The position numbers were made by a program, and so were the translations under genes. Positions 1-64,000 of a stretch of 64,000 nucleotides of DNA are shown here, piece by piece. Location: assembly GCA_964057225.1 (NCBI GenBank), contig OZ059900.1, forward strand, positions 10,354,001 through 10,418,000, in the 5' to 3' direction. This stretch comes from Auanema rhodensis. Its lineage: Eukaryota > Animalia > Nematoda. How positions within the stretch are numbered: the first letter of the stretch is position 1; each line of letters begins with the position of its first letter. The notes beneath the pieces were generated by a model. The model was not told the DNA's origin. It saw only the letters and a program-made list of their open reading frames with translations, and searched no databases.

Positions 1-2379
1 GTGTGTCGTTGTATTGTTTAGTTTTTCTGATTATACAAGTATAATAGTTTCTGTTAGTTTTGTATATATATATGTATATATATACTAACTATTATCAAAC
101 ATTTTGTGACTTTTTGATGGCATTGATTTACAATTTAACCATTTTTATGGCTAATGTTATACTGTAGTTCGTGAAAGTTGCTCATACTATTAATGTATTG
201 TTCTTCGCTTTCTAACGTCATCAATACTAACAATACAGCAAATACCGTCATGACGACTAATATTTTCAATTCATCTCTTTATTATATTAATTGATAAGAT
301 GATAAATCATTATTTTAAATATATTGTAATCTATATCTTTTGTGTTCAAGTTGCTCCATCATAGCCTATGATGGTTATGCAAGATTTTCGATTAAAATTT
401 GTTGAATATTTCAATACTGATTATAATAATAAGCGATATTTCATATTCTGATAAGATATTGCAATGTTATCACTGGCACATGATGTCCTTTTCTTTTCTT
501 TTTTACAAAAAAAGCTGATGTCATGCACTGCTTGTAGGTTTGGCCACCGAATAGCCATTTTGAATAGTGCTATCTGTGAATATAGATAAAAAAGCAAGGT
601 GACAGCATTGGGAAAGTGAATGTACGAAACAGATAGGGACGACAACCGAGATGACAGAGAGAGATAACCAGCTTATATGATACATAGAGTGATAGAATGA
701 GAAGCGAGAAACACTGCAATATAATGAATGAACTGCTTTCATGCATGTTGTTTGTTAAGAGCTTCTCTTGCTCTAAAGCAAGCATATCTAGCCACACAGT
801 TGCCTTTGAACGATTAGAGCTGATTGAGCCTAGAGCAATTTGATAAGCCATGCTACATCAAAATCTGAAAGCACCCCTCCCCCCCCCCTTTATTCTGTAA
901 TCGCTGATATATTACTGATATTGCTTCGGACTATTTAATAGGCATAGCAATTCATTAAGCTTCTTTAAAACAGAGACAAATGCAGCTAGCTTATTGAGTA
1001 AAAATGCCTTTATACGAAAATTAGCAGTTGTGACATATCTCATATCCTGCAATAGCAGAACAGCTTTACCTATCATATCTTCTCTCTATACCCCTCTCTC
1101 TCTCAATTTCTCTTCCTCTCCCTCTCACCTTCATATTTTCTAACACTTACAGTCACAGAGAATCCAAAGGACAAACCTCAACATTCATCACTGAAAGTGT
1201 CTCATATCAATCTTATAGCCAATTAAAAATATTTTCAAGTCATTTTGACCCAACCCAACTACATGAAACGTGTCATTATCATCATTAAAGCCGCAAAATT
1301 GTTTTATATCTTTTAATATTACCGCCAATCAAGCTTTTATTCTATACCAATTTTTCAAGCAATATGCACATGTTTCTAAAAAAAAGTATTGTTCAAATGA
1401 AATCAAACTTGTTCTATCACTTTGCTTTAATCTAATTTTCAGACCAAGATCAAAAAACTTGGTTTCAAACTTTTAATCACTTTACATACTGTGATAGTTA
1501 TAATGATATCATTACTTAATTGTCGATAAAATTAAAATATTTTTACATTTTTGAAGACAAAGTTTTTAGTTTATTATGTTAGCTCTGCTTTTTCATAAAA
1601 TCAAAATATGCTTTACATTCAAAAACTTATTTTACCTTATTTATATTTTAGATTCGTATAATTATTCATCAATAACTTTAATATGATATAATTATCTATT
1701 TTGTCATTAATATTATAAATATTCTAGTTACTCACAAATGAACGGTATACTTGTGTGTGGTAGAAATTTGAACTGGCTACCAAACAACAATGATAATCTG
1801 TGCTTTGATAATTCAAGTAAATGCGATTTTGGCTTAGAAGATGTATTCACCAACGATAAGGTATTCCATTTTACGTTCTATTTTAACTATACGTATACAC
1901 AATAATATATAGAAATTTATATTTTCTTCAATATCAAATCATAAGCATCACTTGCTTATGAAATAGATTAAGAGGTATTGATAATAAAATAACAAAAAAC
2001 TTGATGAATGAAACAACACATCTGACTTTGGAAAAAGAGACACAATATTCTTTCTTTTCTTTTTTTTTCGTTTTTTCATCTTTCCATTTGTCAAGCTGAT
2101 GAAATCTTGATTTTACTTTTTTGCTTCCAAAGCCGAAATTCGACAACGAACTATAGCATTATTATGTTCTTGCTGCTTTATAACCCCATTCATTTTTATT
2201 CGAATACAACATCTTCGTTCTTCCGCACCTAGATGCCCTTGAAGAAAATCTTATTTGAAATCTTATATACAGTCCTCATTTTCACTTTTGACATACACCA
2301 ACTTGATCAGAGGAGCTGACCAGCACGACGAAAGAGAAAATGATTGAGACGAATGCAAGTGGTCAACTGAAAAGGAAAA

Positions 2380-2560
2380 TCGTAGCGAAAGTGAATGAGG
2401 GAGGGCGTCGCGCGCATACTTTCCCATATGTGATTGGCCGCAAATCGCGTCGGAGGCCCCCGTTAGCCCACCTAAAGACCCATATATCCCACCATTTCTT
2501 CTCGCCCTTCTCCTCCACATTGTCTCGGCCTCTCTCAGCCGTTTCCAAAGTGTCTCGAAC
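2380..2560. promoter_or_regulatory. GC/CpG-rich promoter-like island upstream of ets-4
   Basis: Sharp local GC rise (GGGCGTCGCGCGC, CAAATCGCGTCGGAGGCCCCCG) with an inverted CCAAT (GATTGG) in an AT-rich background. There is no spliceable coding signal. Confidence 0.4.
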
Positions 2561-4528
2561 CTATTTTCCATTTCGTCTTGCAAATATTCGTTTCTCTTTC
2601 GTTTTCATTTTTTAGTTGACAGTCGTATTTCCTATAGTTCAACTATTTACTAGTAACTTACAGCAAAATTTGATTTCTTACCTGTTTCTTAGAAAACAAA
2701 AATAAAATTTTCATTCAATTTGTAATAAAATAAACAAAATGAGTGAAAGTAATCGAACAGAAAGAGAGATACAAATCGCGATTTTGATTTTTACTAATTA
2801 ATTTCTTCATTTCTCTTTCAGTTTAATTTATACGTTTATTTCTTCTGAATGTGAATTAAAAAGTATTACTTTTACTTCAATCCTTATCCAAATATCCAGT
2901 TTACGATATATAGCTAATCGCTTTTCTTGAGTAGTTTCCCTTTCTTAGTCATAAGTCGCTTTTTATTTTCATCTTCTCATTCGAATGAAAATGAACTGAC
3001 CACCAACTAACAATAAGGAGGTCGGAGAGTCCAGAGGTGGTTCATTTGGGGTAATTTCCAAATCGTATTAGACAGTAATACGAGAACGTCGAAAGCAAAT
3101 TCAATTTCAACCTTACTTTCACTAGCACAAGTATTATTGCTATCAAACTCTCTCTCTCTCTTTTTTTCTCTTTCTCTTTTTGAACCAACCCCGTGGCCCC
3201 TTTTACTCTTGTTCATTATTCACTTCTGTAAAACATCTCTACCGTATCAGTGTATTGTCAAATATGCAAGGAATATTTAGCAGCAATCGCCACTCTATTT
3301 TGTCACATTTTCACCATTTTTTTGATTATTGCATCTTATTACATTCACGTGGTCAGGCATTAATCATGTGTTTTTTTTTCTTATCTTCCATTTTTCTCAT
3401 GAATTTTCTCTCATTTTACTGATTATATGCATCTTGCATACGAATACTATTTATGACATGTGTTTATCACTCAGCTGTAATGCAAATCACTCAACCATTA
3501 CATTCTTATCAATAATTTGCGGTTTGAGTTTAGCTTTAAACACATAAAATGTGTATTCTTACTTTTTTCCCAAAATCTGTATTATTATTCTTTCATTCTG
3601 ATATGAATCATATAATTCATTTTTGCTCAAACTGTGATGCAACAATTAACAGTTTCATAGATAATATGCTTGAGGGCTCTCATTTACAACCTACTACAGT
3701 GTGGTCATATTTGTCTGATTCTGATATTGCTGTGTAGAAAAGCTACTGCTGTTGCTATTGTGTTGCGATACTTGCATATCAACTGTTCATAATGCTTTTC
3801 TTCTGCTAGTGAAAGATACGAAGTCTTTATCAACAGTTTTTTTCGGTTTAAGACCGAATAATTGCCAATAAAACCCCTAAAATACAATGTTCTCTACGAA
3901 ATGAACATTGCAGCAAACCTTAAGAAGCAGTTTGAAAGCTAGCAGATAATGAAGAAAACTGAAAACAATCTAGAGAAAATGAAGGAATGCGAATGAGATC
4001 TCTTTCTCTGTTAATGAATAAGCAGATTATTGATAAGAGATAAATAGACAGAAAAAGAGAGAAATAGAAAGATAGAGAGAGGAAAAGATTGTTCATTCCA
4101 CATATAAATATGGATAATCTGACAGACAATAAAGTATTAATCCTTCTTAAATTTTATTATATTCAACGCTATGAATCTTCCAGAAAAAATTCATAGGTGT
4201 AATAAAAGTGAACACATACTATGTGTACAATCTTATACTTAATGAGAAAATTTGTGTGAAACTTCTTAGTTTTTCACAGCATTCTCGATCAAATTAACAA
4301 ACAAAATGCTCTGAAGTACTTCACGCGCAAGACAGAAACATGAACTATAAATCTAACTGATTGTTACTCAGATTTCTGAATTCACGATTCAAATTCAAAT
4401 TATATCATATGAAATACAATCAATTACTTGTGTGTGTGTGTGTAAACCAAAGCTAACAAGTGTATAATTTAGTTTCAGTTGTTGAATATCTGATTATTAA
4501 CTATTAATATATTTATTTATATATATTA

Positions 4529-4531
<3 letters not shown>

Positions 4532-4564
<33 letters not shown>
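4532..4564. repeat. (TA)n microsatellite
   Basis: Uninterrupted TA run seen directly. Confidence 0.95.
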
Positions 4565-4567
<3 letters not shown>

Positions 4568-4957
4568 ATATTCCCATATATCACTTATATAGAAAATCTT
4601 ATAATTCATTATACTTGCAAACATTATTGGATATTCCCCTTCTCTTAATCTCTTTTTTTCCATTTTTCTAAGAAAAATTCCTCATTTAACATTCAAAATT
4701 TATATAAATATTAAACTAACTATATAGAAATATGTTAAGAAAAATTATGAAAAAAAAAAGAAAAATTGATTTATAATCTATATTTTTTCTTGAAATAATA
4801 ATTAATTGGCATAAATTCTATTATCAAATAAGTTTTGAATGAAGCTGTTAGTTCACTGTTTTCTTCTTTCAAACGCTTTTTTTGTTATTCATTTCTGACA
4901 CACGTAGTTAATTTAAATATATTTATATTATAGATATTCCCTCATGGCCTGGATTCT

Positions 4958-7282
4958 ATGAAACATAACAAAATTGTTGAATCAAACAACATCGAACAAG
5001 AACATCTTATGCCGAAAATTGATAAAGTAAGCTATCTAATAATCAGTAATTGTCTCTTATATCGTTAAAATTTTGTACAATAGTGACGGTTTTCACCAAA
5101 ATATTTGCAGGACATCAACCGCAATATGCGCTTCAACTTTTCTACAGCCGTCAACGGTGGCTATTTGAAGACAGAAGTAACTGAAAGTGAGTTTCATCTT
5201 CAGTTATTGAAGCTATTTCAACATTGAACTCTCATAGAAATCAATCATTTGTCGCTATTCTCAGCTCATAAAATATTTTTTTCTCTATAAAAATGCCAAA
5301 AAACAGCACAGAATACAGGCAATTGTCCTACTTAGTATTAATACTTCTCATAATACCTCTTCGATATTGTACCTTCAATTTCATTACTCTTCAATTACAT
5401 CCATATAATCATTTCGTCTTCAGACGGTTTCTCCTCTCAAGAACATTTTCCTGCAAACTGCTCTTCTCCTAACCAACAATCACCTCAACAACCAAAAATG
5501 ATGACCAACAGCTGTCAGAATCCTTCTATTGCTGCAGCTGTTCCTGCAAGAAGAGATCAACGCATGGATGTCTATCGGTAAGCCTTTCAAGTATTAGTTT
5601 TACTCTTAGATTTCTATGAAAAAATTTTGCACTATTATCTTGTCCAATTGTTCATATATAACGATTTTCAGTGACCTCATCTTGCATCATCTTATTCAGG
5701 ATATCAGTAATACGTGTGAGAAGCTAGGCTTGCCAACAGGTTTGTTCATTTGATTTATGATATTTCTTTTTAATCTGCGTAATAAACGAAATTTGATTGC
5801 TTTCAATTAAGAAATCAAGCCATATGTGGCTACTATGTATTGAGATAAGATGATGAACTTTGTAATTAGAAGCTCATAATTTGATTAAAACTAAATTAAT
5901 GATAAATTGAATGATGATTAATAAATGAAATAATAATTTATATAACTATAAGATAATATTACTTTTAGATCCATATGCCTGGAGTACTGAGCATGTTGCT
6001 AAATGGATTCGAGAGATGTGTCAGCAATTTTCTTTGACTTTGCCAAAAAATTGTTATTTTACTGGTCGCATACTGCTCCAGATGTCTCAAAGAGACTTTG
6101 AAGCATGGGCTCCAGAAGGTGGTGACACCATCTATGCCCAGTTGCAATTATGGAAAACAGGTATAGTAGATAACTATATTTATTACAAAACAATTCCAAA
6201 TCAATAGTTAGCTCTGAATTAGCAAGCCAACCTACCGTCAATAACATCAAATTTGAAAAATAAATAGTTAACGTGATTCTTATTTCAGCTTTTGAATCAT
6301 ATCATCATGCACATCAGACACCAATCAATCCTCCATCCCAACAAAACGAAGTGGAAAACATTGTTGAGAGAAACAATTGGGTAATTATCAGAAAATCCTA
6401 TTATATCAATTCTGCTGATGACTTTTAGCAGACGCAACCTACCACCAACGTTAAAGACACTATGATGAATGGCAACTTTGACAACAGTCCCATCTACTCG
6501 AATCCGCAGTCAATTCCATATAATAAGACAAATAGCCCAACACAGCTACAGGAATCGCCGGTTTTCTTCAATTCCAACATGTTATCGCCCAGTAGCAGTG
6601 ATATGAGCAGTTCGGCTAGTATTACTGATAGTATGCAAAATGTTGTTATGAACAAACTTATTTATTATTATTTTAGTGGGAGATGATGATAACATTGACT
6701 TGGGCTTGTTCAACATTCAACGACCTGATATGCCATTTGGAAATTGTGCTAATGGAGTTCCAATGAATGAGTATGTTACTAATTACTTATTATTTTTATT
6801 CATATTGATAATAATTTTAATGTTTGTATGTCAATATTTATTTCAGAGACGATAAGCCATCATCCTATTCAAGACACACTGGAACTGTTCATCTTTGGCA
6901 TTTCATTCGTGAGCTCTTAGATCATCCAAAGCAATATGGTTCATGTGTTCGCTGGGTTGACAGAGAAGAAGGTAAGACATCCGTGATTTCATTGTGCTTA
7001 TATTTAGCATTTTAATATAAACTCCATTTAAATCTATATCATATTTCTTAGGTACTTTCAAAATTGAGTCATCTCATCATCTTGCAAGATTCTGGGGTCA
7101 ACGTAAAAATCGCAGCCAGATGAATTACGATAAACTGTCCAGAAGTCTGCGACAGTATTATAAAAAAGGTTACATAGAAATACTTATTTCATATCTTAAC
7201 TATTAATTTTATAGGAATTATTCAAAAACCGGAAAAGAAGCAGCGTTTGGTATACAAGTTTTTACCTCCCTACAACTTGTAA
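4958..7282 (+). CDS. ets-4: ETS transcription factor with PNT/SAM domain (SPDEF/ETS-4 class), multi-exon
   Basis: Spliced exons give a PNT domain (DLILHHLIQDISNTCEKLGLPTDPYAWSTEHVAKWIREMCQQF...GDTIYAQLQLWKT) and an ETS domain (VHLWHFIRELLDHPKQYGSCVRWVDREEGTFKIESSHHLARFWGQRKNRSQMNYDKLSRSLRQYYKKGIIQKPEKKQRLVYKF), with stop TAA at 7280-7282. The start is uncertain: the exon at 4934 is open from its acceptor, and an upstream coding exon with ATG at 3666 (MLEGSHLQPTT) is possible. Confidence 0.92.
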
Positions 7283-8273
7283 ATATTTTCAAAACTAGTG
7301 AGATATACCTAAATGAAAGCCAATACGTTTAATTTGTTGAACATAATGTCTTTAAAACGACATCATTCTCATATTGAACGTAGTGAAAGGGCCGCAATCA
7401 GTGCAATATGTTGGGCAAATCGATTTGCCTTATAGTTTATTTCTCTCTAATCATCTCTCCCTCCTTTTTTACTATAACTTTTAATAAATACTTGTTTTTT
7501 CCCCCAAAAAAGTTGAATATTCAATCAATATTCAACGTTGTAGTCCATGAACATATTTGTAGTCAATATTCATTATTCCATTCAAAGCATTACCCTAACA
7601 ACTGCCTCATAGAATATTTCAATTTATTTCATTTATTTTCAAACATTGCCTATTATATTTTGCTTTCGATAACTTGAAACATGTTTTCTCCATACTACAC
7701 ACGAGTCACATACCGTTCTTGTTCAGCTTTTAACTTGCCGTTTTGTTTTTATTTCGGATTATCCTATGCCTTAACCCTAATAACTATCCGAAAATTATAT
7801 GTTTTTGTACATAACCCAATTATACATATGATAATCCTATATTACGTTCTCATTACTCTTTATACTGCTGTACTGTAACTGATTAATTTTTATATTAATC
7901 AATATTCTATATTGAAGACAGTTGTTGCTTTGAATATATCTTCTGCCCTATTCTCCCCCCTCCTTACCTCTTTTCCCTTTCTCTGCCTTTCCACCTACCT
8001 TCTTTACCATTCCTATTTCTTCTTCCATACATGTCAGTATTAGACATGGCATCTTTCACTATATCTGATTGTGATATACTATATGTATTGTTCGTTATAG
8101 AACATATTCAAAATATTTTTTTCCTCTATCTCTATTGTTTTTTTCTTTTCTTCAAAAATCGTTTTGCTTTCTATTTGCTATCTTTTCTTCTACAGCTCAT
8201 ACACATATACACTATTCTTAATTTTTAACTAAAATATGCGTATGTACATAGATTATGTAAATTATACACAAAC

Positions 8274-8299
<26 letters not shown>
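8274..8299. repeat. (AT)n microsatellite
   Basis: Uninterrupted AT run seen directly. Confidence 0.9.
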
Positions 8300-8304
<5 letters not shown>

Positions 8305-9320
8305 TTTACTATATATCCAAGTAATATATAAATACATATGTATGTCAGAATGTAATAATATAGTTTTAGTTATATTTTGCTTTTTTCTGATATCACCATG
8401 TATTATTTAATGAAAATTATATTGAAATATTGTTTTCTATTATACAACTTATACAATGTGGTACTTCTAGCCTGTCTACACAGGTTATTTCCAGACAACT
8501 TTAGAGCCTTGAACATCCTTCCTATGTCCCTCTTAATCCGAATTTGGAATATGTCACGTTCTTGGTTAGGCAAATAACAATAATTTCAATTCAATCAATA
8601 CAACAATGAATGTAGCTAAATATTTTTTCCTGTCTACTGATGAATTATATTGAGTTTTTTTTTATTTTCAGACGAGCTTTCATCTAACTTTAGATATTTC
8701 TGGAATTAATTATCAAGTATGTGATGCTTATGTGACAGATAGTAGGAGAACGGAGACCGGCCGGAAGTTTTTGCCTACATCCGAGTAAATCTATAATTTA
8801 TGCTTTTTCGTCGATGAATATTCTATGTGTGTGTACCAATTACTACTATGCGATACATATCAAATAGTTTAATGTTCAATTAAGATTAATATAAGTCTGA
8901 TTAAATAAAATTTAAAATTTAAAAAAATGTGCTGGAATACAAAAAAAAAGATAAAACATGGATGTTATTCCAGTGTTAAAATCATTACTACTTCACAATA
9001 AATAGGATATAAATATAAATATTGAAAAAAGTAATATGATGTGCATGATGTTATCAACAATAATATGCTTGTAACTAATTCTCCAGATATTGATTGAATT
9101 AGTTTTATATTTATAATCTCTTGTTGGTGGTGTTGTTGTTGTTATTGTTGTTATTATTATTTATATTATTGTTATTCTTTCAATGTTTTAAAATAAATGC
9201 TCGAAGAGATACTGAGCGTTCGATTAACATTGATTTTGAGGTGTGGATGAAACGGTAATGGCTAGGGAGGCAGAAGAACTTTCAACGTTGTGAGGATTGA
9301 CAATAAAGTGTGCGCAGTAC

Positions 9321-11105
9321 TCAATGGTCCGAGTCGTCCGTACGATACAGGGAATCGCTATCACTACTTCGTGACATGGCATCTGAAATAAAAATATTGT
9401 GCCCTATAAGTATTAAAATCCAATATCGCTATTTATTTCACTTTGCTGACCAAAAATTAAATCAAATGAGCGGAAAAGTGATGAAAAAAATGTCTGTTGA
9501 TAGAACAATCATAAAAAATTGTCTTTACCTTCATTACTGATTTTCTTATCGCGTATACGTCTATTGCCAAACCAATTAGACACCTGAAATCAGTAATTTC
9601 ATCTAGTAAGCGTTATGCATGAAGGAGGAATTATTTGAAAATACCTGTTGAATAGTTATATTACATTTCTTAGCAAGCATAGCTTTTTCATTATCATTCG
9701 GATAAGGATGATCCTGGTGAGTGTTGTAATATTTGTGTAAGGTATCTAATGCTTCTTTTCCAAAATTTCGTCTTTTCTTTCTAAAAACAATAATGATAAT
9801 TAAAAGGTATATATTTATAAATTGATGACGCAATACAGAATATACTATTAATAACATAAGAAAGGTTATTAGACCTTCCATCGCTTCTATATTCAAAGTG
9901 CACAATACTTGATTGCTTAGCTTGCTCATTGGTATTTCATCAATGCTTACTTCCTTGTATAATGTTATATTCACCTTGTTTCAGCTGATTTTGTTTTAAC
10001 TAATATCAATTCATTGATCAGATGTTGACGAACTTCATTCTGAGCATGGCTATACCGGATCATAATTGTAGATTTAGCCATATCAAAATCCTAAGTAGAA
10101 CAAGTAGTAACAGTGACGTAAACATTTTTCAAAGGACGTACTCTCTCATCAATCGGAACATATTTCATCTGTTTCTTCAGCACATTTGCCATATTGTCTA
10201 ATGTTCCTTGAGCATGCTAAATATGGAAAGCTTAATAAATAAGTTGGACAAGTGGAAATAGCATATGAAAACTGCAAAACTGTACCATATTCAGTTCATT
10301 ATCATGTTTTTTAATTTCTTCTATCTTTTGATTTAATATATTTTTATAGTTTTCCTCGAGATTTATCAGGTCTTCATCTTTTTTCCCGTCAGAAGAAAAT
10401 TGTGGTCCAGAGTACATTAAACTTTTTTCCTGAAATAAATCATTTAGTTATATTCAATGCAAAACTAATTATTTTTATCTGCTCAGTTGAGATTTTTACA
10501 TATTTTTGCGATTTCGCTCCCAAAACCTAATTGAAAACTCCTGATAGTAGTCGATGACTTTGCAATTTCTTAAGATATTATTTCTAATAAAAGTATATGT
10601 CTAGCTTTCACTGTGTAAGTTATGCTATCTAGTTCGTTTTTTATTTTCTCATCCCATATAAGTTTTTATTTGAAGATTGCCATCAAATATTTTGATAAAA
10701 AAATAAATTACCAATGAATCTCTTGCTCGATTACATTCTTCCATATGAAATATATTGAATGCTTGAATTTGTTGTCCTAGAAAATGAAAAAATGAATGAA
10801 TATGACAATTCAATTCGATAGTAAGTAACAACTTTTTAAAACTTATAAAGAAAACTAACTTTCTTTATACTTGAGATCAAGGAAAACGTCATGTAATGCA
10901 TCACGATAACGACTAGATATGAGAGTTTCACTGAAAAAATATCAAAAAGTTCATTTTAAAATCTGATCACATCGAGATAAAACAGAAAATGTGCGTATAA
11001 TCTGCCAATGACACGTATGTTTATCACGCACCCAATCTTATGATTTGCTGGCAATTCACTAGTGTTGACAATGGACTTTATTTGATCTTTCCAGTATGCC
11101 AGCAT
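9321..11105 (-). CDS. ceh-60: PBX-class TALE homeodomain protein (divergent, CEH-60-like)
   Basis: Exons splice to a PBC-like N-terminus (SRYRDALHDVFLDLKYK...ANVLKKQMKYVPID) and a TALE homeodomain KKRRNFGKEALDTLHKYYNTHQDHPYPNDNEKAMLAKKCNITIQQ|VSNWFGNRRIRDKK (PYP insertion, WFGN). Stop TGA is at 9321-9323. PBX class is secure. The ceh-60 name is inferred from divergence and adjacency to ets-4. Confidence 0.8.
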
Positions 11106-14100
11106 ATTTCCCTTCACTAATTAATTAGTTGTTGTTATTTATTCTAAAATATGAAACTAAAGTATATGAATTTCTAATTAACAATCAACACGATCGGTTT
11201 TATTGTGAAACGAAGGATAGAGGATAAGACTTGAAGAGAATATTAGAAATATAGTTAAGACTTATTATTATAATTTAATAAAATGAAATTTGCATAAATT
11301 GTGTTATCATATAAAGACATATAGGATAAAAAGTTGTAATCGTAAGCTGTTTTTTTTTCTTCAAGATAATGCATGAGACGATCCAATTGAAATGATCTTA
11401 AATAGCTATTTGTGCTTGATAACCTTATATAATTACGATGAAATACTAAAAAAAATATCTAAAACGTCTTCTAGTTGAAGAGCTCTGTTATCTGTGTTGA
11501 TTACAAAAATATAAAACTTTTGAAACAGATCGATATAGTTTTCAGTTATTTTTTTTTATTCCTAATGTGGCTCTTATCTGAGAGAATGAATGTTGAGAGG
11601 GTAATGCGTTGCAAATAGGTACCTTACTGCATGATATAATGCAATGGAATACTCCTTTAAGCTTTGGGAAATAAAAAAATATGCTAAAGAATAACAAAAC
11701 ATTACGTTCCATAAGGTTTTATACGATATAAGTGAAATGTGTACAAAATTTTTGAAATAAATATAAAAACGAAAGAAGGTTTGCTTCACCATGGATATAG
11801 ACGACAACTAAGTGCGAACACTAAGCAACGTCTAAATGATTATCGTAGAGATTGAAGTAATTCAATTTACTGGCCTCAGAAAGTGTTTGAGAAAAGAGAT
11901 TAAAGAAAGAGAGAGAAAGAAAGCGAGAGGAAGTGAGTGGTTATGAAATAAGAAGGATTAGCGGTATCCATCTAAAAGATAGAATAAGAAAAGCGAGAGA
12001 GGGAGCAATATCCCCTTTTAACAAACATAGACTGATTGACTGACTTTGAGAATCTAAAGCCTATGTCAAGCATACTGTCTCTATAAAGGTCAATAATCCT
12101 TATGTAAATATGAACACATCAAGTCAGATATGTGCGTTTGACATGTCTCCTCAGATTTATCCGTTTTCTTCGTTTTTATATCTTTAGCAATAAACATATT
12201 GTATAAATATACAAAAAAAGAAAGGAATGAAGATAGTAACCATCGTTATAGCTTCTTAGCTACCATTTCTAGACAAACATCAACTCTTTTAAACACTCAC
12301 TAGAGTTTGTATGTACATTCATCAATGAGAGATAAGATTATCCTATTAATAAGTTTTGATTGACACACAGGAAGCTAGAAGAAAAATAGATTAAAGAAAA
12401 AAATCTTCAACTTATTTAAATAATAAAAAAACAAAGATAATGTATATTTTTTGAAGGTAATTGTGCGAAGAAAACGAAACAAAAATAAAATATTTTACAA
12501 TAACTAAACTGCTTTAGACTTTCCGAACTTAAAATCTTGACAAAAAATATAAGAATATAGTTAGTTATATTGGATCAATGTTGAGAATGTAGTCTTTTTT
12601 TCGAATAATTTTATGGTGTACACAAAACAGTCTCTTATCAAATCATATAGATTTTATTTGAAAGTATCTCCACATCATCTTTCTACTTACTCTGGTAATA
12701 TTCCCCACATTTTTAAAAAAAATATTCATATTCAGAGAGGATTTCATCATTCAAACATACTCATTAGTTTTTATCAAATATAAGATTACATATCAAAAAG
12801 TTTTTTCTCGAATTTGCTCATTATTGTGTCATCAAAAATTGTAATGTTTCATTTTGGATTGATTGCAGATTTATAATTGCTTATTTGGAATAGTTAAATT
12901 ATTAAATCTCAAACCTAATTGAGGAAGTCACTCTCTGTCTGTTTCTCAATCTCTCACGACAGCACACTTTCCTGCTTCAAATGAGATACGTCATAATTTA
13001 TTAGTCAATTCTCTGAACTTATCACTTTCAATTGTTCTCAACTCTAATTATATGTGGGCACTATACACTATAAGCATCAACGAACTATAGTAAAAGACAT
13101 ATTAAGGAAGTATACAGCATCTACCATAATATTATACCATATGATGTATCTAGACTATATGAATATAGTTGTCTATAATCATATAGTAGACAAATTCATC
13201 TTTGGTTGATAACTAGTTCTAATTATAGTTGAAGTTTGAACATTATCAACATTTCAAGTTTTAATTAAAATTTAGGCTTAATTCTAAAAATTGATTATTT
13301 CAACTATACTCCACCCATCGATAAATAGTCATTTTCAAATCTCATACAATGTTTCAGATTTGAAAATCTGCTGTTAAGTAGTTTAAAATTCATCAAATTC
13401 AATTATAAATTGATGTTAGAGATGAAATATCTAATAATAATCCAGAAACTTCCTTATGGAATAGCCCATATATGACGTATTGCAGCGTTAATCGACTGCT
13501 ATCACGTAGATAAACTAGGCAATGCTCAAGTTTTAATGATTTTCAATAAACTTCTCTCTTATACGACAATGCATTCGTCATGATACTACAAGCTCGATAG
13601 TATTCATAATACAATGTCACATGTAGCTCATTGAACGGAAACTAAAGAAGTTCCTCATTGACATTAATGCTAGGGACAATGACGTATGTAACTATTTTGA
13701 ATTCTTCTATAGTTAGTATAAGTAAATCTTACACGGTAAACAGTAACAAATAGCTATTTTTAAATTGTATAATTGAATTGAATGTAAAACTAAATGCTAA
13801 TATAGTATATGATTGCAACAATTTGAGATAAATCTCGCAAAAATGATTCAAAATCAATGTTTTCTTTATAGAAATTCAAATTTTCAACAAAATATTTATA
13901 TCAATCTTGAACGCAAGGTCTAATTTTTTGTTTACAATGCATAACTATATCAATAATCTTACTTGTTCGGTGCAATCGTACACACTCAAAATGGTCTTTG
14001 AAAGCTATATGACGTCCACTTCCCGCCTAATTTGAACTTTCATTAAAATAGATTAAAATGCTTATTAAAATGCTGTTTTCAAATGAATCCAGAGTTTCAT

Positions 14101-15084
14101 TCTCAAAGTTATCGTAATTTACGACATGACATCCGTTCCCCCATCTACGCCCAAAAGATTTATGATGGAATATTCAAAAATTTGGAAATAAATAATAAAT
14201 TTGTGTCCAGGATGTATAGAATACGTCATTTCCGGCGGAGTTGTGTCGTGTCGTGTGTCTCTCCGTCTGTTATGGAATAGCTCTAAGCAGACCATATCTA
14301 GTTCTGAGTTAAAAATTGTAACAAATATATAATATCACTGGGCGGAGTTGACATTAAGCTTAAAGGCGGAGCATAAAATTACAACATATATAATATGAAA
14401 TTGATGTAAACTCAATCATTTCAATTATTCATTACCTGTATACTTTATTAACTATAAATAAATTGATTTATTGATAAACTATCTATTCAGTATTCAAATT
14501 CACTTTATAGTTCTTTTTCATTTGCAAATATATTATGTTATATAATCTGTTAAATATGCTCAAAAAACAAGAAGCATAGCCAACCATGTTGACTATTTTG
14601 AAATTAATTTGAACTTATTTCTCAACTTTTGTTCTTAGTTGTCTCATTTTTTTCTGTTAATTATTTTTGAATAAATGAATTTAACTTCACATATATTACA
14701 GAATTTCATTTTATGTTCGCATGCTTTTTGAATGAACTTCAACATTTTCATAGTAGCATAGTTAAAGTTTAAAAGTTATTTTCTAATTAAATCAAATTTC
14801 CTCATTGCTACAATGCTCGAAATCTGAAACTTTGTTCTCTACTTCATATCACATCTAATCCATTTTTAGTAATATATGCTCCTACTCATATCCGATTTCA
14901 AATTAAAGTCATATATATTTTAATTTAAAAATCATAACGTCTATTTGCTTTCATTTAATTTTGTTCAGTAACTATATCATATTTATAACTTTATGTACAA
15001 ACAACACATATATATATATATATTTATTTATTTATTAAATATAATCAATATAATAAAATAAATACATATATTAACATTGTAGTG

Positions 15085-15733
15085 ATGAATCAGAGTTCTG
15101 CTATGCGGCATGGACTTGCATCATGGATGTTACTGTTACTGATTAGTATTCCTGGGCTATATGCTCATTACTCTGATATTAATGCTAGCTTTCGCCACAT
15201 GAAGGTATTCATGCAAAATCTTCAACAATGAAGTAAACATCAACATTTTCAGTTTTATCATAGTTTTACCGATAAACATCTGGCAATTAATGAAGGAAGT
15301 AAGTTATTTCATCATCTTCGTTTAAAGCTTCTCATCTTCTTAATCATTAATAAACTATTCATATTCTCATCTCATTAACCACATCTTATTGATTTTCACT
15401 TTAGTTGGTATTGGTTGTCATCGTGAATATGCCCTCTATTGTAATGGTGATAAAACTCATTGTGTCTCTCCATACCAAATGTGCAATGGGGATAACGATT
15501 GTCCTGGAGGAGAAGATGAGCATTCTATTAATTGCTTATTTCACCGAATGGTGCGAACTATCTTTCTTTATGTCTTATTCTCATTTAAAAAAAAACATAT
15601 AATCTTCATTATTATATTAACTATATTTAAGCAGAAAACAACAACAAATATGCTTACTGGTCGAATTAATATTATATATGACAAATTTCGTTTTCTGGAA
15701 CACGAATTTCCAGACTTGGCTGGAGTTTATTAA
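15085..15733 (+). CDS. hen-1: Small secreted protein with one LDL-receptor class A module (HEN-1/Jelly belly-like)
   Basis: Signal peptide (LASWMLLLLISIPGLYA), four exons, LDLa module CHREYALYCNGDKTHCVSPYQMCNGDNDCPGGEDEHSINCLFHRM followed by a short helical tail, and no TM segment. The secreted LDLa call is strong. The hen-1 name rests on architecture and the C-x-F-H ending. Confidence 0.65.
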
Positions 15734-16486
15734 CATAATTTAATTTTCAATTGTCTATTGACATTAGTTCCTTTCATCACATCCTTTCATTTTCTATTAC
15801 CGTATTCCAGTCCCGCAAATGTAGTTCAACTGGTCAGCAAAAGCATAAGAGATATAACAATACATTTTTTGAAATATTAATGTTTATTACTTCTATTCAT
15901 ATTCACAGGTTTTCAGAATTCACATCATCAGTCTTGCCTCCAATTGTCCATATTATTCATATTTTATATTCTATACTATGTGTTAGTTATCATGTTTTAT
16001 TATATTATAGTGATATTGTTTAATAACTAGCCTTCGCACCTCTTCTTTCTGCACATTCTGATTTTTTTCAAAAACTTCAGACTACTCATTACATGAGATT
16101 TATTAAATGAATTTTTAAGAAGATTTTAATTGTTCAAACAATTTCTGATAATTATAAAGATTATAAGAATAAAAAATAATAGTAAAATTGAATAGTAAGA
16201 AGTATATGGAGCATTTTAATAAAAATAGATAAATATTACAAAATTTCTGAAATGTTCTGACTAATTATGATTAATTGCCTATGTTTCCCTAATAACATAG
16301 ACAATTCACTCACAAAAGCCAATCAGTTTCAAATATCATGTGGAACATTAGCCAAACACATAGTCGTGGCTAGAAACGCATACGAGTTGGCAGGCAGACA
16401 GGTGTGAAAATAGCAAAATGAAAATAGATGAACAATTGCTTTGTTTCATCGTATATTATCAGTTTCTCTATATTTATTAAGCATTC

Positions 16487-18442
16487 ATGTCATCTAATAA
16501 TGGTAAGTAACAACACATTTTTTATTAATTCTCAGTATTTTCTTAAAGGTTTCATATGTGAAACAGAATATTTTACGTTTTTTGAATATTTTCGCTAAGT
16601 TATTTATGCCAAATTATGTTTTTTTTATTTTTATTGATTACATTCATGAATTGCTATCATTGTAAACAGAATAATCAAAAAACTGATGTTTTGACACGTA
16701 ATTTTCTTTTGTATTTACAGGAAAATCAATAACATTACCAGTCATAGGATTAGTTATATTATGCGTGTATTTGAGCACATTCTTATTTGAATCACAAGCT
16801 CCATTATATTTCTATACTGTTAACTTAACGTCAATTAAGTCACGAATATGGAGTGACGATCTAGGAAGTAGTGAGTATCAGGATATGAAGGAGATTGAAT
16901 ATGAAACGTCAACATATTCTGATAATTTATATGAAGTAACTGATGATATTGAAGATACAACATTGAATAATGAAATTGCTGAATCAATTCCCAAGAAAGA
17001 TGCTTCGAATGTATCTGTTTCAAAGAATAAAGTAAAACTTACATTAACTAGAATTGAAATAAATTGTATTTAGATGCCAATATTCTTAGCTTGGACACGG
17101 TTTCATTCAAGACATATGATACATGTTTTAAAAAAGCTTCATAGCTGTCCATACAAATGCTATATAACCTCTAATCGAAGGTAGATTTAAATAAATTTTC
17201 AAGAACTTTGAAGAAGAACTTTCAAAATAATTTCGAAAATTTCGAATTTTAAAGCTATTTACCAACTGCTGATTTTGTATTTCATCATGGAGCTGATCTA
17301 TCAACTCGTGGATTAGTAAAGACGCGCTATCCAAACCAGAAAAATGTTTTTTTCATGAGAGAATCACCCGGAAGAAACAATGATCGTTTTTACAATGGAT
17401 GGAAAAAGGTTAATTAATAATATGATGATATAATAGAGCTAGTTGAAACGTGTGATTTCATGCAAAATACTGATTTTTCTATATTTTCGTAGTTATTTGT
17501 CTGTTTCTAGATTCCAATGTCATATTTTAATGTCACATTAACATATCTAAAACGATCTGATTATTGGGAAAGATACGATTATTTTATTGAAAGAACAGGG
17601 GATGCTATGGAACTTGTTTGGAATGAAGAAGATGTTGATAACGCTGTTAGAGCAAAAACAAACGGCAGTTTATTCATCAGCTCACATTGTGCTGCCGAAT
17701 CAGGACGTGATGGTTTAGTTCGCAAGCTGTCGAGATTAACAGCTGTAACCAGGTTTGAAAATTTCTGATTAAAAAACACTGTGAAGCATAATTTTCATTT
17801 TTAGATTAGGAGCATGTGCGAGAAAGTCGTGTGATAGGCAATGCGCGACAGGAATGATTAGTATGTTTTCAATTAAAATTTAAATGAATATAGTTAACTT
17901 TATATAATTATATAGAGAGTCATTACTTTTACTTGGCGTTGGAGAATAGTATATGCGAAGAATATATAACAGAAAAGTTCTTTAAGATGAAACAGCTGAT
18001 TGGTAAGCATGTATTAAACAAATAATAGATTAAAATAAAATAATTTCAGTTCCAATTACATTCAAAAGAAAATTACTTCAGCATTTAGCACCAGCTGATT
18101 CATTTATAGCAATTGATGATTTCTGTTCATTGGAAGAATTAGCTAAATATCTTGATTATCTAATGAAAAATCCCAAAGAATATAAGAAGTAAGTTAATTA
18201 TAAAACTTAAAAATAATTTTATATTATATACTAGATACTTCAATTGGACTAAAAAGTACTCAAAATCAAAAATCACAGGTGCTTTATGTGAATTATGCCG
18301 TGATGCGATAATTGGAAATGTTACCGTAACCAACTATGCTCTTAACTATACAACTGTGTCTAGTTTTATGCCGAGATCTAAATGTCAGAATGCTATGGGA
18401 AAAAAATTAACTCGAAACCGTTGTCACCGTGAGAATATATAG
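16487..18442 (+). CDS. Alpha-1,3-fucosyltransferase, glycosyltransferase family GT10 (type II membrane protein)
   Basis: N-terminal anchor LPVIGLVILCVYLSTFLF, acidic stem, FFMRESP, FNVTLTYLKRSD, the GT10 motif YFYLALENSICEEYITEKFF, DSFIAIDDF and C-terminal LCELC. Stop TAG is at 18440-18442. Confidence 0.93.
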
Positions 18443-18875
18443 TTATAGTTATTGAGAAACAATATAGGAAATTATTATTATTCTTCTTTTTAAAGTTTAG
18501 ATTCATGTTGTTTTTTTTCAAATATTACCGTAATTATTTTGTAATTTGAAGAACTTTTTTCTCGAACAAACTCTTTATATTTTGCTATAATTAATGCTAA
18601 ATAGATATTTCAAATGAACTATTATGGATTGACAAGAAATATCAAATCGAGCTGATGCTAACTATATGATTGATTAAATATATTGATATATCAATATATG
18701 TATGTACAGTAATGAGAACAACTACTTCAGATGCAATTATGATATCATACCCGATAGCATAATTATTGATTAAACGTAGAATATTATATGTGACTAAAAC
18801 ATTGTGATTATACGGAACAAGATTTAAAGAAATATTTACAAATGACACAAATAGAGCAGCAGCATTGATAGCTTT

Positions 18876-20816
18876 CTAGCGAGATTGAAGACCAGGATGT
18901 CTTGAACTGTCTGCAAGAATAAACAGTAGATACCGTAACATTAACAAAAGTCAGAGCTTACCAAATAAATCATGTAAAATTTCAAAGTTATTGGTGTTAT
19001 GATTCATCAGATGCTCTAATTGTTTCTCAACTTCAACGAATGTTGGTCTATCAGTTTTTCTTCTCTGAAACAATTACAATATGGGAAGAGCACACAGATG
19101 TCAATGTACCTGCCAGCATGAAATCATGATGGTAGTCAATTGCTTGGGGCAGTATTCAGGTGACTTCAATCTAAATTAATCTTTTTTGAGTGTTTCATTT
19201 TCAATAAAAGGGTACCTCATATGATCTAAGAGAACGTTGCAGAGATTCTTTTCGGAGATTGTTGGATATGGGGTACGACACAAGGTTATTATTTCCCAAA
19301 GCAAAACTCCGAAAGACCAGCTTAATATTTGATTATTATAATTATAACAAGTTTTTTTAATATTTACATGTTGGATGCTTCATCGTCAGGAAAACCAAGC
19401 ATTTTCTCTATAGAATGCCATTTGATTTGCAACTCTTCTCTTGCATGCTTGCTGAAATGTTATAAGATAGTATGCTATCATAAACTATAAGGCCTACTGT
19501 GCATCAGAACTGTCATGACAAAATCCAAAATCAGCAATCTTCATAACCCAATTCGATGTGACTAAGATGTTACGAGCAGCTATATTGGAATGAATTATCT
19601 AAAATATATTTCTATAGGTTATATAAGCATATAAACGATATCAGATACGTTAATGTCATGAAGATAGGCAAGACCATTAGCTATTTGAGCACCAAAGTAT
19701 AAGCAATCGTAGATTCTCAGCTTTTCTTCGCATAAGAAATCCTTTTCAATGTAAAGAGGATCCCAGTTATCACTATAGCAGGACATAGAAGTCACCATAG
19801 GTCGTTGATTTCTCAGAAAATTTCTAAAAAAATTTTAATACGTTGTTCAGAATTTCAGTACCGTAAATTTCCATTTTCACAATATTCTACTATAAGACTC
19901 TTGTGGCAGTTCACTTCGCATACACCAAACAGTTCCAAAATATGGTTGTGTGGGGAAGCTTTAGCAAGAATATTGAACAGAGCGTCCAGTTCTTTTTCAA
20001 ATTCCTTTCTATGCCGGCCGTTAAGCAATTGCTTTACAGCTACTTCTGATATCTAAACGAAAAACGTATAATCTATAGGCTTTACAGATATACTTGAGAT
20101 TAAACTTACTTTCTCAAATGTTCCTTCGTTAATTTTCTTAGTGTAGCTTCCTTTAAAAACACGACTGAATGATCCTTTTCCAAGAAATTTGCCAACGCGT
20201 AATCTATTGACCCAATATACTAATGTGATAGCTAGCTAATGAATTACCTTTCTTCTTCCAAACTCCAGCGTTCAGTAGGATGTTTCATAAAATAATCAGA
20301 TGTTGGTGCTCTCATTACCTGTTCAATAGGAGCTTCGTTCCACCATCTTTTTCTAGCTTCTATCTGTAATAATGCTACTAGTTGCAAAGCAACAGTTGAA
20401 ACTCACAGTATTCGCAATGTTTCCACTAATATTTCTGACATTGATTATTTTAGCTGGCAAGTAAACATATGCTTGAGCGTTAGCATTTGAATCCTATACG
20501 CAAAGTTTCTATTAATTATGCAAATTATACATTATAATGAACCCACATTTTCTTCATTGCTTTTTCTCTCATCTGGTACATTCTGATTAGCAAGTACAAA
20601 CACTATCTCAAGATCTTTGATACGATCTTGTGCGCGAGTTTTAAACTTGATAATCCAATAGCGTATAACATTTTTTAAAAATAGAACAAGAATTATGAAA
20701 AGAAGAGCGAGAATTAGAAGTACTATAAATAAAATTTGTATACTATTCTATTATATTATTTTAAATATACCTAGAACAATTGTAATATTTTCATCCAAGT
20801 CTGGATCGAATGACAT
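18876..20816 (-). CDS. Single-pass FGFR-like tyrosine kinase with about 12-aa ectodomain; predicted pseudokinase (HRD replaced by HSN)
   Basis: Spliced frame is open throughout: MSFDPDLDENITIVL-TM(VLLILALLFIILVLFL)-...WSLEEERLRVGKFLGKGSFS...EVAVK...VEYCENGNLR...IIHSNIAARNILV...KIADFGF...IKWHSIE...[22 protein letters not shown]...CWQ...DRPTF. An in-frame TGA lies upstream of ATG 20816 within its exon. Stop TAG is at 18876-18878. Confidence 0.88.
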
Positions 20817-22455
20817 AGTTTTAATAAAAGAAGTTGGAACAAATATATATCAAGTTAGCCTACAAGTGAATGTATTTAATACAAATTATATCAAAATGTA
20901 TACTGTATGAGTAAATTAGTAAAATTTTATAGAATTGTGAACATTAGTCTATCAATTTGTTATTTAACGAGAAATCATGGAAGCAGCACCTTACATTCAA
21001 TATCAATTGTTTATAGAGAACAAATAGAAACGATATTAAAATGTCAGACAATAGCAAAACCTTGAGAAGACAAGAATTCTATCAGTTTGAGCCTATTGAG
21101 ATTTAGAAGTCTTTCAAATTAAATTAGACTGAGTAGTAATGGCAATAAAAGTTTTAAAAGCATGGAGAAACTGTTAGTTCTCTGCGTTAAGGCTAAACAA
21201 GGAAGTACACAAATCCATTTATCAGAGAAAATACTCGGATATTGAGAACTTCTAAGATCTAAATTCAATTACGATTTAGATGAGACCTATAGAACTTGAC
21301 AAATGAGATGCATCATCATAACTAGTAATGTTTAATGGAGTTGAATATGATATAGGAATTATATAAAAATAGAAACTAAGCTGGAAAATATTTAAATATG
21401 TCGAAAAGTCGAGAGAAAAAAAACAAGATGGCTATCGTATAATCACGGCAGGGAGTGAATTTAGAAAAAAAGGGCGCAGATAAGTAAATGGCGCCTAAAC
21501 AATATTTGAAAATATTATTTTTTTAACACAAAATATTGTAAAAACAATACAATCAACAAAGAAAAAAACTGTCATATTCTCTAGTTTTTATTCGTTTGGC
21601 GCCATAAATTGGGTATTGCAATAAGGTTTGCAGTCTGATGCGGTCAAGATCAATATCGAAAGTTGAACTTTTGAATAGACGTTCTTAGTCCACACGTTCT
21701 TTGTATTCCTATCTCTGAATAACGTAGAAAATCTGTCGCACATGTGGTTTTTAGTCATTTGTTTCTGTGAATTTCCCATGTTGTAGGTAAATTTTTCAAG
21801 TTTTTTTCAGCATTTTTTCGTTGTGAAAGATTTAAATAAGCATGGTTTGTATCAAGTGCATTTGCTTCGTTTGTGAAGTAGTCCGTTCAGTCTCTTAGAA
21901 ACTAGATCAGCGTGATACGAGATGGTCTCAATGAACTAGGAAACCTTTTGATTTCTTATCAAATAAATGCTCTTATAAACATTCTCAATGATATCGTTGC
22001 ATTTCGAGAAGAACAATAGTTTTGTTGGTGTATCTAAAGCATAGTACATATAATTTGTTTCAGGATAAGCACTTCTTGTCAAATAGAAATCACATTATTT
22101 CCTCGGTACATATGGTTAGGATGACCAGTCAGTCGGCTGTGATTTATAGAGAAAGAAATGGAAGATATACTTAAGAATATCAATACGCGATTAATGTAAA
22201 TTCTCAATTGAAGAAATTCATTACCACTTCAAGAACCAAAGTATTATAGCTACATATAACGGTTTAGTTGTTGATATTTGCATATATTTATACGAATTAG
22301 TTTATTAATTTTTCATAATTAATGATAGTTTATATAAATTTTTATTCTTAATCTTATATTATCAACAAATAATATATGTGGACAAGGATATGAATATGAT
22401 TTCAATTCTCTTGATCCTATTGATTTAACACATCTGAGTCTTTTGCTTTGTACAA

Positions 22456-25400
22456 TTAGCTCTGAAATACATCAGAAGCTATCTGAAATAGTAAAATGAA
22501 TGAATATACTGAACATTGTAGTATAACCTACGTCTGCATTAAAATTGACATATGACGGATTTTCTTGAGGACCTAAACATTCAAAAAACATTAGCATCAC
22601 CTTTGATTAAATTGAAATTTGTAACTTACAGTCATTTTCATCTAAAGCTTGTGTTTCATTTGGAGATTGTTCTAACATCCATTCAAGATATGTTGCTATC
22701 ATTGTAAATGTTGGTCGTAAATCACGTTTTTCCTGAAAATACTTTGCTCCATGCTCAGATATAAATGCAACATGTTATCAATATTCTTGACATGTTATCT
22801 GACAACTGACCTGCCAGCAAGTAACCATAAGTACATAAATCTCTTCGGGACAGTTATGAGGAGCTTCCATTCTGTTATATAATCAAGTTAATAAATGTTT
22901 TGTTTTAATCAAAATGGATATGATAACAATAGTTTTACCTATATCCAGCTTTTAAGCATGTAAATAGCTGTTCCATTGCTATAGTTGGATAAGGAGTACC
23001 ACCTAATGTCATAATTTCCCACATTACAATGCCAAAAGACCAACTGTAAACAGATTTTTAATCATAGAAATGTGAATCAAGTCTTGTAATTAGCTTACAC
23101 ATCACTTTCTATTGTTGATATTTGGTTATCAAGCGTTTCAATAGCCATCCATTTGAATGGTAATCGTTCTTTACCCTTTTTTCTGAGATAAAAATCAAAT
23201 AACAAGAAAAATATATGTATCAGTTACCTGTAATAATCATTATATTTAACATCCTTAGATAAACCGAAATCCGAAACTTTCATCACAAAGTTGGCTGCAA
23301 CTAACACATTACGAGCTGCCAAATCACGATGTACAATCTATAAGTAAATTTTCCAATAAAATCATGAGGAAATATGTTTTTTGTACCTTTCGACTGGCCA
23401 TAAATTCCATAGCTTTTGCTATTTGGAATGCAAACTGCACTAGATGTCGTTGTGTCAAGTTCTCAATAACAGGCTTTTGCGTATAACATGCTTTACGTGG
23501 TTCTAAATAATCTGTATAACCTCCGGTTTTTAGTTTTTCATCTTTAGGTCGATGTGCCCGCAGGAAATCTCTGAAATTTCATTCATGGCTCAGATTATTA
23601 ACTTCATCATACCTCAAGTTGCCATATTCGCATAACTCTAGTAATACGTATAGCGGGCCAACTCCTGAGCAACAACCAATCAAACGCAATATATTCTCAT
23701 GACAACCAATGATCTTGAACATTTCCATTTCTTGAACTAATGTGACAAGATCCTTTTCAGTTGCACTTGGCTTAACCTTCTTAACAGCTACAGGCATCTG
23801 TAATTTCAAACAGATTTTTGTAATATGATACTTATAAATTACCTCAAGCTCTTCGCCGCCAGCTTCTGGTGGCACACGTAATGTTGCTTTCCATACTTCT
23901 CCAAATGCTCCTGAACCGATAACTTCTTGTAACTGCAGGCGATCTCGTTCTATTTCCCAGTTTTGATCTGTCGAAACTTCATACTCATCAAGCATAGTTA
24001 GCTCCGAGCTTAATCGGAATCGTGTGCCTTTACGTTTAGGAGGATTTTGTTCCACAACCTAATTATTATAATAAATGAGCTATAGAAACCGTATATACAT
24101 AATAGAGCTTACTTGTACTTGATAAGATGCTGGTTGTTCTCGCCATTCACCATTACTATGCGTTTTATGCGTAACAATGATCTAAAAATTAAAAAATATT
24201 ATGGAAAATAAGAAATTATTTACCTTTTTACGTTTTCTAATAAGTGCCTCATTCTCTAAGAAATGTTTTTTCTTGTAGTACGTGATACATGTTATATATG
24301 CAACACCTAATCCAACTAATATTGAAATACTCACAATGACAAAAGCAATTAAAACTGAAATATTCAATAATATAATCAATAATAATGTTTTATTAATATT
24401 ACTTATCCACCATATAGTTAACTCTGATTCAACTGATCCCGTGGGAATTTCAAAATCCATGAAATCATTAACAAATAAAGTTGCATTAGCCATTGCCTGT
24501 CATATTATTAATTATATATAAGATGTAAGAAATAGAACTTACTAAACCGAGTGTATTTCCTGTTATACAAGCATATACTCCTTGATCATCAGTTGATATA
24601 TGCTCAATTAATAATGTTGATTCATCACGATCTTGCACTATAGTTGCACGCTAAAAAAGAATTTAACTATGAGTCAGCATAGTTCAATAAGCAAGAATTC
24701 ATTAAAAAAAACAAATATTATAACAAAGCGCGAAATAACACCGTACCTCAAAATCGGTTAAATCTTGATATACATATTTTTCGGGTGAATCATATGATGA
24801 CTCGTATGATCGCTGATTTTCAGATCGAATCATACGTGCCCATACAATATGTGGTGCTAAATCTGATATAACTTTACATCGAAATCTGGCAGTTGAATTC
24901 ACATTAACCTAGAAAAAAAAGTGGGAACATGATGAATGTGTTTAAAGTACAGCAAGATAGTTAGCAGAGCCTGCGCTACTTACCGTTTGATTGACAAGCA
25001 CATTTGGAATAATTAATGGTGGTGATCTCATTCGACTTATAATTTTTACGTGGAAAGTTCGGTTAACTGTTCCAATTTCGCTCCAAATCTTGAAGAAGTG
25101 AATAAAGTGTATTTATCACAAACGAAAGAATTTGATATACCTCGCATACATATTTCCCAGAATCATCTGTAGATGCATCTTCAAGCTCTAAACTCCATTT
25201 GCGAATACGATATTCAGATCCTGATCCACGGGGTGAATCCTGTACAATTAGAGCATCATTTTTATGCCAAATAACCTATAAACTCAATCATTAGCAAAAA
25301 CTCAATTATATTTCATCTCACCATAGGTTCAGGATAGCCACCGGCTTTACAGCTCAACCGTACTGTTCTACCTGCTGGAGATGCAACATGTCGTTCCTGT

Positions 25401-27193
25401 TCATCAGAATCTTTGAAATACGGATGAACTAAACATGAACAAATTAGAATAATCATTTAAGAAATTGTAAAACCAATATTACCTTGCTGATGAGGCCGTA
25501 ACACTGCTTTCTCAACAATTTCGGGTGGAACACTAAAGTTAGAAAAGAACGTATTTTCACTTGTTGATTTCTCTAGACTACGAACTTCTACGGATTCATC
25601 TGTATCTTCTTCTTCGACAGTTTCGTCTACAATAGCTTCTGAAATACGATGGTATATTCATTTTCCAACATTTAGCTGATGCAATATATATAAATATCTA
25701 AGAACATGTTTTGAATCATGATCCAAAAGTTATCTGTCCTACCATGAGCACTCAGAAATTGTAAAGCTTTTTCATATTTTTCATCTTGGCTTAGCCGATT
25801 CCAATCAATAAACATAAATTTGATTATTGGAATCATATCAGTTGATACAAATGGTGTTATATCAATAAAGTCAGGTACTTTATCCTCAAGAATCCAGTTA
25901 ATCAGCTTGACAATATCTAAAAATTCAAATAAATTAACTAACCATTTTTTGTTGGTTCATTGAAATAATGTGATGAGATGGTGGACGGTATGGGTGGGAG
26001 AAGTGTTGAAGAGATTGGCAGCATTCCTTTCATCTCTGATGGTACGGATGCAAAACTCATATAAGCAGGCGCCGATGATGATACGGAGGATGTGGCATAC
26101 AGTGAATTAGGTGTGGTTGATGCTACATAGTTTTGTGTCATGCCATCAGACGCAGTTTGTAAACTCAATGGCCGACCATACTTATCACATGGAGGATTGA
26201 CACACGTGGTATACATGCGAGTTATCTTTTTTTGTTTTGTTGGATATCTTGTTAGGTATTTTGCACACAAAGCTTCATTAACTTTCGTTACGTCCACATC
26301 AGAACGACGAATTTTCGAAAGTTGCCATTCACACAGACATTCAAATGGTACAACCGTCTGAGATATGCCGAGATTCAAAAAGTACTGACAAAAATCTGAA
26401 ATGAGTCACTCACAACATGCACATCATGCATGAAAGTTTTGAAATTTCTTCACGATTAAGCAGAGAATAAGAAATTTTACATAAAATCAAATTTCAAAAC
26501 ATCTTTTTCATGCAGATTTGGGAAGAAATATCACACTAAACATGCGCATAATAGGCTTACCGATGATTTCAACTGTGAAATTACGTTCAATCGATCCAAC
26601 CTGATTACTAACTTTACATGTCCACAAACCCTAGAAATAGAAATAATTAAATGAGAATAGCTTTTTTCGTTTTTCTTTAATTTTTTGAATTAAGTAAAAG
26701 CAACTTTTAATCAAAAAATGCATTAAAATTTGATGAATGTTCGTCTTCTTCAATGTCGTAAAAACAAAAAAATGTTCACTTTGATGTTGACCTTACCTGG
26801 TCTGATACTTCAACTTTACGTATTTCTAATGTCATATGTTTACGACTTTCCCGAAAACGATTAGTCTTGATTTTCCGGGGCTCCACAACTTCTCCGTTAC
26901 GATACCAAGTAACAGCAGCTTCTGATTTTGATAAAGCATAGCAAGATAGTTTAACCTGAGTTAATTGAACGCATCAATTAGAAGGCATATGCAAAGAAAA
27001 ACTTACCTTATCGCCTAGGTATACTTCATGAATTTGCTTTTCAAACGTTTTAAACCTCGGTACGCCATCTGAATTGAGATGTTCATATGTAATTCAAAAA
27101 ATGAAGCAATAGGTGGTTACCTCGGAAGAGATGTGGTGGTGTAGCCAATAATATAGGAAATATCACCAAAAATTGGAAAAGCAAATATTTCAT
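22456..27193 (-). CDS. egl-15: Fibroblast growth factor receptor (3 Ig domains, alternative exon 5, acid box, TM, tyrosine kinase)
   Basis: Signal peptide [17 protein letters not shown], Ig1 (VKLSC..W..DQGLWTC), acid box ([11 protein letters not shown]), Ig2 ([18 protein letters not shown]), Ig3 ([25 protein letters not shown]), TM segment, and kinase ([54 protein letters not shown]). The exact last exon is ambiguous. Confidence 0.96.
26411..26430 (-). promoter_or_regulatory. Intronic splicing element: tandem RBFOX (UGCAUG) sites with SUP-12-like GU-rich flank upstream of egl-15 exon 5B
   Basis: The minus strand reads TGCATG-ATG-TGCATG-TTGTG, 16-35 nt upstream of the first base of the exon at 26395. 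This resembles the UGCAUG+GUGUG element known from C. elegans egl-15 intron 4. A third TGCATG is at 26509-26514. Confidence 0.8.
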
Positions 27194-30100
27194 TATTATA
27201 GCAACATTCTTCTTGTTTCAACTGTTACTAAACAATGTTTTTAATAATTATAACAAGAAAGATTGACATAAAAACAAATAACATTAATTTAAATGGCTAA
27301 TAAAATAAGAGTTTAAATGCTGGTACATGAAATTGACACAAAATCATTAACATGATGACTGATTAGTCGAGAAAACAAGAAAACATGACTCGATATTACA
27401 AGAAAAAACATGATTTGACACTTATCAAACACAAAAATGACAAAAATATCACAGCGAATTGTAAGAAAACTATCAAAAGTTTGTCGCTTACTTAGTTTTT
27501 TTTTCTTTTAAAATGTTTTAAAAGAAATAATTAGATAGGAAATAAGTGAAAACTATACGTTAAATGGAACATATTATTTAAAACTTTAAATTTATAATAA
27601 ATACATCATTTATTGATTAGTTTAATAATAAATTGATAAAAATTGAAAATAAATTAAAAAAGTAAATATGAAAAATAATTATATTTCAGGTATTCAATAG
27701 AGATACGCTGATTATATGAAGAAATGAGAAAAAAAGTTGAAAATTTCTCATATACAGATAGATAGATGGATAGATAAAACCAATAGCAATTGTCGATGAT
27801 AATTGATTGTGATCGATACGAGAGGCTGAAAATGGAAAATTGTCATCTTTCTCTCGATCTTATTCTCAATATGATGGTTTTCTCGATGACAGACATGCTT
27901 ACTTCGTTGTTCTTCGCTTCTCGTTGTATTTCTCTTTCTCTCTCGCTTTGCCTCTCTTTTCCTTTTTCTCATTTACTTTCATGAATCTTGAAATTGTCTC
28001 TAACGTTTACCCTATCTCATCATGTTCTCCATAATTTCTAATGATTTTCTTTCAAATGTTTGCATCATGCTACTCTATCTCTCTCTTCTTCACTTCATCT
28101 CTGACACGCTATCGTAGTCAATCATGAATATCATCTTCATTTACTTTTTCAATTAATGTATATATTCTCTCCGCATTCCGTAATCTCTTGCGTTAACTAC
28201 GACACCAACATCTTCATCATAATCATAGCTTTCATCTCCTTTACCACACATGTTTCATCAATTAATTAGCAAAAGCATTGTGATTTTCGACTCGTTCACA
28301 TGTTTTCACCTTTTCCTTAAAAAGTTTTCAATTTTTCTTAACGCTTCCTCGATAAAACTGTGCTCCCCAATCGCCTTGAACGTCTTCATTCATTTATCTG
28401 CAAATCATTGCTCAATGTCACAACTGTACTTGCTATGGCTGCCTTCACAATTCCAGTTTGAGTCAATATCATTTCAAGACCATTTTGACCCTGTTGGTGC
28501 GTGTGTGTCTTTACACAGTTGTTTTATTATCATCTAACAATTAAACGTCAGTTGAGTATGAATAGATGCCAGCTAAGAAAGTGAGAGAGACTTATAATGA
28601 GAGGTAGCAGATACTTTACTACGAATGGTGATTACTACACAATCATGTATGAAAACTCTTAGAATATCTTGTTTGCATCACATCGCAATACACCTGGGAG
28701 TAGAAGGCATTGCGATCTTTGTGATTTATAAGCATTAAGTTAATCTATTTTCTAACCAGATCGTAGACATTCTTCTCCTCTCCTTCTCCTCTTGTCTAAA
28801 CCGCTCCCTATTTCTATTGTCTATTGATTATTCACATATAAAACTTTCTCTTGAAAATCAGGCTAAACAACATTTTTCAATTTGAAAAATAATAACTATT
28901 TCGAAAATAATGATTAAAATCAATTTGTAGAAAAAGAACAATATTATATACAATCAAGATATTTCAACTAATTGCCAACAGAATTGGAAATTAAAGTTCA
29001 TTCTCATAAAAATTAACCTTAAACATAGAAAAATTGAATGAAAACATGTTGGAACAAGAAAACTTTGTAATTCAGTTGTCGAAAGTCTACATGAGAAATG
29101 AAAAATCAATTGAAAATCATAAAAATGATCATGAATTATAAGAAAATATAAAATTATTAATATTATCTTAAATAATTATAGAATATTATTATATAATATG
29201 TTATAATCTAATTGAAATATAGTATAATAGTGTTTGGGTTTCAAATATTTGGATTCAATATGAAAAGCATCCATCCATCCGGTGGTGAACAAGATTGAAA
29301 AACAAAGTGCATCGTCATAAACGATATCATTACATCAATGCAAGATAATATCAGCTAATATAGCATAGTCTAGCATCAATAGTACATCCAAAAATCATAG
29401 CCGAGGTCAATATGCAACTACTGCGAGTTGAGCGCACAAGGGGTCACATACATCGTACCATATGGTTATCAGCGATATATCTGTGTTTACGAATAGTATA
29501 TGTCTACGAGCCAAGTTTTATTTAAATTCTACGTATAATACAGACATACATAGATGCACATTTTGTATATTTAAACTTATTTATTATTACATATGCTATT
29601 AGCGTATGGTTAATGATGAAAATCTCTCAAATTATATGTTTATTACAGAGATGTACTTCGGTTACTCAATTTTATGATGTCTGAATAACAGTTGAGAGTA
29701 AACTATATCAAAATAATTAAATGTACTAATATATAAGAAATTTTAAAAATGTTTTCTGATATCTTAGTATAAGATGAATTGTTATTATTTCCAGATATCA
29801 TAGTTTGATCAATTACAGCTGCTATAAAACTGAATAAAATGTATAAAATTATATATTATAAATAGCAAATGCTTCATAATTTTGTTATTTTGACTTCAAA
29901 TTTTTTTCTGATATATTTTGTTACGAAGAATAGAAGTGTGATGTCTTTTAAATTTCACCAAAAAAGTGTTATTCTAAATATGCTTGTGTTGAATGTTATA
30001 AATTATTATAATTAAATTCATCTAACAATGTTTATTTTTATCGCAAACCAACAATTTTCTTATTCAACTGTTAAATTATTAATTAAAATTATATAAATAG

Positions 30101-30288
30101 ATATTTAAACTAAGTAAAAATGTTGTTCAATCAAGAGAATTATAAGAAAATACATGTAAATTCTACATGTTTATCGTTTATATGAAATAATATATTTTGC
30201 ATATTAGAAGACATGAGTTAGTAATGTGAGAAAATGCTTAGTGCTTGAAGAAACACAAAGTGATGATGGTAGATTCTGATGTAGATTG

Positions 30289-33010
30289 TCATGGCGGTGA
30301 AATGGAAACACTGTCATATTGCTTAATGGATTGATGATCTCTCTGAATACATTTTATAATTAGTTTATATACTAACTATGTTCTTTTTCACCGTTATCTT
30401 AAGGTAGCATAGATAAATAGTCTCCAAGACTACAATAATGCCGAGAAACCCAATAATCAAATAATATACTTGAGTAATTGAATCATTATTAGATGTGCAA
30501 TACACATTATTCTCTAATAATTCTTGCGGCATTATTTCTGCTACTGATTCTCTTACATTCAAATCTTCGTTCACAGTATTTATTGCTATTACAGATGAAT
30601 CAGTTGTTTGTTCTTGTGCTAAAACAGATGTTTCATCTTAAGCTTATCAAAGCACAATACCTCTTTCTTGCATTTCTCGCACTTCTTTGCCATGTTGTAA
30701 CATTTTTCGAATTTCATGACCATTTTTGAAAAATTCTCGAATATCTTCACCGTTTCTCACCATTTCGCGAATGTCTTTAGCCTTTTTCAATAGTCTTTCT
30801 CTTTCTGAATCATAATGCAATTTTTCGTTATCATCTTCATCAGTTGTAATATTTTCTACTTCCTTCTGAACGTTTGTTTCTAAAATAAGCATCAGTTTTA
30901 GGAAAGGTTTAACTTCATTCTCACCATTTTCAAAAGCTTTTGTTGTAGCTTCTTCGATATGAACAGCATTTAGCATAGCTGTTTCATTGTTCAAACTTTT
31001 TCGTATTTCCATAAACTTTTCGTACTCCTCATGAGATTGTGCTATGATTTCTCTATTCATTCGATCTATAAATATTATAAGTTAATTAAATTATATTACG
31101 ATGACGTTATGCTCTTACCACTCTGATATTTATTATATGGGCTTAATCGTTTATTAATGCGTTTAACTGTTCTTTCAATTTCTTCAAATTTATTTTCTAA
31201 ATTTATACAATTTGAATGAATAATTAATAATGGTATACATACCCTCATATACGTTTCCAAGAAACCTTCCAGCAATATCATATATTTCTTTGATTGTTTC
31301 AACTAAAATGAAAGACTAGTATTCATGATAATATTCAAAATGCTATTTTTATCATTAAACAAACCAATTGTTTGATTTTCTGACGTTTTCTCAAAGCATG
31401 CTTCATTCTTATATATACTCAAGCCAGATGTTACAGCTTGGTTCTTAGTTCTGAACTGTTCAAAGTTTTCTGGTCCACCTTGTTTGTCAGACAAATGTCG
31501 AAGTTCTATATTTAATTATTTATAATTATAGCATATAGACCTAATTATAATTGAACTACCGTATATTTTACCACCTCCTTGATAGTATCTAGGCAAATCT
31601 GGAAAATCTTCTTCTTGTACAGCTTTTGGATCTGGATGAAGATTAGTAAAAGTGGAAGAATAATAGTCTTTTTTACCTTCTGCTGTCCAATCAACTATTT
31701 TCTTTTCAGAAATATCTAGAAACAAATCTTTTATATAGAATTACATTACAGAAAGTAGTTTTTGACAAAATTAAGAATAATATACCTTTAACTAATGGAA
31801 GTTTATTGCATTCAGTACTAGTACAGCAGCAATTAGCCATGATTTCTGTTCTATTTTTATTTTTCATATTTTCAAAATCAATATATGCTAAACACTGCAA
31901 TTATTAAAATAAACAAAAAAAAGTACAAATGGAACATGAAGATCATCTTACTGAAAATGGTCTGCTACACATTTCAATTGTCATCAAAGGCACATTTACT
32001 CCAGATGATTCAACTGGTGTAATTTCCCGCGTATGAATCTAAACAAGTCAGTTGAGCATGACATAATTTGAATTTCATGTCTGCTTACATTAACTTTAAA
32101 CGTCGAATAGCATATCGGAAATGTGAGTGGAGCTTTCGTTGAATGAACTGCAATCATATTTTTTCCTTTCGGTTCACCACGCTCACTAATCTGCCAATTG
32201 AATTTCATGAAATGTATAAGAAGTATCTGTTTCAAATCATACAAAGCATCTTATAAGTGGTAGTCCACGATAAAATTCGCTGCCGAAAAATCCATGGTAA
32301 TAATGAAGAACTATGTTGGTTTCAGTATGTTCCAAATATTTATTGAATACTTCTTCAGACTAAAACTTTTTTTTTCTCAGTCAACTCTTCTACTAGGCTA
32401 ACCATATCATAATTTTGTTTTTGAATCATATCATTCATGAGTAGATAGTCAGAGTGATTTGAACAAAATTGTCCTATAATATTCTATATGTTTATAACAG
32501 TATAGCTGACTTGAATACTTTTTTCATTCACATTTAAATAATTTTTTATTAATTTAAGAATATAAATTTGAATTATATTAAAAATGTACTAATTTATAAA
32601 TCAAAAATGTTCGCTTAATCAGTTTTTATCTGAATAGACTAGAAAACAAAGATAAGACCATTTTCTAAATAATTTCATCAATCGAATAAAAATAATAACG
32701 TTCATGATTAAAGATCACTAATTGTACCTCGATAATAAAAACGATGATGATTTCTTAGTGGCTTGAACGGATGAAATATTCTGGGTTCACCACTAATGTC
32801 TGGCAAATTTGGTATATAATTGAAAATTCTGAAAGATGTTCCAAAGAATTTTTCTTGCGTTGAAGTATAAATATGGAAGTTGCTTGGCGACATACGATCT
32901 ACATCAGTATAAAGTAGATTATCGCAAGCACAGTGTATTCGGATGACAACTTGTAGAATACATAATATCACAAATAGCTGATGATCTGATGGTCGTATGC
33001 TTAACTTCAT
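30289..33010 (-). CDS. Uncharacterised type-I membrane protein: Cys-rich three-finger/activin-receptor-like module, coiled coil with 10-aa repeats, TM, short tail
   Basis: About 13 exons join in consistent phases. Product: signal-like LFVILCILQVVIRIHCA; LIRCF...PICYSTF...EMCSRPFSCLAY...ANCCCTSTECNKLP; a charged helical region; TM VYYLIIGFLGIIVVLETIYLCYL; tail ending QYDSVSISPP, stop TGA at 30289-30291. Confidence 0.75.
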
Positions 33011-34646
33011 GTATAGCAAAAACTGAAATTAGGAGATTTAGAACGGTAGAAAACTGGCTATGAATGAATCGGATTGTTCTGTTGAATTTTGAATAAAGAC
33101 TATAATGAGTTTGAAGAAAATGAAGGTATAACCAGACTTATATACTATTAAAAATTAATTATTCAATATATTAGATATAACAATAAAAGTTAAATTAGAT
33201 TTAGTTCATTTTAAAAATAGAATCTCAAACAGATCATAGAAAAGGTAGACGATAACTGGGAGCAATAAGACCACAGTTTAGGGTTGAACATGAACACTTG
33301 AACACAGACTACATTTGATATAATATTCCATAAATAGTAATTGAATTGTTAAGTTTTGGTTATGTTTTAGTTAAAATGAAATGTTTTCATACCCATATTC
33401 AGAATATTAGCAAAATGTTTAAAAACTTATAAATTGAAGGAAAACTGTTTGGAATCAATAATTCAAACTGTAAGTATCAAAGCACAGACACTTAAGTTTC
33501 TTAGAAACTACAAAAAAAAACATTTTCAGCTTGAAAATAGGTTAATATTAAAGTGATGTAACAATTAATATATATTACATCATACAGATGAAGTTACCTT
33601 TGTAAGAACTGCTATATGAAATCACAGAATGCAGTGTTCTCCTAGCACAATCAGTCTATAGTGGGCGGCGTAGTTCATGCGCATAATAGATCACTAACGT
33701 TCAAAATGTGTAAGTGAAATAGCGCCCTTTTTTCTTTCCTGATTTCAAAGTTCTCTTGTAAATTTATGTATTATTATCTCACTACATTATTGTTTCTATT
33801 GTTTCATTCAGTTTATCAATACGGTCGCAAAATGATATTTGGCTTCATAAACGTATGAGTATATCAATTTTTCTCTGATTATGACGGCAATAAGATGCTG
33901 TTTATTATCAGAAATCATTGGCTCAGTCGATTATTCTAGTCAAAAAGTTAACGTTGCACATATTTTGATAAGAAATAGTTGAAGAAAGAAAAAGTATTCA
34001 TTTCAATCTAACATTAACAGTCCATGTGAATGTTATCTGAAGATAAAGCAAGCGGTAAGAGTTCATAGAGAACTTTGGTTTCGAAAAGAAATGTTTGAAA
34101 AATGCTGAATTTTATAATAAAAATGTGTACATATTTGGCTTTATATCATAATTTGCGTAGAGAAATAGATGGAAAATCATGAGATCATATGGATTGTTCA
34201 AACTTGAGACGACAAGCGTATGAGGTTTTAAAGAAAAAATGAAACTAATTGGTATGGGGAGCAAACACTTAAATGGAAGGAAATTGCAGATTGGGGAAAA
34301 AGACAAACTTTCTATTGATCTTGATATAGATTTTAATCTTCTTTTCGTGCAAACGACTGAGTTGCAATTGATAAAATCTTGTTTTCTAAAACAGTTTGCT
34401 CAAAAACAAATGAATCTCAAGCAGCTAAGAACTAAAGAAAAGGAGAAGAGAAGCGGAGATGATAAACAGCATATTTAGATGACAATAGTAAGAACAGATA
34501 CACGAGATGAAGAAAGAGTTTCATACAGGAAGTGATTTTGGCTAGTTATGGCGGGAAACGTGACATAGTGGCGGTTTATGGAAATAGCATGTAGAAGCTT
34601 TTCGGAGTTGATTTTCTTCGGACGATCCTAATCAGTTTGGATAGTC

Positions 34647-34969
34647 TTATCTTCCAAGCTTCGGAACCTGAAACAGTTTATGCATATGTCTGAATTCAAA
34701 TCCTTTGGAGATTAATACCTGAAGACTCCATTGATTTTCAACTTGCGGTGGGATACCAGGCGATGCAATCGTAGGATGATCAGCTCCGCAAACAGAGGTT
34801 GGTTCGATAACTGAAACATATCCAAAATATGCATTTCATTCAGACAAATTTCATTAATTGTTAATGTGAAAACGCAGAATTAGTTTGTTTTTGTAGCAAC
34901 ATTACCATTGATCCTAACATCAGGTTTCGGAGTAAATGCTTCACGTACACAAGAACACAAGCAGCCCAT
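34647..34969 (-). CDS. 58-aa microprotein, predicted N-myristoylated/S-acylated, with PxIxIT-like and LxVP motifs
   Basis: TTTCAG acceptor 2 nt before the ATG. Exons 34969-34906, 34810-34719 and 34667-34647 are joined by GT..TTTCAG introns of 95 and 51 nt. Product: MGCLCSCVREAFTPKPDVRINVIEPTSVCGADHPTIASPGIPPQVENQWSLQVPKLGR. Exons are GC-richer than their flanks. Confidence 0.75.
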
Positions 34970-37900
34970 AACTGAAATAAATAAATATATATATATATAT
35001 AACTATAAAATATAATAATTAAGAAATATATATTTATTAGAGAAAGTAATATAACAATAATATAGTATGAATAAAATATTAATAATAATATATTAAATAT
35101 GTTATAATAATAAAAAGGAAATGGAACAAAAGTAAAAAAGTTTAATGCATATAGTGCTTTTTTCTTGTTTAGATAACAGATTTGTAAGCGATAGTGTAAC
35201 ATTTAGCTATGTGGTTCAAGTTTCTTTTCAAATTTTGAAACTAAATCATCAAAGTTATGTGAAGAAATATAAATATGACGTATTTGTATTAAGTAAGCTG
35301 AATATTCTGTGCATTTTAAATGAATTTAAGTAAAAAGGGAATGTTACACAACACAGTGTGCTTCTGTTAGACGATTTGACAGCCAAAGAACTTGGAAGAG
35401 AAAGAATAATTAAAGAAAGTTGTAATTCTTTGATCATTGCATATAGGCTTAAATGTTCCTTGGACATGTAAATGCGTTCAAATTAATAAAATCTTGCTTA
35501 ACTATATAACTATATGTAATTAACTATTAAGCATGAAGATACTTCTCTACCATTGATTTGAATCCTCGAAAGTATTAAGATTGAAATTCAAAATAGAAGT
35601 TTACTATATATTTCAGATTGAAGAAATAGTATAAAACAAAGTGCGGAATACAGATAAAAAATGATGAACAAGAGTGCGAGTAACAGTTGTAGTTGGATGA
35701 ATAAAAATAAAAATATACTTTCTGGCTGGCTGAAAAACGCTTCGCATATCTTGCTGATTTCAATTGAATTCAATGAAAAGTGCAAATTTAACAGATTTGT
35801 ACTGCTGATTACGTGGTGAAGCAATTTGCATCCATATGCGCATGATATGGTGAATGATGCACAACTACTGCTTGCATAATTCAGTTGGAAACCTGCTATA
35901 TAGCTGAAGATGCTGTAGCCTCCTAGTTGTGTTCAGTTGTTTGAAAAAGTTAACAGATCTATGCTTTTTATATTCAGGGAAATGAGTTGCGCATATGCAA
36001 ATGTCGTTTTGTAAGCTAAATAAAAACAGCAAAATGGGGGAAAACAGAGTTTGATGCCTACAACGGCATATTGCCAGCCCTATGTTGCTCTCTAATTTCA
36101 GGTTTGCAGTAGGAATTTGTTTCCATACTGACTCGAGCAGTTTCATATTTCGTTACGCAAATTCAGATTCAGAACTTTTCTGGCCTGGTTTCAACTCTTT
36201 ATTTCTCTAAAAATATGTTTAGTCTCTCCCTTCTCTGCTTCACTCTATATTTATCTATTCAGACTCTTTCTCTCTTTTTTTCTCGCATATCCCATTTCTG
36301 AACATATACAATATTTTCATTTTGATTCGGTTTAGTTTCTCTTTGTCTTTCTTTCTATTTTTTTATCTCTTTCTCTCTATCTCTTCCTCTTTTTCTCTTT
36401 CTCTTTTTTTTCAGTGGTGCCTCAATATCTATAGCGAATTTTCTCTTCTTATGTCATCTGTTTTTAAAAATCTTAAACGGACACACTATGTCTTTGATCG
36501 CCAAACAACGATATGTATTCATTTCCTGAACTTATGGAAAGATACGGGAGTGCTCAATATAAAGTGAATGAGCATGACAAAAAGCTCACCAATGCGGAAT
36601 ATGTTTTCGAACTTTTGGGTGTAGATCAATGATCCTTGTTGTTGAGAGAAAAATTAAAACGCAGAGCAACTGAGATGCAAAACAGTCAATGAAAACAAAT
36701 TACAAGAAAAATATCTGCAGTTCAAGTTCATTAAACAAAACAACTTTCATTTCTTGTGGTATTTTTAGTTTTGAATGATTGTTTGTAGCAAAAAGTATAG
36801 TAAATAGTACTGGTGATTGGTAAAGTAGAATGGTAATGAGGTAATAAAATAAATATTTAGAGAAATACAAACAAATATTTCTTTTGTTCTAATCTATTTC
36901 TTTTAAAAAAATTGGTAAATAATCGTGAAGATGAAAGAATGACAGCACTACATAATTCATTAATGAAAATTGAGAAACAGATAATGATTGAAATGAAATT
37001 GCTCATCTTCAAAACGAAACAGCATGAGAAAACCTACTATGACTTGCTTTATGACAACATTTACACACTTTAAATCCCATTTCGGCCATGTGAAAGTGAC
37101 AATAACAAATCATAACTGCAGGAAAGGAAGCAAATTTCACATTGCAAAAGCATGGTTATATGTAAAATGAGTAGTTTAATAATTTAAACATAAAATTTAT
37201 AATGAACTAATTGAGACATCATGATTAAATAAACACATTTCATATGATGTAGTTTTTCCAAGAATGAAATATCAAAAATATAATTAGGGAGAAACATCTC
37301 AGTTCGTTTAGCTTCAGACATGTAAAAATAATAAGATATTCTTATAGTCAAGTTAATTCTGAATATTTTCAATTTCTTCTGAATGTATCTTGAGCATTAT
37401 ATGATATTCAGCATACAAATACAAAGTTATTGAACAAGAAAATGATAGAGGGTGATAATTTTCAATTTAACATTGTCTTTCATGTTGAAATCGATTGAAT
37501 TTTTAAAAGTTTTGCTAAAAATACTTAGAAGAATGAAAAACATTTCTACCTCTCTATATAGACATAGTTGAAAGATAGTTTATAATATATTCATGTTTTG
37601 TAAGAATAATATATAATTCACCTACACTATATGATAAAAATTGTCAAAATGCTATAAACTAGCAATATACTATAAGTATAATATGAATACGAAATTTTCT
37701 AATAATATAATATTAAAATAGTTTGAACAATATAATTGAAAAATTGCGATTTCACTAATAACTAACATAAATTTATTAAAAAAAAATATAAAACATTATG
37801 ATTACAACTTAATTAAAGAAAAATCAAATATTATTTTTCTCTGTTTCTATCCAGCTCTCGCTCCCTCTTTCCCATAATCTCTCACTTTTAACTTCTTGGT

Positions 37901-40900
37901 GACATAATTATGTTCACAATCTCATACTTTGTATGAAAAAGGTGAACAATGGCTGCCATCTCACTCATGATTCCGTTATATACTTCATTCGATTTAGATA
38001 TTTCAACAAATTGTCGCCATAGAGACACATTGGTCAAGCAAACGGCATAATTTAAACTCACATAGGTAACGCGAATTCAAAATTTCAATGATAATATCAG
38101 TATTATGTTTTTTCCATTTTAGTTTTCTGATTTGGCGCTTTTTTTAGCGTTTCTCTCTCTATTACTTAAACTTCCTTACTCATTCTCATTCTGGCAGTTT
38201 CAATCTGTCTCGGGCACATGCAACCCAGTATATATCCTGTGATATCCATTTGTTCACATATCAAATATTATCTTTGAATATTTTTCTCAATAACATTTTC
38301 TATTTATTTTTTTGTAACGATAATCTCTTTCTCTCAGTTGCTTTATATATATATAGATGTATCGAAATGTACGCTTAATAGTTTACTATGCAAAATATAT
38401 GTAACTTGTAAAGATTTGTATTCTTCAAATACAATTGTTTATGCATCAAAAGCAGTATAGAAACATATTTTCAATCAATTTTTGACCAACTTCATTAATT
38501 TTTCGCTATTTTTCTTGAATCTTTAATTTGTTGTGATGAAACAAATTACAATATGAGAAAGAGAAATATAAAAAAGTAGACAAAGAGAGATTCGAAAAGG
38601 ATAATCAGGATAGTGAGTAGGCGAGAGAATGAAAGAAACGGAGGACAACGGAAACATGTCTAGATTGTATCTTATATCTCAAAAATTGATGAAAAATGCA
38701 TATCTATAAATGTACTTGATTAAAAGTGGAAAAATGTTTCCAAAAGTTCTGCGTGACAGTCTGAACTATTGGAAATTTGAATCAAAAATTCTCAAACAGA
38801 GTCAGTATCAAATTATTCAATTTTCAGTGTGCAAAGTTTAAACATCAAAGCGTTAGGCATATTTCTGATAAATAGTTGTATATTCTTAAATAAAAACCAC
38901 AAAAAATCTATACTATTATTAAAATAAAAGAAGAAATATACTATGCGGTATATCTGTTCAATTCGTCCTAATTATATAATATGCCATTCTGTTTTCTTAA
39001 TTGTATAAAAAGCATCCTGAGTATTTCATTAAATTAAAATAAATAAGATATACTTGAAATTTAAAACAAAATGTTACATGTTCATATAAGTTGAATGAGT
39101 CAACTAACATCCAAAACTATCATAGATATGAATGATATGAGTATGTGATTATTAATTGATACTTTTCTTTTCATTATCAGTCAAATCTATGAATAGCATT
39201 GTTGATAATGCTATATAAATATGTATACATATGAGGATATTGCTCATATTTTGCATATATCTTGTTCAGAATATAGATAATGAGAGAAGAAGTGACAAAA
39301 AGGAAGACGATGGAAGCAGTGATATCACTTTTCACGTGGATTATCAATAAATATTATAAATCTTTTAAAAGTTCATGAATGAAATATAATCACAAATTGG
39401 AAAAATAATAATAAAAAAAGTAGAATATGATACAGATCAGCTTCACGTTACTTATCCTATTTATACATATATTATATCATATTTACCACTTTATATGACA
39501 TTTTTGAGTTTTTATTTTTCATAATATCAGCCATAGATTAGATTGAGCGCTGAATAAAAAAAGCCAATAAAAAGCACGTGAAAGATAGAAATTGATTATA
39601 AAATAATATGTTGATGTTGAAGATATTGATAAATGCTGAATATGTTTGTAATTTGCCCATTTCATTTGTATACTTGAACATCAACCGCATATAATCAACT
39701 GTCAATTTCATATATGTATTTTGATTTGTTCTAAAGAATTGACTATTCAAACTTTCTTTTTTCATTTTCTATTTCATGAATGTTATAATTATTCATCTTT
39801 TTTTCAGTTAAAACATATCTATAGGTTGAAATAATAGTTAATTATATATGTATTTATATATATAATCTATATAATAAACTATAGTTGATTATAATATTTG
39901 TGGGTTTTAATATTATATTTAAATGGAAGTAATTTTATCAATTTTCATTTTCTCTATTTCCCTTTTATTCTAGAAGTATGTAACTTCCTCGTTTAGAAAA
40001 TACGTTCTTAGTTTCAAAACAAAAAAATTAAAGTACTCTTGCTCTCCACTCTGATTATTCTCCCCCCCCCCTTTTTATATTTTAATTGATAATCTTTTAT
40101 CATAACAGCTAACTTAATCAACTATTTCGTGTCTTTTTTCCAAGTTGGAAATGTTCTAATGTTTAGTGTTATATTTTGCATAACACCTGCTACAATGCTT
40201 TGTTCTTTGACATATGTAGTTTGGAACTTCACAACACATTGTGGTCTAGTCCATTTTAGCAGCCGCATAAAATTATGAAAACTTCCAATTGGTTTTCTTT
40301 CAATCTCTTTGGCTTTTTTTCATCAAATCTTCAAATTCATTCTACTACTGCTATCGCTCATCGTTTGACAAAGCTGCCAATTTCAGTGTTCGAAGATTGT
40401 CCTTAAAATTCTTGTTTAGATAAAGCCTTGCACTTGCTTACTTGTATACATGCATCTCACTTCAAGAATGCGAATGTGAGAAAAGATTTATCTTTGTCTT
40501 TAAAGGAATGTTCTTTAAAATTAATTTGGATGGGCATTCATGTGTCAGAAGAGAAGCCCAGATAGAGCGTACGCTGCAAAGAGCAGGAAGAAGAAAAACG
40601 AGAGCTACAGATTGAAAACGAAAAGACATTTTTTTTTGAGTTTGACCTTTTTTCTTAAAAATAATGTGTTCAGTCAAAAATGAAAAAGTTGTTGTATTCC
40701 ATTGTTTACGAAAATATTGAAATTTTCAAATACAACAAGAGTAAAGGGTAGTATCTAAAACTGAATCTAACCTTTGAATAGATTTGCAAAAAAAATATTA
40801 AAAAAGTAGAAACGAATGTAAAATCAAATGTCATGCTGGGTTCATTTCAGTGCGATGATTATTCGGCTCGCTTGAAACTTATTAGTAAAACGGTGATTGC

Positions 40901-43719
40901 GATGAATTGAATCACTTCTCTTTGTTTCAACAACTCGAAATGAGATAAACGATTGCTCTTGATGAGATGAAGACCAACAGCAGATAATGTTCAATGTATA
41001 ACAGTACATTATTCAAAAAATAAATGTCAGACAATCTTCAAAGAATGGGAGCAAAGCTAATTGAATACCAAAGAAACGCCATATTAGGAACAAAGTAAAA
41101 AATTTGAAATTATCAAAAATGATTAAAAAGTAAAAAATTTAAATTTAAACCACAAAAGAACTAAAGAAAAGCTGTAAATTTTGTCAAAACAGAGCCAATA
41201 AAATGCGAAGAATTTGAGTAAAGAGATTACAACAAATATAAGAAATGAAATAGCGTATGGAAATAAACGACATATGAAATGAAGTGAAAAAATTGGGTGG
41301 GCGAAATGACAATCTATCTGTTGTCTGAGCTTTTTGACGTTTTTCTATTTTTCAGGAAAAGGCCTGTCCATAAATATAAGTATTATGATATATATGGAAG
41401 ACTTAAAATCATTTAGAATTAGAGAAACAAAAAATGAGAGATAAAAAGAAGGAGAGACAATATGAGAAAAGAAGAAGAATGACAGATATTTTTCAACTTG
41501 GTGGTGTTTAATGCACAAAATAAAGGATCCGGTGGGCTGTAAAAATGCTAAAAACGGTAGAGAAGGTAAAAAAATTTAAAAATAGCATATGCGGTTACTA
41601 AGTAGCGGAATCAGTTTTTTGATGCTTTGTGAGTGAGAAAGACGGAGCCGAGGATGAGGAGAGCAAAAGACCATTGAAGAGATAGGAGAGCTCAAAGCGG
41701 AAAGAGGATGGCATGGAAATATAAACTAGTCCGAACTTTTGAGCTATTTATGCTATTTATCAACTAAATTCCATGGAAATTGTTTGTTTTTAAACTTTGG
41801 ATATAGCTTTTCAAATAGTGGTTAATTCTAGTTGAAGCAACTTATCTGAGATACTGTTCTCAATCAAGAGATCCATACAAAGCACGACAATCATATTCTG
41901 AACTGACTTGGCTGACATGAGACGCTGACGGAGGGAAGGTTTTGGAGGCTCGTATGAGAGTCAAGCCTGGACGACCGCAAGTATGTTAACTGATCTGACC
42001 TCAAAAGCCATTCATCTGGCTGCTCCATATTCCACGCCTCTTTTTCTTTCAGCTTCTGTGTCTCTCTCAATGTCTCTCTGTTTCAAATATGCATTCTCTT
42101 TATTAAACTTATCTATACGCAATGAGCATATAGAGAAAACAGGAGGAGTTTAGCCCCCCCCCCTGATGCAGGCAGGCAAATCATCAAACAAACCGCAAGA
42201 TTGTAATGCAAGCCGTTTATTTGGCCAATAATAGCATGATTTTCGACGCATCGGGAGCAATTAGTATGAAGATGCAGATTATGCAATTATATTCAATATT
42301 GAAATTATATTTTTAAGCTTGGCAACAGTTTATAACAAATTTAACTATATTAATCAATAATGGTATAACATTTGTCAACAAACTACAAATTGTAACTAAA
42401 ATAAAACTCCGCGATCAGCTGTAGTTCATAAAACAATGAAATCTCTTCCATCATATCTCTCTTTCTCTCTCTCTTTGTTGCTCTCTTGCTTTCTTATCAA
42501 CATATCACAATCCAAAAAAAACATTTACTTTCCCTTGCATGAGAGCAATTTAAATGTTTTTTTGCTCGTTTTTCTCATGCCTTTTTAATATGTTTTCGGT
42601 TGTTTTCTCTTATTTTCTCGACATATAGTTTGTATGCGTTGATCAAGAAACTCATCTTATTCATTTTTATTTTTGATCGAAAATGTATCTACTAAACTAC
42701 ATAAGAGAATGTGATTAGTAAACGGAGCATTAAGAGCAACATATGATGCCATCATGGAACAAGGAAAACTGATAATGGTGAAGAGGAAGTATGTATAAGT
42801 TGAGAAAATGTATCCGTTACACGAGCATGGATTGTTGGATATAAAGTTATTAGGCAATCGGATTACGGTGAAAGGATCAAATAGAAATACTTTTTGAGCA
42901 AGAAAAGCACATAGGAAGTTGCAAATGAGTTTAGTTATAATACTTCGTGACATAGCGATCCAGAATAAATGCAAAAAATGAATGTAGTAAGCAAGTATTT
43001 GATGAAATATTAGCATAATACTCTATATCTGTTTTTGTTTGTTAAAACAGTTTTCACTCAATGACAATTCTAAGAAGCCTAAAAATCTTCAAAAAACAAA
43101 ATGAAAATGAATTGTTCGAAAAGAAATCAAAACTCGAAAGTTACTGGATTTTCACATGAGAATAATGACAAAACGAACAACAATAACGACTAAATGAAAC
43201 ATCTGTAGGCAAAAAAGAAAATGAGATGAGATCTCAACATCATACAATGCTTTGACGTTTCTATCATTCACATATGCATTATCTTTCAAAGGACAATAGA
43301 AGGTTGATTATCTAAAAGCATATCGATACATAGCATTTTCTAATTTTCTAGTTGCATTTGCATAACTCAATATGAGTAGATGGATGATGAGCATGAAGCA
43401 TTTTGCGTATATGATTTGATATTCTATTCTTTTGCCTTTTCAATGGTTGCTCAAAAATATGCTTAACGAAATAAGTTAACGAGAAAATGAAACGTGAGAT
43501 ATGTATTAGAAGATAGAAAGATGAGATCAATGATAGAGAGAAAAAGGAAAAAGAATTTATTCATCTATCTTTCTTTATTCATTTTGTCCTTGAGCTTTAA
43601 AATATATACAACTTATCTTGCAAAATAAAAAATTTGTTTCGAAAAATTAAGATGAAAAACGTTACATCATAAGCAAATTATAAATATAATTAGAGTAAGA
43701 AACATTTCACTTTAATACG

Positions 43720-46700
43720 CTAATCATTGAACAGTCGCGAAGGTGCGTAAGACTCTTGCATGAACATGACGCGATTGCTTGTAAACGATGCTTGGCTGCC
43801 TTTACGGGAATTTCTACGTTCTGTTACGTATGCTACTGACGGAATAGGTAAATAGGATGCTAAGGAGCCGCGACGAACAGGTTCCAGTGGTGGTATGCCA
43901 AGCTCTTTATCTAGCTGAGCATTGCGCACTGCAAAGTATTTCATTGAAATAGAAAAAAATCAATTTTGCAAATTAATGAAACAAAAACAAACATTTGGCT
44001 TCTAACCCAGGCACAAACTTCAATTTTTCCACCACAGATGGATATCGCCTGAAAAGTTGAAAATGACAAAATAGAAAAGGCCATTTTCCTTATTCTATAT
44101 AAACGTCAAACTAATAATTCAAAAAAGTATAAAAGATTGATGAAAAATTTAAATGAGTAATTGATGCTGCATAAAAGAAGTATACTTGAAAAGTTCTATT
44201 TGAAATTGAACTGACCTGAAAAATAGAAATGCTTGCAAGCATGCACATATTTGAACAGGTAGGAAAGATAAAGCAGCCGAAAAGAATGGGTAACCTGAAA
44301 AAATTGTCATTATCTTGTTATGAATATTAGTATATCTACGATTTAGTTGTAACTTTTTTGCATAGTTTGGACTGAAAAAGTTCCGGGTTTCCAGATCTAA
44401 CTTATCTCTCCGTTATAAGGTTTATTTCACTTGAGGCAATGAGAATTGTTGGACTTTTTTTGTTTATTTGTTGAAATATGATGGCATGATCATAAGACAT
44501 GCGGTTTTTATAATAAACTATGTAATAATAGTCATATTTCAACATAAATCTCTGTATTTCCTTATGATCATATTTATTTTCCTGTATACTATAACAGATA
44601 TAGCTGCTCACATTTCAAACAGGAAAAGATTATGACAGAATGGGAAGACATAAAGTATTGTTTGATTTAATAAATTCTCCTAAAAAAATTTGAACGTAGC
44701 CATGAAGTTATACTGGTTTTACAAGCATTTGTATGGATAAGGGATTGAAGAAAGATCAACGTCTAATATTTCTTATTGTTCTAGCTTGGGGATGACTTTC
44801 TGATTTCACATAGCTAAATATATATTCGAAATTATTTTGCCTTTAACTTTATACATCTTTTCACAAAGAACAGATTGCTGATTTTTAAATTTCAAATTAA
44901 TATTTTAGGGAAAAATGAAAAAAAGAAACTAAATTTTTAAAAAATAATAAAAATATTTTCAATGAAATATTGCAGTTATAAAGTTTTCTCATTTTGACTT
45001 GTTGCATGTGTTTTTCTATTAAGAGTATGCTTGTTGTTATTGTGTGTTGTGTATATATTTCTCAAGTTTTCTTATTGTTTCATTGTTTACTCACCATATT
45101 TATAACTGAATTGGCTGGGCTCTCCGGCAGCATTCGGTTTCATGCGTGGGGCTAATTCGTCATCGACCACACATACAACCATGAGAACGGCGGTCGATAA
45201 GATGATGCCTATATAAATGAATTTAAATACATTTAATTGAAAAAGCAGATAATGTGAAAAAAGAAACGGGAAGGAAGGAAGAATTAAATTAATGGGACTA
45301 AAAAGCTCAAAAAATTCCCTCAAGACATTGTTTAGAAGTACATGGAATGAGATGAATTGAGAAACTAGAGAGATTGTCAATATACAGACTTAAAGAGAGT
45401 ACGTATTTTGAGATATTCAGCTCATTTCTAATTGTTCATCTCCGAGTCTCATCATTTTATTGGAGTATATGATCTCATCCGGTTATTTGTCAATATGAAT
45501 CACATGACTTACTTCCCATTATATAGCAAATTGATGCAAATAGTGTACTCGTTGTCTTGTTCATATGCCCAAATATAGCGAGAAATAATGCCAACCAACA
45601 AATGGATGCTCCGGAGATATGTAAAAGTGCTGGCATTCCCAAACGAACTGAAATGAAGAAAATTAAAAAAGGGTTTGTTTACTTAATTAAGCGCTCCTCA
45701 TGCTATAAGCGTACAAAATCGTACCAATAACAGCTAAAGAAGCAACTGAGAAATTCGTTAAATCACGTTGCGTAATTAACGGATTCAAATGGCATTGATG
45801 TCGAGATTCTTTTTCTGAAAAAAGTAAAATCATTCACAGCTAATTCTTAAATTACAACAACGAAATGTCCTTATTCCGCGTTCATACAAAATGTACGAAA
45901 AATGATTCAAAACTATACCTGGCAGTTCATCTTCTGTATAGATAGTCCCAGTAAAATTATAAATAACATAACGACATAATTGAAAATATCCCGTATTATA
46001 ATGAAAGGTTGTCTCCTTAAATATAAAATATTGTTTATAATGAGTTTTTTAAAGGAAAAATTACAATCAATTCTCCATTTTCACTTGTCCTATTAATTTC
46101 ACGAGGCTCAGTAAATAGCACCCAATTGTTTAGTATAATTGGAAGTGATTGAAGTATGATAACAATAAAGCCAAACATCATAGATGTTGCAAATAGTACA
46201 TTGTCTGTACATCGTGCTTCAATGAAGAGCTGAAATATACATTTAGATAAACTTAAATTTTATATTATTATAATAAATAATCAAATTTTAACTGTAATTG
46301 GATATCTAAGTTACAACATTTTTATTTATCGATTTTGAGACTGACCATTAATTTATTTTGAAAAACTTTTTATTAGCTCATTAAAAGTTTAATTTATATT
46401 ATCAAGTGCTCAAGATTTTTTTTCAAAGAAAATGTTGATCAGAAGACGATTTGAAGCGTCATGGTGGGCATAAACGATTTGATTAAGTTTAAAAAAAACT
46501 TTTCGTTACTGAATTTTAAATTTTAAATTAACGAATGCATTGCCATATCTTTGAAACTGCAAGAATATATGAAACAAGGGTACTATATGTATTAACGTGG
46601 AAATATATTGATGAATATAGTATATTCAACATATATTTTGAATAATTACATAGTTATATGCCGAATTCAAATTAAAAAAACAAAAATTTCATAAAGTAAA

Positions 46701-46840
46701 TAACTAGAAAACATGAAAATATATTTTACCTTGGATAGCTTTTCACTCATCGGGTAGTCAACTGGCTGCTCCCAGCTCGGTTGTTGCTCTTCCTCATTCT
46801 CGTTGTCTAACGCAAATTGTCCGCTGAACCGTGGACTCAT
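43720..46840 (-). CDS. Stargazin/TARP-like claudin-superfamily 4-TM protein (STG-1/STG-2 type glutamate receptor auxiliary subunit)
   Basis: TM1 followed by NNWVLFTEP, GYFQLC...C in loop 1, TM2 and TM3, VVDDELAPRMKPNAAGEPSQFSYKYGYPFF leading into TM4, and an Arg/Ser-rich tail (RRGS, RRNSRKGS). Stop TAG is at 43720-43722. I cannot distinguish stg-1 from stg-2. Confidence 0.82.
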
Positions 46841-49800
46841 TTTGGCCTAATAACTTTTGTCTTTCAACAAATTTGTAAACTGAAAAAAACAAAACTTCAA
46901 AATAATATGTTTCTCTTATTACGACGACAAAATGAGTTGAAAAAAAAATAATTGATTTAACTATATGATGCTTTTCCTTAATTTTTCGTGCAATAGATTT
47001 CGAAGAAGTTCATGCTGCTCAGTTCATTCTATAGAGTTTAATTAGGGTAAGTTATAAAAAAAATTAATAATAATATTGAAAATGTTTGAAAAATTACTAT
47101 AAATAATGAAAAAACAGCTGCATAGATATCCTACTTTTGGTGTTAGGTTGCACAGGTTTTGCGACCAAGTATAGCATTGTGAGAAGTAGCCATCGAACTT
47201 AGAACGGATGAGTAAGTAGCTGAAAAATGGGAGAGATAGCTGCTTGATGGAAAGACGCAAATTGAAATTGTATGATGCAGTCTGCTAGAGGGGATATAAG
47301 GTAGTTGTCGAAGATGTTCTCTCATTCTCTCTCTCTTACTCTTTTTGTCCATTTCTCAACCAATTTATCTTCTAAATGCACAAGGCTAGGTTTAGAAGCT
47401 TCTGAAGATGATGACGATGATGATGGTGATGTACTTACTTGAAATTGGCTAAGAATTACATCGTCCACTCCAGCCAAGATGATGTGACAGAAATTGAAGA
47501 CGATTCTCGCTGTGCACAAAGAGCAATCACTTAACACTATTCGAATAGTAATAAATCGCCAAGAAACGTGTTCAGAATAACTTGAAAAACCATTGAGAGC
47601 ACAACTTTTCAATCATACTTTTGCATTTTTCTCACATATATAATTATAATTCGTCATTCACAGCCACATATTTTAATCTTCTTACTTCAGTTTTCACGTA
47701 TGTTACGTGATATCCAATAGAATTTCGCTCAAGTTTTTTTCATTAAAAGCAATTCCGGAAAGCAATTTAGCTCTCTTTTCCTTTAGTTCCGTTTTTTTTT
47801 TAAGTATTCTTAGAGGGTGATCGTTTTCTGGTAACCAAGATTTTATATAAGCTTCAGCTCACGCGAATATACGAAAAAGAATTAATCCACGTATTTTATT
47901 AGTTCTTTTGGGCGAAATGTATCAGATAATAAAAAACTTATTTGATTTTTTTTGAAAATCTTTTTTTTAAAAATTGGAAGATTTTTGCCTGAAGTAAAAG
48001 GCTGAACTAAAAACTAATTCAAGAATGAGAGTAAACAAATGAAAAAATCATTACTGTAGTTTATAAAAATTGAAGATCATTGATTATATTGGTCAAAAAC
48101 ACTGTGTGTATAATGTTTTTCACATTTTTTTCGTTACCATAAAAAATTGGAAATTTTTTCATCGATTCTGAGAATTAGTAATGCTATTAGTCATCATGAA
48201 ACCACCCATTCAGTAAAGTTAAGGAGATAAAGTTCTATTTATTAAATTGTATTATGTTCTATTATATGTATATGATATTAATTTATAATATTAACAAGAT
48301 TATATTACTTTATTGGCTTGTATTGGATAAGTGGCATTATGCTTTTTATCAAATACTTTTAAGTATTTGTATATGAATGAAAATGACACTATCATTTTAA
48401 AAATGAATAGACGATTATACAATAATTCTATTAACTAATAAATGATATTAAATTACAAAAACTCTCAAGAAAGAATGCAGTTTGAACTCTATTTCTTACT
48501 TGAAATAACAGTAGTGCAAGGTATATTGAATTTACAAACAAAATATTGTATTTCGATCTTTATGCAGTATCTCAGCTTGAATTTGTCGCTTTAGCAAAAA
48601 TGAAATGTTTTAAAAATCATTTTTATCAATTCAATTAATATAATTTATAAGAAAAGTGAATGAAAATTCTTCTTAATTGCATTGTTTTTCATTAATTGGT
48701 TGTACTCATGAGGCTGCATCGTCTGTCTTTTTACTTATTCACATCAAAATCTTCTCTATTCATCTTGCGCATTTCAATCTTTGTTGCCTTTCATGTTCAT
48801 TCTTCTTCATCAGTACTTCATCTGTCTACCATCGTATGCGTCATCTCAACGTGCGTCCATGCAACGGCACATTGCGCTGTTGCTGTTGCTCTAGATGTTC
48901 TAATTCTACGACTTTCATCTTATTTGCTTTGAGATTCAATTCCTTCCTGGTGGTTGTTTCTCCCTTGGCGAATGCAGACAGAGAGAGCGAGAGAGTTGGT
49001 CAAGGGAGGGAGAAAGAGAAAGAAAGAGACGTACAACATCACATGCACTGCAAATGCTTCACATATGTGCCTTAAAGTAATTGGTCAAATTTGACATATA
49101 AGCATAAATGTATATTTGAAGCTTCATAATATCAACATACATATGAATATCTATATGCGTATTCGAAATAAGGCAGTATGGATATGTACTACCATGAAAA
49201 GCCCTTTTGAATATAAGTAAATAGTCAAGTATTGCTTTCTATAGCAATTCATATTAAACCAATGAATGATTCTTGAAAAAAGGGTAATTGTTCTCATAAT
49301 ATTTTCTTTTTTTCGGTGAAATTGTAAACTCCATAAACCAGGGAGACATTTCAAAAATAGATTTGACGATTAGAAAGAGTGAACAAAAGAAAAATCAAAC
49401 CCAGCAATATGCTTCGCTTTTTCTCGAAAATTTTCTTTTTTGATATGAACGCTAACAAAATTTATAACCAACAATACTGCGCAGATCCTAATAAATTCCT
49501 TATCTGATAAGGAAAAATAAAATAATTAACAGTTTATCCCGTAGTTTGCGCATAACTTTCAAATATATTTATAAATGAAAAGCAAAAATTCTATTTCCTC
49601 ATATTTGGGAAACGAAACTTTATGCTGTGTGTACATGAGATTATTAGATTAATCAGTGAGCATCGCATTCTTCTCATCTATATTGAGGCACGTCATATGA
49701 AATTTGGAATAAATATAAAGCTAAGAAATCGTAAAAAGGGACAAGCTCATAATGAATCCTTCATATGAAGGATTATCTGACAAATAATTCATTTGTTTAA

Positions 49801-50096
49801 AGAAAAATGAAACATGCGTAGCACTCAGTGAATATGTTTTTTAAAAATTTATGAAAGTTTATGATATTATGTTGAATTGTTGATTGAAATAGTAAATGAC
49901 ATTGACATACTTTTTATAATTGAGTTGCATAACTGAAACCCTTTCAGTTTGATCATAATTATGAGAGGAATGTAACCCGAAATATTCTTTTTTTTTCGGT
50001 TTTCTCTAGGGAATTTATCTACGTTCAGATACTTAGCTTATCCTTCTGATGTGAGGAAAGTCATTGTTCTGTAGGATTTATATTAGTAAATCTTTA

Positions 50097-51306
50097 TTAG
50101 AAAAATTTGAATAAAAATGTAACAAACAGTTGTGTTAATACAGTTAATACAATCAATCCATGATTGCTGTGCAAAGCTGGAACGGAGCCATTCGGCTCTT
50201 TTCGTTCGAAATATGATCGATTTGAGAGCAAATGATGCTGATCATGATGATCATATTCATGATATCCATGATGTTTTGCACGACCACGAAAACGTCTGCA
50301 AACAATAGAATATATTTCTACGAAATTAATTGAGGCTATGTGTCTTTATGAACAAAAACATACTGTCTGTGAGGTTCATCAGCCTGTTGTGTGCTGACAA
50401 TGACATCATCATAAATGTCTGTGTTATTAGGTGTTACAGGCTCTTCTACATATGGACAAACGCTACAGTTGCACTTGGCGCCATCATTATAATTACAAAT
50501 ACCATTGTCACCTAACTGAAATTTGAAAATTATTTTTTATTTTCTTGTCAATTTCTTTTTTTTCGCACATTTTAATTTGAAAATATAAATTTTCTCATAC
50601 TAAACATATTTTTATTATTGTATTTCATTATTTAAAACATTTTATAAAATAATAAGTGTTATACAAAATATAAATATTGATTTTAAACTTAAAATCAGTT
50701 GAATATTGTTGAATTGTAGAAAATTATTGATGTTTCCGGTTTTATAATCAAAGTAAATCAAATCTAGATCATATGCATTCTATTTACCGCTTAAATTTGA
50801 TAATTTAAAAAATTTTCCACATAATAGTTGAGAAACAATCTCTTTCAATATTCAAATTTCAACTTACATTTATAATATCTTCATCGGATATGAAAAACTG
50901 TTTATATGATATGCAACGCAATGAATGATCAACAATTGAACTGAAAATAAAATAATATAGTTGATTGTAGAATTTATTTTTTTTTGGCTTTTCTTCCAAA
51001 TATTTAAAAAATTAAAGCAGAAAATATATTTGTATATCTGAACTCACTCTGATTTCTCATAAACATTTAAACAAAATATTAATGATGCTGGATCTTTATA
51101 AGCACATTCTATTATATTCTCGAAACATGTTGGATTTGTTGATCGAACATCAACGCAATAGTTGCATACCTATAAATATATATTATTATAACTATTTATA
51201 ATTGAAATTATTTTTCTTATTTTTTAAAATCACTTACTGATGATGTTGGACCTTTGGAAAAGGCAACAGCCGCAGCTAGTAGACAGATTTGATCACAATT
51301 TAACAT
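50097..51306 (-). CDS. 204-aa cell-surface protein: signal peptide, 10-Cys Ly6/three-finger-like domain, His-rich stalk, GPI-type hydrophobic C-terminus
   Basis: Five exons (51306-51238, 51169-51048, 50940-50868, 50515-50364, 50295-50097) have canonical sites and matching intron phases 0,2,0,2. Product: MLNCDQICLLAAAVAFSKG...VCNYC...TC...EC...FC...RC...IC...KCNCSVC...HHGYHEYDHHDQHH...NGSVPALHSNHGLIVLTVLTQLFVTFLFKFF. Confidence 0.78.
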
Positions 51307-54300
51307 CGACCAATACGAAATAAAATAATTTTGTACTGAAAATATAATAAAAAATAAAAATAAAAATAAAAATAAAAAGTTAATTTAGCAGAAAATAATA
51401 ATAAATAAGCAGTTATACAATGATTTTACAAACAAGCAATTCAAGCGTTCAGCATGTAAAGATAGAAATTGTTGAGATCCAATGAGACGGAATACTATAT
51501 AAAACTATACAAAAATGAATGAAAAGAAAGCTTATTGCATAGTTTTGAATAAGAAAATTATAGTAAAATTCATCAAGAAATCGTATAATATATTGTTTTC
51601 CAATAAATTAATACTAAATTAATATAATAAACAAAAACGTTTAGTTCAAGTTGAAAAATGTTTATATGATGCGACAGCTGAGTACCACAAAGTTGCGTTG
51701 AAGCCGCCGCAACATGGAGTTAAAAGATGGAGACAGCGAACGGAATATGACAGAGAATGATACTTGAAATACAATTGATGTCAAAATATTCTAGATAGTA
51801 ACAAATCTCCTCCAATAAACCAATAGACAAAGAGTACACAATCTTGAGAGATAGACAGTGAAAATAAAATGAAGAAGAGACTATGAAGAGAAATGATGCA
51901 ATAGATTGAATAAGAGATGTAAAATATACATGAAATGAAATATATATTCTATACCAACTACTTTGTCTCTGACAATGACATATTTATAAAGTTATTGACA
52001 CCATCAGGACGTATCTTGGCGATTTCGCAGCTTACAATGCACTGGGGAATAATTTTGGATTCTTAAAGTCAAAGTCAGTCACTTTCTCGTTCGCTTTTCG
52101 TCTTTAGTCTTTTCCGAATATCATGAATCAAGCATCTGTCTATTGTCTTTACATACTACCTAACGCCTATATTCCGATGAGAGTCGTCTGAGCGTCGGCT
52201 CATCTATGTGAAACAGAACGTCTACATGCAAGCACAAAGCAGCAAAAATGGACGAGCATAAGATGAACAAGTAGCAACTATTAAAGAATATAGGAAAATA
52301 TCGATATGTTATGCTACTTCATACTATTATCTGAGACAACATTATGAATTATCTGTTGTATTTCATCTACAGTTTGCAAAACCTCGAACAACATTATATA
52401 GACATCAGAAGAGATTAATGATATATTCAGACGCGTACAAGCAATAATATTGCGACGAATGACAATATAGAGAAGAAACAAGGCTAATCATGGCGATAAT
52501 ATAGCATTATTCTGCGCCCTTATCTAGTATATAGGTAATTTATGTGATATATAGTGAAATACTAGATGAACTCGTTTTATTTATTTTGTGTTTAAAGTCA
52601 TAAAATATTGTATTTAGAACAGTTTATGATGTTTTAAATCTGTAACACTAACTGAAGCCATTCGTTGAATATCACATATTTCATTATAAATTATGATATA
52701 GCATAATAAAAGAATAATTAGAACGTTTTGTAAATGATGAACCAAAACAATAATTCAAATGAATATCTATAATGTGTTTTTCATAATACATTCAAGAAAA
52801 TCATTGAAGTGATGATTGAATTGATTGTCAATGCATTGCTTCTAATGCGTATAGACAGCAGAAGGTAACAGCTGAACAGGCGGTTATGCTTTCAAATACG
52901 TTTGCTGAGATATTGCAGTGTTCATGAACATGGTCATGCTGTTATTGTTGGTGATGATGATGATGAAGATTCAGCATCCAAAAAGCAATGAAAATGATGA
53001 TGAAGACAGCTGCAAATGCCGAGCAAGAGGCACACAGCCTTCTGAACATCTGCCAAACATTTTTCTGGCAGAAATTCATTGGGTAGGGGTCATTTTCTAT
53101 CATCAATCTCTTCCTCTCTCACTGTCTATGTCTAATTTCTGTGTTTTTTTTTCAGCTTCTCTCTGAACACTCACAGCCAAACATTCATGAATGTATATTT
53201 AAAAAAATGAAGGAAAACATACGAAGAGAAAGATAGACATGCAGAATCTGAATATAATATTTCTTCTTTTGTCTTGGACCAAGTGTGAATGAATGAATAA
53301 GTGCAGCACGCCTTCTTCAAACCCTCTTGCCTCAGTTTCATTCTTAACGCTCAACTATTTTTTAAAAGTCATGCTGTCAATGTGTTTGCTTTTTGAAAAT
53401 TAATGAAGACATGTTGATGATGATACTCAAATGGTCAATGCAGTACTTGTAGTCTTCATGTCGGCAAAGCAACATACTGCTTCATCTGGTATTGAAAGAA
53501 CATTTCACCAGACAGCGTTTGGTTTCTAAACATGTTGACCTTTGATATATACTGCACGATGATGGTCATAACGGCCCAAATATTAGTTTTTGACCAAGAG
53601 TCTGTAATAAACTTGAAGGGCAAAGTTGAATTTGGCAAAAACTCTTCAACTAACAAGAGAAAAAAGAATTTCGTTGAAGATATATTTCAAAGGTTTGATT
53701 TTAGGGCATTCATGAAAGAACAAACTATTCAAACAAGAAGCATAGCCTATTTTTATTTATGTATGAAAAAAAAACGAAACTAAAACAATGTTATAACGAA
53801 ATTCAGGAAAAATTTTGAAAGCCATCGTTATACAACTGCGTTTTACAAAATGAACATCACAACTGAAGTAGAAGACTTTGTTTTTGTATCACAAATTTGG
53901 ATGAGGGGGAACGTCTTTCATCAGTTCAAACAGCTATGACGGATACCCTATTTTTTCAAGTTTGCGCTTGAGCACTATGATGTAATATTTTTATGAAAAA
54001 GTTTTTTTTTGAGAAAAAAAGTGAAAAATGAATAAAACATGTCTATATTCTTTATAATATATATATACATAATACTAAAGGACAAAATCTTAAGCAAACA
54101 CCAAAAATGAACAAAGAATCGTTGACAGAATAATCTTTTAAAAAGAAAAAAATAACAAATTGGCAGATAGTAATTATTAGAAATGAATTGATAGTGCAAA
54201 TAATATTTGCAGACTCGAGAAATGAATGAATGCTAACAACGGCGTGTGACATCCATTACACTATCAATACAGAGAAGACGTAAGAGATATTCAATTGAAA

Positions 54301-54798
54301 CAGGTTTCATTTTTCTATTAATTAGTGTTTTTAAGAAGAAATGAATACTTCCGTATGTTAAAAAGTGTAGCAAGAAAAGCTTTTTTTTGTTTGGAAAAGT
54401 CATAGAGGAAATGGTGTTGTGGGTATGTCAGGAAGAAGGCGCAGCAAACAATGCTTGAAGTTCATTACTATTTGAAAATATTTAATGGAAAAAACGTTAG
54501 GTATTCTCGTTTTCAAGTAAATGTAACCAACTGGTATAGAAATTTAGTGAGTTCGTAACATTTTCTACATCTAACTCAAAGATTTTTATGGAATTGGTCT
54601 TTAAATATTGCTTCAAATAGACAATGCTTTAATAAATTAATGCATGAACTTAGGATATTTATGGAGAGAAATTGCAACATTTTTTCTACTCGCATAAAAT
54701 GAAATGATGCAATTACATTGAAGTAACTAGCTTTTCATTGAATTAAATGCCTCGTGCTATATCTCTAACCTTATTCTCTGTTTCCGCACCAATCTGTC

Positions 54799-54829
<31 letters not shown>

Positions 54830-56169
54830 TCTAATCTCTCTCTTTCTTACTGTCATTGTCTCCGATTCTCTAAATCATTTCTCTGAAAAACATATGCATT
54901 TGTACTCTGTCATTACAAGTTCCTGTCTTTATATATCAAAGTATGTTGTCATTCAGTGCAACCAACACATAATACATAAACGGATTTCTGTCGAACATGA
55001 TTGTCAAGGCAAGTCTGTCAGGTACAAGAATAATTATATATTAACATCAATTTGAAAAAATAATAACAAGTAAATAAAAGTGTTGTCTCTCCAACCAGTT
55101 CAACACAAATAGAGAGAGAATAGAAAAAGAAAGAGAGAATTATCAAGAATAAAGAGATAAAAAAGAATAGATCGGCATATTCGAAGTATAAAAAAGATTA
55201 TATCCTCTTTTCATTTTTAAAAAAAAACAAGAAAGAAATGTTCGAACAAAAAAAAACATAAAAACAGCTTCAATCATCTGCTCTATAACATTTAATTTCA
55301 AAAAAAATTGTATGATTCAAATAAACGTATCTAATGAGCCATAAAACTAACAAACGTTCTGTACTATCAACTGTGCTTTTCAAAATTTCGTTTTTCTACA
55401 TTTTCTAAGCAGTTTATTGAAAAAAAGCAATACATATCTACAGATGTTGAATGATTCAAAAAAAAAAGACTCATACACATACACAGAATTAAGAGAGAAA
55501 CATAGAAAGAGAGAAAAAACAATGAGAGAAAAAAAAACAGAAAAAAGAGAGAAAAAGGAGAAACTTAAAGATAAATCTATAATAAAGCATGTAAGAGACA
55601 ATTAAAGATACTGTTTTACTAAAATTGTACTAATAAAGGATTTAAGAAAAAGTGAAGATGGAATTTTAGACTCGAATTTTCAAAAATTCAATAAGCTATA
55701 GAAATTACAAAAAAAATAAATAAGAATAGGCATAAAATTTGTGTTATTTCAATATTTTAAATCTAAAATTAAGAATTCATATTTGTAAAATAATTCTAAA
55801 ACACGACGTGTGTTAGAGGAACTGCAGAAATAATTCAGGTTCATATGATGTGAAAAAAGGCTAAAAATGTTAAAATATGTTTCAATTAAGTATTAATTTT
55901 AATGAAATTATTGATGATAATTGCATCAAAAAGGAGAAACAATATCTAATTAATTCACATAATATTCTAGTCAATCAGCGCTGTCAAGATACAGCCTACA
56001 CATGGCATATTACATGTGACTGTTTCAAGCAAAAGCAACTGCTTATAAAGTGCTGGCAATGTATAAGCTGTTAGTTTACAAGCTGTAAAACTAGGGTAAA
56101 GGTTCGCAACATCAAGTATATTTGATGATTAGTACGAGAAGACATAAAGTGATTTGATACATACAGATA

Positions 56170-56173
<4 letters not shown>

Positions 56174-56215
<42 letters not shown>
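56174..56215. repeat. (GA)n microsatellite in the 3' flank/UTR of the P5B ATPase gene
   Basis: About 21 GA units seen directly. Confidence 0.95.
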
Positions 56216-56218
<3 letters not shown>

Positions 56219-56302
56219 TGAGCAAAAAGAGAGAGGAGGAGAGATATTGAAAAAGCTAACGTTGTTGCGGAACAGAAATTGCAGACAGCTGGTAAATGCG
56301 CA

Positions 56303-59300
56303 TTAGATACGTGTAGTAACTACACTTATACAACTGGAAGGTTCAATGGATGTTCCCGTTTCCTTGCGTGGCACTTCAGACGCCTTATGAATCAGATCAG
56401 CCACATCAAGCAAGAAATCTGGCATATCTTCATATTGTTGTTGTAGCTTTTTATATTGGCGTTTAGCAGCTTCATCATTACGTTGCCAGAAGGGATCAAT
56501 TCTAAAATTTTAATGATTTTTTAAATGATTTCTTAATTAGTCATTTTTATGTTTCAACTTTTTTCTCACATGTTTCAAAACGATTAAGCATCTTAATTTC
56601 TCATTTTGTCAGCTGTTTAACAAATAAAATGACAAGAACATCAACTTTTATGATTTTTTTCATTAAAGTTCACTGATTTTCTATCATCTTTGTCTAATGA
56701 ACTATGATTTAGTATAATTACGTTACGTATAAATTTAATTTAAAAATACTTATTGATTGAGAAAATAAACTTAATACTTTGTTGTTATCACATGTACTTA
56801 ATTTAAAATATATTTAAATACTCACCCAAATTTCTTCCACAACCAATCTGTTTCAATAACAAGACGTTGAAATAGCCAACTGATAGCACAACAACAACAT
56901 GACAGGATAATAATCAGCAAGCGATAATCAAAATCGGGAATAGGGTCAAACTCCAAAAATCGAATAATCCATGCTGGTGGCCAAAGTACAATATAAAGGG
57001 ATACCTAATACAGTATAGTTGAAATAATTATAAATTGATTAATTTGTATAAACTTACAGATGTGATAAGGACGAGAATCAAACAGAGCCATTTGTTGGTG
57101 AAAAGCGTCTTACGGTGTGGTGGGCCAGTGTTGTACACAAATGCCAATGTAATGTATTGGAAGCAACTACCGCAAAATACGGCTGTACCCTGCATACTGC
57201 GTTTGTTTTCAGCTCCATCATCACCTTCAGGTACAGCATAAGGCGTAAACCATGCTTGCTGAGGAGTTATTACGAAGAGAAGCATCTGAAAGAACACAAA
57301 GCATACGGTTTTTGAACAGCTAGTAAATAAGTATCTTGTTTTATGAAAACTAACCTGAAAAGCTCCCATAATGAAAAGTTGTCCGAGGATAGAGATGACA
57401 CTGGACCATGAAAGAAGGCGTGTTGGAGGTGGCTTGCAGTATAAGCGATCACTTGCTGGAGTATTACCGAAGAAAAGGGCAACCAGGGTAATCAGGAACA
57501 TATCGATGTATAAGAACTGCATAGTTAATTGACGGTAAATTTGAATTCAATTGATTATTTACCTGGAAATCAGTCAAATTTGTTGAAATCCAATAGAGCA
57601 GCATAATGGAGGAGAATTGAGTCAAAGAATATGCGGCCATATACTTGAATACGCTAAACGATGTGACTAATGCAGCGCGTCCTTCACGAATTACAGATGG
57701 TACACAACGAATATCAGCAATCTGTAAAAAAAGAGACAATGTGAATGTTTCGTACACTATTCATAATATACGTTTGAAGTGAATGGAGCAGCAATTGATG
57801 CTTCAGCTTCTGAAAGAGAAATTCCAGCGTGAGCAGCTTTAAGAGCAGCACAATCATTAGCACCATCTCCACACATAGCCACAGTGTAATCAATCTAAAC
57901 GCTACATGAGAACTTGAATAATTTTCAATACTTACAGTTTGCAGATGATTAACAAGCTGCTGTTTTTGGTCCGGAGCCATGCGAGCAAACACGTCACAGA
58001 ACGAGACTAGTAGATCCATCAACTCCGGATAATATGTTGATATAACAGCAAATGTGGGACCTATATAACAGCAATATTTAAAAAAAATTATTAAATTTTC
58101 CTAACCGGATATAGCTAATTGGTATTTGCAATCTGTTACATAATTGATTCCTGATAAATATTCAGTTACAGATAAGCTTCCTCCTGTTGATGACTTGAAA
58201 TATGCATAGTTAACGTTTATAATTAAATTATATAAATACTTCTTTAATAACCAGACGTGGACGACCACCCTTATCATACTGGCTTTGCTCATGTTCAACC
58301 AAATAGGCAATTTTACTTTCTCTCATTATTCCACATTCACGTGCAACACTAAGAGCTGTCAATAGATTATCACCGGTAACCATGATGGTGCGAACATGAG
58401 CTCTAAAAAATTGAAATTGCAACAATTTAAAGATTAGTTGGTAAACCTGTTTAGTTCAATGATTGTTGCACGAGTAACTTTTTTGACACGATTTTCCAAG
58501 ACAACTAAACCCATAAAATCTAAATCGGCTTCAACCTAGAATATTCCTTATAATATTATGAATATTTGTTTGCGTATATACCTTATCTCTAGCAATCTTA
58601 GCAGCTCTAGCAAAATTCATGTCTAATTTCTTTTTAGCTAATGCTATAAGACGGTATCCATTCTTTGTATATTTGTCAACAACATCCTGAAATAAATCAT
58701 ACAACAATACGTTAGCATAACAATATTACCAGATAATCCGTTGGAAGAGTTGATGAATCACAAAGTGTTAAAATCTTTTCTGGTGATCCCTTACAGTATA
58801 ATGTCATATCATGCCCGGAGCCATCAGTGGGGTTAGCTACTATAACAGACATGCGTTGCAGATCCGAACTAAATAAATATTTCATTCATTTATAAAACTT
58901 ATATTATTACCTAAATGTAAATTGACGAATAATAGAATAATCATGATTCATTGGATGGAACGGACGATGAGCTTCTGGAGGTGTAACGACAGTTGGCTGC
59001 AAGGATTTCGATTTATCATCTATAATAGTAGCTTTTTTTACCTCGACGTTGTCAAATAGTTCGAGTTCACGTTCACGAGGAGTTCCATCAGCTTCAGATT
59101 CCTGTAACTCCCATCCAGTTTGTTGGAAAAGAATCAAATCCAAGGGGTCTCCATGCAACTTTCCTTCAATCCTTAAAAATTATAAGATTAGTTTGAGCTC
59201 ATTTGTTTTTTGTTTCTTACTTGGTAATTGAGTGACATGTAGCGAAAGCAACTATCAGTTCACCTTTATCAGGAAGAATAGAAGGATCAAGTTTACGCTG

Positions 59301-62300
59301 TTCCTGTAAGCATTTGATTCATAAGAATAGTATTGGAGTACGTGTATACAACCTTAGTGAACATTGGTTTGCCTTCAGTTTCTTGAACGGCTCTCAAGTT
59401 CTGGAAATCCAAACCATCTTCTGTTAGAGTTCCTGTCTTGTCAAAGCATACCTATAACACGTTGTTATTGCCAATTCATTCGTGATATGAGTTCTATGAA
59501 TCAGTTGAATTTCTACTAACCACATCAATAGCTCCACATGTGTTGATTGTTGTTGGAGAAATGCAGAAAATTTGTTTTTTCTTCAACCGACTATTAGCAT
59601 TGATTATTCCAACAGACATTGCAGCAGGAAGTGCTGGTGGAACTACTACAGTAATGATATCCAATGAACGTAAAATGATTTTTTTGATTGATGAGTCCCG
59701 AACAATCATAATTGCAATTGTATATGCAAATCCACATAATGCAATGCTGGATAAGAAGATAACGAACTGAAATAAAATTGGAATAACTGCCCGTTTCAAA
59801 TTGCTTCATTGATATAATTTTTTTATTATCCTTGCCTTAAGCAAATCACGAGTCAAACGGAAATCAACAGGTTTTGGGTACATAATTGATCGAACAAGTT
59901 GTCCCTTGAGAGTGGAATATCCAGTACGAAGGACAACAGCCTTTAAATGTTATTATGACATAAGCATTACATGAATTCGTCTTTTATTTTACCTTAACAT
60001 GTCCTCCTCCATAGATACGAGTTTGGAGAACTTGAGTTCCACAATAAAGGATATGTTTGGAATGTTTGTCATAAGAGAATTGAACATCAAATGATCCTTC
60101 ATCTGTTCCAGTCATAGCAACCTGATATCAAATGAGTTAATATGGATTGATTTCTGGTTACTATGAGCTTCTTCCATTAAAAAATTGATAAGTTGATATG
60201 ACCACTTTACCTTTGTGATAGGTACCGATTCACCAGTAAGCATACTTTCATTTACAATAACCGTTCCATTCATGAGTACCGCATCACATGGTAAAATGGA
60301 TTCATTTGCCGGTATTAGAAGAACATCGCCGTTTACAAGATCATCAGACATAACTTTTAGTGGTAATCCATTACGTATGACTGTTACTTCACTAACAGAT
60401 TCAACCATATCACGCAAACGCTTTTCTTGAGATCTACAGCAGATATTTGAGTTTTAATATTACAAAAAAGTAAAAGAAAAAACTAGTACCTTGTCTGCCA
60501 GACATCTAGCGCTATTGAAACAACAGTCATTAGTACGATAATTGAGGCATAAAATTCATAATCATCAGTAAACCATATAGTAACACTATAAATAAATGAT
60601 AAATATTATTTTTAAACTATTTATTCACCTGAATACTTGGAAAATATAAAATGGTGATAATACTTCCGTGAAAAGAAGTACCAGAATTGATTTTAGCTTA
60701 ACGTCTATAAGATTTTTTCCATAAAGTCCTTGTCGAGCGAATACGTCATCCTCATATAATCCATTTTTTAAGTCTGTATCCGTATAAGCGCTGACAGGAT
60801 TCTTAATATGGTAAAGATAATTATCATAATGTGCCAATCATTAAACTAACAGTGAGATCTATTGAAGATGGTGAGATCCATTCATCATTACGCCAGATGT
60901 ATTTTAGTTTACGGAAAGTAAACCATCTATAGTGATCAATTTGTGAATATGTTCCATTTCCCTGTAAGAATATATCATATTTCGTCATTGTAGTGAGTAG
61001 ATGTTAATGGAATTTCATAAGAATTCATTAAAAAATGAATGAATTAATGACATTTTAAGAGCAATTTGAGTATAAACATAGGGCATTCCGTTTATTTCTT
61101 CAGTAATCGCATGTTACCAATTTTCAAATCAATTATGTACTAAAAAAGTAATTTACTGCTTTTTTAAAATTTCTCTTCTTCACTGCGCTATATTTTTATT
61201 ATTCGAAATACATAGATATACTATATTATTCTAGGTTGATCTAGTTATACATTATTTTAAAGATTTTTTGTTGTATTTCTATAAATTTAAAGAAATCAAA
61301 TGTTTATTATTTTTTGTTGATTATCAACCGTCTCACTTAACAACTGGTTCCAAGCAAAGTTTTCTTTTTACTCACTTCGTTCCAAGAAAACACAATGTCG
61401 TTAACTTACGTTGTTAATGATAAGGGGAAAACCTGCTAAGCTTTTGGCACTTTTCACCGGACGAAAACCGCTAACTTTATTTTCATCTCTAAAATACAAT
61501 AAAATGTAAAAAAAATTTGGTTATTTTAAGAAAATTTGAAAAACCCTTAACGGTTTGCATGATAAGAACTTAAAAAGAAAATTAGAAAACCTAATTTTTA
61601 AATAAAAGAAATGAAATTGGAAAACTTACATGACGAATATGAAATCAGCGTCCTCATGAGAGCATTTAACCGCTCGGCATTTAACGTACAGATTCACATA
61701 CCAGTATTGGATCAAACGAAAGATGAACAATGTACAGATAGATAAAGCATATGAAGCAATCTGTATAGAAATTCGAATTCAAATATGATATCTGGCCTCT
61801 TACAGTTCGTTTCCAGCATCGCTTATACGCATAGAGATCGAGAGTATTTTCACCTGCTTGAACGGAAAGGTGATGTCCACTAATGGTCTTTTTCTTTCTT
61901 TCCCTCTCGCTCATACCCTGGGTTAGGATTGTTCTGTAGGACCCTAAATAGTGAATCATTTATAACTGAATTGTACTGATAGCCTATGAAGCATATGGGA
62001 ACTCAGAAAGATTTATAACCCTGTTCCAACTAATTTCAGCTGTCTGACTTACTTTGTACAATATCTGAACCTAACAGGCGACGATTTTCGTTAGACGGCT
62101 CGTATATAAAGCTCTGAATATATATGTTCACTAATTTAACATATAATTAATATATTTTAAAATTTTTCAAACTTGCATAAGTGTGTATATGCATATATCA
62201 TATTTTTCTTTTTTACTATTTTATGTTCTTACACTTTTATTGTTGCATGATGCAAGTTAGCAAAACAAAAATGAAACAAAGAAGCCGGTTTTCTTATAAG

Positions 62301-62601
62301 CTTTTGAAACTGATTGTATAAGCATTAATAGCTATTTATGATTTCATCTCATTCATGAAACAAAGAATAAACTATAAGTCAATTAGATAAGCAAAACAAA
62401 AAAATCTATTGATAAACGAGGTAAAAAACTTTCACATTGATTTAGACATTAAAAGCATTTTTCGTGCTCGGGTTATCTATAATTTTCATTTTGAATAGCA
62501 GCAACCTATTTGCAACAAAGTAAGCAGCTATGGCATGCTTTTCAAAATAGTGAAGGCATCGATTTGATTTGATAACTGCCAAACAGCTTGCAACCTACCA
62601 T
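56303..62601 (-). CDS. P5B-type ATPase (ATP13A2/3-like; CATP-5/6/7 family, putative polyamine transporter)
   Basis: [17 protein letters not shown] (P5B TM4 signature), phosphorylation motif [40 protein letters not shown] and [11 protein letters not shown]. Stop TAA is at 56303-56305. The 5' end (ATG-only exon at 62601, exon 62113-62053) is less certain; a second in-frame ATG lies at 61914. Confidence 0.95.
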
Positions 62602-64000
62602 TGTAGTGGTGCTGTTCTGTATCCGGTGACGATGTTGAAGATAGATGTCGAAAGAATTGGATTAATCCCTTTTTTACAGTCACAAAAGATCAAAAGTTTA
62701 TATGTTTGTTCAAGCTATATACGTTGTTCCTATTTACTTATTATGGCACTCAGTACTTTCTCGTGTCATAAACCATAATATCAAAACGTTGAACATTCAC
62801 TAATTCTTTCGTTTAAGCTATGTATTATAATTAATTATAGTATTTTAACCAAAAATACAATAGCTTGCGCGAAGTCTGTAGAAAGTAGATGATCTAGAGA
62901 CAGATACTTTGTTGTTAGAAGCTAAAATACCTATTTATAGAAGCAAAAATTAATACAAAATAAAGAAATATAAGCATAAGTATGAAATATGAATCACAAA
63001 CTAGAAGCATGGTTAGCAGAGCATCATTAATAAAAATAGCATAAAAGTATGCTTACTTACATACTTACATCTCGAAACTACTATAAACAACTTTGGCTAT
63101 AACTACTATTGATTAAACTGATTAGAATTCTTTTGCAAGTGTCGAGTATCAATAGATTACATATCAATCGATTGATTGCGCTGCTCATATTTCACACAAA
63201 TTATTTAAAAGTAAATGCTACAACCATGCGATCGATCGTACCGTAGTAAACAGGCACGTAGATGCAAAGTGCGAGTGTTCATTCGCGTGAGTGCTTCATG
63301 CAAATTCGAAACATGCAGTTTTTTAATTGCAATAATAAAAAGGAAGTGTTAGTGAGTATTCTATCTACATGCTTATGAGTATATCAATATATTATATATA
63401 AGCATCATGCAAGGGAAAGCGCAGGCAACATGCTGGCATCATGCCGATTAATAAAAAGTTCATGCATTCTGTTTTAACTTTGAAAGTTTATATTATTTGA
63501 AAAAAAGTTAAGTAAATGTATATCTATAGGTATATACATAGCAGTTGTGTTTGTTTATGTTTTTATACAATAGGTAATTACTTACTTAGTATACTGACTA
63601 AATAGGAATTATTTCAAGAAGTGCATAATATGACGCAATATTCTATTCAATGATCATTTAATGATAAAGAAAAAAGAAAACGAGACAGGTAAGATGGTAT
63701 TTGTGTTAAAGAAAAGGGTAAGAACGAAAAGTAAGCAGTTTGGTGTGTTATTAACCAAATCAAATAATATGTTGTTTAGAGTGATGAAAATCTACATGAA
63801 TTTTGTAGGAAGTAAGTAAAGTATTATCAGCAGTCAAAGAGCAATCCGAACTATCATACGTAAGTAGCGTGATAAATAGCTGTTGCTAATGCATTTAAGA
63901 TTAGTTTTTAAAAAAAAAACACAAAAAAATTATTATGGAAAACATTGCATTTTTTGTTATTGTAGCAAAAAACACATAGAAATATTCATCAATGGACTAC

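What the first reader, a model, noticed from the sequence alone, without database searches (positions are those of the whole stretch)
18876..20816. Near-headless, predicted catalytically dead FGFR-like receptor directly downstream of egl-15
Seen: same strand, 1.6 kb past the egl-15 stop. No signal peptide, a 12-aa N-terminus with an NIT sequon, then a TM segment and a complete kinase fold. The catalytic loop is CAT TCC AAT (H-S-N, 19592-19584) versus CAT CGT GAT (H-R-D) in egl-15. The activation loop lacks the YY pair, the alphaF Asp is Asn (SNIWSFG) and the third G-loop Gly is Ser. The VAVK Lys, alphaC Glu and DFG are kept, and the frame has no stops. Established: Asp-to-Asn in HRD marks pseudokinases such as HER3; STYK1 and nematode KIN-15/16 are precedents for tiny ectodomains. 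Inference: a maintained pseudokinase that could act as a ligand-independent partner or dampener of EGL-15.
Basis: partly seen in the sequence, partly recalled or inferred. Interest (0 to 1): 0.8.

Follow-up and report, generated by a model that had tools for sequence, protein, structure and literature searches.

The report
Membrane-anchored dead kinase beside FGFR gene
Next to this roundworm's FGF-receptor gene lies a real, expressed gene for a membrane-tethered copy of the receptor's kinase half that has almost no outer part and has lost its catalytic residues; this is an interesting but not unprecedented kind of "pseudokinase", and its role is untested.

Summary
A 13-exon minus-strand gene (20816-18876) encodes a 457-aa protein. 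It has a 12-aa N-terminal stub, one transmembrane helix, a ~100-aa juxtamembrane stretch and a complete tyrosine-kinase fold. The catalytic HRD motif reads HSN, and the invariant alphaF Asp is Asn. The activation loop has no Tyr, and the G-loop reads GKGSFS. VAVK Lys, alphaC Glu, catalytic Asn and DFG are kept.

Spliced RNA contigs from four runs (one study) confirm all 12 introns. A spliced-leader (SL1) tail sits 43 nt upstream of the ATG, with an in-frame stop between them. This fixes the 5' end, so no ectodomain exons exist upstream in this mRNA form.

The upstream neighbour is a true FGFR (egl-15-like). The two genes share eight intron positions and phases and four identical exon lengths. 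They are sisters in my tree (95/92), but an AU test does not exclude other placements. Identity is only 33%, on a very long branch.

The gene is therefore most likely an old partial tandem duplicate of the FGFR gene turned pseudokinase. The closest known kind is the nematode "FGFR-like" KIN-16 family, which includes the pseudokinase FLOR-1. Partnership with EGL-15 is untested. No orthologues were found, and selection could not be measured.

The parts
20860..20861 (-). AG of the SL1 trans-splice acceptor (TTGTAG|GCTAAC)
   Evidence: contigs of X2 and X4 carry 8 loose letters at 20861. Their reverse complement, CAAGTTTG, plus the genomic AG gives the 3' end of nematode SL1 (sequence recalled). 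Searches show the acceptor.
20817..20859 (-). 5' UTR of the mature mRNA (43 nt), with no ATG and an in-frame TGA
20771..20816 (-). exon 1: start codon, 12-aa extracellular stub (NIT sequon at 20789-20781), first residues of the TM helix
20547..20722 (-). exon 2: rest of the TM helix (residues 13-31 span 20780-20676 across intron 1) and the basic juxtamembrane start
20407..20493 (-). exon 3: juxtamembrane
20248..20363 (-). exon 4: juxtamembrane
20110..20203 (-). exon 5: G-loop GKGSFS (20181-20164)
19862..20052 (-). exon 6: VAVK Lys (20043-20032), alphaC Glu (19992-19990), hinge
19649..19823 (-). exon 7: short kinase insert and alphaE
19498..19598 (-). exon 8: catalytic loop HSNIAARN (19592-19569; HSN = 19592-19584) and DFG (19532-19524)
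19368..19451 (-). exon 9: Tyr-less activation loop, IKWHSIE, Ser355-Asn356 of SNIWSFG
19216..19320 (-). exon 10: alphaF-alphaG ([16 protein letters not shown])
19110..19170 (-). exon 11: alphaH up to CWQ
18962..19064 (-). exon 12: RPTF, alphaI and start of the short tail
18876..18910 (-). exon 13: last 11 codons and TAG stop (18878-18876)
18600..18875 (-). 3' UTR, at least this far (the X1 contig runs about 29 nt beyond 18600)
   Evidence: table 8
22456..24058 (-). Context: kinase and C-tail exons of the neighbouring FGFR (egl-15-like) gene, the inferred parent. HRD, YY pair and YVNF tail motif present.

Best explanation
This is a real, independently trans-spliced gene. It encodes a 457-aa single-pass membrane protein with no cleavable signal peptide. 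Its acidic 12-residue N-terminus should face outside and its basic flank inside, which places a complete but catalytically crippled receptor-tyrosine-kinase domain in the cytoplasm. It most likely arose by partial tandem duplication of the kinase-encoding 3' half of the adjacent FGFR (egl-15-like) gene. It then gained a new 5' end and diverged fast. Inferred mechanism: it cannot carry out normal phosphotransfer because the catalytic base Asp is Asn. It cannot be switched by activation-loop phosphorylation because the HRD Arg and the loop tyrosines are gone. It keeps the fold and the nucleotide-binding residues. It therefore most likely acts at the membrane as a non-catalytic scaffold or allosteric regulator of an active RTK pathway, as FLOR-1 does for OLD-1 signalling and HER3 for ErbB receptors. 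Its partner is unknown; EGL-15 is one candidate. Shown here: gene model, expression, 5' end, motif losses, shared gene structure. Inferred: topology, origin by duplication, non-catalytic role.
For: All 12 introns and the SL1 junction are seen in RNA contigs of 4 runs, identical to the genome. There is an in-frame stop in the 43-nt leader. Flank charges are -4 on the N side and +5 on the C side of the helix. Among 57 columns that are >=85% conserved in 99 tyrosine-kinase domains, the protein keeps 43 (the FGFR neighbour keeps 52). Its losses include both 100%-invariant Asp residues (HRD Asp and alphaF Asp, both to Asn), the HRD Arg, the activation-loop Tyr and the third G-loop Gly. Lys, Glu, catalytic Asn, DFG, WSFG, CW and RPTF are kept. 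Eight consecutive introns match the neighbour in alignment column and phase, and four consecutive exons have identical lengths (84, 105, 61, 103 nt), the last lying beyond the kinase core. The neighbour is an FGFR: its N-lobe exon scores 63 bits to FGFR2 and all 60 best solved matches are FGFR1-3. In an ML tree of 44 tyrosine-kinase domains the two are sisters at UFBoot 95 / SH-aLRT 92. Without the neighbour, the protein falls in the same neighbourhood. Its best BLAST hit among 231 fetched kinases plus the neighbour is the neighbour (184 bits). Precedents: PMC10523662 and bioRxiv 10.64898/2026.07.31.741986 (FLOR-1/OLD-1).
Against: Identity to the neighbour is only 33%. In the N-lobe exon the protein scores higher to RET, PDGFRA and even plant RLK-type kinases than to the neighbour. 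The AU test does not reject a tree that separates the two (p 0.19). Its branch is four times the neighbour's, so long-branch effects are possible, and no other nematode RTK was in the tree. No orthologue was found, so purifying selection is not shown. There is no protein-level, localisation or interaction evidence. Asn in place of the HRD Asp leaves weak activity in HER3 (recalled), so 'dead' is a prediction.
Confidence: 0.6

Rival explanations
1. One reading: the protein is a dedicated, ligand-independent partner or dampener of the neighbouring FGFR (EGL-15), pairing with it through the kinase or TM domain and either allosterically activating it or titrating it.
For: It descends from the FGFR kinase half. 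It is adjacent on the same strand. Both genes' RNAs are present in the same four runs. FGFR-type interface regions such as [10 protein letters not shown] and TPYPTI are kept.
Against: Adjacency reflects origin, not function. Its N-lobe has diverged from the neighbour's almost beyond recognition (9.7 bits). It lacks the neighbour's YVNF docking motif and has no tail tyrosines. No co-expression at cell level or binding data exist. Contig depth cannot rank expression. For FLOR-1/OLD-1, no physical interaction could be confirmed (bioRxiv 10.64898/2026.07.31.741986).
Confidence: 0.15
2. It is still a weak or atypical kinase rather than a pseudokinase: nucleotide binding is intact and phosphotransfer proceeds slowly without the Asp base, as reported for HER3.
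For: VAVK Lys, alphaC Glu, catalytic-loop Asn and DFG Asp are all kept.
Against: Both Asp residues that are invariant in all 99 compared tyrosine kinases are replaced. The HRD Arg, activation-loop Tyr and third G-loop Gly are also lost. This joint loss pattern is typical of relaxed selection on catalysis.
Confidence: 0.15
3. It is a transcribed, decaying duplicate with no function of its own.
For: Its branch is very long (3.64 against 0.9). Catalytic residues are lost. No orthologue was found in very large databases.
Against: After divergence to 33% identity there is still no stop or frameshift in 457 codons, and all 24 splice sites are intact and used. It keeps 75% of the kinase-wide conserved positions, and the losses cluster in catalytic and regulatory sites rather than in fold-determining ones. 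It has its own SL1 site and a clean leader. The known KIN16 family is reported as fast-evolving, so missing orthologues are expected (PMC4672506).
Confidence: 0.1

Closest known systems
KIN-16 family of nematode receptor-like tyrosine kinases (KIN-15, KIN-16, OLD-1, OLD-2, FLOR-1)
   Same: The family is described as a nematode-specific, 'FGFR-like' RTK family (PMC8080662). In the members described, FLOR-1 (466 aa) and OLD-1 (522 aa), signal peptide and TM lie within the first 78-102 residues, followed by the kinase domain (bioRxiv 10.64898/2026.07.31.741986). It is fast-evolving and has a few members outside Caenorhabditis, for example two in Haemonchus (PMC4672506). It includes a functional pseudokinase, FLOR-1 (PMC10523662). 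Size (457 aa), layout and FGFR affinity match.
   Different: This protein has no signal peptide and only 12 extracellular residues. FLOR-1 lacks the G-loop, the HRD Asp, the catalytic Asn and the DFG Asp, whereas this protein keeps the G-loop core, Asn and DFG and has Asp-to-Asn changes at HRD and alphaF. It lies beside egl-15, not in the chil/KIN-16 clusters. Sequence membership could not be tested because no KIN-16 sequence was retrievable.
EGL-15 / FGFR family
   Same: The adjacent gene is an FGFR. The two share 8 intron positions and phases and 4 exon lengths. They are sisters in the best tree. The catalytic-loop exon's best solved match is FGFR2. The kinase insert is short.
   Different: There are no Ig domains or acid box, no YY pair, no HRD, and no YxN docking site. 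Identity is only 33%. The N-lobe is closer to RET and PDGFRA than to FGFR.
HER3/ErbB3 (recalled from established literature; also discussed in PMC10523662 and PMC2174628)
   Same: An RTK-derived pseudokinase with Asn in place of the HRD Asp while nucleotide-binding residues are largely kept. It works as a non-autonomous allosteric partner of active paralogues.
   Different: HER3 has a full ligand-binding ectodomain and a long phosphotyrosine-rich tail. This protein has neither. HER3 keeps the HRD Arg and the alphaF Asp.
STYK1/NOK (recalled)
   Same: A single-pass membrane protein with a very short extracellular stub and an RTK-like kinase domain; no ligand-binding domain.
   Different: It is a vertebrate gene regarded as catalytically competent. 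No relationship was tested here.
FGFRL1 (recalled)
   Same: A non-signalling FGFR paralogue thought to modulate FGF signalling.
   Different: It has the opposite design: it keeps the ectodomain and lacks the kinase domain.

Membership tests
Protein tyrosine kinase fold (Pfam PF07714) | Match to the PK_Tyr_Ser-Thr profile; AARN in the catalytic loop; xKW..E in the P+1 loop | tested here: met
   Exons 6, 8 and 10 each pass the Pfam cut-off on their own (30, 34.6 and 32.5 bits). HSNIAARN and IKWHSIE are present.
Pseudokinase (sequence definition: lacks at least one of the VAIK Lys, HRD Asp or DFG Asp) | Loss of the HRD catalytic Asp | tested here: met
   Asn300 sits at a column where all 99 compared tyrosine kinases have Asp. 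The codon AAT at 19586-19584 is identical in 4 RNA runs.
Pseudokinase | Absence of phosphotransfer activity | not testable with these tools
   Needs an enzyme assay.
FGFR family | Ig-like ectodomain with acid box and signal peptide | tested here: not met
   Only 12 extracellular residues. The mRNA starts at an SL1 site 43 nt before the ATG.
FGFR family | Kinase domain closest to FGFRs | tested here: inconclusive
   Best solved matches per exon: RET/PDGFRA (exon 6), FGFR2 (exon 8), RET then FGFR3/4 (exon 10). Sister to the FGFR neighbour at 95/92, but AU p is 0.19 for the alternative.
FGFR family | Tandem tyrosines (YY) in the activation loop | tested here: not met
   No Tyr in residues 318-344. 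The neighbour has NDYYR.
FGFR family (descent from the local FGFR gene) | Shared exon-intron structure with the neighbouring FGFR gene | tested here: met
   8 of 8 introns lie at the same column (one offset by one codon) and in the same phase. Exon lengths 84, 105, 61 and 103 nt are identical. No other RTK gene structure was available as a control.
KIN-16 family | Receptor-like layout: short extracellular part, one TM helix, FGFR-like kinase domain, about 460-520 aa | tested here: met
   457 aa, TM at residues 13-31, kinase about 140-430. Family description from PMC8080662 and bioRxiv 10.64898/2026.07.31.741986. Unlike FLOR-1 and OLD-1, it has no signal peptide.
KIN-16 family | Clusters with KIN-15, KIN-16, OLD-1 and FLOR-1 in a kinase-domain tree | not testable with these tools
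   No KIN-16 family sequence could be fetched.
HER3-type nucleotide-binding pseudokinase | Asn in place of the HRD Asp with the ATP/Mg ligands (Lys, catalytic Asn, DFG Asp) kept | tested here: met
HER3-type nucleotide-binding pseudokinase | Allosteric activation of an active paralogue in a heterodimer | not tested
   No interaction or structural data. The joined protein was not folded (see report text).

The most novel reading that the evidence does not exclude
The FGF receptor gene of this nematode has spawned, by duplication of its kinase half, an ectodomain-less membrane pseudokinase that is a dedicated allosteric partner or brake of EGL-15. This would be an FGFR-family counterpart of HER3, with no vertebrate equivalent known to me. 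It could also be a surviving 'missing link' showing that the nematode FGFR-like KIN-16 receptors, including the immune pseudokinase FLOR-1, arose from egl-15.
Probability: 0.12. Interest if true: 0.7.

Novelty: new member of a known kind. Interest (0 to 1): 0.4.

Why it matters
If the function holds, FGF signalling in this worm would have a built-in, ligand-independent modulator, which is testable by knock-out against the well-known egl-15 phenotypes. Independent of function, the locus is a clean example of how a short-ectodomain, FGFR-like receptor kinase can be born from an FGFR gene. The exon-intron skeleton of the parent's kinase half (same phases, several identical exon lengths) survives at 33% identity. 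The locus also shows which residues go together when catalysis is given up: HRD Arg and Asp, the activation-loop Tyr and the alphaF Asp. This bears on the unexplained origin of the fast-evolving nematode KIN-16 family, one member of which (FLOR-1) is a functional immune pseudokinase.

Tried and rejected
1. The exhaustive HMMER search of 1.84 billion representatives with exon 6 gave only 7 hits at E<=1e-3. They were plant RLK-type and protist kinases; there was no self hit and no nematode hit.

2. The word search with the neighbour's 158-aa ORF found nothing. The length filter excludes full-length FGFRs.

3. The metagenome scan with exon 6 found nothing.

4. I aligned exon pieces by reference onto a fetched full-length kinase (P0004) to get past the length filter. 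MAFFT scattered the fragments in most attempts (A1-A3, A5, A6, A8, A9). The two usable alignments (A7 with the neighbour's pieces, A4 with this gene's pieces) returned 120 rows each, dominated by protist, torso, Src and Srms kinases. There was no nematode orthologue and no hit closer to the protein than its neighbour. These hits did serve as the tree panel.

5. The ESM Atlas search with exon 6 returned only 'protein kinase'.

6. An exact look-up of a window ORF to identify the assembly found nothing on record, so the species stayed unidentified.

7. Morgan & Greenwald 1993 and Popovici 1999 are not held.

8. Read-through from egl-15, or an upstream ectodomain, is rejected because of the SL1 junction, the in-frame stop in the leader and the separate contigs. 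A classic SL2 operon is judged unlikely: the gap is about 1.5 kb and the leader is SL1-type.

9. A recent duplicate is rejected: there is no DNA-level similarity and only 33% protein identity.

Full report
**What is there.** On the minus strand between 20816 and 18876 I built a 13-exon model from the sequence. Every intron is GT-AG and 38-57 nt long. The CDS is 1374 nt and encodes 457 aa. Laying the Logan contigs of four runs (one study, organism coded) on 18600-22600 gave spliced contigs of about 1.7 kb. These reproduce all 12 introns at exactly the modelled bases, with no base differences. The runs are labelled only 'RNA?', but spliced contigs show that they contain RNA. The gene is therefore transcribed and processed as modelled.

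**The 5' end.** In two runs the contig ends at 20861 with eight extra letters. Their reverse complement is CAAGTTTG. Together with the genomic AG (20861-20860, acceptor TTGTAG) this is the 3' end of the nematode SL1 spliced leader...CCCAAGTTTGAG (sequence recalled from established knowledge). The mature leader is 43 nt, contains no ATG and carries an in-frame TGA. The ATG at 20816 is thus the first start codon of this trans-spliced mRNA. No upstream exon can add an ectodomain in this form.

The FGFR neighbour's transcript is a separate contig that ends near 22364. Its stop is at 22458-22456, or 22474-22472 with an alternative donor, which is 1.64 kb from the ATG. Low-depth unspliced contigs lie in the gap (21034-21309, 21681-21984, 22062-22262). 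They may be outron, read-through or something else, and I could not tell which.

**The protein.** Residues 1-12 are acidic (net -4) and include the NIT sequon. Residues 13-31 form the only strongly hydrophobic segment. The next 15 residues are basic (net +5). By the positive-inside rule (established knowledge; inference here) this is a signal-anchor with the N-terminus outside and the kinase inside. The sequon sits right at the membrane, so glycosylation is doubtful (inference). A juxtamembrane stretch of about 100 aa follows, then a full kinase domain. Separate exons pass the Pfam PK_Tyr_Ser-Thr cut-off.

- G-loop GKGSFS
- VAVK
- alphaC Glu194
- HSNIAARN
- DFG
- a Tyr-less activation loop
- IKWHSIE
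- SNIWSFG
- CW..RPTF

Of 57 columns with one residue in at least 85% of them, the protein keeps 43 and the FGFR neighbour keeps 52. The 14 losses include both Asp residues that are invariant in all 99 (HRD Asp300 to Asn, alphaF Asp356 to Asn). They also include the HRD Arg (to Ser), the activation-loop Tyr (to His), the Pro of PxKW and the third G-loop Gly. Fold-defining and nucleotide-binding residues are kept. This is the pattern expected when catalysis and activation-loop control are given up but the fold is still needed.

**Relationship to the neighbour.** The neighbour is a genuine FGFR:
- Its N-lobe exon scores 63 bits to human FGFR2, and all 60 best solved matches are FGFR1-3.
- Its catalytic-loop exon matches FGFR2 at 41 bits, second only to one EGFR entry that matched in two stretches.
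- It has HRD, the YY pair and a YVNF tail motif.
- Upstream exons give sub-threshold Ig hits.

The finding's protein is only 33% identical to it over 322 aa. Exon by exon, its best solved matches are RET and PDGFRA (exon 6, 22 bits), FGFR2 (exon 8, 30 bits), and RET then FGFR3/4 (exon 10, 31 and 28 bits). By sequence alone it is an RTK of the FGFR/RET/PDGFR group, not clearly an FGFR.

Gene structure says more. Mapped on a pairwise alignment, its introns 5-12 and the neighbour's introns 1-8 fall at the same columns (one offset by a single codon) and in the same phases (0, 2, 0, 2, 2, 2, 0, 1). Four consecutive exons have identical lengths in both genes (84, 105, 61, 103 nt). The last of these extends past the kinase core into the tail.

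In an IQ-TREE (PMSF) tree of 44 tyrosine-kinase domains the two genes are sisters with UFBoot 95 / SH-aLRT 92. The pseudokinase branch is four times as long as the neighbour's. Leaving either gene out places the other in the same neighbourhood. Among 231 fetched kinases the neighbour remains the protein's best BLAST hit.

Three caveats apply:
- The AU test does not reject a tree that separates them (p 0.19).
- The panel held no other nematode RTK.
- I had no second RTK gene structure as a control for intron sharing.

I conclude that an old partial tandem duplication of the FGFR gene's 3' half is the most likely origin, at about 60-65%.

**Relatives elsewhere.** An exhaustive HMMER search of 1.84 billion representatives with exon 6 found no close relative and not even the protein itself. 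Two profile word searches in the right length ranges found nothing closer than the neighbour. A metagenome scan was blank. These searches were made exon by exon, by reference, and are weak for distant kin. They show that no relative with about 50% identity or more in exon 6 is in those collections. They do not show that the gene is unique.

**Comparison with what is known.** Nematodes have a family called KIN-16.
- It is described as nematode-specific and 'FGFR-like' (PMC8080662, citing Manning).
- FLOR-1 and OLD-1 are receptor-like proteins of 466 and 522 aa, whose signal peptide and TM lie in the first 78-102 residues (bioRxiv 10.64898/2026.07.31.741986).
- It is fast-evolving, with 15 members in C. 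elegans and two in Haemonchus (PMC4672506).
- One member, FLOR-1, is a functional pseudokinase required with the active kinase OLD-1 for oomycete recognition (PMC10523662). A direct FLOR-1/OLD-1 interaction could not be confirmed (the bioRxiv paper).

The present protein fits this kind in size, layout and FGFR affinity, so I rate it a new member of a known kind. It differs in three ways. It has no signal peptide. It has its own set of degenerate residues: Asp-to-Asn at HRD and alphaF, with G-loop core, catalytic Asn and DFG kept, whereas FLOR-1 lost those. And it sits beside egl-15 with the parent's intron skeleton intact. Sequence membership in KIN-16 could not be tested.

**Mechanism.** Shown: an expressed, intact, membrane-anchored RTK-type domain lacking the catalytic base. 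Inferred: it works without phosphotransfer, as a membrane scaffold or allosteric regulator of an active RTK pathway. That EGL-15 is the partner is possible but rests only on descent and adjacency, and I give it about 0.15. Residual HER3-like activity and non-functional decay are the other rivals.

The spliced protein has no reference, so I did not hand the joined sequence to any search, family, structure-prediction or look-up tool. Full-length database searches, AlphaFold folding and fold searches were therefore omitted. The join was made only inside local scripts from window.fa, for alignments, local BLAST/phmmer against fetched proteins and the trees. dN/dS, synteny in relatives and identification of the species could not be done.

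Noticed in passing
window 22482-22572 (minus strand): The FGFR (egl-15-like) gene uses two donors 4 nt apart (exon ending at 22532 or at 22528) joined to the same acceptor at 22482, in different runs. This gives two C-termini just after a YVNF (YxN, GRB2/SEM-5-type) motif: ...[11 protein letters not shown] and ...NADVDSF*.
   Followed up: partly
window 21034-21309, 21681-21984, 22062-22262: Low-depth, unspliced RNA contigs lie in the 1.6-kb gap between the FGFR gene and the pseudokinase gene. They could be outron of the trans-spliced gene, read-through from the FGFR gene or an independent transcript.
   Followed up: no
window 25938-26378 (minus strand): A 146-aa ORF lies inside the FGFR gene's ectodomain region, between Ig-like exons. 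It is Cys-containing at the start, then Ser/Thr/Pro-rich, and has no Pfam match. It may be a nematode-specific insert exon of the receptor or a nested gene.
   Followed up: partly
window 15389-15733 (plus strand): An ORF with an LDL-receptor class A module (Pfam E 7e-4, below the cut-off), belonging to an unmodelled gene downstream of the pseudokinase.
   Followed up: partly
window 19864-20052 (exon 6): The N-lobe exon of the pseudokinase scores higher to plant RLK/Pelle-type and protist TKL-like kinases (36-49 bits) than to the adjacent FGFR (9.7 bits) or to human RTKs (22 bits). This is probably convergence on a generic 'LxGxC...LVxEYxxNGxL' pattern after relaxed constraint.
   Followed up: partly

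Follow-up and report, generated by a model that had tools for sequence, protein, structure and literature searches.

An expressed orphan gene of Auanema rhodensis for a 58-residue microprotein with a predicted lipid anchor and candidate calcineurin-docking motifs

A lipidated microprotein that docks on calcineurin exists in mammals (PMC12612047, PMC12170882), and the ASFV protein A238L inhibits calcineurin by filling both of its docking sites, with a PxIxIT motif followed by an LxVP motif 17 residues away (PMC3582496, PMC8667882). PxIxIT docking is also at work in C. elegans (PMC5125939). Our literature search, which covered few subscription journals, turned up no PxIxIT regulator other than RCAN-1 in work on C. 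elegans calcineurin; it found no lipidated, calcineurin-type microprotein in a nematode and nothing related on cnp-2/cnp-3. With regard to lipidation, the MGCxxS/T consensus of C. elegans PEF-1 is myristoylated at Gly2 and palmitoylated at Cys3, and this consensus alone sends GFP to the ciliary membrane (PMC11569196).

In the 64,000-nucleotide stretch of A. rhodensis DNA analyzed here (the window), translation of the sequence gives a minus-strand gene with three exons over 34969-34647, which together form a 58-codon frame encoding a 58-residue protein. A preliminary description, made from the letters alone, had proposed these three exons with their TTTCAG acceptors, the 58-residue product and the motif positions within it, and all of these hold, both in translation and in the spliced contigs of 4/4 runs. 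The features, in the direction of transcription, are as follows.

34972..34977, minus strand: TTTCAG acceptor, 2 bases 5' of the ATG; likely trans-splice (SL1) site (sequence; end of the run X4 contig).
34906..34971, minus strand: exon 1, coding from 34969; residues 1-21 and one base of codon 22 (sequence, contigs).
34949..34969, minus strand: MGCLCSC codons; predicted myristoylation (Gly2) and S-acylation (Cys3, possibly Cys5 and Cys7), from the MGCxxS/T consensus (PMC11569196).
34907..34924, minus strand: PDVRIN codons (residues 16-21), a PxIxIT-type match to the loose expression from 10.1101/632547.
34811..34905, minus strand: intron 1, 95 nt, GT..AG, phase 1 (sequence; spliced in 4/4 runs).
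34719..34810, minus strand: exon 2 (residues 22-52), a Pro-rich linker with Ser38-Pro, ending in the Leu-Gln of LQVP (sequence, contigs).
34668..34718, minus strand: intron 2, 51 nt, GT..AG, phase 0; in frame and stop-free over 17 codons (spliced in 4/4 runs).
34647..34667, minus strand: coding part of exon 3 (residues 53-58 and stop), giving the Val-Pro of LQVP (sequence, contigs).
34020..34646, minus strand: 3' untranslated region of at least 627 nt (contigs end at 34020-34055).

The transcript data consist of assembled contigs from four runs of one study, whose label as RNA is a guess; the X1 and X2 contigs begin and end at identical positions, and a single library may underlie both. Of the words of a 2.5-kb query, 27-29% occur in the four runs. 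From each run came one contig, 778-807 letters long, in which exactly 95 and 51 letters are skipped (CT..AC on the plus strand). Because the joints skip introns, the contigs derive from spliced molecules despite the guessed label. Both introns are absent from the contigs of all four runs, which was the RNA junction check that the preliminary description had called for, and the coding pieces of the contigs contain no letters that differ from the genome (4/4 runs). The spliced contigs also fix the reading frame of exon 3 and the assembly of LQVP across the exon 2-3 junction, as had been proposed. The two ends of intron 2 have seven letters in common (TTCAGGT). The position of the second joint is free to shift by these 7 letters; the skipped length stays the same, and neither the frame nor LQVP is altered. 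Retention of intron 2 would yield 75 residues lacking LQVP; only the spliced form is present in the contigs, which drop rare variants. Translations were also made for a transcript that skips exon 2 and for one that retains intron 1; both forms were rejected, as they had no RNA support. At the 3' end, the AATAAA nearest to the contig ends in a hexamer scan is located at 33906, and the true end of the transcript may lie beyond 34020. Contig cover is absent at 33000-33935 and at 34989-36500, which is uninformative. Collectively, 34969-34647 on the minus strand is a real spliced microprotein gene.

At the 5' end, the X1/X2 contigs are clean as far as 34972, while the X4 contig, which is clean in its piece reaching 34967, could be aligned to 34977 with one letter differing from the genome and its first letter unaligned. 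We take the nematode SL1 leader to differ from the genomic acceptor at 34972..34977 at just two such places. Trans-splicing at 34971, two bases before the ATG, is therefore likely, from one contig, X4, in whose alignment the leader letters are not displayed. The region upstream of the start (34978-35120, minus strand) contains an (AT)n repeat and has 8% G+C, as an outron would. Exons have a G+C content of 43-48%, compared with 27-31% for the introns and 8% for the 120 bases before the start. The 58-codon frame begins at the first ATG of the message and is its longest, the next longest having 48 codons. The open reading frame track displays a different frame over exon 1 (ATG-started, 34861-35202, 113 aa), and the earlier remark that this is the wrong one was correct.

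Codon use points the same way. Codon use was scored against a table derived from 21 coding frames of the window that had been picked by hand (1,450 codons). The coding frame scored 0.446 bits/codon, compared with 0.091 and -0.366 in the other two frames, and intron 2 read in frame scored -0.04 bits/codon. None of 16,654 overlapping 174-nt stretches of the upstream gap reached 0.446 (maximum 0.172), the background being taken from that same region. The GC12-GC3 difference was 0.233 (p = 0.003, 20,000 base shuffles). The codon use of the 58-codon frame is gene-like.

The N terminus of the encoded protein, MGCLCS, fits MGCxxS/T, with Gly2, Cys3 and a Ser/Thr at position 6 all present. The earlier claim of a lipidation signal is thus borne out to the extent that a consensus tested in C. 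elegans is matched, and the 58-residue protein is predicted to be lipid-anchored to a membrane. No membrane-spanning segment was found in its 58 residues (best 19-residue hydropathy 0.41). The C. elegans MGCxxS/T proteins PEF-1 and GPA-13 (PMC11569196) share this N-terminal consensus; however, they are enzymes or G proteins, whereas the 58-residue protein appears to have no folded domain.

Two further segments resemble calcineurin docking motifs. PDVRIN (residues 16-21) meets the expression P[^PG][ILVF][^PG][ILVF][^PG], and LQVP (residues 51-54) meets the LxVP core Lx[VLI]P exactly. In 200,000 shuffles of residues 8-58, scored with the expressions from 10.1101/632547, a loose PxIxIT match arose in 21% and a loose LxVP match in 6.7%; both arose together in 1.2%, in 0.37% under stricter rules, and in 0.17% when strict and in this order, values that ignore the many other motif pairs a reader might have spotted. 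The human proteome contains 21,791 PxIxIT and 13,014 LxVP loose matches, described as almost all nonbinding (10.1101/632547). Compared by eye with published scans (PMC6728138), position 6 and the flanks of PDVRIN are unfavorable, with Asn at position 6, Lys at -1 and Glu at 9. Asn at position 6 lowers binding (PVIVIN), and a hydrophobic residue at -1 and a phosphorylated residue at 9 are preferred, but such residues tune affinity and are not required; Glu at 9 slightly raised affinity in one scaffold (PMC6728138). There is precedent for Val at position 3 in RCAN1 PSVVVH, a binder (PMC7458460), and for Asp at position 2 in calcimembrin PDIIIT (PMC12612047). The beta-strand-like run extends beyond Asn21 into exon 2 and offers a second register, starting from Val18, which places Pro25-Thr26 at positions 8-9, a flank that resembles those of calcimembrin and CABIN1 (PMC12612047).

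For LQVP, the preceding Trp-Ser fails the pattern [NQDESRTH]-[YTDFILV]-L-x-V-P at both places. This extended pi-phi-LxVP rule specifies a polar residue at -2 and a hydrophobic one at -1 (PMC5156906; also PMC13022171); it misses 16/25 validated peptides (10.1101/632547), and the His at -1 of calcimembrin likewise lies outside it (PMC12612047). PDVRIN and LQVP are separated by 29 residues, enough to span both calcineurin grooves, whose spacing is given as about 30 Å (PMC5156906) or about 60 Å (10.1101/632547). The tether is short, with only 8 residues between Cys7 and the PxIxIT region. The linker was a low-confidence coil in a single-sequence AlphaFold model of the unspliced exon 2-3 frame, from which exon 1 was absent; this model (pLDDT 64, pTM 0.33) was set aside, its strands being built on intron-derived residues. 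The proposal that the protein carries both docking motifs therefore stands insofar as matches to both are present, while Asn at position 6 (PMC6728138) and the failure of LQVP under the extended rule (PMC5156906) weaken it. Similarly, the proposed link to calcineurin is a fair one given that both loose motifs occur in 1.2% of shuffles, but it draws on motif matches alone, both imperfect. On sequence grounds, the lipidation signal is convincing and the calcineurin link plausible.

The queries for homologues were single-exon frames of the window padded with intron, which distant orthologues could escape, and the collections may lack this organism's neighbors. Word searches found no relative of the exon 2-3 frame among proteins of 34-109 aa and none of the 40-residue exon 1 frame among those of 22-70 aa, with one candidate and none scored at 71-2000 aa. 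A phmmer search of 1.84 billion representatives with the exon 2-3 frame gave three hits, all rejected as long repeat proteins whose score was summed over repeats. In a metagenome scan, 0/598 stretches were confirmed as relatives. A degenerate exon 1 pattern matched 31 metagenome loci, of which one was in frame and none had a preceding TTTCAG or an LxVP; these were dismissed as chance. With the two frames scanned apart against Pfam at E values up to 1, exon 1 matched only B12D (E 0.16, subthreshold and unrelated) and exon 2-3 nothing, and neither query had a match in the PDB. No paralogue was found within the window. The gene is an expressed orphan, its product having no relative in the collections searched with single-exon frames.

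The reading we favor, tentatively and at a little under an even chance, is that the protein would be a lipid-anchored two-site dock, tethering calcineurin to the membrane via PDVRIN and LQVP and blocking other substrates. From the spliced transcript with its 58-codon frame, which is observed, the proposed sequence of events would be that the spliced leader joins at 34971, making the Met-Gly the true start; that myristate on Gly2 and S-acyl groups on Cys3/5/7 attach the product to the membrane, as the consensus suggests; that PDVRIN docks, in the resting state, on the catalytic subunit, which in C. elegans is TAX-6; and that, upon activation by Ca2+/calmodulin, LQVP, 29 residues on, fills the CNA/CNB groove. 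The result would be a local competitor, tunable through de-acylation or through phosphorylation at Thr13-Pro or Ser38-Pro. Only four residues follow LQVP, none of them Ser or Thr. The protein thus cannot present a phosphosite C terminal to this motif, which favors a competitor over a substrate. The distance required between LxVP and a phosphosite is at least 9-15 residues (PMC3582496); Ser38, 13 residues N terminal to LQVP, qualifies this preference. A stronger version, which we consider unlikely, is that the protein is an independently evolved, endogenous A238L-like blocker clamping both grooves at a chosen membrane, with the stop-free, in-frame intron 2 as a possible splice switch that takes away the LxVP and so converts the blocker to a plain anchor. 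All such likelihoods are rough judgements, formed from a low prior for calcineurin binding by a lipidated microprotein, multiplied by the shuffle enrichment and discounted for the weak flanks.

It is quite possible, although we lean toward the dock, that this is a lipid-anchored microprotein with another partner, or a young lineage-restricted gene, and that the calcineurin-like matches arose by chance in a sequence rich in Pro, Val and Ile. Pro (8/58) and Val (6/58) make such matches easy when taken singly, both PDVRIN and LQVP depart from the best binders, and the single-exon searches returned no relative. Chance would, however, have to supply both motifs together, an outcome seen in the small fraction of shuffles given above, smaller still when strict and ordered, in a 58-residue protein that contains little else and for whose architecture calcimembrin is a precedent. 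A single-site anchor or substrate is improbable: here the PxIxIT region alone would bind, recruiting calcineurin to membrane substrates as AKAP79 and MICT1 do and promoting local dephosphorylation, with LQVP idle or only positioning Ser38/Thr35. MICT1 does bind through PNIIIT alone, the LxVP match of mouse MICT1 being dispensable (PMC12170882), AKAP79 provides a case of a non-Pro position 1 (PMC6728138), as the Val18 register would need, and that register has the calcimembrin/CABIN1-like Pro-Thr at 8-9 (PMC12612047). The failure of LQVP under the extended rule favors this reading too; yet LQVP fits its core consensus exactly, better than PDVRIN fits PxIxIT, and the Val18 register has Ile rather than a polar residue at position 6.

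The model could also be wrong at the level of translation: the transcript might be noncoding, or it might be the 3' portion of a longer gene in which an exon from upstream is joined in frame to the 34971 acceptor and the Met-Gly is internal. The evidence is indeed at the transcript level and contigs cannot show a start; moreover, the acceptors of exon 2 and of the ATG-bearing exon share one phase, and an upstream coding exon could therefore join in frame. Against this stand the codon signal, which is specific to the 58-codon frame, the pattern at the 5' end of the X4 contig, and the lipidation consensus located exactly at the first ATG. In addition, the upstream gene terminates at a stop codon of its own (43720), and the gap before it holds a single other minus-strand TTTCAG followed by AT-rich, noncoding-like sequence. 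We regard this alternative as very improbable.

The earlier remark that no gene could be found over about 8.7 kb upstream holds, the next upstream gene ending with its stop at 43720, 8.7 kb away. Rfam gave 0 matches over 32000-44500. The gap contains a GC-richer island at 41814-42150 (42-49%), with a 63-codon frame on the minus and a 74-codon frame on the plus strand and no Pfam or Rfam match; it is possibly regulatory or a noncoding exon. The upstream gene itself (43720-46850, minus strand) has several hydrophobic exons and a tail with an RRGS kinase-type site, without a Pfam match in three frames. The downstream multi-exon gene (30365-32300, minus strand) likewise has no Pfam match above cutoff and apparently ends in an acidic stalk and a hydrophobic segment. 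Across 22 neighboring frames, Pfam identified Ets, fucosyltransferase, tyrosine-kinase and Ig domains and an E1-E2 ATPase; we take the neighbors to include an EGL-15-like FGFR and a P5B ATPase. A second tyrosine-kinase-like gene directly follows the Ig-domain receptor kinase (19858-21800 and 22600-27000, minus strand) and is possibly a diverged tandem copy of it. The neighborhood shows no sign of an operon or of a functional link to the microprotein gene.

Regardless of docking, the locus is an expressed gene that has no match in the protein collections searched and is too short for the usual gene callers. If docking is true, the worm would have a tiny local brake on calcium signaling, and the calcimembrin design (tiny, lipid-anchored, calcineurin-binding) would have been reached separately by worms, with the two-groove layout of the viral inhibitor. 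Such a protein would also be a minimal natural tool for compartment-specific control of calcineurin.

Comparison with calcimembrin (C16orf74/MICT1, 76 aa; PMC12612047, PMC12170882) reveals several shared traits: both are microproteins with Gly2 and cysteines for dual lipidation and with matches to both motifs. Disorder is a trait of calcimembrin and putative in the 58-residue protein. In calcimembrin, by contrast, the two motifs overlap in a single LxVPxIxIT flanked by a phospho-Thr (Thr at +3), whereas here they are separate, 29 residues apart and in reversed order. No Pfam link to calcimembrin/C16orf74 or SPATA33 was found with the exon 1 and exon 2-3 frames scanned apart. SPATA33 is likewise a small PxIxIT protein that places calcineurin at a membrane compartment (PMC8536318), but its PxIxIT, PQIIIT, is stronger (PMC8786283), and the extracts consulted note no separate LxVP. 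RCAN1 and C. elegans RCAN-1, which are endogenous regulators (PMC7458460, PMC5125939), have in common with it a Val in the third position of the PxIxIT (PSVVVH in RCAN1) and a Ser-Pro site between the motifs; they differ in having an RRM domain, SPPASPP, TxxP and an LxVP that precedes PxIxIT, none of which is present in the 58-residue protein. The protein lacks the composite motif, the RRM domain and SPPASPP, and its exon frames gave no profile match; judged by its sequence, it therefore falls outside the calcimembrin, SPATA33 and RCAN families.

The closest parallel in motif order is residues 200-239 of ASFV A238L (PMC3582496), in which PxIxIT also precedes LxVP, the spacing allows both to bind one enzyme, and LxVP lies near the C terminus. 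A238L is, however, a viral protein of 238 residues, with a spacing of 17 residues rather than 29, a strong PxIxIT (PKIIIT) and an aromatic residue preceding the Leu of LxVP; it has no homology to the 58-residue protein, and the extract of PMC3582496 describes no lipid anchor. The proposed dock, a member of neither family, would thus work like the anchor of calcimembrin joined to the motif order of A238L, a combination that we put just short of evenly balanced.
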